Shown here: one piece after another, positions 1-64,000 of the stretch | Position numbering within the stretch: the stretch's first letter is position 1 | How the letters are laid out: each line of letters opens with the position of its first letter | Translations under genes and position numbers: made by a program | Notes under the pieces: generated by a model | Told to the model about the DNA's origin: nothing | The model's input: the letters and a program-made list of their open reading frames with translations, nothing else | The model's database searches: none | From: Macrostomum lignano | Lineage: Eukaryota | Assembly (NCBI GenBank): GCA_002269645.1 | Contig: NIVC01001671.1 | Coordinates: 188,969-252,968 of the forward strand | Length of the DNA stretch: 64,000 nucleotides | Direction of reading: 5' to 3'

Positions 1-3000
1 ATGTGGTCATAAATCACTACGGCAGCATGAACTACATCCCGCCTGGCATGTTCAAGTCCACCTGCAAAATTGACATCACCTGGTTTCCGTTCGATACTCA
101 GAAATGCGAGTTGAAGTTCGGCTCCTGGACTTATGATGGGGGCACCGTGGATTTGCGGTTCAAGTGCGACGACCCCAACCTGGACACGACCGAGAAAATC
201 CTGAAGGACCCGAAAAACTGTTCGGAGAAAGGGTCTGGCGACATATCGACTTATGTTGAGAGTGGCGAGTGGAACCTGGAAGGTATGCAAAACTTGATAA
301 GATTGTAATAGAGATTCACAATAGAGATTGTGAAAGATTGTAATAATCTATTGACAGCGAATGCTATTTCCCTTGATTAATTTGTAGTTTGATTGTACGC
401 TTTGATAATTTATTGATTTGTTATTTAATTCATTAATTGATTGATAGATCTGATTGATTGATTGATCTGTTTGATTGATTGATCTGATTGATTGATTGAT
501 CTGATTGATTGATTGATTTGATTGATTGATCTGATTGATTGATAGATCTGATTGATTGATTGATCTGATTGATTGATTGATCTGATTGATTGATTGATTT
601 GATTGATTGATTGATCTGATTGATTGATTGATCTGATTGATTGATAGATCTGATTGATTGATTTATTTGATTGATTGATCTGATTGATTGATAGATCTGA
701 TTGATTGATTGATCTGATTGATTGATTGATCTGATTGATTGATTGATCTGATTGATTGATTGATCTGATTGATTGATTGATCTGATTGATTGATTGATCT
801 GATTGATTGATTGATCTGATTGATTGATTGATTTGATTGATTGATTGATCTGATTGATTGATTGATCTGATTGATTGATAGATCTGATTGATTGATTGAT
901 TTGATTGATTGATTAATTGATTGATTGACCGACTGACTATTCATTGGTTGAATGAAATGTCACATTTACAATATTTTCTTAGTTCAACGATCTTTTATCA
1001 GACTTTAATATGGTTATAATCATTTAATTGAACTGCATATTCGGCAGTGAATAATCGGTAATTGGTTTAATCTCAAAGTGTTGAAATCTCAGAATCAGTT
1101 TTATTGCCGAAAAATCCAGGCATTTTTTAATGTTCGCCCAGCCAGAAAAATTTTTGACTCGTCCAACTTGCACGCAGGTTTACCGGGAGTGCGGACCAGC
1201 ATCCTATACGACTGCTGCCCCCTTCCATATATCGATCTGAAATTCTACCTGCTAATCCGCAGGCGCAAGCTTTATTACGTATTCAATTTAATTGGCCCCT
1301 GTTCGTTTCTGTCCTCGCTAGCCCTGCTCAGCTTCATCATACCGCCGGATGCTGGGGAAAAAGTCAGCTTCGGTAAAACAAAAATTTCGTTTTGAGGTCA
1401 CGTGGCATTGATTGATAGGTTAGCGATTCTTGGAAAGGACGGATGGCTGAAAAATATGGGAAAATCTTGGGTCTCCTGAATCTCAGGTCTCCTGAATCTC
1501 AGGTCTCCTGAATCTCAGGTCTCCTGAATCTCAGGTCTCCTGAATCTCAGGTCTCCTGAATCTCAGATCTCCTGAATCTCAGGTCTCCTGAATCTCAGGT
1601 CTCCTAAATCTCAGGTCTCCTGAATCTCAGGTCTCCTGAATCTCAGGTCTCCTGAATCTCAGGTCTCCTGAATCTCAGGTCTCCTGAATCTCAGGTCTCC
1701 TGAATCTCAGGTCTCCTGAATCTCAGGTCTCCTGAATCTCAGGTCTCCTGAATCTCAGGTCTCCTGAATCTCAGGTCTCCTGAATCTCAGGTCTCCTGAA
1801 TCTCAGGTCTCCTGAATCTCAGGTTATCGTTTAACCGTTGCTTAAAATTGACGACCAATTCTCGCACAAAATGCAACTTTAAGCGCCTAGCGTAAAAAGC
1901 ATTGCAAAGTTCATTTTGTACTTAATAAACCGGCAAACACGCTTAAAACCTTTAAGAGCACTCACTACATATTTTTAATTGAAAATGTGCGCTCGTAAAT
2001 AACGCGCAAAAATCAAAGCCGGAAAATGTTAACCTGTTTTGTCAGGCATGCCTGGCGTTAGAACGGCTCTTCTTTACGACTGCTGCCCGTTCCCGTTCAT
2101 CGATCTGAAGTACTGGATCAACATCCGCCGACGGACTTTGTACTATGGGTTTAATCTCATAATCCCCTGCGTGTTAATCTCCTCCATGGCGCTACTCACC
2201 TTCATGCTGCCACCGGATGCAGGAGAGAAGATATCGTTGGGTGAGTTTTTTGTTTAAATTTTTTGTTTATTGGTTTAAATTTATAACTTTCGGAATGATT
2301 TAGACATAGTTAAAGTTTATTTTTTTGAAGTTGTATGTAGAGAATGCAGGGAGAGTAAAGGGACATACAGGGAGATCAAAGCGAAATGCAGGGAGAGTGA
2401 AGGGAAATGCAGGGAGAGTGAAGGGAAATGCAGGGAGATCAAAGGGAAATGCAGGGAGATCAAAGGGAAATGAAGGGAGAGTGAAGGGAAATGCAGGGAG
2501 AGTGAAGGGAAATGCAGGGAGAGTGAAGGGGAATGCAGGGAGATCAAAGGGAAATGCAGGGAGATCAAAGGGAAATGCAGGGAGATCAAAGGGAAATGCA
2601 GGGAGATGAAAAGGAAATGCAGGGAAAGTCGAAAGGAATTGCATACCTATTTCAGAAAGAAGATCCAATAATGCGCAATGAATTCTTGAAAAATCACATT
2701 TTTCAGGTCAGGGCCACTCTATAAAAAAATTCGAGTTTTAAGTGCTTCTTCGATTTCTTATGCTAAGCACCTCGCAGAGCTATTAGAAAATTTCCATTTG
2801 CAAAAGAGCAGCAGCCATCTGTATTAAACTCGCAAACCGATTGGCGCAACATTTTCATACATGAACACGCAAAATATTGCTACACACTGATATTGCGCAA
2901 TCTATGGAATTTCACAATAAATTTACGATAAAAAACATTTAAATGCACACATACGCGCCCAGCCTACTGAATAAGAGTAGCACTGCAATAATCTCTAATT

Positions 3001-6000
3001 AAATAATTAATAATCCTAAATTGATTTAGGAAAAATTTATCTGTTAGACACACGAGTCTGACCTGTTATGTAACAAATCCATTTTGTTAGACAGATATGG
3101 AACATATTAGATAAATTATGTAAGTCTTTTAGACAGGGAAGGAACATGTTCGATAAATTATTTTAGTCTGTTAGACATTGAAGAAACATGTTAGATAAAT
3201 TAGTCTGTTAGACAGTGAAGGAACATGTTAGATAAATTAGTCTGTTAGACAGTGAAGGAACATGTTAGATAAATTATGTTAGTCTGTTAGACAGTGAAGG
3301 AACATGTTAGATAAATTATGTTAGTCTGTTAGACAGTGAAGGGACATGTTAGATAAATTATGTTAGTCTGTTAGACAGTGAAGGAACGTGTTAGATAAAT
3401 TATGTTAGTCTGTTAGACATTGAAGAAACATGTTAGATAAATTAGTCTGTTAGACAGTGAAGGAACATGTTAGATAAATTATGTTAGTTTGTTAGACAGT
3501 GAAGGAACATGTTAGATAAATTATGTTAGTCTGTTAGACAGTGAAGGAACATGTTAGATAAATTATGTTAGTCTGTTAGACAGTGAAGGGACATGTTAGA
3601 TAAATTATGTTAGTCTGTTAGACAGTGAAGGAACATGTTAGATAAATTATGTTAGTCTGTTAGACAGTGAAGGAACATGTTAGATAAATTATGTTAGTCT
3701 GTTAGACAGTGAAGGGACATGTTAGATAAATTATGTTAGTCTGTTAGACAGTGAAGGAACGTGTTAGATAAATTATGTTAGTCTGTTAGACATTGAAGAA
3801 ACATGTTAGATAAATTAGTCTGTTAGACAGTGAAGGGACATGTTAGATAAATTATGTTAGTTTGTTAGACAGTAAAGGAACATGTTAGATAAATTATGTT
3901 AGTCTGTTATACAGTAAAGGAACATGTTAGATAAATTATGTTAGTCTGTTAGACAGTGAAGGAACATGTTAGATAAATTATGTTAGTCTGTTAGACAGTA
4001 AAGGAACATGTTAGATAAATTATGTTAGTCTGTTAGACAGTGAAGGGACATGTTAGATAAATTATGTTAGTCTGTTAGACAGTGAAGGGACATGTTAGAT
4101 AAATTATGTTAGTCTGTTAGACAGTGAAGGAACATGTTAGATAAATTGATAGTCTGTTAGACAGAATTCGAACATTAGATGAATTCTGGTACAGCTGTTA
4201 GACAGAATTCGAACATTAGATGAATTCTGTTACAGCTGTTAGACTTGGTTCTAACACCTCATTATTAACAAGCAACTGATCGGTAAAATATGATTTATGA
4301 ATTTTACTTGGCGCAGGCGTCACCATCCTGCTCTCCCTGACCATGTTTTTGCTGCTTGTGGCTGACGCAATGCCGCAAACTTCGGAAGCGCTGCCGCTTA
4401 TTGGTGAGGGCGCTTTTTTCCTACTTTTAGTAGCATAATTCAGGTAATATGCTATTGAAAATTTGTTTCGTTTTGTGTACGTCGGTTTTTTGGCATGATT
4501 CTTAATAATTTTTGTGTGAATTCACTACGGTCTGTATAGATAGATTATACTAAAACTTTATTTTTGTTTACACAATTTCTCATTTTGGTCTGAAATTTTA
4601 GTTTGCGTCCGTCAGTCTGTCAGATTCTCAAACTAAAACTAAACAATAATTTCCAATCGACAAATTTAAAATGCCCATCCAAACTTTCCAAGAGACTTGC
4701 TTCAGAAAAAAGTAAAAATAAATTAATCAATAAGACTGTAATTATATTATTCTTACTAACAGTATTGATACAGTAGCTATAATATTATTTGATAATTTTA
4801 TTTAGGTGTCACAATTCTTCTATCGCTAACGGTATTTCTAATGATGGTTGCTGAGGCAATGCCGCCCACGTCAGACTCTGTGCCTGTGATAGGTGAGCTG
4901 CGAGATACTATACTTACTACTAAGTAGTAGGCGGGTAAAATTTACGATATCCACGCTTTTCGGTGCCCTATACATAATAAAAAAGTAATCTAATAACAGT
5001 ATAAAAACGCAATTAAGAAAATGAAATTTTTCTTTTCCTAATAAAAGCAGTATCGATTTTGTTAAACAGGTAAGTTTCTTTAATTTTGAAAAATCCGTTT
5101 GATAAAATTGAATTTGCTGTATCCTACATACAAGGCTGCACTTTAGCAGCTAAGAAGCCTTAAATTTGGTAAAGATGAAATCCATTAACAATGCTACAAT
5201 GTAGTTTTGATTGAAATTATGAAAAATGATAAATCTATTTTAGCATTGATTTCTCAAGAAATTTACTCCAGACAAAAATTTACCTAAAACGAGTTACCTT
5301 AAGTAAAGAAGTCCTGCAAAGCACTTAATTGTTAAACTATAGGATTTCGCTTTCTATTTCTGTGTCTAATTGTAATTTATGATAACAATGATTTTTCTAA
5401 TCAATTTTTGTTTTCCAATCAATTTTTTAAGTATTTTTTTCAGAAGTTGTAGAAATTTTTTCTGGTAAACTTTCAGGCATGTACTTTGCCTGCACCATGA
5501 TCATGTGCAGTCTATCAGTGGTGTTCACCGTGATTGTGCTCAACTACCATCACAGAGATGCCGAATCGCATCCAATTCCTAATTGGGTAAGAGTTTAAAG
5601 CGAATTTTGACTTCTTAAATACTATAGATTATCTAATGTTTTAGAGATAATCTCATGAGATGGATTCAGCGATAATCTCATGATATGAATTTAGCGATAA
5701 TCTCATGAGATGGATTCAGCAATAATCTCATGAGATGGATTTAGACATAATCTCCTGGGATGGATTCAGCGATAATCTCATGATATGAATTCAGATAATC
5801 TCATTCCAATAGATTTAGCGATAGCCTACAGAAGATTTCGACACAAACTAACAACTCCAAAACTCCCGTCGCCATGGCAACCAGGTGCGCCAGTTCATCT
5901 GCACCTACCTGGCCAGCATTCTTTGCATGCGCCGCATGCGCCGGGACACGGACTCGGAGCCGATCCGGATGAGGCGTCGCCGAACTCGCGGCGCCACCGG

Positions 6001-7062
6001 CGGAGGCAAACTGGGCACTTTCCGGGCCAGCGCATCCGCCGGCTCCGGCTTCGGCACAGAGCACCACAGGGAGCTGCTGGCGGATCACCACCAGCAGCAG
6101 GGAGGTGAGGGCGGAGATCGGATCGGAGAGGCGGAATAATCTCATGATAATCAGAGATATTCTCACCATACGAGTCGACACATTCTCACCATAAGAATAA
6201 TGAATAATCTCATCTAAACAAAGGATAATCTCACCATAGGAATTAGGGATAATCTCACCATAAGAAAAGCGAATTATCATACCATAAGAGTCTGGGATAA
6301 TGTATGATTAAGGATAGTCTCATCATAGAGATCATTGATAATCTTACCATAAGAATCAAAGATAATCTCACAAGAATCAGGGAAAATCTCACCAGAAGAA
6401 TCAGAGATAATCTCACCATAAGAATCGAGGATAATCTCACTACACGAATCAAGGATAATCTCATTAAAAAATCGAGGATAATCTCATAATAAGGATCTGG
6501 GATAATCTCACCATAAGAATCGAGCAGAATATCATCAAAAGAACCAAAGATAATATCACCATAAAAATCAATGATAATCTCACTATAAGAATCGAGGATA
6601 ATCTCACCATGAGAGTCGAGGATAATCTCACCATGAGAGTCGAGGATAATCTCACCATGAGAGTCGAGGATAATCTCATGCTGCCACGCCTCCCCAGGGC
6701 CAGCCTCGATGGAGCTGCGCGAACGCTCTTCAAAGTCGCTGCTGGCGAACGTGCTGGACCTGGAGGACAATTTTCGAGCATCCGCTGCCCAGGCCGCTGC
6801 GTCGAGGGCGCCACCGGTGTACGATGAGGTTCAGCAGCAGCAGCCGCCCTGCAGCGTGCGTTCCGAGCTCGCCGCCATCGTTCACGAACTTCGAATCGTC
6901 ACGCAGAAAATCTCCGATGATGTGGCGGACGGAGAAGTCAGCAGCGAGTGGAAATTCGCGGCCAGAGTGGTGGACAGACTCTGCCTCATCCTGTTCTCCT
7001 GCTTCACCATCATCTCGACATGCGCGATTCTGTTCTCTGCTCCGGATGTGTTTAAGGGATAA
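1..7062 (+). CDS. Nicotinic acetylcholine receptor alpha subunit, alpha7-like (5' part outside window). Exons: <1-282, [1178-1372 or 2046-2240], [4317-4403 or 4806-4892], 5477-5586, 5885-6104, 6698-7062
   Basis: Cys-loop [15 protein letters not shown], loop B WTY, loop C vicinal YDCC, GEK-M2, M3 [56 protein letters not shown]4, TAA 7060-7062. All junctions GT-AG with matching phases. Exon sizes 195/87/110 nt equal those I recall for CHRNA7 exons 7/8/9. Confidence 0.97.
437..935. repeat. (GATT)n microsatellite with GATCT variants in nAChR intron
   Basis: Direct reading; boundaries approximate. Confidence 0.95.
1178..1372 (+). CDS. nAChR alternative exon '7a' (loop C + M1 + M1-M2 linker), 195 nt, phase 1-1
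   Basis: cacgcag|GT...TTCG|gtaaaa; encodes [65 protein letters not shown]. Confidence 0.9.
1471..1823. repeat. 16-bp minisatellite AATCTCAGGTCTCCTG between exons 7a and 7b
   Basis: About 22 near-perfect copies. Confidence 0.95.
2046..2240 (+). CDS. nAChR alternative exon '7b' (loop C + M1 + M1-M2 linker), 195 nt, phase 1-1
   Basis: ttttgtcag|GC...TTGG|gtgagt; encodes [65 protein letters not shown]. Confidence 0.95.
2335..2620. repeat. 21-bp purine-rich minisatellite GGGAAATGCAGGGAGATCAAA
   Basis: Direct reading. Confidence 0.9.
3040..4250. repeat. 42-bp minisatellite AGTCTGTTAGACAGTGAAGGAACATGTTAGATAAATTATGTT between exons 7b and 8a
   Basis: Period 42 (e.g. 3241 to 3283); degenerate at both ends. 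Confidence 0.95.
4317..4403 (+). CDS. nAChR alternative exon '8a' (pore helix M2 + M2-M3 loop), 87 nt, phase 1-1
   Basis: gcgcag|GC...ATTG|gtgagg; encodes [29 protein letters not shown]. Missed by the ORF track because it is short. Confidence 0.9.
4806..4892 (+). CDS. nAChR alternative exon '8b' (pore helix M2 + M2-M3 loop), 87 nt, phase 1-1
   Basis: tttatttag|GT...ATAG|gtgagc; encodes [29 protein letters not shown]. Confidence 0.92.
5640..6680. repeat. Two related GATAATCTCA-core minisatellites (about 5640-5815, ~25 bp; about 6135-6680, ~22 bp) flanking exon 5885-6104
   Basis: Direct reading. Confidence 0.88.
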
Positions 7063-7069
7063 ATAAATT

Positions 7070-7570
7070 GATCCCCAATCTGACTCACCTAGTTCCCCAA
7101 TCTGATTCTCCCAGATCCCCAATCTGATTCTCCCAGATCCCCAATCTGATTCTCCCAGATCCCCAATCTGATTCTCCCAGATCCCCAATCTGATTCTCTC
7201 AGATCCCCAATCTGATTCCCTCGGATCCCCAATCTGATTCTCCGTGATACCCAATCTGATTCCCTCAGATCCCCAATCTGATTCTCCCAGATCCCCAATC
7301 TAATTCTCCCAGATCCCCAATCTGATTCCCTCAGATCCCCAATCCAATTCCCCAGCTCCCCAATCTGATTCCCTCAGATCCCCAATCTGATTCTCCCAGA
7401 TCCCCAATCTGATTCTCCCAGATCCCCAATCTGATTCTCTCAGATCCCCAATCTAATTCTCCCAGATCCCCAATCTGATTCCCCCAGCTCCCTAATCTAA
7501 TTCCCTCGGATCCCCAATCTGATCTTCCCAGATCCTCAATCTGATTCTCCCAGATCCCCAATTGATTTTC
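7070..7570. repeat. 22-bp minisatellite CCCAATCTGATTCTCCCAGATC starting just after the nAChR stop
   Basis: Direct reading. Confidence 0.92.
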
Positions 7571-8084
7571 CCATAATTACGATAAAGTATTTTTTGTAAC
7601 ACATCGAATATAATTTCAGCTTGTTTCTGAAATAGTTATTGAACAGTAAGAATTTAATATTTAGTATTTACAGGTAGAAAACGTCTTGCTGAGGTAATAT
7701 TCAGCGCTAGTATACAATACAATCTATGGAATTCTATATTAAATCTATACAGTAAGACCACCCTTTAAGTTGCTATATATTAATAATAAGGTGTCATAGC
7801 CCATTTCCTATTGTGTAGCCTAATTAGTAGTATTACGTTTTTTAGTATTAAATTACAGATTCTGAAGAAGCCGTTCTTCAACTTCTTTGGACATTCTGAT
7901 GTGTACGTTGCATCATACATTTCTCATGCGTGCATGCTATTAAATCTCTGTGTGCATACTTTGGCTCGGAAACCAAATACAAATCGTAAAAGTTGAGCTT
8001 GTACGAAACTGTCACGTGACTTTTTGTGGCGTCATAAGCACAATGAATTGTCAGAGTGAGGTTTTATATTTTCAACATTTCATT

Positions 8085-8585
8085 TCTTCGACACTTCATA
8101 TCTCCGACACTTCATATCTCCGACACTTCATATCTCCGACACTTCATATCTCCGACACTTCATACCTTCGACATCTCATATCTCCGAGACTTCATATCTT
8201 CGACGTTTCAGCACTCCGACACTTCATATCTCTGACACTTCATATCTCCGACACTTCATACCTTCGACATCTCATATCTCCGAGACTTCATATCTCCGAC
8301 ATTTCATATCTCCGACACTTCATTTCTCCGACACTTCATATCTCCGACACTTCATATCTCCGACATTTCATATCTCCGACACTTCATTTCTCCGACACTT
8401 CATACCACGGACAATTCATATCTCCGACTCTTCATATCTCAGACACTTCATATCACCGACAATTCATATCTCCGACTCTTTATTTCTCTGACACTTCATA
8501 TTTCCGACACTTCATATCTCCGACACTTCATATTTCCGACACTTCATTTCTCCGAAATTTAAAATCTCCTACATCTCATATCTCA
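8085..8585. repeat. 16-bp minisatellite CACTTCATATCTCCGA
   Basis: Direct reading. Confidence 0.92.
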
Positions 8586-8919
8586 AACATTGCACACATT
8601 TAAACACAGGGGAATGTGCTATATAAAAAATACGCCACTGACAGAACAATTTGGCCGGAGTATCTCAGGTGCTTGAAAATGCAACACAATTGCTCTCTTT
8701 TCGTAGACTGGCATGCTTGCACAAGCAGAAGTGTGGTATTATAAAGCCGAGACCCAGCGCTAATATAGCTGTTCATTTTTCATAAGCTCTCACGGGCTTA
8801 TAAAAGCCTGGAAAATCTCACAGCGAAGCGGAGCAGTGCAGAATCATACTCGACAAGGCTGAGCGAGAGAGAAGCAACTCGCAAAAGAAGACAATATTTT
8901 CCAAGCAACCGCAACTAAA

Positions 8920-10017
8920 ATGAGCAAACAGCTGCAGACCCCAATCCCAGACTTTTCCACCTGTCTGGCATGGGTTAAGTTGGTCTCCGCAGGATTTCCA
9001 GGCTCGGGTAAAACCTCCCTAATCAAGCACTTCTGCGACAGCCGGTTTTCGGCAGGCTACCAGCCAACAGTTGGAGCGGACTACGGCTTCAAGGTGTTCA
9101 GGGTGGATGGCTTCGATCTGAGGGTGAACATGTGGGATCTGTCCGGTTATCCCGAGTACCTGGAGGTGAGAAATGAGCTCTACTCCGGTTGCGACGGAGT
9201 GCTGCTGACCATTGATCTCACGGAAGCAAAATCTGTAGCTAATATTGACGCTTGGATGAGAGAGATCGCTCAGTGCTGCCTTGGGAGTCCTGGGCAGCAG
9301 CAGCAGCAGAGCTCGATGCCAGATATTGTGCTTCTGGCTAATAAGGCAGATCTCAAGGATAAGAGACAGGTAATAAATCACTGCTGTTCTTATACTCGTA
9401 ACTGGCAAAATCAATAATATTCAGACATGACAAGAGTGAATCTCAAACCTAACAATTATGAGTGAATCTCAGATCTCACAAGAGTGAATCTCAGATCTCA
9501 CAAGAGTGAATCTCAGATCTCACAAGAGTGAATCTCAGATCTCACAAGAGTGAATCTCAGATCTCACAAGAGTGAATCTCAGATCTCACAAGAGTGAATC
9601 TCAGATCTCACAAGAGTGAATCTCAGATCTCACAAGAGTGAATATCAGATCTCACAAGACTGAATCTCGGATCTCAAAAGAGTGAATCTCAGACCTCACA
9701 AGAGTGAATCTCAAACCTGACAATCAAGAGTGAATCTCAGACCTCACAAGTCACAAGAGTGAATCCTCAGACCTCACAATAGTGAATCTCAGACCTGACA
9801 ATTAAGAGTGAATCTCAGACCTCAAGAGTAAATTTGAACGCACACACAGGTGACCCCTGCAGACGCAGCCAAAGCAGCAGCCAAGCACAAGCTGCATCTA
9901 TACGAGACCTCGGCCGCCACAGGCGAAGGCGTTGACAAGGCGTTCCGCGACCTTCTCCAACGAATTGTGCAACGAAATCGGGCGGCATGGGCGGCTCGCG
10001 GAGTGAAAATGGAGTGA
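8920..10017 (+). CDS. Rab-like small GTPase, RJL family (DNAJC27/Rbj-like GTPase domain without J domain), ~205 aa. Exons 8920-9369, 9850-10017
   Basis: G1 GFPGSGKT, G2 YQPTVG, G3 WDLSG, RJL-type YLEVRNELY, G4 NKAD, G5 ETSA in exon 2. CAG|gtaata and acacag|GTG in phase 0. TGA 10015-10017, no CAAX. Family assignment from remembered DNAJC27 sequence. Confidence 0.8.
9430..9830. repeat. 22-bp minisatellite AGAGTGAATCTCAGATCTCACA in the GTPase intron
   Basis: Direct reading. Confidence 0.92.
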
Positions 10018-10149
10018 ATATAAGAAAGGACATTTAGTACTTTTGCCTACAACTTTTTGCGGTAATATCAGCTACATGTATATAAACATGAATAACTGAA
10101 CACTTTTAATAATGAACGGCTAACTTCTTATGAATTTGGAAACAAGTGG

Positions 10150-12053
10150 GAGACAGTGAGATTACCTGTAAGATAGTGAGATTACCTGTGCGACAGATAG
10201 TGAGTTCACTTGTGAGATAGTGAGATTACCTGTGCGACAGATAGTGAGTTCACTTGTGAGATAGTGAGATAACCTGTGCGACAGTGAGATCACCTGTGAG
10301 ACAGTGGGATCACCTGTGAGATAGTGATATCACCTGTGAGACAGATAGTGAGTTCACTTGTGAGATAGTGAGATAACCTGTGCGACAGTGAGATCACCTG
10401 TGAGACAGTGGGATCATCTGTGAGATAGTGAGATCACCTGTGAGACAGTGAGATCACCTGTGAGACAGTGAGATCACCTGTGAGACAGTGAGATCACCTG
10501 TGAGACAGTGAGATCACCTGTGAGATAGTGAGATCACCTGTGAGATAGATAGTGAGATTACCTGTGCGACAGTGAGATCACCTGTGAGATAGTGAGATCA
10601 CCTGTGAGATAGATAGTGAGATTACCTGTGCGACAGTGAGATCACCTGTGAGACAGTGAGATCACCTGTGAGACAGTGAGATCACCTGTGAGATAGTGAG
10701 ATCACCTGTGAGACAGTGAGATCACCTGTGAGACAGTGGGATCATCTGTGAGATAGTGAGATCACCTGTGAGACAGTGAGATCACCTGTGAGACAGTGAG
10801 ATTACCTGTGAGATAGTGAGATCACCTGTGAGACAGTGAGATCACCTGTGAGACAGTGAGATCACCTGTGAGACAGTGAGATCACCTGTGAGACAGTGAG
10901 ATCACCTGTGAGATAGTGAGATCACCTGTGAGATAGATAGTGAGATTACCTGTGCGACAGTGAGATCACCTGTGAGATAGTGAGATCACCTGTGAGACAG
11001 TGGGATCACCTGTGAGATAGTGATATCACCTGTGAGACAGATAGTGAGTTCACTTGTGAGATAGTGAGATAACCTGTGCGACAGTGAGATCACCTGTGAG
11101 ACAGTGGGATCATCTGTGAGATAGTGAGATCACCTGTGAGACAGTGAGATCACCTGTGAGACAGTGAGATCACCTGTGAGACAGTGAGATCACCTGTGAG
11201 ACAGTGAGATCACCTGTGAGATAGTGAGATCACCTGTGAGATAGATAGTGAGATTACCTGTGCGACAGTGAGATCACCTGTGAGATAGTGAGATCACCTG
11301 TGAGATAGATAGTGAGATTACCTGTGCGACAGTGAGATCACCTGTGAGACAGTGAGATCACCTGTGAGACAGTGAGATCACCTGTGAGATAGTGAGATCA
11401 CCTGTGAGACAGTGAGATCACCTGTGAGACAGTGGGATCATCTGTGAGATAGTGAGATCACCTGTGAGACAGTGAGATCACCTGTGAGACAGTGAGATCA
11501 CCTGTGAGATAGTGAGATCACCTGTGAGACAGTGAGATCACCTGTGAGACAGTGAGATCACCTGTGAGACAGTGAGATCACCTGTGAGATAGTGAGATCA
11601 CCTGTGAGACAGTGGGATCACCTGCGAGACAGTGAGATCACCTGTGAGACAGTGAGATCACCTGTGAGATAGTGAGATCACCTGTGAGATAGTGAGATCA
11701 CCTGTGAGACAGTGAGATCACCTGTGAGACAGATAGTGAGATACCTGTGAGACAGTGGGATCACCTGCGAGACAGTGAGATCACCTGTGAGACAGTGAGA
11801 TCACCTGTGAGACAGTGAGATCACCTGTGAGGTAGTGAGATTACCTGTGCGACAGTGAGATCACCTGTGCGACAGTGAGATCACCTGTGAGACAGATAGT
11901 GAGATCACCGTGAGACAGTGAGATCACCTGTGAGACAGTGAGATCACCTGTGCGACAGTGAGATCACCTGTGAGACAGATAGTGAGATCACCGTGAGACA
12001 GTGAGATCACCTGTGAGACAGTGAGATCACCTGTGAGGTAGTGAGATTACCTG
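10150..12053. repeat. 20-bp minisatellite AGTGAGATCACCTGTGAGAC (~1.9 kb)
   Basis: Period 20; variant blocks recur. Confidence 0.95.
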
Positions 12054-12439
12054 AAACTGTGTAACCAAAAATAAACCAAGATTAAGTTTAAAAGGAGAGT
12101 TGTTAAATTTTCAACAATCGATTGATTTTTAAATTTGATTTTTGTTGGTGAATTACGACGTACATAAAACTTACAATTTATTTGTTACTTTAAATGCTTT
12201 TTGAAACAGAGAAATGAATCGAAAATTTATAATATCATTTATGATGTTACTTTATAAGTTTTACTAATATCGGTACAAACATACACGTCAGAAGTTAGTT
12301 TATTACAGAGATGAAATACGGCAGAAAAAGGCATGAAAATATGATTAAGTAAGCATTGGAAATTAAGTAAAGCACACTAGGTCAGAATAGGCTTCACTTA
12401 AGTTCTCTTTTCCATTTCGAAACAGTATCGACTTTTAAA

Positions 12440-13555
12440 AACCTCGGGTATCTACTTCTAAACACTTCGGGCATCTACTGCTAAACACCTCGGTATCTAC
12501 TTCTAAACACTTCGGGTATCTACTGCTAAACACTTCGGGTATCTACTTCAAAACACTTCGGGTATCTACTTCTAAACACTTCGGGCATCTACTGCTAAAC
12601 ACCTCGGGTATCTACTTCAAAACACTTCGGGTATCTACTGCTAAACACTTCGGGTATCTACTTCAAAACACTTCGGGTATCTACTGCTAAACACTTCGGG
12701 TATCTACTTCAAAACACTTCGGGTATCTACTTCAAAACACTTCGGGTATCTACTTCTAAACACTTCGGGCATCTACTGCTAAACACCTCGGTATCTACTT
12801 CTAAACACTTCGGGTATCTACTTCTAAACACTTCGGGTATCTACTGCTAAACACTTCGGGTATATACTTATAAACACCTCGGTATCTACTTATAAACACC
12901 TCGGTATCTACTTCTAAGCACCTCGGGTATCTACTGCTAAACACCTCGGTATCTACTTCTAAACACCTCGGTATCTACTTCTAAGCACCTCGGGTATCTA
13001 CTGCTAAACACCTCGGTATCTACTGCTAAACACCTCGGGTATCTACTTCTAAACACTTCGGGCATCTACTGCTAAACACCTCGGTATCTACTGCTAAACA
13101 CCTCGGTATCTACTTCTAAACACTTCGGGTATCTACTTCAAAACACTTCGGGTATCTACTGCTAAACACTTCGGGTATATACTTATAAACACCTCGGTAT
13201 CTACTTATAAACACCTCGGTATCTACTTCTAAGCACCTCGGGTATCTACTTCTAAACACCTCGGTATCTACTTCTAAGCACCTCGGGTATCTACTGCTAA
13301 ACACCTCGGTATCTACTGCTAAACACCTCGGTATCTACTGCTAAACACCTCGGTATCTACTTCTAAACACTTCGGGTATCTACTTCTAAACACTTCGGGT
13401 ATCTACTGCTAAACACTTCGGGTATATACTTATAAACACCTCGGTATCTACTTCTAAGCACCTCGGGTATCTACTGCTAAACACCTCGGTATCTACTGCT
13501 AAACACCTCGGGTATCTACTTCTAAACACTTCGGGTATCTACTTCTAAACACTTT
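12440..13555. repeat. 22-23-bp minisatellite AAACAC(C/T)TCGGGTATCTACT(T/G)CT
   Basis: Direct reading. Confidence 0.95.
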
Positions 13556-13604
13556 GATATCTCCTAAACACCCCAGTATAAAAACTACTGACTGAATTTG
13601 CTGA

Positions 13605-16600
13605 CTATTTGGAATTCAACTTGCGCAGCACAACCTGCCTGGGCCTCATTGTCAACAGTCGACCAGAATCGAACTTTAAAGAAGTTTTCGACTGATTTGA
13701 ACTGCCAACGGTGGATACAGTTGAGCTCGATCTCTGAGCACCCGGAGCTTGCCGAAAATATTTCGCAGGCGGCAACCGGGAAGGACCAACAGTGGAACTT
13801 GAAGATTTTCTCTCCTCAGAATCCAAAGTACTTGCCGACCGTTTATTATTGCTGCCACAAGCAGGTCTAGGAGCAGCAGCAGAAGAGCCTGATATTGAAG
13901 AGTATAATTGAGTTGACATTGCCAGTTTGGCTTGTAGAACTGCTGGGTGAGCTGGCAAAGCTGATGGTGCTGGTGTTGAAGCACTGGACGGTGGCTGATG
14001 CTGTGGTGGCGGTGGCGGCGGCGGGGCGGCGGAGGAGGCGGCGGTGCAGCAGCATCTTCAATGTTGCTCTCCTGATCAACAGAACCATCCGCTGTGGCCA
14101 TGGCTGTCACTTCTGCATTTAATCGAAGGTAGATGATGGCTGCATGCATTTTTGTTTGATGCCTCTTATGGCGTTATTTCCTTCACATAACTATCTCAGA
14201 TGATTTTTATGGAATCCTTGTCTAATCTGACATCTCTACCTCTCTGACATCCCCATTTCTTTGACATCCCCAGCTTTCTGACATACCCATCTCTTTGACG
14301 TCCCCAGCTCTCTGACATCCCCATCTCTCTGACATCCCCATTTCTTTGACATCCCCAGCTCTCTGACTCCCCATCTCTCTGACGTCCCCAGCTCTCTGAC
14401 ATCCCCATCTTCTCTGACATCTCTACCTCTCTGACATCCCCATCTCTCTGACATCTCTACCTCTCTGACATCCCCATCTCTCTAACATCCCCATCTTCTC
14501 TGCAATACCCATCTCTGACATCTCTATCTCTCTGACATCCCTACATGTATCCCTCTGACATCCTCATCTCTTTGACATGCCCATCTATTTGACATTCCCA
14601 TCACTGAAATTTCCATCTCTCTGACATCTCCATGTCTCTGACATGCCCAGTTCTCTGACATCTCCATCTCTCTGACATCCCATGTCTCTGACATGCCCAT
14701 CTCTTGGACATCCTAATCCCTTTGAAATCATTCTTCGTGATATATTTCTGGCCTGACATTCCAATCTCGCGGACTGCCCTCTCTTTAACTTCGCGTCGCC
14801 ACTTGAAACAAGCGCCAAGTATCTTTTACGTACCCAATCGCTGTCTAAAGAAAAAATACAACCCACAAAAAGTAACACGAAAATTTCCGCTCTGTAAAGT
14901 TAATTACACTACATATCGGATACAAAGAATCAATTTTTTAAATTACACAAGAAAATGAGTAATCACGCGGTACTTACTCATAGCCAGTCCAGACCTCACC
15001 TGCCGACAGCGGTGCTTCAATTTAAGTCGGCACTCCTCCGCGGATTCGAACTCGGGAGCGTACACGGCATGTAATACACCGCCGAAAAAGTTCAAATCGT
15101 CCATGCGCCTCTTGGCGTGTCTGATTTCCGGTTGTTCATTGATTAGTTTGGGCGGTCAGTTTAAGGAAAATAATTGACAGCTTTCAATTGTGTTTTTCTC
15201 AAAAGCAAGGATACAAAATGGATCAGCGAGCTGAGTACTGATCCCACTGATTCTTGGAGTGGCTAGAGATATGGATGAGGATTGATCAGGAATATCTAGA
15301 GATTGAACAGATATATCCAGAAATGAATTATAGATATTCAAAGATTGGCTATAGATATCTAGATATTAACCATAGATATATAGAGATTGGCCATGATATC
15401 TAGAGATTGGCCATGATATCTAGAGATTGGCCATGATATCTAGAGATTGGCCATGATATCTAGAGATTGGCCATGATATCTAGAGATTGGCCATGGATAT
15501 ATATAAATCCATCAGGAACATCGACATACTGATGAGGATATCTAAAGATCGACCAGGAATATCTACAGACTGATCAGATATCTGAAATCGATCATGAATA
15601 TCTACATATTGATCAGAGATATCTATAGATAGATCATGAATATCTACATATTGATCAGAGATATCTATAGATCGATCAGGAATATCTACATATTGATCAG
15701 AGATATCTATAGATCGATCAGGAATATCTACATATTGATCAGAGATATCTATAGATAGATCATGAATATCTACATATTGATCAGAGATATCTATAGATTG
15801 ATCAGGAATATCTACATATTGATCAGAGATATCTATAGATCGATCAGGAATATCTACAGACTGACTAGAGATATAGATTGATCAGAGACATCGATACTTT
15901 AATAAAGAATGTTTAGAAACTGCCCCAGAAGTTTATTTGATAACTAGCCCTCTTTTCAAAAATGAAACACAATAAACAGCGGAGAAAATGAGTTAGATAT
16001 TTGTTAATCTACGCCATTTGATAATCTGCAAACAATCATTTTTAAAAAGGGTACCATTAATTTCTAGGTACTCGTGTCGGCTTCCGGTAGAGTCTGGAGT
16101 ACATGCAGCTTATATTTATGATATTAAATAAAATTTGATTAATAATCAATCAAATAAAGAGCCACTAACCTTGCACTATTAATCCTGACAAATTTAATCA
16201 GAAATGTATCGGTGAAGGCTTCAACAAGTTGGCTATTTTGACTAGTTGATGGTGCAGATGTTGCAACAGACGCGGAACTGTCCAAACGGGTCACCGATTC
16301 CACTGGGCCAAAGCGACTGGCCGAGCGGGTCACGTGATCTGTCAGACCGATGGCCGGCACACTGTAGATTTGCAGGTACTGAGACTCGTCTGAGATGCAG
16401 TAGGCCTTGTAGGGGTTAGGGGGATTTTTAAATCCTCATTCCCAAAATTCAAATCCCCTATTGCCAACCTTTAAACCCCCACTTTCTTTACCCACTTTCA
16501 CTTCCGGCCAATCAAAGAATCTCCTGACCAATCAGAGAATATACTGACCAATCAAAGAATCGCCTGACCAATCAGAGTCTCCTGACCAATCAAAGAATCT

Positions 16601-17123
16601 CCTGACCAATCAGAGAATATACTGACCAATCAGAGAATCGCCTGACCAATCAGAGTCTCCTGACCAATCAGAGAAACTCCTGACCAATCAGAGAATATAC
16701 TGACCAATCAGAGAATCGCCTGACCAATCAGAGAATCGCCTGACTAATCAGAGAATCGCCTGACCAATCAGAGAATCGCCTGACTAATCAGAGAATCGCC
16801 TGACCAATCAGAGAATCGCCTGACTAATCAGAGAATCACCTGACCAATCAGCGAATCTCCTGACCAATGAGCGAATCTCCTGACCAATCAGAGAATCTCC
16901 TGACCAATCAGAGAATCGCATGACCTATCGGAGAATCTCCTGACCAATCAGAGAATCTCCTGACCAATCAGAGTCTCTTTAAGCTCAAATATAGGTATAA
17001 TTGTCCCATCCTCACCTTAACGGCAGTCTTACGCCTGCCATCCCTATAAGGAGGCCGGTTAAGGCAGGGTCCCTGCTTGGCGTGATGCCTGGGCAACGGT
17101 CGCCCCTGCTGGTTGTCAGCGGA
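13605..17123 (-). CDS. RBM48: RNA-binding protein 48 (minor-spliceosome RRM protein). Exons 17123-17016, 16405-16170, 15120-14978, 14112-(13676 or 13605); start codon not found
   Basis: Spliced peptide HHAKQGPCLNRPPYRDGRRKTAVK|AYCISDESQYLQIYSVPAIG...AFTDTFLIKFVRINSAR|HAKRRMDDLNFFGGVLHAVYAPEFES matches the remembered RBM48 pattern (YREGRRPRAVK, ESQYLLIQGVPAVG, AKRKMDEQSFFGGLLHVCYAPEFE). Phases 0, 2, 1 are consistent. The frame of the last exon is uncertain. Confidence 0.9.
14225..14710. repeat. ~17-bp minisatellite TCTCTGACATCCCCATC in RBM48 intron
   Basis: Direct reading. Confidence 0.88.
15350..15890. repeat. Palindrome-rich minisatellites (20-bp TAGAGATTGGCCATGATATC; ~42-bp GATC/ATCTATAGAT unit) in RBM48 intron
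   Basis: Direct reading. Confidence 0.88.
16520..16975. repeat. 20-bp minisatellite CTGACCAATCAGAGAATC(T/G)C (CCAAT box in most units)
   Basis: Direct reading, ~23 units. Confidence 0.92.
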
Positions 17124-17259
17124 CTGTAAGAAATTTGAGATCTCAGCAGTTGAGAGCTTAGCAATCGTTATGATTTTTTGTGATTTTATCACCAACCCTA
17201 CTAGAGTTACATAACATCACAGAAACTTCTGACAGGAGGTACTCTGGAGATTGACCCCT

Positions 17260-18165
17260 GACCTCACCTGAAAAGTACTTAAAACACTAACCCCTCTGAC
17301 CTCACCTGAAAAGAATTACTCAAGACATTGACCTCACCTGACAAGAATTACTCAAGACCTCACCTGACAAGAATTACTCAAGACATTGGCCTCACCTGAC
17401 AAGAATTACTCAAGACATTGACCTCACCTGACAAGAATTACTCAAGACATTGACCTCACCTGACAAGAATTACTCAAGACCTCACCTGACAAGAATTACT
17501 CAAGACATTGGCCTCACCTGACAAGAATTACTCAAGACATTGACCTCACCTGACAAGAATTACTCAAGACCTCACCTGACAAGAATTACTCAAGACATTG
17601 GCCTCACCTGACAAGAATTACTCAAGACATTGGCCTCACCTGACAAGAATTACTCAAGACATTGGCCTCACCTGACAAGAATTACTCAAGACATTGACCT
17701 CACCTGACAAGAATTACTCAAGACATTGGCCTCACCTGACAAGAATTACTCAAGACATTGGCCTCACCTGACAAGAATTACTCAAGACATTGACCTCACC
17801 TGACAAGAATTACTCAAGACATTGGCCTCACCTGACAAGAATTACTCAAGACATTGGCCTCACCTGACAAGAATTACTCAAGACATTGGCCTCACCTGAC
17901 AAGAATTACTCAAGACATTGGCCTCACCTGACAAGACTTACTCAAGACATTGGCCTCATCTGACAAGAATTACTTAAGACACTGACCTCACCTGACAAGA
18001 ATTACTTAAGACACTGACCTCACCTGACAAGAACTACTCAAGACATTGACCTCACCTGACAATACTAAATACACTGACCTCACCTGACAATACTTAAGAC
18101 ACTGACCTCACCTGACAATACTAAATACACTGACCTCACATGACAAGAATTACTTAAAACACTGA
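17260..18165. repeat. 32-bp minisatellite GACCTCACCTGACAAGAATTACTCAAGACATT between caspase and RBM48
   Basis: Direct reading. Confidence 0.95.
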
Positions 18166-18169
18166 CCCC

Positions 18170-18175
18170 TTTATT
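18170..18175 (-). terminator. Candidate polyadenylation signal AATAAA for the caspase transcript
   Basis: TTTATT on + strand ~800 nt downstream of the caspase stop, just before the 32-bp array. Confidence 0.35.
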
Positions 18176-18966
18176 TTAATCAGTTCTTAAAAACTTTAAA
18201 CTTTCAAAACAATTTTCGTGAAGACATTGTAAACCCACAATAAACAAGTAAACATGGGTCAACACTATTTAGATAGGAAGCAGATAAAAAAGCACTTAAA
18301 AAGAGCATTACTAGTGAGTTATATTTAACTAATAAAAATTCTAACTTAAGCTGAATTTTCAGAAAACAGTTAATTACATATAATTACTCTTAGTAAAGGT
18401 AAATAAACAATTTACCAGTAATTTAGTACAAGCAAAGGCACCTCGAACTAAAAGCTTATGAAAACGTAATAGCTCGTATGAGAAGGGTAAATAAGCTTAA
18501 ATATTTGGAGATAAATTCTGAATACACACAAACAAGAACAATATAAATACCATAGAGATTTAATATTATATCAGCTGTATTTAATAATCTCAAAACCTAT
18601 TAAATATCAAAAGAAAATAAAGATACATAACTTTTTGGCGTTGATCATATCAGTGTCTATGGCAATAAATAGTAATTAAATTACTGGTAATATCGCCTTT
18701 CTTGCAGTCGATTTTCCACTCGCGGCTTTCAAAACTGGACACGGAGACTCTGTGGCTTCGCCTACTCAATAGTAGTCTATGGCCCAAACCGAAATCGACT
18801 CCATGCAAAAAAGAGCGGAATTTTGTCTATGGCCAAGCTATACTGACATCAGTCAGTGCAGAAGCTTTTCTGAGAGGTTGATTGTGGTGCAGTGCACTGG
18901 AAAATTGATTGCAAAAGGCTGTTTGCAATAAAAAAAATAGTTAGTCAAGAATGTCGCATGCCGGCT

Positions 18967-20131
18967 TCAATGCTGCTTAGGTCTGAAGTACAGCAGTTTC
19001 CTAAGCTGGCTAACAGTCACTGGCATCTGCTTCATCCCTGTGCTCTCTGGTTCTCCCGTGTCGCTGGCGTAGGCCGAAGACACCAGGCGTTGCACCATCA
19101 GCATGAGATGCTGCAGCTCCATGCGGTCACCGTGACGATCCAGCAGAGCCGTCAGCTGCTGCCCAAACCAGCTGCCTCTCTGGCTGTTCCTCCAGCTGAA
19201 GTAGCCGGGCGGGGTCGAGTAGAAGAAGAAGAAATCCGACTCGAGCGGCACTCGGAGCGGCCCGCTGATGCCAGCGCCGCTGCCGACGCCAACACCAGCT
19301 GGTGGCAGAGCGTCCAGGGTGTCGCCTTCGCCGTCGGTGACTTCGACGCCTCGATCGAAGTTGTCACCGCGGCAGGCCTGACGGTTATTTCAGATGGATG
19401 ATGAAAGCCTTCCTAAATATTCCCAATCCAACTCTCAGATCCCCATCCTATTAAGAGATCCCTAATCCCATTCTGAGATGCCCAATCCCATTCTGACATC
19501 CCTAATCCGATTCTGAGATCCCCAATCCCATTCAGAGATCCCCAATACCATTCAGAGATCCCCAACTCCATTCCGAGATTCCCAATCCCATTCTGAGATT
19601 TAAGAAACAAATTGCTTAACTTTTCAAGATCCCAACTAACCTAACCGCAGAATCCCAGATCCCAGCAGAAGACATACCTGGATGAAAAACAGCTTCGGCT
19701 TGCCAGCCAAAGTTTTGCAAGCGTCCGGTTTGAACTGTCTAACAACAAAGTCGATAGGCAAGTCCCTGTCCTTAGTGTAGAAGTGGCCCTCATATCCGTG
19801 AGACAGCAACACTACAGCAAAACAATCGTTATTAGAATGATTTTTGAGGCGGAACTCGCGCAGAACATCCAGCAGGCTCGAGGCTGTTAGGTCGCGAAAA
19901 GTTCGAACATCGAAGCCCAGACGACGAAACGAGTTCTCAATGTTGCTGGCGTCCACGTCGGAGCCCTCGCGGGTCGGCTGGTGGGTTGAGCTGAGAAAGT
20001 TTACCTGTTTTAGTGCGACCGATTATATTAGCTATAATATATTCTGTTGCAGACAGTATACGTTATGTTGTTGAAGTGCTGAAGAACCAAAGGATTTAGA
20101 ACTTCAGTAGTAGGTACGCAATAATAAATAT

Positions 20132-20192
<61 letters not shown>

Positions 20193-20201
20193 TGACAGAC
20201 T

Positions 20202-20280
<79 letters not shown>

Positions 20281-20281
20281 T

Positions 20282-20324
<43 letters not shown>

Positions 20325-20325
20325 T

Positions 20326-20397
<72 letters not shown>

Positions 20398-20398
20398 C

Positions 20399-20465
<67 letters not shown>

Positions 20466-20466
20466 C

Positions 20467-20533
<67 letters not shown>

Positions 20534-20534
20534 C

Positions 20535-20581
<47 letters not shown>

Positions 20582-20582
20582 C

Positions 20583-20617
<35 letters not shown>

Positions 20618-20881
20618 CACTAAGACAGCTGGACACAGACAAAAGCGCTAGACAGCGATTTCCATTCAGATAAAACAAGCAAAACTCACGTGATTGAATA
20701 TCAGGCAAAATCCTCTACTGGGATGGTCCATCTTGTACTCAACATCAATGTCTTCTAGAGCAGCAGTTGGCAGAGGCTGAGGAAATGCTGGCTGCACCTG
20801 GCTAGAGCGCTTGAAGATGCTGGGCCCAGCATCTGTGGCATCGTCTTTGTTTGGTTGCTCTACAGCTGCTTGGTCTGACAT
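18967..20881 (-). CDS. Effector caspase (caspase-3/7-like), ~309 aa. Exons 20881-20690, 20004-19678, 19377-18967
   Basis: Short prodomain with DATD-A site, [29 protein letters not shown]|ACRG (catalytic QACRG split by a phase-0 intron), [32 protein letters not shown]. Confidence 0.96.
19420..19600. repeat. ~20-bp minisatellite CCCAATCCCATTCTGAGATC in caspase intron 2
   Basis: Direct reading. Confidence 0.85.
20135..20620. repeat. (CAGA)n microsatellite in caspase intron 1
   Basis: Direct reading. Confidence 0.97.
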
Positions 20882-21516
20882 TATTGCAGAAAAAATTGCT
20901 TTAACTATAAACTTGACCAGATCCAATCTTGCACTAATGTTTAAATATTAGAAAAATGTATTCTATTTATCATATCTAGTTATATTTTTTGATATTCTTA
21001 TTTTTAAAAAGTTATAATTTGGTAGTGAATACTGAAAGTTCTGAAATATATTTGAAAAACCCAAATTACCTTCTCAATAAAGAAATATATATTTTAGACC
21101 TGTAACATATTCATTAACCTCTAAAACAAGGGTATTGCCATGGATTTTATAGTAGGGGGACAAAGCCAAAAATTCTAAAACCTAAAATATCTCCTAAAAA
21201 AGTCATTTGGTTTTCACAAGTTGAGACGGTTGAGCTTTATAAAAAGGTTAAATTATAACAAAGGTCTTTTTAAACTATTATAAATATATTCATTTTAAAC
21301 AGAATTATATAATAATTTTGAAAAAATGATGCATAATTAAAACTTTTATCAATAACTTTTACTAGTCTTATTTAATATTATTTTTAAAAAAAGCTAAGTT
21401 CATTACCAACTTTTTAGAGTATACAAAGTTCCTTTATTTCATGTTAAACACATTTATTTACACTAAATTTTTTATACATAGCATAAATTTGTTCATTAAA
21501 ATTTGTGGTAATGGCT

Positions 21517-23110
21517 GCTAGAGTTCTAGCACTGGAACCCATTTTCTAATGGCTATGGATCTAGCAGTCTTCTGCAGGCAGTTATCTACTAATGAAGTCT
21601 TGAACATTAGAAGTATCTTGTTTTGAATCTTATCATTTTCCCAATGAAAATGGTACCTAGGCCAAGAAGCATCCCGGAGTCACTTGCATCACCCCAGTAT
21701 TGTTTCAGACACATTGCAGATTACATAGGTCAAAACGTAAAGAAGTGATTCTAAATGCCTCTAAAGCAACAAGATGTCACGGTACAAGTTGCCAAAAAGT
21801 TGTCAGAGTCACCCCAGAATCACTTTTGAAGCATTTTATTGTCTGCAACTTTAAAACGATTCTAGGGTGACACAAGTGATTCTGGCATGACTCTAATGAC
21901 TCTGGGGTGATGGTATAATGATTCTGGGGCTGTAGAGTCATATTTGAGGTGTTCCAGAGTCACATTGGAGTTACTGAGTTGTGTTTAAAGTGCATTTGCA
22001 TCGCTTGATGAATTAGAGTCACATTTCTAGCATTTCAGCGGCATTCTGCAGTTGTTAAAATGTCGCAGAAGTGCTTTAGCATCACTGTAGAATTGTTACT
22101 GTGTCAATTCTAAGGCATTCTGGACATGTTACAGAGTTGGTACTACTGGCATTAAACAGACTATCGGATCTTTATTTCTGGGCAAATACAAAATGCATGC
22201 TCATCGACTCAGAAGTGATGCACTAACGATTTTACAGTGACTAAAGTGCTTCTGCAATTTTTTGGCAACTTGTATGTGTCCATTACTCTGCCGCATTTAG
22301 TGGCTTGCCAATGTATACGGGGTGGAGTACTTGGGGTTTAAACTGTGAGGGGGGAGGCCTGTCTATTTATGCTGCCGCACAGTCTGCACTCTTGCCACTC
22401 TTTGCACTCCATTATTTAAATGAAAAAATTGAAGAAAAAAATACTTCCAACTTGTGGGGAGTTCATTTGCTGCTCCCCATTTTAATGCTTTGTTGTGCTG
22501 TTGCCACCTTGCTACACTTTATTTGCCTCTTGGCCTGTGCATCCTCATGGTTTAGAGTCATTTAGAATCACTATTTAACTTGTCATCCACAATGCGTCTA
22601 AAATGATTCTGGGGCCACGCAAGTGACTCCAGGATGCTTCTTGGCTTAAATACCATTATCATCAGGCAAAACACTGAGTTTTAGCCTATTGAACTCAAAT
22701 TGCACTAACTAGCCTACTGAGTTAGTAGAAAGTTAAGCACCAGGACAATGATTCTTGGATGACTTTTTTGTAACTCTTTTATGCTTCTACAACTCACATG
22801 ACACGTTTGTGATATAGCAGTCATATCTCTATTGCATTTGACACATTTGAGTCATTAAAAAGTCACAAGAGTCACCCTAGACTTGCTAGAGTCACTAAAT
22901 AGTAGTTTGCAATGACTTTTTAGTGACTCTTGTCATGGTCTCATTTTTAATGGGTTTGTTTTGAGCTTATATAGAACAAAATCTCCAAGTCAACCACGCA
23001 TTAAAAATAAAAATTGTTTCTGCTATATTATACCCATAAATTGCACTACTAGAATACCACTGCCAGATCCATAGCCCTTAGAAAATGGGTTCCAGTGCTA
23101 GAACTCTAGC
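21517..23110. mobile_element. Degenerate foldback/MITE-like element with nested inverted repeats
   Basis: 21517-21568 is the reverse complement (2 mismatches) of 23059-23110. 21648-~21770 is the imperfect reverse complement of ~22540-22660. No coding capacity; TSD not identified. Confidence 0.55.
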
Positions 23111-26100
23111 ACTGGATAAAAAAGGCATAAATTTGTATGTCAAAAAAGGCATGAATTTGCATATCAAAAGTGAAAGGGGTAATTTGTATGCTAGAATTTT
23201 CCAGTATATATGTAACTTTCCATGTTGGGCATTGGCTTTCATTTTGGCCTATAGATTTTATAAGTGCCTACAATGAGTGCCAAACTACTGGTAAGCACTA
23301 ATATTAACAAGTATATTATACTTAGAAATTATTTTTTTAAATTAATATTTTAGATGTTGCCTGGTTTTAGATAGGCCCTAGTTATATAAAATCGTTTTTA
23401 ATATAGTTTATACTTTTTGACATTATGAGGCCAACTCCTCTGTTGGAAGAGAAAGGGGAAAAACTTCCATTACTGGAATTCCATTGCCTGAACTCTATTA
23501 GCTAAATTGCATGACCCAAATCCTATCATCTAACTTTTCTCCAAATCTATCAAAATCCTCTCTGTGAAACAGAAATCCTCTCTGTGAGACTAAAAACCAT
23601 CAAAATCCTCTCCATAAAACTGGACTCAATCAAAATTTTCTCCGTCAAATAGAGCTCAACTCTCAGGATTCAGTGGCTAGGATTAGGATTAGGGTTAGAG
23701 CTGCATGTTAAAAGGCTGCTAATAAGAAAAAGTTGAACCAATTAAATCAATTGATTATGCAATTGATTTCTCAGTCAATCAGTACCAGTCATAGTTAAAG
23801 TTAATAAAATGATTGCACAATCTAAATCAACCCTCCAATATACAATGATTGACCTCTTTCCTATACATAGCACCAGTGAGAAGTTGAACCCCCCAACTTT
23901 ATCTCTGACTTCTTGCAAAAATGAGTACAATCTTTGTAGAAAGTTAAAAGTATGGAAATCATTTTTCAAATTCTAATCAAATGCTATGCTTTTTCTTTTT
24001 ACATTTAAAACAAACAACTTATATCCCTGAACTCAAGTTGCAAGATCTTTCTAGCAATATAAGTCTCTTCTCTTAAAGTTTAAAACTCAAAGAGAAGTTA
24101 GCATTTGAAATTTCCTGATTTATAGCATTGAATTTTTAGTATATATTCATTGCCTGCTATATTCATGCATTGAATTTCACTATCTATTAGTTAGCAAGGT
24201 CCAAGTGTATATATGCAGCCACTTAGAATGCCCCTATCAATGCCCCTATCCCCCCACTGGAGTGAAAATGTACTGCCAAGATAGGAAAAAGTTGTGACAC
24301 AATCACTCAAAATTGATGCAAATTTTTAGTTTAGAGCAGAAAAAGTGGCTAAATAAGGTTAAGAAAACAGTTTTCTACTTTTTGAAGATTTAATTTTGAA
24401 AAAAATTCTACATTAAAATAGCTTATTTATTATGTAGGAAAATTCTGCAATGATATATAAGTCCTGCATTAAGTTGTCAGCCATCTAGGAGGTGTTAAAT
24501 CTGGCTGGTCAATTGATTGATCCACTCAGCTTTAGATATAAGATTATTGAAAATAAAAAATTCAATTAGGCCTAGTCCTATTATTCTATTAATAAAAAAC
24601 TATAAAAAATATAAGTGATTTTACACATATACCTAAGTAAGAAGCAATTCTAAAGTTGTATATAAATGATTTTTCTTTTAAATGAATGAGCCAAAATCAC
24701 AAAATGAAAAGCAACTGACAGGGTGAAAATTTTAAGTATGCCTAGACCCAGAAGCCAAAGGCAGAATTTAAGAAAATAAATTAGGGTTTAGGCATAAGTA
24801 GAAATATTATGCCAACTATTAACCCTATTGGCATAATTCTAGGATTCTAATTCTAATTCTAGGCCCTATTCTAGGATTTATCGGCCTTACAAGCTCTACA
24901 GTGTGATGTTGGGCAGTTAGCATAGCTTGCATGCCATAGGCTGGCTAATAGTAATATTCCTCTAGGCTTATATATTATGTCTGATAACGATGCTTAGAAC
25001 TAGTACTAGTAGAAGTTAGGCCTACTACACTACAGGTTAGCTAGGCCCCTTAGTCGCCTAGTCTTAGACCTGAGGGCCGAGGCCTATGCTAGGGCTAGGG
25101 CCTGGCCTACTAAGTGCTAGGATTTTACTTTGTTCAAAACTTCAAAATTCAAATATTAAATATGTTTAGATCTAGTTTAGTCTAGATAGACCAGGCCATA
25201 AATTACCTTGAACTAGCTAGAAATATTGTCATAGTTTTGTTATTTATGGAAAAAATATGAGTATACAACCACTAATGCATATAAAAGTCTAGACTAGAAT
25301 AGAACACAGTTGAAGAAAGAGATCAAAGTTCTCGGAAATGACGTGACCATCAAATTCTATTTTTAGGCCTAGGTTGTTTCGTGAATTAACAAACTAAATT
25401 AGGTATTATTTTGCAGAGTCAGGTAAGTGTTTCTTTTAGAAAATATTCGCAGTTTCATTATACGAAACTTGCTAGTAAAATATTGCGCTGCAAAAGTTAA
25501 TTTTATTTATTTATCAAAAAAACGAAAGAAACCGTATATTCAATATGTTTGTATTCGGGCACTCAAAAAGAACTACATAGGTAAATACTAGACTAATGAA
25601 GCCGATATTTGAAATGAAACCCTGAAATTATTCTGAAATAATCAGAAAAAAGTTGTATACTAAAAATTAAACAAGTCCATTTAATTGCTTTGCTTTGTAC
25701 ATGAACATGTCTCTAAATTTACTTGTAAAATATATGTACGTATACGAACTAAAAGGACAACTAAAGTAGCAGGACGGAGAAATCGTCTGTTATAAAATAT
25801 TGGCTCAAAAATAGCGAAAGACTGCTCAAATATAACACTCATATTATACATGTCATTGTACAGAGCAGTCAAAATTATACAGAACGTCTGCTTAAAATGC
25901 TGAAAACACAGTAATTAAAAATCCTCCATAATTAGTGGAAAGCAAAACTTGCGTGGGGCAGCCAACGTTTGTAATTTAATTGCTCATATAAATTCGGGCG
26001 CATTCTGATCATTAAAATTTACGAGAACGAAATGATCATGTACATGTACGTTTAGGATTTTACAAAAGATGTAACGTACGAAACCTATACCTTTGACGGT

Positions 26101-26751
26101 GTTATGTCTTCGATATTTGTTTTAAAAGTCTCTTCATATAAAAATATACTTACTATTCTTCGAGTAGCTTAATGTCTAACGTCCGTGCGAGACCACAAGA
26201 ATCTCCTTGGCGTCGTCGCATAGTAGACCTCGTTTGTCAGGACGTTGAAATAATTCGTCTTTATATACTATGCTAGCATGAAGGCAATCGCAGTCCGTGC
26301 TTTATTCGATCCACTACTGACTCCTAAACATTCACAATTAAGCGCGATTACTATATACGCTAGCAGTTACTACGCAGGCACGCTCACAGTTCTCTATGTG
26401 TTCATTCTTTATGTCCATTTATCTATAATGCGCAGCTCTTTCATTTGTGTTAAATTTTCTTAAAACCCCTGCTGTAAATTATGAAGAAAATACACCCTGC
26501 ACTGTATAATTGTCTGAAATTGTCAAATACATGTACATGATCAGGCGAAGGATACAAAATAAACTACATACATGTATTTCATTTCATTGATGATTGATTG
26601 CCTGGACCAACAAAAGCTTACGTTTTGGCCGTTGTAAATCAGCTACCATGCAGCCTAGCTTGTTGGTACAGAAGTATAGGCCCGATTTATGAATTGACAT
26701 GGGGCAGCGCATGACTAATGCTGAATATTCTGCCAATTTTGATTGAGCGAA

Positions 26752-26873
<122 letters not shown>

Positions 26874-29392
26874 CTGCAACATCCGGTAAAGTCCATTGGG
26901 GTCACCCGTTCCCGATTAACGACTCCCATTTCAACCAGCTTGGCGAGTTAATTATAACAACTGCTCTCAATCCTACACAGTTGCATTGATGCAGCAGACA
27001 ACACAAGATTATTTTTTCGTAGGATCTATTTATAATCTTTGATCAGCTGACTCGTATACAGAAACAGTTTTCCTTGTGTAAAATATATAGGACGCTGGAT
27101 ACAATCAAAACTTCATAATTTATAAGATCGATCCACCACTTTGTTATAATTGTTTCGCTCCTACCTCAAGGGTCAGAAAAGGAATCTAACCTATGCGGGC
27201 GTGAGAGAGAATAGGAGAGGAGAGAGGGAGAAAAAAGAGGAGAGAAGTGGAGAGGAGGGAAGATAAGAGGGGTGTAGAAAGTGAGGTGAGGGGAGGGAGA
27301 GAGTAGAGAGGTAAGAGGGAGGAGAGAGGAGAGGAGAGAATAGAAGAGTTGAGGGGAATAGAAAAGAGAAGAGAGAGAAGAGGGGAGAGGAGCGAGAAGA
27401 GGAGAGAGTAGAGAGGAGAGAGGAATGAGAAGAGGAGGGAGTAGAGAGGAGAGAGGAGTTAGAAGAGGAGAGATATAACCTTGAGCCAGGATTGCCATTG
27501 AAAATCGTCAAAAATTTTGCCGCTTCCTAAAAATTAATGCTAGATTTATGACAATTCAAAGTTTTTCAAAACTTTATGTTGTCAAGTTTTTTTTGTTGTC
27601 AACTGATGTTTCTCGATGCATATTTTAGCACACATTTTGCACGACCGCGCGCCTCTGGTTTTTCGCTCCTCATGGATTGTTGAGCATGCTGAGCATGCAG
27701 CAGCTACTCGATCTCGACCTCCTAAGCCTCTTATAAGAAGGGGACAAAATCCTGTTGTCTCCAACCGACTTCATCGATCATCCTTAGACGATCTATCTTC
27801 TCTCTAACTCTTTTATCCCTATTCCACTCTCCTCTCGTTTTTCCCTCCGAGATGCAACGTTTTATTCTTCATTCTTCCCAGCGACTTTATATCGATCACC
27901 CAACTGCAGCTCAAGTCATCCACATAGATTGGTCAGCGCTGAGTCTGTTTGGTTTCGTCTCTTCATCCCCGGGATCTCAACTCTTTTTCGTTCCGTCAGT
28001 GAATTGCATTTTAGTATGCCAATTCTTCACAATTCACGGGGCTGTTCCATTTGAACGCTTCGCCATCCAGTAGATTACGGGCTAAAGTTAAAGTCAATAT
28101 TTGCAGCCATGAACTTTTTGACAACTCAATGACTCACGTGTCAAATGCAGTCAACCATGTACTCACTCATGTATTCACTCATCCACTCACTAATCAGCTC
28201 AATTATAAATAGAACAAATATTTATGGCACAGTTCGCCTTCGGCAACATCGTCCCAAAGCCGGTCCTGACGCAATTCTTCTCAACCCAACCCAACCCGAA
28301 AAACAAATCATTATTTCGAGCACACAAGTCCTCGGAGTCGAGCGCGATTGAGAATCAGACGCGTTTAACGCTTATGAACTCACTTTAAACTCATTAATTT
28401 TGATGCCACGAACGATAAACTATCCTCGAGTGCTTACGAGATCTAGCCTTCAAAAAAAACTCTGTGATCACTGATCGATCGATTACTGGCTGGCGATGAC
28501 TATCCAAATTTCGATTAATTTTCTTGCAGAAGATTTTCTCCAAAGCAAGCCGACGTTGACACTCTACGAAGCAAGAGCCCGATCTCCTGCCCCATCTCGC
28601 TCGGGAATGAGAAGCTGCTATCTGAGTTATGGGGATAATCTCGGGCGCAAACTCCCCAGGGAGCTGAGCAGAAGATCTGAGGGGGGATTTTGGGACTGGG
28701 CAGAATCGCGGAAAGAAAATATGGATCAAGGATTGCAAAAAAGCTTCAATGTGGGAAAGCTAAGAAGGAGTTTTTTGTGCGCGCGGGAGGCCATCTCCCC
28801 TCCGCCCTCTCCGATCGTCTCTTCTTTGAGTCTTGCTTGAGTCTTCAACGTCAGCGAGGCATTCATTCACCTACACACACACACACACAAATATCTGAAA
28901 GGGTAGGCAAAGCGTGAGACTGTGACTACTAGAAGTCAAACCCTGAGCAGTGAGCAAGGCAGGAAAAGAGTTGCCAATCTCCCATTGGATGCCTGAAGTG
29001 AGAGTTGCCACGGCAAGAAAGGGAGTAAGGAGAGGTGGCGACAGGCGAGCAAAGAAAAGCTACAGGAAGCTGTCAGCAGCTTCAGGGAGAGACCTAAATT
29101 CAACCTGAACGGCGCGCGCACACCATTGGCGGAACTTCTCCGCCGTCTTCACTCCGTAAGTCTGCTTCATCAAAAGGAGCTCTCAAGCAACTTATAAGCT
29201 AGCTTGCTACTGAATAGACAGGACCTCTCAACCAATCCAAACCCTTTCTCAACCCATGCATCTTAATGCTAAGCCTATAAAGTTTAAGCCACAACTCTCG
29301 GCTCTCGTTAGCCAACAGTTTCGCCAATCAAGTAGCCGGAATGGCTTGACTGGCTGACTCATCCGGGACAACGAGGCCAGGACTCGCCAGTC

Positions 29393-32300
29393 ATGTTTAT
29401 AAAATTGTTCCAATCAATTTCGCTGTGTCAGCTACTGTTTTGCGCTTGCCTGTCGGCTGGCTTGACATCGTGGCCTGTGCTGGTGTCCCGGCGGGTAAGG
29501 ACAAGACGACTTCCACTGACAATACATCCATTGTTGTTAAATAGGTTGAGACTGTCAACTATTTAGTGTCTCTCTCTGCAGTTAGTGGGTTGGTTGTGTC
29601 TGGCATCCATGCAGTGACTCTCTGCAGTTAGTGGGTTGTGTCTGACATCCATGCAGTGTCTCTCTGCAGTTAGTGGGTTGGTTGTGTCTGACATCCATGC
29701 AGTGTCTCTCTGCAGTTAGTGGGTTGTGTCTGACATCCATGCAGTGTCTCTCTGCAGTTAGTGGGTTGGTTGTGTCTGACATCCATGCAGTGTCTTTCTG
29801 CAGTTAGTGGGTTGTGTCTGGCATCCATGCAGTGACTCTCTGCAGTTAGTGGGTTGTGTCTGACATCCATGCAGTCTCTCTCTGCAGTTAGTGGGTTGGT
29901 TGTGTCTGACATCCATGCAGTGTCTCTCTCTGCAGTTAGTGGGTTGGTTGTGTCTGACATCCATGCAGTGTCTCTCTCTGCAGTTAGTGGGTTGGTTGTG
30001 TCTGACATCCATGCAGTGTCTCTCTCTGCAGTTAGTGGGTTGTTGTTGGCATCCATGCAGTGTCTCTCTGCAGTTAGTGGGTTGCTGTTGGCATCCATGC
30101 AGTGTCTCTCTGCAGCTAGTGGGTTGCTGTTGGCATCCATGCAGTGACTCTCTGCAGTTAGTGGGTTGTGTCTGACATCCATGCAGTCTCTCTCTGCAGT
30201 TAGTGGGTTGGTTGTGTCTGACATCCATGCAGTGTCTCTCTCTGCAGTTAGTGGGTTGGTTGTGTCTGACATCCATGCAGTGTCTCTCTCTGCAGTTAGT
30301 GGGTTGGTTGTGTCTGACATCCATGCAGTGTCTCTCTCTGCAGTTAGTGGGTTGTTGTTGGCATCCATGCAGTGTCTCTCTGCAGTTAGTGGGTTGCTGT
30401 TGGCATCCATGCAGTGTCTCTCTGCAGCTAGTGGGTTGCTGTTGGCATCCATGCAGTGACTCTCTGCAGTTAGTGGGTTGTTGTTGGCATCCATGCAGTG
30501 TCTCTCTGCAGTTAGTGGGTTGGTTGTGTCTGACATCCATGCAGTGTCTCTCTGCAGTTAGTGGGTTGTGTCTGGCATCCATGCAGTGACTCTCTGCAGT
30601 TAGTGGGTTGTGTCTGACATCCATGCAGTCTCTCTCTGCAGTTAGTGGGTTGGTTGTGTCTGACATCCATGCAGTGTCTCTCTCTGCAGTTAGTGGGTTG
30701 GTTGTGTCTGACATCCATGCAGTGTCTCTCTCTGCAGTTAGTGGGTTGGTTGTGTCTGACATCCATGCAGTGTCTCTCTCTGCAGTTAGTGGGTTGGTTG
30801 TGTCTGACATCCATGCAGTGTCTCTCTCTGCAGTTAGTGGGTTGTTGTTGGCATCCATGCAGTGTCTCTCTGCAGTTAGTGGGTTGCTGTTGGCATCCAT
30901 GCAGTGTCTCTCTGCAGCTAGTGGGTTGCTGTTGGCATCCATGCAGTGACTCTCTGCAGTTAGTGGGTTGCTGTTGGCATCCATGCAGTGACTCTCTGCA
31001 GTTAGTGGGTTGCTGTTGGCATCCATGCAGTGTCTCTCTGCAGCTAGTGGGTTGCTGTTGGCATCCATGCAGTGTCTCTCTGCAGCTAGTGGGTTGCTGT
31101 TGGCATCCATGCAGTGACTCTCTGCAGCTAGTGGGTTGCTGTTGGCATCCATGCAGTGACTCTCTGCAGTTAGTGGATTGTTGTTGGCATCCATGCAGTG
31201 ACTCTCTGCAGTTAGTGGGTTGTTGTTGGCATCCATGCAGTGACTCTCTGCAGCTAGTGGGTTGCTGTTGGCATCCATGCAGTGACTCTCTGCAGTTAGT
31301 GTGTTGCTGTTGGCATCCATGCAGTGTCTCTCTGCAGTTAGTGGGTTGCTGTTGGCATCCATGCAGTGTCTCTCTGCAGCTAGTGGGTTGCTGTTGGCAT
31401 CCATGCAGTGTCTCTCTGCAGCTAGTGGGTTGCTGTTGGCATCCATGCAGTGACTCTCTGCAGCTAGTGGGTTGCTGTTGGCATCCATGCAGTGACTCTC
31501 TGCAGTTAGTGGATTGTTGTTGGCATCCATGCAGTGACTCTCTGCAGTTAGTGGGTTGTTGTTGGCATCCATGCAGTGACTCTCTGCAGCTAGTGGGTTG
31601 CTGTTGGCATCCATGCAGTGACTCTCTGCAGCTAGTGGGTTGCTGTTGGCATCCATGCAGTGACTCTCTGCAGTTAGTGGATTGTTGTTGGCATCCATGC
31701 AGTGACTCTCTGCAGTTAGTGGGTTGCTGTTGGCATCCATGCAGTGACTCTCTGCAGTTAGTGGGTTGTTGTTGGCATCCATGCAGTGACTCTCTGCAGT
31801 TAGTGGGTTGGTTGTGTCTGACATCCATGCAGTGTCTCTCTGCAGTTAGTGGGTTGTGTCTGGCATCCATGCAGTGACTCTCTGCAGCTAGTGGGTTGTG
31901 TCTGGCATCCATGCAGTGACTCTCTGCAGTTAGTGGGTTGTTGTTGGCATCCATGCAGTGTCTCTCTGCAGTTAGTGGGTTGGTTGTGTCTGACATCCAT
32001 GCAGTGTCTCTCTGCAGTTAGTGGGTTGGTTGTGTCTGACATCCATGCAGTGTCTCTCTGCAGTTAGTGGATTGGTTTTGTCTGGCATCCGTCAAGTGAC
32101 TCTCAATGAGCAGGCCGATCATTTTCAATTGTCGCCACCGGGCAGACGCCGTTCGACTGTCCGCGGCCCTGTCGGTGCTTCAACCAGCCGCCGCAGTGCC
32201 ACGCCGGCGTCACCGCGGTGAGAGACGGCTGCGGCTGCTGTGAGGTCTGCGCCAGGCAGCTCGGCGAGGACTGCGACGAACGGTACCCGTGCGATCCTGC

Positions 32301-32797
32301 CGGGGACCTGGTCTGCGCCAGGGACCCCAGCACTCATGTGGCCTTCTGTAGAAGTGAGTCTTACACAGTGCTTGCATGCAATATGAGATCAAGATTCACT
32401 ACTGTTAGTGACTCGCTTGTCGCTGATCCGTTCCACAATCCCATGATCCACCGCATAAATTCCTAAAGAGCGCTCCGGCGGTCTGAGTTGCCACGTCAAC
32501 GGCCGCGTCTACAGAGACGGCGAAGCCTTCAACTCAACGTGCCGCTACCGCTGCCTCTGCCAGGACGGTCGGGTGGCCTGTTCAGACGTCTGCTGGCACC
32601 AGAGCCGCCAGCCTCCCAGCAGCGTTTGCCGGCACAGCAGCCTGGTGCCGATCCCCGGCCGCTGCTGCAAGGAGTGGATCTGCGACAACACGCCTGCCGC
32701 GGTCGCTGCGACAGCTGCGCCGGCGTCGTCGAAAGCTGGCGAGGGGGAGGACAACGACGACGGGGTGGTGGCCAGAAAGAGTCGACATGGTGAGGTC

Positions 32798-32882
<85 letters not shown>

Positions 32883-33824
32883 CAGTCAGTCAGTCAGTCA
32901 GTCAGTCAGTCAGTCAGTCAGTCAGTCAGTCAGTCAGTCAGTCAGTCAGTCAGTCAGTCAGTCAGTCAGTCAGTCAGTCAGTCAGTCAGTCAGTCAGTCA
33001 GTCAGTCAGTCAGTCAGTCAGTCAGTCAGTCAGTCAGTCAGTCAGTCAGTCAGTCAGTCAGTCAGTCAGTCAGTCAGTCAGTCAGTCAGTCAGTCAGTCA
33101 GTCAGTCAGTCAGTCAGTCAGTCAGTCAGTCAGTCAGTCAGTCAGTCAGTCAGTCAGTCAGTCAGTCAGTCAGTCAGTCAGTCAGTCAGTCAGTCAGTCA
33201 GTCAGTCAGTCAGCTAGTTACTGATTCTCTTTCCAGGGCAAAAAGGCAATGGGAATCAGGAGATCCGACATGCGGATCTTGCTGGCTGCCCCAGGCACAA
33301 CAAGGTGGTCACCAAGTGGTCCGCCTGCTCAACCACCTGCGGAGTTGGCCAGTCGTCAAGGCTCACTAATGACAATGTGGAGTGCAAGACGATTCGAGAG
33401 ACTCGACTGTGCATGATGGCCGAGTGCGTTGCAGATCCCGCCGTGGTGAGCTGACAGATTTTATTGTTGTTATCACGGCTCACTTAAAATGTCAAAGAGG
33501 TGTAACAATGGACATTTTGCAACTCCACAGGAGGAGCAACGCTGTCGTTCAACCATTCGAGCAGAGAGGCCAATGAGTCTGACCTACACCGAAGACCAGG
33601 TGTCTCAGACATTGGGCGAAGGTCCCGCAACCCCTGTGCAGTGCCGCAGTGTCCGCCTCTGGAAGCCGAAATTCTGTTCTGGATGCCAGAGAAAACGTTG
33701 CTGCAGACCATTGAAGGTCAAGACGAAAATGGTGGAGTTTCAATGCGATGATGGGATCGGACGAGTTCGCCAGTGGGCCTGGATAAAACGGTGCATCTGC
33801 ACCAATAGAGGCTGCGACGTTTAG
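29393..33824 (+). CDS. CCN-family matricellular protein (signal peptide-IGFBP-VWC-TSP1-cystine knot). Exons 29393-29494, 32146-32353, 32469-32789, 33237-33445, 33531-33824
   Basis: Hydrophobic leader MFIKLFQSISLCQLLFCACLSAG; IGFBP CPRPCRC...RDGCGCCEVCARQLGEDC; VWC CHVNGRVYRDGEAF...CCKEWIC; TSP1 WSACSTTCGVGQSSRLTNDNVEC...ETRLC; CT KFCSGC...CCRP...VEFQC...IKRCIC. One module per exon, phases 0/1/1/0. The exon 2 acceptor is the least certain junction. Confidence 0.93.
29570..32090. repeat. 39-46-bp (mostly 42) minisatellite GCATCCATGCAGTG(A/T)CTCTCTGCAGTTAGTGGGTTG... filling CCN intron 1
   Basis: Direct reading; contains recurring variant blocks. Confidence 0.95.
32797..33212. repeat. Compound (TAGT)n then (CAGT)n microsatellite in CCN intron 3
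   Basis: Direct reading. Confidence 0.97.
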
Positions 33825-33949
33825 AGTAACGCGTGAAGAACCGGTCAAGTTTGTTGAACCTTTAAATGCGATGGATTAAAAGCGCAGTCTTTTTATTGGA
33901 ATCAGTTTTAAATTAAAATTCACTTCAATGGCAAGTTGTGCCTCTCACC

Positions 33950-34260
33950 CACCACATCGATTTCAGTGGCTCTCACCCACCACCCCAATTTCACTGGCTC
34001 CCCCCACCACCCCAATTTAAATAGCTCTCACCCCACCCCAATTTAAAAAACTCTCACCCACTACCCCAATTTCACTGGCTGTCCCCCACCACCCCAATTT
34101 AAATTGCTCTCACCCACCACCCCAATTTAAATAGCTCTCACCCACCGCCCTAATTTCAGCGGCTCTCACCCACCACCCGAATTTACCTAGCTCGCATCCT
34201 AACACCGCATTTCAGTGGCTGTCACCCTCCACCCCAATTTAACTAGCTCTCACCCTCCAA
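33950..34260. repeat. Degenerate ~28-bp repeat CTCTCACCCACCACCCCAATTT downstream of CCN
   Basis: Direct reading. Confidence 0.8.
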
Positions 34261-34769
34261 CCCAAATTCAAAATTGGCAACAGGCCTTATAACTTGTACT
34301 CGTAGCCTATCGTTTAGCTTTGCACAGCAGAATTTTTGTTACATTTCTTTTAAAAGTTCATGCATTGTCGCTTCGTGATACTGGCATAATATTATGTACA
34401 TAGCTGATGTAGTTGTCTTCTTATTAGATTTTTTCAACACTTATTGACGACACCCATTGTCACCGAAAACATAGTGACATAGATTAACCGAAGCAATCTG
34501 AGATCCTAATGTAAAAATCCCAATGCACTTATTTGTTATTGCTCTGCATAATTTGCTTGCTTCGTTTACTTTTAATAAAACTAATCTCATCTGGTAGAAG
34601 TCTTATAATGCTTAAAATTACCAGTATTAGAATGGCACATCTACTATTTAAATTGACAGACTTGTGCGTTTGCAAAAATGTCATTATAATTTAAAGGATT
34701 TTGAACTTTCATAAACTTAAAAAATAATTTTTTTTTATTCTTATTTTATAAAGAAAATATACTATGGGA

Positions 34770-35065
<296 letters not shown>

Positions 35066-35101
35066 GAATTATCAAGCACAAAAGAGCTCAGTCAAATCAC
35101 A

Positions 35102-35890
35102 CTAAAGAGAAAAGGAATTCGAACCATACCCGGCGCTCAGAGGCTGGAGCCTGCGCAGGTCGCACCCCGCATTCACAGCTAAAATCAAGGCCCAATGATT
35201 TACAATTCCAGGCAGCACTGCATGGTTACTGCGTGCATTCGTCCAGCTGCCTTGTGAGTAACACTTGAGACGGAATCGCGAATCCGATGTTGAGCATACA
35301 TGCGTAACCAATATAACAAACTAACCCTAATTTATAATTTCACTCCATCCCTCACTGACACAGCTGGGGGAGAATTATCCCCCCACTGCACGATCTCGGT
35401 GCCGGGCTCTGTCTGCACGCAATCGATCTAACATGAGGCCCGACCCACCACCTCTCCTAGCAACTTAACTCAACTTTCTCAAGCACACCAAGTCCGGCGC
35501 CACAGCACATCCTTTTGCTGGAATTGTTAGCCGCGCTTCGGTCAGAAGTTTTTCTTGCGTGCCTACTGAGAACTCCAGCCGGGCTTTAATTATTCCCTGT
35601 CCCCTTCTCGGCTGCGGAGAGGTTAAGATGAAGAGTTTGGTGGAATCTGAGTCCACATATGCAGTAGCCACATATGTATAGAGACGATATTCTCGCTTTG
35701 TAGATGCCACTCTTGTCTCTTCCAACTCCAAACCGTCTCCCTCTTCATCACCCACTAGATCACTTTGCTCTAGGGAGGACCAGATTCGATTAGGAAAAAC
35801 ACGCACGGGGAGGCTGCAGGCCCGGCCCCAGATCGATGCGGGGGAACCACTACTTGTGTGCTTTGCGCCAAGGACTACCAATACGAGCGC
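35102..35890 (-). CDS. Possible exons of an unidentified gene (open frames 35465-35890 and 35102-35325)
   Basis: Non-repetitive, GC-balanced 138-aa ORF with upstream ctactttag acceptor, plus a second open frame downstream. No motif recognised. Confidence 0.3.
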
Positions 35891-37327
35891 TAAAGTAGGC
35901 TGGATTGGAATCTAGCTCTGACCCCCAACGTGAGTCAACTCTGACACACAATGTGGGTCAACTCTGACGCATAATGTGGGTCAACTCTGACGCATAGTGT
36001 GGGTCAACTCTGACACCCAATGTGGGTCATCTCTTACTATCTAATTTAGGTCAACTCTGACACCCAATGTGGGTCATCTCTTACTATCTAATTTGGGTCA
36101 ACTCGGACACAGAATTCGTTGCCAATGTCTTCCATTCCATTTGCTCCATTTTAGAAGTCCATGACTCCAGCAATCGTGAAAGCCCACTGCTTCAGAATCG
36201 AGGAACAACAGCCCTCCCTAAAGCCTCACCAAGTCTTTCGACATCGTTAATAATAAATATAAATCAATATCTAGATAGCTGCAGATGTCCTAGAGAGAAT
36301 CCATTTTAGATAAACTGTCGGTATAACTATTACAAGTACGCATGTAATTTCGTTGGTCCGTTAGTTGGCAGAGAATCATTGAAAAAAGTAATTTAGATCA
36401 GTATGGGTTATATTCCTGATAAATGAATATATAATCTTACTTTCTTTCATAAATAAGCATAGCCAATGAAATTTTTAGCAGAAAGAAAACAAATTGAAGC
36501 TTCGAAAACATGTTGGGTGGTAAGTCGTCTTAACTAAGTAGTATCGACCGATTTTTGTAGAAAACTTTTTTAATTAATAGCCTACATCTGCTTGCCAGTT
36601 GGCGTGTAATTCAATATTTAGAACTATTTGGCAATGACCAATGGCCTCTGAGCTCTACTCTCCCCCCTCTCTCTCTCCACTCTAACCCTCTCTCTACTCC
36701 CCCTTTCCCCCCTCTCTCTACTCTCCCCTCTCTCTCTCTATTCTCCCCCTCTCTCTCTATTCTCCCACCTCTCTCTACTCTCCCACCTCTCTCTACTCTC
36801 TCCTCTCTCTCTATTCTCCCCTTTTCTCTCTACTCTCCCACCTCTCTCTACTCTCCCACCTCTCTCTACTCTCCCATCTCTCTCTATTCCCCCTTCTATC
36901 TCTACTCCCCCCTCTCTTTCCACTCTATCCTCTCTCTCAATGTTTGGATTTTGAATTCGAATGCCCCCATTGGGGCTTAATGCGCTAGTCAGGTACTAAA
37001 AATTCTCTCAACTGAAAGTGAGTACACACTCCTGTGCAATATATGCGCAAGTTTATTGTACAAACTAAGTGAAGGCACGCAAGAACACAATTGGGTGCAC
37101 AAACAGATATGAGAGTTGAAATGCAGAGCGTCAGTACAAAAATTGCTGTGCAGCGGAGGACAAAAGACCCAACCAGCTACTCAATTTATTAAACGCAGAG
37201 GAAAGAAGTTGAAAAAAAATGGCTCGAGAAAAAAACTGTTCTTTTGACTATGTAAAATATTAAATTCAAAAGCCACTTATATACCGGTATACACTACAGA
37301 TAGAACTCAGTGTACAATCAATAATTG

Positions 37328-42832
<5,505 letters not shown>

Positions 42833-43969
42833 TGCCGAAGATTTGTCTGAGACCATTTTTATAGATAAGAATGTACTTTCAATGGCCAAGTCCCTCTGAG
42901 GCCTACGGTGTGTCAAATGGCAATGTACACCCAGTATGAGCTCGTGTGCATGCGTGCGTATCAGTTTCCCTCCTCGCTGGCTTTTGCCATGATTTTTTTA
43001 ATTACATGTAAATAAAAACGCTATTAATTAACACGTACGTTTGTTGACAACAATTTTTTAGTCATTTTTTAATAAACAGATGTGGGCCTGCGCAGCGCTC
43101 TCAAAGAGAAAGAGGACTAAAACTTTGCTAAATCAAAGATAAGAAGGGGCTGGATAGATAATAAAATTTGAGAAAGCAGTCACGTGATGAAGTTTGTACA
43201 TGGGGTAAATGTACACTCGGGGGGTGCAGCTGTGGAATGATGAGTCACTGAGTTTCACACGATCGTCAAGAGATAGAAATGAGGGGGCAGGGACAGAGAG
43301 ACGGGCGGCCGCGAAACCCCCACCCCGCCGGCCAGCCAATCACGAGCCGCCGCAGGGCAGAGCGTGGGCCAGGCCAGCTCGAGGTGGAAGAGGGAGAGAG
43401 AGCTTGAGCCAACGACATCACATATTGCTCGTATATTATATAGTAAGTGTCAAAAAGTTTGTAACACCAATTATACACTTACACAGTATACATGTATTTA
43501 TTTAGTAGAATAACGGTTTAATTAAAACACATGCAGAACATTGCAGAGTTTTCTAGCGGCGCAAATTAGTTTACTAATGCAATCAGTTAATCAAAAATCC
43601 AAATTCTAAGCAATTTTTAATTTTTACAAGAATCGACAATAGTGCCTGAGTGTCTGATCATGGCTAATAGCTAAACTTAATGCAGATGAGCAGATATAGA
43701 TAAAATTATTTTACACTACTATAATCAGCGAGGGGTTACATGTACGGAACTCAGTACCTGGATATAACTGAGGTCAAATCAGGGAGACCAGAGCCAATAA
43801 GTCATTAGATAAGTCGGAACTGAATGCTGAGTAATGAATTGAGGCAGATAAGAAAAATACAATCAATGCTAGTTTTCTTGAGCAGCATTCTAGACAGCTT
43901 AGTGAAAGAAACTTTCGAAGCACCGTTTTCTAAAATCTATTAGACATACAGAGAGGCGGGCGGCATATC

Positions 43970-44140
43970 AAAGAGCCGATGAATTCTGAATTAATAGGGC
44001 TGGGTGACGGGGAGGCGGCACATCAAAGAGCCGATGAATTCTCAATTAATAGGGCTGGGTGACGGGGAGGCGGCACATCAAAGAGCCGATATGAATTCTC
44101 ATTTAATAGGGCTGGGTGACGGGGAGGCGGCACATCAAAA
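43970..44140. repeat. Three copies of a ~56-bp unit (GAATTCT...AATAGGGCTGGGTGACGGGGAGGCGGCACATCAAA) next to the NDOR1 3' end
   Basis: Direct reading. Confidence 0.85.
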
Positions 44141-44236
44141 GAGTCAAGTAAAAGCCATATTAAAAGTGGTCTATAACTGGAGAAGTCAGCGGTGGCGCTT
44201 ATGATTTACGCAAATCAATCAAAGAATTAGAGCATC

Positions 44237-47200
44237 TCAAGACCAAGTCTCCATCTGGTACCGGCCAGTCCTTTGCCACTCTGCAAGCATCCCAGCTGCC
44301 TCAGCTTCATCAAAACCGCCGTGCACAGTCAGAGCAGCCTGCACAGCTGATAGAACCTCGCGCGGCATGGCGCCGGAGCTGCCGGCAACAATAACCGCGC
44401 CGCCGCCTAGCAACAGTAGCTTAGCAACGTCGGCACCCAGCTCGCGAATTCGATCTTGCACGTAGCATTTTGTCTGCTGGCCGCTGTCCGAAGTTGGCCG
44501 AGAAAACGCCGTAGCCAATTGGAACTTGTCCGGCCACAGACGAGACCACTCCAGCCAGTCGGACTGGAAGTAGAAATCTTTCTCCGGATGCCGGCAGCCG
44601 AAGAACACGAGAGTCTGGGCCGAGCCAGCAGCCGGTGCCTCATCGCCCTGCCCGTTGACGACCCCGTGTCGCTGCTGGACCAGACCTCGAAACGGCGCGA
44701 TCCCCGTGCCGGGACCGACCAGAACCAGCGGCACATCAACTGGCGGCACCCGAAGAGTGCCGCGCTGCAACCGGACAGTGACGACACTGCCAGGCCCAGC
44801 GCTGGCCAGATAGTTTGAGCACAGGCCCAGCCTCGGTTCGGACATGAGCTTGGATTTGTAGCGAACCACAGCAACAAGCAGGTCGAGACTTGAGCAGCCC
44901 GACTGGCCCAGACTGGCAATTGAGAAGCTTCGCGGTTGAATCGGTCTCAACAGGTCGAATAATCGACTCAATCGAATGCGAGAAGCCGACACGGGGAAGT
45001 CGCGCAGAGTTTCGGCTACAGTACGGCGAGGCCGGTTGCAATAGGCGGCCAGCTCGTCTACATCTCGTACAAACTCGCCTAGGCGTTCAATTTCCATGTC
45101 GAGTCGGCTCGAGTCTTCCTCAGTTGTAGTCGCGACCTCATCGCCGATGCCCATAGCGATTCGGCGAAGAGTTTCAAAGAAGCTACGGCGAGGCACGCAG
45201 CTGATGTCGAAATAGTTGGTTAGCAGCCAGCGCAGTGTCGGGCCAGCCGGCGGCAGGTCGGGCGGCGGCGGGAAGTTCGGATCGGACTGCGACACCCGCA
45301 GGCGAGTCTCCGGGTCCAGGTGCGACAAGGTGCTGAGCAGGCTGGAGACAGCGGATTGGCTGTTGCTGGGCAGGACTTGGAGAACGTCCCCGGGTTGGAA
45401 CGGGGACCAGAGGGTGGGCGACGGCGATTCAGCGCTTGTCGGCGCCGGACTCAGCGTGATGAGTCTGGTGTCCTGCGGCGAGAGGGTTGAGATGGAGGGC
45501 GAAGGGTGAGGTAGACTGGTGGGAGGAGGGTGACAGTTCAAGATGATGGGATAAGGGAAAGCTGAGGGCGGCAGAATGATAAATGGAATCTAAGAATGAG
45601 ATAGATGGAATCTAAGAATGAGATAGATGGAATCTAAGAATGAGATAGATGGAATCTAAGAACGAGATAAATGGAATCTAAGAATGAGATAGATGGAATC
45701 TAAGAATGAGATAGATGGAATCTAAGAATGAGATAAATGGAATCTAAGAATGAGATAGATGGAATCTAAGAATGAGATAAATGGAATCTAAGAATGAGAT
45801 AGATGGAATCTAAGAATGAGATAAATGGAATCTAAGAATGAGATAGATGGAATCTAAGAATGAGATAGATGGAATCTAAGAATGAGATAGATGGAATCTA
45901 AGAATGAGATAGATGGAATCTAAGAATGAGATAGATGGAATCTAAGAATGAGATAGATGGAATCTAAGAATGAGATAAATGGAATCTAAGAATGAGATAG
46001 ATGGAATCTAAGAATGAGATAGATGGAATCTAAGAATGAGATAGATGGAATCTAAGAATGAGATAAATGGAATCTAAGAATGAGATAGATGGAATCTAAG
46101 AATGAGATAAATGGAATCTAAGAATGAGATAAATGGAATCTAAGAATGAGATAGATGGAATCTAAGAATGAGATAAATGGAATCTAAGAATGAGATAAAT
46201 GGAATCTAAGAATGAGATAGATGGAATCTAAGAATGAGATAGATGGAATCTAAGAATGAGATAAATGGAATCTAAGGTTAAGATACGAGTAATGAAAGCT
46301 TTGAGGGTCAGATAGATGGAAGCCAAGATGAGATAACCAAAAATTATTTAGCGGCGATATATTAGAATTTAAGGGTGAGATAGATGAAATCTAAGGGTGG
46401 GATAAGTAGGAGCGTAGGGGTGCGATAAATGAAATCTAAGAGTGAGAAAAATGGAATCTAAGGGTGAGATAAATCGAATACAAGGGTGGGATAGATGAAA
46501 TCTAAGGGTGAGATAAATGGCAACTAAGGTGAAAATTGAATACAAGGGTGAGATGGATGGAATCTAAGGGTGAGATAAAAGTCAACTAAAGGCTGAGATA
46601 AATGGCAACTAAGGTGAGATAAATGGAATGCAAGGGTGAGATAGATTTAATCTTAGGATGAGATAAATGGCAACTAAGGTGAGATAAATTGAATGCAAGG
46701 GTGAGATAGATGTAATCTTAGGATGAGATAAATGGCAACTAAGGTGAGATAAATGGGAATGGGAAAGTTGAAATCCTCACCTGAAAATGATCCTCCGCGG
46801 TAACCCGCTTATTAGCAACAATGCGAGCCAATTGATAACCAGTTTCTGGCGGCGGCAATCTCGGACCATCTGCACCTACTACTACTACTACTACTTGATT
46901 AGCGGCAGTAGTATGAGTAGAATCTGTAGATTTCTCAGCTGCAATAGCCTCAACGCGATAGAGCGGCGGCAGAGGAGCGTCAAGACAGCTGCCAACGCAG
47001 GCGCAACGGACGCTAAAAGTGTCCGTCAGCAGAGCGGACACTGTCTCAGCGAATGGCAGGAAGGCCTGGTCGGGTCCCAGTTCGTCCTGATCGTTGGCCA
47101 GAGCCAGGGGGCAGGCGGAATTGGCGCCCAGCAGGCATAAACGGCGATGCAGTTTCTTGGCCACGAAATTGTACTGCAGGTAACTGGAGTCACCGAAACC

Positions 47201-48598
47201 AATTAGGCAGAAACGGAGTCGAGCCGTGGCTGAGTCACCGTTGCCATGGGGATTATTGGCTGTTGTGGAATTTTGAGAATGAGGATAAAGTTAAGGTTAA
47301 CGCTTGGTTAGATTGCGAAAATAGCTGTAATGTAACTCACAGAGCTTGGAATACCGACTGCCTTTGGGATAAATCCGATAAGACACCGGGATTACCAGGT
47401 AGGAGAATCGAAAAGCACAGGTGAGACAACCGAAACAAGCACAGGTTAGATACCCGGGATAAGCGCAGGTAAGACACCCGGGGTTATCACAGGTACGACA
47501 CCCGGGATAAGCACAGGTAAGACACCCGGGGTAATCACAGGTAAGACAGTTGGAATAATCACAGGTAAGACACCCGGGATAATCACAGGTACGACACCCG
47601 GGATAAGCACAGGTACGACACCCGGGATAAGCACAGGTAAGACACCCGGGATAAGCACAGGTAAGACACCCGAGCTAATCACAGGTAAGCCACCGGGATA
47701 AGCACAGGTAAGACAACCGGAATAAAGCACAGGTAAGACACTCAGGAAAATCACAGGTGAGACACCCGGGATAATCACAGGTAAGATACTCCAGTTGAGC
47801 ACAGGTAAGACACCAGGATAATCACAGGTAAGACACTGGGATAATCAAAAGTAAGACACCCGGGATAATCACAGGTAAGACACCGGGATAAGCACAGGTA
47901 AGACACTCCAGTTGAGCACAGGTAAGACACCAGGATAATCACAGGTAAGACACTGGGATAATCACAAGTAAGACACCCGGGATAATCACAGGTAAGACAC
48001 CGGGATAAGCACAGGTAAGACACCTGGGATAAAGCACAGGTAAGACACCCAGGAAATTCACAGGTGAGACACCCGGAATAATCACAGGTAAGACACTCCA
48101 GTTGAGCACAGGTAAGACACTGGGATAATCACAAGTAAGAAACCTGGGATAATTACAGGTAAGACACCGGTATAAAGCATCGACAAGACACTCACCGCTC
48201 TGGCTGCTCCCGTTGCCATGGAGACAGCCTTGAGTCAGCCGCCTGCTCATAGCCAGGCGCCAGAACTTGCGCATATTGGCTGGTGGATCGCCCTGTCCCG
48301 TGGTTGAACAAGCCGCGATAAGCAGCTGCTGGCGAAGATCGTTGCTAGGCAAACAATCAGCCGCCGTTTCCAAGGCAACAATGCCGACTTCGTCTAACGA
48401 GCCGAAGCGACAGTTTAAACCGTGAGATCGGGCAAAATTGTACAGGGTCAGGGCGGCGTCTTGGGCCACACCGGTCTCGCTGCCGTAGGCTATGGTCAGT
48501 TGGGGAGGCTGACGCGCAGGTTCAGGATGATGAAGCTGACTGGAAGTACCGCCACCACCGGTTCCAGACTCTTCGCCGTTGTTACAGGGCGGAACCAT
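44237..48598 (-). CDS. NDOR1: NADPH-dependent diflavin oxidoreductase 1 (Tah18 orthologue), ~695 aa. Exons 48598-48196, 47229-46781, 45472-44237
   Basis: Flavodoxin IAYGSETGVAQD, CSTTGQGDPPANMRKFWR, FGDSSYLQYNFVAKKLHRRL; HFQ|DTRLI; PRSFSIAS; GLCSNYL; LVGPGTGIAPFRG; FFGCR; AFSR; YVQD; VAGSSGAMP; C-terminal RYQMETWS. Confidence 0.95.
45580..46760. repeat. 22-bp minisatellite AAGAATGAGATA(G/A)ATGGAATCT, degenerate after ~46280, in NDOR1 intron 2
   Basis: Period 22 (45601 to 45623). Confidence 0.93.
47400..48170. repeat. ~23-24-bp minisatellite GCACAGGTAAGACACCCGGGATAA in NDOR1 intron 1
   Basis: Direct reading. Confidence 0.92.
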
Positions 48599-48689
48599 GG
48601 TCGAATGAGGAGTGTCGGGTTGCTGGAATTGCGGATTAGGGTAGGGTGCCTCTTAGTGGGCATCTTGTCAGCAGGATTTGCCTCCTGTC

Positions 48690-51600
48690 AGACGGTACTT
48701 GTCAGTAGCTATGGCTAACTTGTCAGTGGCTGTGGGTAACTTGTCAGTGGCTGTGGGTAACTTGTCAGTTGCTATGGCTAACTTGTCAGTCGTTATGGAC
48801 AACTTGTCAGTGGCTATGGCTAACTTGTCAGTCGTTATGGATAACTTTTCAGTGGCTATGGGTAACTTGTCAGTGGCTATGGGTAACTTGTCAGTGGCTA
48901 TGGGTAACTTGTCAGTGGCTGTGGGTAACTTGTCAGTTGCTATGGCTAACTTGTCAGTCGTTATGGACAACTTGTCAGTGGCTATAGCTAACTTGTCAGT
49001 CGTTATGGATAACTTTTCAGTGGCTATGGGTAACTAGTCAGTGGCTGTGGGTAACTTGTCAGTGGCTATGGCTAACTTGTCAGTCGTTATGGATAACTTG
49101 TCAGTGGCTATGGGTAACTTGTCAGTGGCTGTGGGTAACTTGTCAGTGGCTATGGGTAACTTGTCAGTGGCTATGGGTAACTTGTCAGTCGTTATGGATA
49201 ACTTGTCAGTCGTTATGGACAACTTGTCAGTGGCTATGGCTAACTTGTCAGTCGTTATGGATAACTTTTCAGTGGCTATGGGTAACTTGTCAGTGGCCAT
49301 TGGTAACTTGTCAGCGGCTGTGGGTAACTTGTCAGTGGCTATGGCTAACTTGTCAGTCGTTATGGATAACTTGTCAGTGGCTATGGGTAACTTGTCAGTG
49401 GCTGTGGGTAACTTGTCAGTGGCTATGGGTAACTTGTCAGTGGCTGTGGGTAACTTGTCAGTGGTTGTGGGTAACTTGTCAGTGGCTATGGGTAACTTGT
49501 CAGTGGCTATGGGTAACTTGTCAGTGGCTATGGGTAACTTGTCAGTCGTTATGGATAACTTGTCAGTGGCTATGGCTAACTTGTCAGTCGTTATGGATAA
49601 CTTGTCAGTGGCTATGGGTAACTTGTCAGTGGCTATAGGTAACTTGTCAGTGGCCATGGGTAACTTGTCAGTGGCTGTGGGTAACTTGTCAGTGGCTATG
49701 GGTAACTTGTCAGTGGCTATGGGTAACTTGTCAGTGGCCATTGGTAACTTGTCAGTGGCTATGGGTAACTTGTCAGTGGCTGTGGGTAACTTGTCAGTGG
49801 TTGTGGGTAACTTGTCAGTGGCTGTGGGTAACTTGTCAGTAGGCATGGCTAACTTGTCAGTGGCTATGGGTAACTTGTCAGTGGCCATTAGTAACTTGTC
49901 AGTGGCTATGGGTAACTTGTCAGTGGCTGTGGGTAACTTGTCAGTGGCTATGGGTAACTTGTCAGTGGCTATGGGTAACTTGTCAGTGGCTATGGGTTAC
50001 TTGTCAGTGGCTATGGGTAACTTGTCAGTGGCTATGGGTAACTTGTCAGTGGGTATGGGTAACTTGTCAGTGGCCATGGGTAACTTGTCAGTGGCTGTGG
50101 GTAACTTGTCAGTGGCTATGGGTAACTTGTCAGTGGCTATGGGTAACTTGTCAGTGGGTATGGGTAACTTGTCAGTGGCCATGGGTAACTTGTCAGTGGC
50201 TGTGGGTAACTTGTCAGTGGCTATGGGTAACTTGTCAGTGGCTATGGGTAACTTGTCAGTGGCCATTGGTAACTTGTCAGTGGCTATGGGTAACTTGTCA
50301 GTGGCTGTGGGTAACTTGTCAGTGGTTGTGGGTAACTTGTCAGTGGCTGTGGGTAACTTGTCAGTGGGCATGGCTAACTTGTCAGTGGCTATGGGTAACT
50401 TGTCAGTGGCCATGGGTAACTTGTCAGTGGCTGTGGGTAACTTGTCAGTGGCTATGGGTAACTTGTCAGTGGCTATGGGTAACTTGTCAGTGGCCATTGG
50501 TAACTTGTCAGTGGCTATGGGTAACTTGTCAGTGGCTGTGGGTAACTTGTCAGTGGTTGTGGGTAACTTGTCAGTGGCTGTGGGTAACTTGTCAGTAGGC
50601 ATGGCTAACTTGTCAGTGGCTATGGGTAACTTGTCAGTGGCTATGGGTAACTTGTCAGTGGCCATTAGTAACTTGTCAGTGGCTATGGGTAACTTGTCAG
50701 TGGCTGTGGGTAACTTGTCAGTGGCTATGGGTAACTTGTCAGTGGCTATGGGTAACTTGTCAGTGGCTATGGGTTACTTGTCAGTGGCTATGGGTAACTT
50801 GTCAGTGGCTATGGGTAACTTGTCAGTGGCTATGGGTAACTTGTCAGTGGCCATGGGTAACTTGTCAGTGGCTGTGGGTAACTTGTCAGTGGCTATGGGT
50901 AACTTGTCAGTGGGTATGGGTAACTTGTCAGTGGCCATGGGTAACTTGTCAGTGGCTGTGGGTAACTTGTCAGTGGCTATGGGTAACTTGTCAGTGGCTA
51001 TGGGTAACTTGTCAGTGGCCATTGGTAACTTGTCAGTGGCTATGGGTAACTTGTCAGTGGCTGTGGGTAACTTGTCAGTGGCTGTGGGTAACTTGTCAGT
51101 GGTTGTGGGTAACTTGTCAGTGGCTGTGGGTAACTTGTCAGTAGGCATGGCTAACTTGTCAGTGGCTATGGGTAACTTGTCAGTGGCTATGGGTAACTTG
51201 TCAGTGGCCATTAGTAACTTGTCAGTGGCTATGGGTAACTTGTCAGTGGCTGTGGGTAACTTGTCAGTGGCTGTGGGTAACTTGTCAGTGGCTGTGGGTA
51301 ACTTGTCAGTAGGCATGGCTAACTTGTCAGTGGCTATGGGTAACTTGTCAGTGGTTGTGGGTAACTTGTCAGTGGCTGTGGGTAACTTGTCAGTAGGCAT
51401 GGCTAACTTGTCAGTGGCTATGGGTAACTTGTCAGTGGTTGTGGGTAACTTGTCAGTGGTTGTGGGTAACTTGTCAGTGGCTATGGGTAACTTGTCAGTG
51501 GCTGTGGGTAACTTGTCAGTGGGCATGGGTAACTTGTCAGTGGCTATGAGTAACTTGTCAGTGGCTATGGGTAACTTGTCAGTGGCTGTGGGTAACTTGT

Positions 51601-54600
51601 CAGTGGTTGTGGGTAACTTGTCAGTGGCTGTGGGTAACTTGTCAGTAGGCATGGCTAACTTGTCAGTGGCTATGGGTAACTTGTCAGTGGCTATGGGTAA
51701 CTTGTCAGTGGCCATTAGTAACTTGTCAGTGGCTATGGGTAACTTGTCAGTGGCTGTGGGTAACTTGTCAGTGGCTATGGGTAACTTGTCAGTGGCTATG
51801 GGTAACTTGTCAGTGGCTATGGGTAACTTGTCAGTGGTATGGGTAACTTGTCAGTGGCCATGGGTAACTTGTCAGTGGCTGTGGGTAACTTGTCAGTGGC
51901 TATGGGTAACTTGTCAGTGGCTATGGGTAACTTGTCAGTGGGTATGGGTAACTTGTCAGTGGCCATGGGTAACTTGTCAGTGGCTGTGGGTAACTTGTCA
52001 GTGGCTATGGGTAACTTGTCAGTGGCTGTGGGTAACTTGTCAGTGGTTGTGGGTAACTTGTCAGTGGCTGTGGGTAACTTGTCAGTAGGCATGGCTAACT
52101 TGTCAGTGGCTATGGGTAACTTGTCAGTGGCCATGGGTAACTTGTCAGTGGCTGTGGGTAACTTGTCAGTGGCTATGGGTAACTTGTCAGTGGCTATGGG
52201 TAACTTGTCAGTGGCTGTGGGTAACTTGTCAGTGGTTGTGGGTAACTTGTCAGTGGCTGTGGGTAACTTGTCAGTAGGCATGGCTAACTTGTCAGTGGCT
52301 ATGGGTAACTTGTCAGTGGTTGTGGGTAACTTGTCAGTGGTTGTGGGTAACTTGTCAGTGGCTATGGGTAACTTGTCAGTGGCTGTGGGTAACTTGTCAG
52401 TGGGCATGGGTAACTTGTCAGTGGCTATGAGTAACTTGTCAGTGGCTATGGGTAACTTGTCAGTGGCTGTGGGTAACTTGTCAGTGGCTGTGGGTAACTT
52501 GTCAGTGGCTATGGGTAACTTGTCAGTGGCTATGGGTAACTTGTCAGTGGCCATTGGTAACTTGTCAGTGGCTATGGGTAACTTGTCAGTGGCTGTGGGT
52601 AACTTGTCAGTGGCCATTGGTAACTTGTCAGTGGCTATGGGTAACTTGTCAGTGGCTGTGGGTAACTTGTCAGTGGTTGTGGGTAACTTGTCAGTGGCTG
52701 TGGGTAACTTGTCAGTGGGCATGGCTAACTTGTCAGTGGCTATGGGTAACTTGTCAGTGGCCATGGGTAACTTGTCAGTGGCTGTGGGTAACTTGTCAGT
52801 GGCTATGGGTAACTTGTCAGTGGCTATGGGTAACTTGTCAGTGGCCATTGGTAACTTGTCAGTGGCTATGGGTAACTTGTCAGTGGCTGTGGGTAACTTG
52901 TCAGTGGTTGTGGGTAACTTGTCAGTGGCTGTGGGTAACTTGTCAGTGGGCATGGCTAACTTGTCAGTGGCTATGGGTAACTTGTCAGTGGCTATGGGTA
53001 ACTTGTCAGTGGCCATGTAACTTGTCAGTGGCTATGGGTAACTTGTCAGTGGCTGTGGGTAACTTGTCAGTGGCTATGGGTAACTTGTCAGTGGCTATGG
53101 GTAACTTGTCAGTGGCTATGGGTAACTTGTCAGTGGCTATGGGTAACTTGTCAGTGGCTATGGGTAACTTGTCAGTGGGTATGGGTAACTTGTCAGTGGC
53201 CATGGGTAACTTGTCAGTGGCTGTGGGTAACTTGTCAGTGGCTATGGGTAACTTGTCAGTGGGTATGGGTAACTTGTCAGTGGCCATGGGTAACTTGTCA
53301 GTGGCTGTGGGTAACTTGTCAGTGGCTATGGGTAACTTGTCAGTGGCTATGGGTAACTTGTCAGTGGCCATTGGTAACTTGTCAGTGGCTATGGGTAACT
53401 TGTCAGTGGCTGTGGGTAACTTGTCAGTGGCTGTGGGTAACTTGTCAGTGGTTGTGGGTAACTTGTCAGTGGCTGTGGGTAACTTGTCAGTAGGCATGGC
53501 TAACTTGTCAGTGGCTATGGGTAACTTGTCAGTGGCTATGGGTAACTTGTCAGTGGCCATTAGTAACTTGTCAGTGGCTATGGGTAACTTGTCAGTGGCT
53601 GTGGGTAACTTGTCAGTGGCTGTGGGTAACTTGTCAGTGGCTGTGGGTAACTTGTCAGTGGCATGGTAACTTGTCAGTGGCTATGGGTAACTTGTCAGTG
53701 GTTGTGGGTAACTTGTCAGTGGCTGTGGGTAACTTGTCAGTGGCATGGTAACTTGTCAGTGGCTATGGGTAACTTGTCAGTGGTTGTGGGTAACTTGTCA
53801 GTGGTTGTGGTAACTTGTCAGTGGCTATGGGTAACTTGTCAGTGGCTGTGGGTAACTTGTCAGTGGGCATGGGTAACTTGTCAGTGGCTATGAGTAACTT
53901 GTCAGTGGCTATGGGTAACTTGTCAGTGGCTGTGGGTAACTTGTCAGTGGCCATTGGTAACTTGTCAGTGGCTATGGGTAACTTGTCAGTGGCTGTGGGT
54001 AACTTGTCAGTGGCTGTGGGTAACTTGTCAGTGGTTGTGGTAACTTGTCAGTGGCTGTGGGTAACTTGTCAGTGGCATGGTAACTTGTCAGTGGCTATGG
54101 GTAACTTGTCAGTGGCTATGGGTAACTTGTCAGTGGCCATTGTAACTTGTCAGTGGCTATGGGTAACTTGTCAGTGGCTGTGGGTAACTTGTCAGTGGCT
54201 GTGGGTAACTTGTCAGTGGCTGTGGGTAACTTGTCAGTGGCATGGTAACTTGTCAGTGGCTATGGTAACTTGTCAGTGGTTGTGGTAACTTGTCAGTGGC
54301 TGTGGGTAACTTGTCAGTGGCATGGTAACTTGTCAGTGGCTATGGGTAACTTGTCAGTGGCTTGGGTAACTTGTCAGTGGTTGTGGGTAACTTGTCAGTG
54401 GCTATGGGTAACTTGTCAGTGGCTATGGGTAACTTGTCAGTGGCTATGGTAACTTGTCAGTGGCTATGGGTAACTTGTCAGTGGCTGTGGGTAACTTGTC
54501 AGTGGCTATGGGTAACTTGTCAGTGGCTGTGGGTAACTTGTCAGTGGTTGTGGGTAACTTGTCAGTGGCTATGGGTAACTTGTCAGTGGCTATGGGTAAC

Positions 54601-57600
54601 TTGTCAGTGGCTATGGGTAACTTGTCAGTGGCGTATGGTAACTTGTCAGTGGCTATGGGTAACTTGTCAGTGTATGGTAACTTGTCAGTGGCTATGGGTA
54701 ACTTGTCAGTGGCTATGGGTAACTTGTCAGTGGCATGGGTAACTTGTCAGTGGCTGTGGGTAACTTGTCAGTGGCTATGGGTAACTTGTCAGTGGCTATG
54801 GGTAACTTGTCAGTGGCCATTGGTAACTTGTCAGTGGCTATGGGTAACTTGTCAGTGGCTGGGTAACTTGTCAGTGGTTGGGTAACTTGTCAGTGGCTGT
54901 GGGTAACTTGTCAGTGGCATGGTAACTTGTCAGTGGCTATGGGTAACTTGTCAGTGGCCATTGGTAACTTGTCAGTGGCTATGGGTAACTTGTCAGTGGC
55001 TGTGGGTAACTTGTCAGTGGCTATGGGTAACTTGTCAGTGGCTATGGGTAACTTGTCAGTGGCTATGGGTAACTTGTCAGTGGCTATGGGTAACTTGTCA
55101 GTGGCTATGGGTAACTTGTCAGTGGATGGGTAACTTGTCAGTGGCATGGGTAACTTGTCAGTGGCTGTGGGTAACTTGTCAGTGGCTATGGGTAACTTGT
55201 CAGTGGCTATGGGTAACTTGTCAGTGGCTATGGGTAACTTGTCAGTGGCTATGGGTAACTTGTCAGTGGCTGTGGGTAACTTGTCAGTGGCTATGGGTAA
55301 CTTGTCAGTGGCTATGGGTAACTTGTCAGTGGCATTGGTAACTTGTCAGTGGCTATGGGTAACTTGTCAGTGGCTGTGGGTAACTTGTCAGTGGTTGTGG
55401 GTAACTTGTCAGTGGCTGTGGGTAACTTGTCAGTGGCATGGTAACTTGTCAGTGGCTATGGGTAACTTGTCAGTGGCCATGGGTAACTTGTCAGTGGCTG
55501 TGGGTAACTTGTCAGTGGCTATGGGTAACTTGTCAGTGGCTATGGGTAACTTGTCAGTGGCCATTGGTAACTTGTCAGTGGCTATGGGTAACTTGTCAGT
55601 GGCTGTGGTAACTTGTCAGTGGTTGTGGTAACTTGTCAGTGGCTGTGGGTAACTTGTCAGTGGCATGGTAACTTGTCAGTGGCTATGGGTAACTTGTCAG
55701 TGGCTATGGGTAACTTGTCAGTGGCATTGTAACTTGTCAGTGGCTATGGGTAACTTGTCAGTGGCTGTGGGTAACTTGTCAGTGGCTATGGGTAACTTGT
55801 CAGTGGCTATGGGTAACTTGTCAGTGGCTTGGGTAACTTGTCAGTGGCTATGGGTAACTTGTCAGTGGCTATGGGTAACTTGTCAGTGGCTATGGGTAAC
55901 TTGTCAGTGGCATGGGTAACTTGTCAGTGGCTGTGGGTAACTTGTCAGTGGCTATGGGTAACTTGTCAGTGGTATGGGTAACTTGTCAGTGGCGGGTAAC
56001 TTGTCAGTGGCTGTGGGTAACTTGTCAGTGGCTATGGGTAACTTGTCAGTGGCTATGGGTAACTTGTCAGTGGCTTGGTAACTTGTCAGTGGCTATGGGT
56101 AACTTGTCAGTGGCTGTGGTAACTTGTCAGTGGCTGTGGGTAACTTGTCAGTGGTTGTGGGTAACTTGTCAGTGGCTGTGGGTAACTTGTCAGTGGCATG
56201 GTAACTTGTCAGTGGCTATGGGTAACTTGTCAGTGGCTATGGGTAACTTGTCAGTGGCTTGTAACTTGTCAGTGGCTATGGGTAACTTGTCAGTGGCTGT
56301 GGGTAACTTGTCAGTGGCTGTGGGTAACTTGTCAGTGGCTGTGGGTAACTTGTCAGTGGCATGGTAACTTGTCAGTGGCTGTGGGTAACTTGTCAGTGGT
56401 TGGGTAACTTGTCAGTGGCTGTGGGTAACTTGTCAGTGGCATGGGTAACTTGTCAGTGGCTATGGGTAACTTGTCAGTGGCTGTGGTTGTGGTAACTTGT
56501 CAGTGGCTATGGGTAACTTGTCAGTGGCTGTGGGTAACTTGTCAGTGGCATGGGTAACTTGTCAGTGGCTATGGTAACTTGTCAGTGGCTATGGGTAACT
56601 TGTCAGTGGCTGTGGGTAACTTGTCAGTGGTTGTGGGTAACTTGTCAGTGGCTGTGGGTAACTTGTCAGTGGCATGGCTAACTTGTCAGTGGCTATGGGT
56701 AACTTGTCAGTGGCTATGGGTAACTTGTCAGTGGCCATTGTAACTTGTCAGTGGCTATGGGTAACTTGTCAGTGGCTGTGGGTAACTTGTCAGTGGCTAT
56801 GGGTAACTTGTCAGTGGCTATGGGTAACTTGTCAGTGGCTATGGGTAACTTGTCAGTGGGTATGGGTAACTTGTCAGTGGCATGGGTAACTTGTCAGTGG
56901 CTGTGGGTAACTTGTCAGTGGCTATGGTAACTTGTCAGTGGCTATGGGTAACTTGTCAGTGGCTATGGTAACTTGTCAGTGGCTATGGGTAACTTGTCAG
57001 TGGCTGTGGGTAACTTGTCAGTGGCTATGGTAACTTGTCAGTGGCTGTGGGTAACTTGTCAGTGGTTGTGGGTAACTTGTCAGTGGCTGTGGGTAACTTG
57101 TCAGTGGCATGGGTAACTTGTCAGTGGCTATGGGTAACTTGTCAGTGGCATGGGTAACTTGTCAGTGGCTGTGGGTAACTTGTCAGTGGCTATGGGTAAC
57201 TTGTCAGTGGCTATGGGTAACTTGTCAGTGGCTGTGGGTAACTTGTCAGTGGTTGTGGTAACTTGTCAGTGGCTGTGGGTAACTTGTCAGTGGCATGGTA
57301 ACTTGTCAGTGGCTATGGGTAACTTGTCAGTGGTTGTGGGTAACTTGTCAGTGGTTGTGGGTAACTTGTCAGTGGCTATGGGTAACTTGTCAGTGGCTGT
57401 GGGTAACTTGTCAGTGGCATGGGTAACTTGTCAGTGGCTATGGTAACTTGTCAGTGGCTATGGGTAACTTGTCAGTGGCTGTGGGTAACTTGTCAGTGGC
57501 TGTGGGTAACTTGTCAGTGGCTATGGGTAACTTGTCAGTGGCTATGGGTAACTTGTCAGTGGCCATTGGTAACTTGTCAGTGGCTATGGGTAACTTGTCA

Positions 57601-60600
57601 GTGGCTGGGTAACTTGTCAGTGGCCATTGGTAACTTGTCAGTGGCTATGGGTAACTTGTCAGTGGCTGTGGGTAACTTGTCAGTGGTTGTGGTAACTTGT
57701 CAGTGGCTGTGGGTAACTTGTCAGTGGCATGGTAACTTGTCAGTGGCTATGGGTAACTTGTCAGTGGCCATGGGTAACTTGTCAGTGGCTGTGGGTAACT
57801 TGTCAGTGGCTATGGGTAACTTGTCAGTGGCTATGGGTAACTTGTCAGTGGCCATTGGTAACTTGTCAGTGGCTATGGTAACTTGTCAGTGGCTGTGGGT
57901 AACTTGTCAGTGGTTGTGGGTAACTTGTCAGTGGCTGTGGGTAACTTGTCAGTGGCTATGGGTAACTTGTCAGTGGCTATGGGTAACTTGTCAGTGGCCA
58001 TGGTAACTTGTCAGTGGCTATGGGTAACTTGTCAGTGGCTGTGGGTAACTTGTCAGTGGCTTGGGTAACTTGTCAGTGGCTGTGGGTAACTTGTCAGTGG
58101 CTATGGGTAACTTGTCAGTGGCTATGGGTAACTTGTCAGTGGCTATGGGTAACTTGTCAGTGGCTGTGGGTAACTTGTCAGTGGCTATGGGTAACTTGTC
58201 AGTGGCTATGGGTAACTTGTCAGTGGCATGGTAACTTGTCAGTGGCTATGGGTAACTTGTCAGTGGCTGTGGGTAACTTGTCAGTGGCTTGTGGGTAACT
58301 TGTCAGTGGCTGTGGGTAACTTGTCAGTGGCATGGCTAACTTGTCAGTGGCTATGGGTAACTTGTCAGTGGCTATGGGTAACTTGTCAGTGGCCATTGGT
58401 AACTTGTCAGTGGCTATGGGTAACTTGTCAGTGGCTGTGGGTAACTTGTCAGTGGCTATGGGTAACTTGTCAGTGGCTATGGTAACTTGTCAGTGGCTAT
58501 GGGTAACTTGTCAGTGGCTATGGGTAACTTGTCAGTGGCTATGGGTAACTTGTCAGTGGCTATGGGTAACTTGTCAGTGGCATGGGTAACTTGTCAGTGG
58601 CTGTGGGTAACTTGTCAGTGGCTATGGGTAACTTGTCAGTGTATGGGTAACTTGTCAGTGGCCATGGTAACTTGTCAGTGGCTGTGGGTAACTTGTCAGT
58701 GGCTATGGGTAACTTGTCAGTGGCTATGGGTAACTTGTCAGTGGCTTGGGTAACTTGTCAGTGGCTATGGGTAACTTGTCAGTGGCTGTGGGTAACTTGT
58801 CAGTGGCTGTGGGTAACTTGTCAGTGGTTGTGGGTAACTTGTCAGTGGCTGTGGGTAACTTGTCAGTGGCATGGCTAACTTGTCAGTGGCTATGGGTAAC
58901 TTGTCAGTGGCTATGGTAACTTGTCAGTGGCATTGTAACTTGTCAGTGGCTATGGGTAACTTGTCAGTGGCTGTGGGTAACTTGTCAGTGGCTGTGGGTA
59001 ACTTGTCAGTGGCTGTGGGTAACTTGTCAGTGGCATGGGTAACTTGTCAGTGGCTATGGGTAACTTGTCAGTGGTTGTGGTAACTTGTCAGTGGCTGTGG
59101 GTAACTTGTCAGTGGCATGGCTAACTTGTCAGTGGCTATGGGTAACTTGTCAGTGGTTGTGGGTAACTTGTCAGTGGTTGTGGTAACTTGTCAGTGGCTA
59201 TGGGTAACTTGTCAGTGGCTATGGCTAACTTGTCAGTCTATGGTAACTTGTCAGTGGCTATGGGTAACTTGTCAGTGGCTGTGGGTAACTTGTCAGTGGC
59301 TATGGGTAACTTGTCAGTGGCTGTGGTAACTTGTCAGTGGTTGTGGTAACTTGTCAGTGGCTATGGGTAACTTGTCAGTGGCTATGGGTAACTTGTCAGT
59401 GGCTATGGGTAACTTGTCAGTCGTATGGGTAACTTGTCAGTGGCTATGGTAACTTGTCAGTCGTTATGGGTAACTTGTCAGTGGCTATGGGTAACTTGTC
59501 AGTGGCTATGGGTAACTTGTCAGTGGCCATGGGTAACTTGTCAGTGGCTGTGGGTAACTTGTCAGTGGCTATGGGTAACTTGTCAGTGGCTATGGGTAAC
59601 TTGTCAGTGGCCATTGGTAACTTGTCAGTGGCTATGGGTAACTTGTCAGTGGCTGTGGGTAACTTGTCAGTGGTTGTGGTAACTTGTCAGTGGCTGTGGG
59701 TAACTTGTCAGTGGCATGGCTAACTTGTCAGTGGCTATGGGTAACTTGTCAGTGGCCATGTAACTTGTCAGTGGCTATGGGTAACTTGTCAGTGGCTGTG
59801 GGTAACTTGTCAGTGGCTATGGGTAACTTGTCAGTGGCTATGGGTAACTTGTCAGTGGCTATGGGTAACTTGTCAGTGGCTATGGGTAACTTGTCAGTGG
59901 CTATGGGTAACTTGTCAGTGGTATGGGTAACTTGTCAGTGGCCATGGTAACTTGTCAGTGGCTGTGGGTAACTTGTCAGTGGCTATGGGTAACTTGTCAG
60001 TGGCTATGGTAACTTGTCAGTGGCTATGGGTAACTTGTCAGTGGCCATGGGTAACTTGTCAGTGGCTGTGGTAACTTGTCAGTGGCTATGGTAACTTGTC
60101 AGTGGCTATGGGTAACTTGTCAGTGGCCATTGGTAACTTGTCAGTGGCTATGGGTAACTTGTCAGTGGCTGTGGGTAACTTGTCAGTGGTTGTGGGTAAC
60201 TTGTCAGTGGCTGTGGGTAACTTGTCAGTGGGCATGGCTAACTTGTCAGTGGCTATGGGTAACTTGTCAGTGGCCATGGTAACTTGTCAGTGGCTGTGGG
60301 TAACTTGTCAGTGGCTATGGTAACTTGTCAGTGGCTATGGGTAACTTGTCAGTGGCCATTGGTAACTTGTCAGTGGCTATGGGTAACTTGTCAGTGGCTG
60401 TGGGTAACTTGTCAGTGGTTGTGGGTAACTTGTCAGTGGCTGTGGGTAACTTGTCAGTAGGCATGGCTAACTTGTCAGTGGCTATGGGTAACTTGTCAGT
60501 GGCTATGGGTAACTTGTCAGTGGCCATTAGTAACTTGTCAGTGGCTATGGGTAACTTGTCAGTGGCTGTGGGTAACTTGTCAGTGGCTATGGGTAACTTG

Positions 60601-63600
60601 TCAGTGGCTATGGGTAACTTGTCAGTGGCTATGGTTACTTGTCAGTGGCTATGGTAACTTGTCAGTGGCTATGGGTAACTTGTCAGTGGCTATGGGTAAC
60701 TTGTCAGTGGCCATGGGTAACTTGTCAGTGGCTGTGGGTAACTTGTCAGTGGCTATGGGTAACTTGTCAGTGGTATGGTAACTTGTCAGTGGCCATGGTA
60801 ACTTGTCAGTGGCTGTGGGTAACTTGTCAGTGGCTATGGTAACTTGTCAGTGGCTATGGGTAACTTGTCAGTGGCCATTGGTAACTTGTCAGTGGCTATG
60901 GGTAACTTGTCAGTGGCTGTGGGTAACTTGTCAGTGGCTGTGGGTAACTTGTCAGTGGTTGTGGGTAACTTGTCAGTGGCTGTGGGTAACTTGTCAGTAG
61001 GCATGGCTAACTTGTCAGTGGCTATGGGTAACTTGTCAGTGGCTATGGGTAACTTGTCAGTGGCCATTAGTAACTTGTCAGTGGCTATGGGTAACTTGTC
61101 AGTGGCTGTGGGTAACTTGTCAGTGGCTGTGGGTAATTGTCAGTGGCTGTGGGTAACTTGTCAGTAGGCATGGCTAACTTGTCAGTGGCTATGGGTAACT
61201 TGTCAGTGGTTGTGGTAACTTGTCAGTGGCTGTGGTAACTTGTCAGTAGGCATGGCTAACTTGTCAGTGGCTATGGGTAACTTGTCAGTGGTTGTGGGTA
61301 ACTTGTCAGTGGTTGTGGTAACTTGTCAGTGGCTATGGGTAACTTGTCAGTGGCTGTGGTAACTTGTCAGTGGGCATGGGTAACTTGTCAGTGGCTATGA
61401 GTAACTTGTCAGTGGCTATGGGTAACTTGTCAGTGGCTGTGGGTAACTTGTCAGTGGTTGTGGGTAACTTGTCAGTGGCTGTGGGTAACTTGTCAGTAGG
61501 CATGGCTAACTTGTCAGTGGCTATGGGTAACTTGTCAGTGGCTATGGGTAACTTGTCAGTGGCCATTAGTAACTTGTCAGTGGCTATGGGTAACTTGTCA
61601 GTGGCTGTGGGTAACTTGTCAGTGGCTATGGGTTACTTGTCAGTGGCTATGGGTAACTTGTCAGTGGCTATGGGTAACTTGTCAGTGGGTATGGGTAACT
61701 TGTCAGTGGCCATGGGTAACTTGTCAGTGGCTGTGGGTAACTTGTCAGTGGCTATGGGTAACTTGTCAGTGGCTATGGGTAACTTGTCAGTGGGTATGGG
61801 TAACTTGTCAGTGGCCATGGGTAACTTGTCAGTGGCTGTGGGTAACTTGTCAGTGGCTATGGGTAACTTGTCAGTGGCTGTGGGTAACTTGTCAGTGGTT
61901 GTGGGTAACTTGTCAGTGGCTGTGGGTAACTTGTCAGTAGGCATGGCTAACTTGTCAGTGGCTATGGGTAACTTGTCAGTGGCCATGGGTAACTTGTCAG
62001 TGGCTGTGGGTAACTTGTCAGTGGCTATGGGTAACTTGTCAGTGGCTATGGGTAACTTGTCAGTGGCTGTGGGTAACTTGTCAGTGGCTATGGGTTACTT
62101 GTCAGTGGCTGTGGGTAACTTGTCAGTAGGCATGGCTAACTTGTCAGTGGCTATGGGTAACTTGTCAGTGGTTGTGGGTAACTTGTCAGTGGTTGTGGGT
62201 AACTTGTCAGTGGCTATGGGTAACTTGTCAGTGGCTGTGGGTAACTTGTCAGTGGGCATGGGTAACTTGTCAGTGGCTATGAGTAACTTGTCAGTGGCTA
62301 TGGGTAACTTGTCAGTGGCTGTGGGTAACTTGTCAGTGGCTGTGGGTAACTTGTCAGTGGCTATGGGTAACTTGTCAGTGGCTATGGGTAACTTGTCAGT
62401 GGCATTGGTAACTTGTCAGTGGCTATGGGTAACTGTCAGTGGGTGGGTAACTTGTCAGTGGCTTGGCTAACTTGTCAGTGGCTATGGTAACTTGTAGTGG
62501 CTGTGGTAACTTGTCAGTGTTTATTGTTGTGGGTAACTTGTCAGTGGCTATGGGTAACTTGTCAGTGCATGGCTAACTTGTCAGTGGCTATGGGTAACTT
62601 GTCAGTGGCCATGGGTAACTTGTCAGTGGCTGTGGGTAACTTGTCAGTGGCTATGGGTAACTTGTCAGTGGCTATGGGTAACTTGTCAGTGGCATGGTAA
62701 CTTGTCAGTGGCTATGGTAACTTGTCAGTGGCTGTGGGTAACTTGTCAGTGGTTGTGGTAACTTGTCAGTGGCTGTGGGTAACTTGTCAGTGGCTGTGGG
62801 TAACTTGTCAGTGGCATGGGTAACTTGTCAGTGGCCATTGGTAACTTGTCAGTGGCTATGGGTAACTTGTCAGTGGCTGTGGGTAACTTGTCAGTGGTTG
62901 TGGGTAACTTGTCAGTGGCTGTGGGTAACTTGTCAGTGGCATGGCTAACTTGTCAGTGGCTATGGGTAACTTGTCAGTGGCCATGGGTAACTTGTCAGTG
63001 GCCTGTGGGTAACTTGTCAGTGGCTATGGTAACTTGTCAGTGGCTATGGGTAACTTGTCAGTGGCATTGGTAACTTGTCAGTGGCTATGGGTAACTTGTC
63101 AGTGGCTGGGTAACTTGTCAGTGGTTGTGGTAACTTGTCAGTGGCTGTGGGTAACTTGTCAGTGGCATTGGTAACTTGTCAGTGGCTATGGTAACTTGTC
63201 AGTGGCTATGTAACTTGTCAGTGGCCATTGTAACTTGTCAGTGGCTATGGGTAACTTGTCAGTGGCTGTGGGTAACTGTCAGTGGCTATGGGTAACTTGT
63301 CAGTGCTATGGGTAACTTGTCAGTGGCTATGGGTACTTGTCAGTGGTATGGGTAACTTGTCAGTGGCTATGGGTAACTTGTCAGTGGCTATGGGTAACTT
63401 GTCAGTGGCCATGGTAACTTGTCAGTGGCTGTGGGTAACTTGTCAGTGGCTTGGGTAACTTGTCAGTGGGTATGGTAACTTTGTCAGTGGCCATGGGTAA
63501 CTTGTCAGTGGCTGTGGGTAACTTGTCAGTGGCTATGGGTAAACTTGTCAGTGCTATGGGTAACTTGTCCAGTGGCATTGGTAACTTGTCAGTGGCTATG

Positions 63601-64000
63601 GGTAACTTGTCAGTGGCTGTGGGTAACTTGTCAGTGGCTGTGGGTAACTTGTCAGTGGTTGGGTAACTTGTCAGTGGCTGTGGGTAACTTGTCAGTAGGC
63701 ATGGCTAACTTGTCAGTGGCTATGGTAACTTGTCAGTGGCTATGGTAACTTGTCAGTGGCCATTAGTAACTTGTCAGTGGCTGTGGGTAACTTGTCAGTG
63801 GCTGTGGGTAACTTGTCAGTGGGCTGGGTAACTTGTCAGTGGCTGTGGGTAACTTGTCAGTGGCATGGTAACTTGTCAGTGGCTATGGGTAATTGTCAGT
63901 GGTTGTGGGTAACTTGTCAGTGGCTGTGGTAACTTGTCAGTGGCATGGCTAACTTGTCAGTGCTATGGTAACTTGTCAGTGGTTGTGGGTAACTTGTCAG
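48690..64000. repeat. 21-bp satellite GGGTAACTTGTCAGTGGCT(A/G)T, >15 kb, roughly 700+ copies, runs off the window
   Basis: Direct reading; source of all MGNLSVA/VTCQWLW/ATDKLP ORFs. Confidence 0.98.

What the first reader, a model, noticed from the sequence alone, without database searches (positions are those of the whole stretch)
1178..4892. Two consecutive pairs of duplicated exons: a 2x2 mutually exclusive cassette in an alpha7-like nAChR
Seen: the order is 7a-7b-8a-8b. 7a and 7b are both 195 nt, phase 1-1 (44/65 aa identical by my alignment). 8a and 8b are both 87 nt, phase 1-1 (20/29 identical). All eight splice sites are intact, there are no stops, and divergence is too high for a haplotype artefact. 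A whole-gene duplication would give 7-8...7-8, so these are exon-level duplications. Known: insect alpha6 has mutually exclusive exon 3 and exon 8 (M2) variants. I do not know of a duplicated loop C+M1 exon, or of both adjacent exons duplicated, in any nAChR. Inference: one gene makes up to four subunits combining two ligand-binding faces with two pores. Both exon lengths are multiples of 3, so double inclusion would not trigger NMD and exclusion must be actively enforced.
Basis: partly seen in the sequence, partly recalled or inferred. Interest (0 to 1): 0.88.

Follow-up and report, generated by a model that had tools for sequence, protein, structure and literature searches.

The report
Paired alternative exons in flatworm nAChR
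An alpha7-like acetylcholine-receptor gene of the flatworm Macrostomum lignano carries two intact, selectively maintained copies of each of two neighbouring exons (loop C+TM1 and the pore helix TM2), so it probably makes several receptor versions by choosing one copy of each; this extends a trick known from insects, but no transcript could be checked here.

Summary
Exons 7a/7b (195 nt each) and 8a/8b (87 nt each) sit in the order 7a-7b-8a-8b. All have AG/GT splice sites, phase 1-1 and open frames. All four combinations read through to the stop codon at 7062.

The organism is Macrostomum lignano. UniProt model A0A1I8HTP0 matches the window 481/481 but wrongly strings 7a+7b+8a together.

Differences between the copies fall mainly on synonymous sites (pS 0.75-0.82, pN 0.17-0.23), so both copies of each pair have been kept as coding sequence.

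The two pairs have different histories. Exon 8a is the TM2 type used by parasitic flatworms, which have a single exon 8. Exon 8b is the canonical alpha7 type. In exon 7 the TM1 halves differ by type, while the loop C halves look homogenised within the species.

The arrangement is not unique. An isopod alpha6-like gene has two copies of exon 7 and five of exon 8. Four unidentified animal contigs carry a similar exon-7 pair.

Mutually exclusive splicing therefore remains an inference.

Verdict: a new variant of a known kind, of moderate interest.

The parts
1..282 (+). Exon 6, cut by the window start, with the reading frame starting at base 3. It encodes the Cys-loop [15 protein letters not shown] and a flatworm-specific Cys-containing insertion ([26 protein letters not shown]). 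It ends in phase 1.
   Evidence: The insertion is shared with Opisthorchis, Schistocephalus and Schistosoma orthologues and is absent from the metagenome homologues.
283..1177 (+). Intron 6 (895 nt, GC 0.29), holding a 17-nt minisatellite at 436-928.
1178..1372 (+). Exon 7a (195 nt, phase 1-1): loop C (LYDCCPLPY), pre-M1, TM1 and the start of the M1-M2 loop ([10 protein letters not shown]). This is the more divergent copy. Its acceptor is cacgcag|G and its donor is TCG|gtaaaaca.
   Evidence: It keeps 10 of the 11 columns that are at least 90% conserved in 136 homologues. One Leu/His difference is seen among the three M. lignano gene models.
1373..2045 (+). Intron between 7a and 7b (673 nt), of which 355 nt is a 16-nt minisatellite (1470-1824). 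It is too long for steric hindrance.
2046..2240 (+). Exon 7b (195 nt, phase 1-1): loop C (LYDCCPFPF, with Phe at the second loop C Tyr position), pre-M1 and TM1. Its TM1 is nearly identical to that of other spiralian alpha7-like genes.
   Evidence: It is 66% identical to Opisthorchis exon 7, against 54% for 7a. TM1-half tree.
2241..4316 (+). Intron between 7b and 8a (2076 nt), holding a 21-nt satellite (2343-2629) and a 42-nt satellite (3085-4164).
4317..4403 (+). Exon 8a (87 nt, phase 1-1): TM2 from 4' onward and the start of the M2-M3 linker. It is the flatworm 'D-type', with 13'Met, 16'/17' Leu-Leu and 20'Asp, followed by [10 protein letters not shown].
   Evidence: It is 26/30 identical to exon 8 of Opisthorchis and Schistocephalus. 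It groups with them, excluding 8b, in 282/300 bootstraps.
4404..4805 (+). Intron between 8a and 8b (402 nt, GC 0.28).
4806..4892 (+). Exon 8b (87 nt, phase 1-1): TM2 of the canonical alpha7 'E-type', with 13'Val, 16'/17' Met-Met and 20'Glu, followed by [10 protein letters not shown]. Its GC3 is 0.46, against 0.61-0.84 in the other exons.
4893..5476 (+). Intron between 8b and exon 9 (584 nt). It contains an in-frame alternative acceptor at 5443/5444, which the UniProt gene model uses.
5477..5586 (+). Exon 9 (110 nt): end of the M2-M3 linker and TM3. Constitutive.
5885..6104 (+). Exon 10 (220 nt): start of the cytoplasmic loop.
6698..7062 (+). Exon 11 (365 nt): rest of the cytoplasmic loop, the MA helix, TM4 and the stop codon TAA at 7060-7062.

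Best explanation
Window 1-7062 holds the 3' two-thirds of an intact alpha7-like nicotinic receptor gene of Macrostomum lignano. Two neighbouring exons in it have each been duplicated in tandem, giving two adjacent clusters of alternative exons: 7a|7b (loop C tip, pre-M1 and TM1) and 8a|8b (pore helix TM2 and the start of the M2-M3 linker).

Shown: all four exons are intact, have the same length and phase within each pair, and have been kept as coding sequence since old duplications.

Inferred: each mature mRNA carries one exon from each cluster, giving two to four subunit isoforms.

The main conserved difference in exon 7 lies in TM1, with a single Tyr/Phe switch in loop C. Exon 8 differs at pore positions 13', 16', 17' and 20' and in the linker. 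From my knowledge of vertebrate alpha7, these positions govern gating, desensitisation and Ca2+ permeability.

7b+8a is probably the default flatworm form, and 7a and 8b are the added variants.

Steric hindrance, U2/U12 splice-site incompatibility and NMD are all excluded by the anatomy. The choice must therefore rest on splice-site competition steered by trans-acting factors or RNA structure. This last step is not shown.
For: Anatomy:
- Searches give the exon boundaries, phases and open frames. One search shows there is no third copy of either exon.

Gene identity:
- The best solved-structure match is human alpha7 (E = 5e-79).
- Both Pfam domains, LBD and TM region, are found in the two isoforms tested, 7a+8b and 7b+8a.
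- The organism is M. lignano.

Selection:
- pS/pN is 0.82/0.23 for exon 7 and 0.75/0.17 for exon 8, with Fisher p = 2e-12 and 7e-7.
- Neutral simulations never reach the observed amino-acid identity for exon 7, and reach it in only 0.6% of runs for exon 8.
- 7a keeps 10/11 and 7b 11/11 of the most conserved columns. 8a and 8b each keep 5/5.

Both exon-8 types are real TM2 types:
- 8a is 26/30 identical to the only exon 8 of Opisthorchis and Schistocephalus. 8b is 24/30 identical to the TM2 exon of the insect and snail homologues.
- 8a groups with the neodermatan exon 8, excluding 8b, in 282/300 bootstraps.
- O. viverrini, S. mansoni and Schistocephalus each have a single exon 8.

The same architecture occurs elsewhere with intact splice sites:
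- Armadillidium has 2 x 195-nt and 5 x 87-nt exons.
- Four unidentified metazoan contigs have two 195-nt exon 7 copies, with a divergent copy upstream and a canonical copy downstream.

Precedent and exclusion of hard-wired mechanisms:
- Insect alpha6 exon 8 variants are spliced mutually exclusively (Jin 2007, PMC1919356).
- The introns between the copies are 673 and 402 nt, all four donors are GT[AG]A type, and both exon lengths are divisible by 3.
Against: - No transcript, EST or junction evidence was obtained.
- The only M. lignano protein models on record (A0A1I8HTP0 and two near-identical copies) include 7a and 7b in tandem and omit 8b. If those models rested on cDNA, they would contradict mutual exclusion.
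- 8b has a lower GC3 (0.46) than every other exon, and 7a has a weak polypyrimidine tract and donor. Either could be a rarely used exon.
- No significant intronic RNA pairing was found.
- Pairwise dN/dS cannot exclude a very recent loss of function in one copy.
Confidence: 0.68

Rival explanations
1. Only two coordinated isoforms are made rather than a free 2x2 choice. For example, 7b+8a would be the ancestral flatworm form and 7a+8b the alternative, with the choice at exon 7 dictating the choice at exon 8.
For: - 7b and 8a are the copies closest to the single exons of parasitic flatworms.
- The M. lignano paralogue A0A1I8H0I3 has a 7b-like TM1 and an 8a-like TM2.
- The strongest long-range duplex in the 5.2-kb region (1418-1456 with 4665-4703, dG -30 kcal/mol) would bring the 7a donor next to the 8b acceptor.
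Against: - That duplex is not significant: 35 of 183 dinucleotide shuffles reach the same energy.
- No conservation data exist for it.
- The TM1-TM2 co-adaptation that would favour fixed pairs has not been shown.
Confidence: 0.15
2. One copy of each pair (most likely 7a and 8b) is a silent relic or a very rarely used pseudo-exon, and the gene makes a single protein.
For: - 8b has the lowest GC3 (0.46).
- 7a has evolved faster: 9 derived residues against 3 in 7b. Its splice signals look weaker.
- The gene predictor skipped 8b.
Against: - Synonymous sites are saturated while amino-acid identity stays at 67-68%.
- Both candidate relics keep open frames, intact AG/GT sites and nearly all invariant residues.
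- 8b is 24/30 identical to the TM2 exon of the insect and snail homologues, despite an old split from 8a.
- A divergent-plus-canonical exon-7 pair is also kept in other animals.
Confidence: 0.1
3. Both copies are included in tandem, as in the UniProt models, giving a protein with duplicated TM1 and/or TM2.
For: - Three gene models (A0A1I8HTP0, A0A1I8H5A2 and A0A1I8H9W9) contain 7a+7b.
- Double inclusion is in frame.
- Tandem inclusion of alpha6 exons 3a+3b is seen in Bombyx and Ixodes transcripts (PMC2045683; PMC13578988).
Against: - The models look ab initio. They start at an internal ATG of exon 6, use an unusual in-frame acceptor at 5444, and stop 5 residues before the true stop.
- Automated gene models for other species concatenate alternative exons in the same way: the Ephemera model strings four exon-8 copies together, and the Armadillidium and Amphibalanus models two exon-7 copies.
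- By inference, an extra TM1 would invert the topology of everything downstream.
- The tick 3a+3b form was non-functional in oocytes.
Confidence: 0.04
4. Assembly artefact: collapsed haplotypes or homeologues of a polyploid genome were stitched into one locus.
For: M. lignano is highly repetitive and the window is full of minisatellites. An exact 776-nt duplicate of exon 7 in the O. viverrini assembly shows that such artefacts can occur.
Against: - The copies are only 63-67% identical at the DNA level, with saturated synonymous sites.
- The order 7a-7b-8a-8b is not what a misjoined gene copy would give.
- Three separately annotated gene models all carry 7a+7b+8a.
- The flanking introns of the copies are unrelated.
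Confidence: 0.03

Closest known systems
Insect nAChR alpha6 (Dalpha6) mutually exclusive exon 8a/8b/8c (Grauso 2002, from memory; Jin et al. 2007, PMC1919356)
   Same: It involves the same exon of the same subunit group: 87 nt, phase 1-1, encoding TM2. This was verified on the isopod locus and the mayfly model. There are two or three tandem copies, in-frame length, and experimentally shown one-of-n use.
   Different: The phylum differs (Platyhelminthes against Arthropoda). A common origin of the duplication is not supported: the mayfly variant that resembles 8a falls inside the flatworm D-type clade in only 74/300 bootstraps. Insects also duplicate exon 3, which lies outside this window. Insects are not reported to duplicate exon 7.
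Crustacean alpha6/alpha7-like genes with exon 7 x2 next to exon 8 xN (Armadillidium vulgare KAL7640434.1 locus; Amphibalanus amphitrite KAF0300447.1). Seen here in genome data, with no description found in the papers searched.
   Same: Two adjacent clusters at exactly the same two exons: 2 x 195 nt, then 5 x 87 nt, all with AG/GT sites and phase 1-1. As in M. lignano, the loop C halves group by species and the TM1 halves by copy type.
   Different: The duplication looks independent. In crustaceans the canonical copy is upstream and the divergent one downstream, and the crustacean copies do not group with M. lignano 7a or 7b. The isopod has five exon-8 copies rather than two.
Unidentified metazoan contigs in metagenome assemblies (JAAUYG010003235.1, JAAUXW010066473.1, JAAUYA010205548.1, JAAUXT010015703.1)
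   Same: An alpha7-like gene with a divergent exon 7 upstream ([14 protein letters not shown]) and a canonical exon 7 downstream ([26 protein letters not shown]). Both are 195 nt with intact splice sites. The TM1 half of M. lignano 7a groups with their upstream copies in 136-155 of 200 bootstraps.
   Different: They have a single exon 8 of the E-type and lack the flatworm insertion in exon 6. The intron between the copies is only 76-177 nt, so steric hindrance is possible there. The taxon is unknown. Support for orthology of the 'a' types is moderate and could reflect long-branch attraction.
Drosophila RDL GABA receptor, exon 3 (a/b) x exon 6 (c/d) (from memory; RDL splice variants and their nomenclature appear in PMC4019635, listed but not opened)
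   Same: A Cys-loop receptor gene with two clusters of two alternative exons, giving a 2x2 set of subunits.
   Different: The clusters are not adjacent, and both lie in the extracellular domain rather than in TM1 and TM2.
Bombyx mori nAChR alpha8 alternative exon 7 (PMC2045683)
   Same: A tandemly duplicated nAChR exon encoding transmembrane helices.
   Different: It is a different subunit and not a homologous exon (it encodes TM2-TM3). The duplication is recent (86% identity) and there is a single cluster.

Membership tests
Cys-loop receptor, alpha-type alpha7-like nAChR subunit | Cys-loop (two Cys 13 residues apart) | tested here: met
   [15 protein letters not shown] in exon 6.
Cys-loop receptor, alpha-type alpha7-like nAChR subunit | Vicinal Cys pair in loop C (defines alpha-type subunits) | tested here: met
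   YDCC is present in both 7a and 7b.
Cys-loop receptor, alpha-type alpha7-like nAChR subunit | Ligand-binding domain plus a four-helix transmembrane domain, with closest similarity to alpha7 | tested here: met
   Pfam PF02931 and PF02932 are found in the 7a+8b and 7b+8a isoforms. The best match among solved structures is human alpha7, E = 5e-79. TM4 lies in exon 11.
Cys-loop receptor, alpha-type alpha7-like nAChR subunit | Acetylcholine-gated cation current | not testable with these tools
   Needs expression and electrophysiology. The -1' Glu (GEK) typical of cation-selective members is present in both 7a and 7b.
Mutually exclusive exon cluster of the tandem-duplication type (criteria as used by WebScipio/Kassiopeia, from memory) | Candidates are neighbours in the gene, on the same strand, with nothing coding between them | tested here: met
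Mutually exclusive exon cluster of the tandem-duplication type (criteria as used by WebScipio/Kassiopeia, from memory) | Equal length, equal phase and intact splice sites | tested here: met
   195/195 and 87/87 nt, phase 1-1, AG/GT at all eight sites.
Mutually exclusive exon cluster of the tandem-duplication type (criteria as used by WebScipio/Kassiopeia, from memory) | Sequence homology between candidates, with both kept by purifying selection | tested here: met
   67-68% amino-acid identity, pN far below pS, invariant residues kept.
Mutually exclusive exon cluster of the tandem-duplication type (criteria as used by WebScipio/Kassiopeia, from memory) | Mature transcripts contain exactly one member of each cluster | not testable with these tools
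No M. lignano gene was on record for the look-up of encoding contigs.
Mutually exclusive exon cluster of the tandem-duplication type (criteria as used by WebScipio/Kassiopeia, from memory) | A known enforcing mechanism: steric hindrance, U2/U12 incompatibility or NMD of double inclusion | tested here: not met
   The introns between the copies are 673 and 402 nt. All donors are U2-type GT[AG]A. The exon lengths are multiples of 3.
Mutually exclusive exon cluster of the tandem-duplication type (criteria as used by WebScipio/Kassiopeia, from memory) | Competing intronic RNA pairing (docking site and selector) | tested here: inconclusive
   The best duplex has dG -29 to -30 kcal/mol, but 35 of 183 shuffles reach that value. 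No related Macrostomum sequence was available to test conservation.
Same cluster as insect alpha6 exon 8 (common origin) | Homologous exon position, length and phase | tested here: met
   87 nt, phase 1-1, TM2, in the isopod alpha6-like gene and as four concatenated variants in the mayfly model.
Same cluster as insect alpha6 exon 8 (common origin) | Variants orthologous across phyla (duplication older than the protostome split) | tested here: inconclusive
   The mayfly variant that resembles 8a joins the flatworm D-type clade in 74/300 bootstraps. The snail and bryozoan orthologues have a single exon 8.

The most novel reading that the evidence does not exclude
The two cassettes are old, modular 'helix-swap' units rather than a Macrostomum oddity.

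- The exon-8 split into an E-type and a D-type TM2 predates the divergence of Macrostomorpha and Neodermata, and the parasites later lost the E-type.
- The exon-7 pair, a divergent and a canonical TM1, is orthologous to the pairs seen in other, still unidentified, invertebrate genomes.
- The loop C half of exon 7 is kept homogeneous within each species by gene conversion or co-evolution.

On this reading M. lignano preserves an ancestral spiralian state in which alpha7-like receptors combine alternative TM1 and TM2 helices, possibly in coordinated pairs.
Probability: 0.2. Interest if true: 0.7.

Novelty: new variant of a known kind. Interest (0 to 1): 0.55.

Why it matters
Alternative TM2 exons in insect alpha6 are the textbook case of receptor diversification by mutually exclusive splicing, and they bear on spinosyn resistance. 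This locus shows the same device outside arthropods. It adds a neighbouring alternative TM1 exon, so the two helices that form and support the pore could be swapped in combination from one gene.

The comparisons made here suggest that tandem duplication of exons 7 and 8 (and, in one metagenome contig, exons 6 and 9) recurs in invertebrate alpha7-like genes. They also show that automated gene models, including the UniProt entries for this gene, mis-annotate these clusters by stringing the copies together.

M. lignano is a transgenic-capable model. Isoform-specific function could therefore be tested, and the gene would serve as a compact natural experiment on how TM1 and TM2 sequence tunes alpha7-type gating and permeability.

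Tried and rejected
1. Transcript evidence. Isoform usage is therefore untested.
2. RNA-structure control. The inverted-repeat scan and the duplex scan gave a tempting duplex linking the 7a donor to the 8b acceptor (dG -30 kcal/mol). However, 19% of dinucleotide shuffles do as well, so I rejected it as evidence.
3. The 21-nt satellite at 2343-2629 has a 9-nt complement to the 5' part of exon 8a (dG about -25 kcal/mol). This is also at chance level (147 of 183 shuffles).
4. The exon-7 'duplication' in O. viverrini is a 776-nt stretch at 100% identity. It is probably an assembly artefact or a very recent event, not an alternative exon pair.
5. A deep common origin of exon 8a and the fourth mayfly exon-8 variant is unsupported (74/300 bootstraps).
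6. A full-length exon-7 tree suggested a Macrostomum-specific duplication, with 7a sister to 7b in 261/300 and 158/200 bootstraps. Splitting the exon showed that this signal comes only from the loop C half, so I no longer rely on that dating.
7. Identifying the taxon of the JAAU* contigs failed. There were no Rfam hits, no paper mentions them, and the best protein identities, about 74-77%, are equal for snail and insect.
8. RefSeq isoforms of mite, bryozoan and horsehair-worm homologues differ only at the N-terminus or by small deletions, not by exon 7 or 8 swaps.
9. Testing whether 8b was imported from a paralogue by gene conversion was not possible. No candidate M. lignano donor appeared among the hits that could be named.

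Full report
**What is in the sequence.** The stretch 1-7062 on the + strand is the 3' part of one gene. I read it and translated the proposed exons.
- Exon 6 runs to 282.
- 7a is 1178-1372 and 7b is 2046-2240, 195 nt each.
- 8a is 4317-4403 and 8b is 4806-4892, 87 nt each.
- Every acceptor ends in AG and every donor starts with GT. All four exons are phase 1-1 and have no stop codon.
- Downstream I located exon 9 (5477-5586, TM3), exon 10 (5885-6104) and exon 11 (6698-7062, MA helix, TM4, stop).
- Each of the four combinations 7a/7b x 8a/8b gives one open frame of 1257 nt from exon 6 to the stop.
- A tblastn scan of the 64-kb window finds exactly two copies of each exon.

Nucleotide identity is 63% and 67%.

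**Gene and organism.** Against solved structures the best match is human alpha7 (E = 5e-79). Pfam finds the ligand-binding and transmembrane domains in the two isoforms tested, 7a+8b and 7b+8a. The Cys-loop and the loop C Cys-Cys pair are present in both exon-7 copies.

An exhaustive HMMER search returned a 481-aa protein that a cluster look-up names as Macrostomum lignano A0A1I8HTP0, with two near-identical models from other loci. I rebuilt that model from the window. It matches 481/481 if one joins exon 6 (from an internal ATG at 27), 7a, 7b, 8a, an exon 9 extended to an upstream in-frame acceptor at 5444, exon 10 and exon 11. The public annotation thus concatenates 7a and 7b and skips 8b. 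Automated gene models for other species concatenate tandem alternative exons in the same way: the Ephemera model strings four exon-8 copies together, and the Armadillidium and Amphibalanus models two exon-7 copies each.

**Are both copies functional coding sequence?**
- Nei-Gojobori counts give pS 0.82 and pN 0.23 for exon 7, and pS 0.75 and pN 0.17 for exon 8. Synonymous sites are saturated, while two-thirds of the residues are kept.
- The excess of synonymous change is highly significant (Fisher p = 2e-12 and 7e-7).
- When the same nucleotide divergence is scattered at random, the observed amino-acid identity is never reached for exon 7 (0 of 20,000 runs) and is reached in 0.6% of runs for exon 8.
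- Against 136-144 homologous segments, 7a keeps 10/11 and 7b 11/11 of the columns that are at least 90% conserved. 8a and 8b each keep 5/5.

This argues strongly against a long-dead pseudo-exon. It cannot exclude a very recent silencing. Two mild warning signs remain: 8b has a GC3 of 0.46 against 0.61-0.84 in the other exons, and 7a has accumulated more derived residues (9 against 3) and has weaker-looking splice signals.

**History of the exon-8 pair.** The orthologues in parasitic flatworms (Opisthorchis, Clonorchis, Schistocephalus, Schistosoma ShAR1-beta-like) share a flatworm-specific Cys-containing insertion in exon 6 with the window gene. They use a TM2 that is 26/30 identical to 8a but only 19/30 identical to 8b.
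- In NJ bootstraps 8a groups with them, excluding 8b, in 282/300 replicates. 8a is sister to 8b in only 2/300.
- I fetched the genomic loci. O. viverrini, S. mansoni and Schistocephalus each have a single exon 8 of this 'D-type'.
- 8b is the canonical alpha7 'E-type', 24/30 identical to the TM2 exon of the insect and snail homologues.
- The snail and bryozoan orthologues have a single E-type exon 8.

The simplest reading is that the duplication happened before Macrostomorpha and Neodermata diverged, that one copy then evolved the D-type, and that the parasites lost the E-type copy. Import of 8b from a paralogue by gene conversion cannot be excluded with the data at hand.

**History of the exon-7 pair.** A tree of the whole exon makes 7a and 7b sisters (261/300 bootstraps), but the signal is mosaic.
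- A metagenome scan brought in four contigs from unidentified animals. In these an alpha7-like gene has two 195-nt exon 7 copies with intact splice sites, 76-177 nt apart. The upstream copy is divergent ([14 protein letters not shown]...) and the downstream copy has a TM1 almost identical to M. lignano 7b.
- With these sequences added, the loop C half groups by species (M. lignano 7a+7b in 189/200).
- The TM1 half never makes 7a and 7b sisters (0/200). Instead it places 7a with the upstream copies of the other animals (exact clade 136/200; clade excluding 7b 155/200).
- The crustacean pairs show the same pattern.

Support for orthology of the 'a' types is moderate. Long-branch attraction is a real risk, because I count about five shared derived residues for and about five against. 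Either way, what distinguishes the two exon-7 types is TM1 and the pre-M1 residue. The loop C halves stay alike within a species, whether by gene conversion or by co-evolution with the rest of the binding site.

In M. lignano the one notable loop C difference is Tyr (7a) against Phe (7b) at the second conserved loop C tyrosine. The trematodes also have Phe there.

**The arrangement is not unique.** The isopod Armadillidium vulgare alpha6-like locus has two 195-nt exon 7 copies (71% amino-acid identity) followed by five 87-nt exon 8 copies. All have AG/GT sites and are phase 1-1. A barnacle gene model also has two tandem exon 7 copies. In crustaceans the canonical copy is upstream, and their copies do not group with the M. 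lignano ones, so this looks like an independent duplication. One of the metagenome contigs (L010) has two exon 6 copies and five 110-nt exon 9 copies with good splice sites. Tandem exon duplication therefore seems recurrent in invertebrate alpha7-like genes.

In the literature I could search, only insect and tick alpha6 exons 3 and 8, Dalpha4 exon 4 and Bombyx alpha8 exon 7 (a different, TM2-TM3 exon) are described. I found nothing on a loop C+TM1 exon pair or on flatworm nAChR splicing.

**How it most likely works.**

Shown: there are two adjacent clusters of two homologous, intact, selected exons.

Inferred: one exon per cluster enters the mRNA, as in insect alpha6 exon 8 (Jin 2007). The three hard-wired ways of enforcing exclusion do not apply.
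- The introns between the copies are 673 and 402 nt, so there is no steric hindrance.
- All donors are U2-type.
- Both exon lengths are multiples of 3, so double inclusion or double skipping stays in frame and escapes NMD.

That leaves splice-site competition guided by trans-acting factors or by RNA structure. I looked for structure. The best long-range duplex (1418-1456 with 4665-4703, dG -30 kcal/mol) would neatly join the 7a donor to the 8b acceptor, but 35 of 183 shuffles reach the same energy. It remains a lead, not evidence. Leaky exclusion may simply be tolerated: tandem 3a+3b transcripts exist in silkworm and tick alpha6, and the tick form was non-functional in oocytes.

**Predicted consequences.** This part rests on my knowledge of vertebrate alpha7 mutagenesis and was not tested here. 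Exon 8 differs at pore positions 13' (Met/Val), 16' and 17' (Leu-Leu/Met-Met) and 20' (Asp/Glu), and in the first linker residues. In alpha7 these positions affect desensitisation, gating and Ca2+ permeability. Exon 7 changes about half of the TM1 face residues and the residue after the pre-M1 arginines (Lys/Thr). Effects on gating, assembly or lipid and modulator sensitivity are therefore more likely than a large change in agonist recognition. Because 7b and 8a are the copies closest to the single exons of other flatworms, and the M. lignano paralogue is 7b-like plus 8a-like, I take 7b+8a as the probable default isoform.

**Verdict.** Mutually exclusive use is the best explanation (about 0.68) but rests on genomic and evolutionary evidence only. 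It is a new variant of a known kind: the first such case outside arthropods that I could find, with an added TM1 cassette.

Noticed in passing
window 48697-64000: One 21-nt satellite (consensus ACTTGTCAGTGGCTATGGGTA, about 736 copies, 91% matches) fills the last 15.3 kb of the window. It has a strong constant GC skew (+0.40) and AT skew (-0.31).
   Followed up: no
window 436-928, 1470-1824, 2343-2629, 3085-4164, 5646-5804, 6149-6678 and many more up to 48 kb: Every intron of the nAChR gene but two (8a-8b and 8b-9), and much of the rest of the window, carries its own minisatellite (units of 16-45 nt, 6-90 copies). Each array has a different unit. There are also long (ACAG)n, (AGAC)n and (AGTC)n tracts at 20135-20617, 37417-37953 and 32800-33213.
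   Followed up: partly
window 2343-2629 versus 4333-4345: The 21-nt intronic satellite upstream of exon 8a contains a 9-nt exact complement (CAGGGAGAG / CTCTCCCTG) to the 5' part of exon 8a but not of 8b. Duplex energy is about -25 kcal/mol per repeat, which is chance level in shuffles.
   Followed up: partly
window 5444-5476: An in-frame alternative acceptor lies 33 nt upstream of exon 9 (tttttttcag|AAGTTG). The UniProt model uses it, which would insert 11 residues into the M2-M3 linker.
   Followed up: partly
window 27-7047 (UniProt A0A1I8HTP0, A0A1I8H5A2, A0A1I8H9W9): The public M. lignano protein models for this gene are mis-annotated. They are N-terminally truncated, include 7a and 7b in tandem, omit 8b, extend exon 9 and end 5 residues before the stop.
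   Followed up: yes
window 8920-9417 (+): An ORF with a Ras/Rab-family small GTPase domain (Pfam Ras, E = 4e-23) lies just downstream of the nAChR gene.
   Followed up: partly
window 44237-45541 (-) and 47939-48598 (-): Exons of a diflavin reductase-like gene: FAD_binding_1 plus NAD_binding_1, and Flavodoxin_1 further upstream on the minus strand (NDOR1/MTRR/CPR-like).
   Followed up: partly
L001 44607-44804 and 45641-45838 (Opisthorchis viverrini KL596727.1): Exon 7 of the orthologous trematode gene appears twice within a 776-nt stretch that is 100% identical. This is probably an assembly artefact or a very recent tandem duplication.
   Followed up: yes
L002 92878-103289 (Armadillidium vulgare JAWIIT010000013.1): The isopod alpha6-like nAChR gene has 2 exon 7 copies and 5 exon 8 copies, all with intact splice sites. 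The deposited protein KAL7640434.1 strings both exon 7 copies together.
   Followed up: yes
L010 7309-8276 and 11026-17510 (JAAUXT010095583.1, unidentified animal): Another alpha7-like gene has two exon 6 copies and five 110-nt exon 9 (TM3) copies, all with AG/GT sites. This looks like a further pair of alternative-exon clusters in the same gene family.
   Followed up: partly
L006 11146-12122 (Watersipora subatra OY755159.1): The intron upstream of exon 8 of the bryozoan alpha7-like gene holds about 27 tandem 35-nt repeats derived from the first 11 codons of exon 8 ([11 protein letters not shown]).
   Followed up: no
protein P0012 (Branchiostoma lanceolatum CAH1240967.1): The amphioxus CHRNA7 model contains eight near-identical TM2 segments in a row. 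This is either a tandem array of exon 8 units read through by the predictor or an assembly problem.
   Followed up: no
window 180-260 (exon 6); proteins P0011, P0038, P0044, P0019: There is a flatworm-specific insertion with two extra cysteines between the Cys-loop and loop C (RFKCDD...KNCSEKG here; RLQCIDSSVPDCSING in Opisthorchis). It is absent from snail, arthropod, vertebrate and the metagenome homologues, and may form an extra disulphide-bonded loop near loop F.
   Followed up: partly
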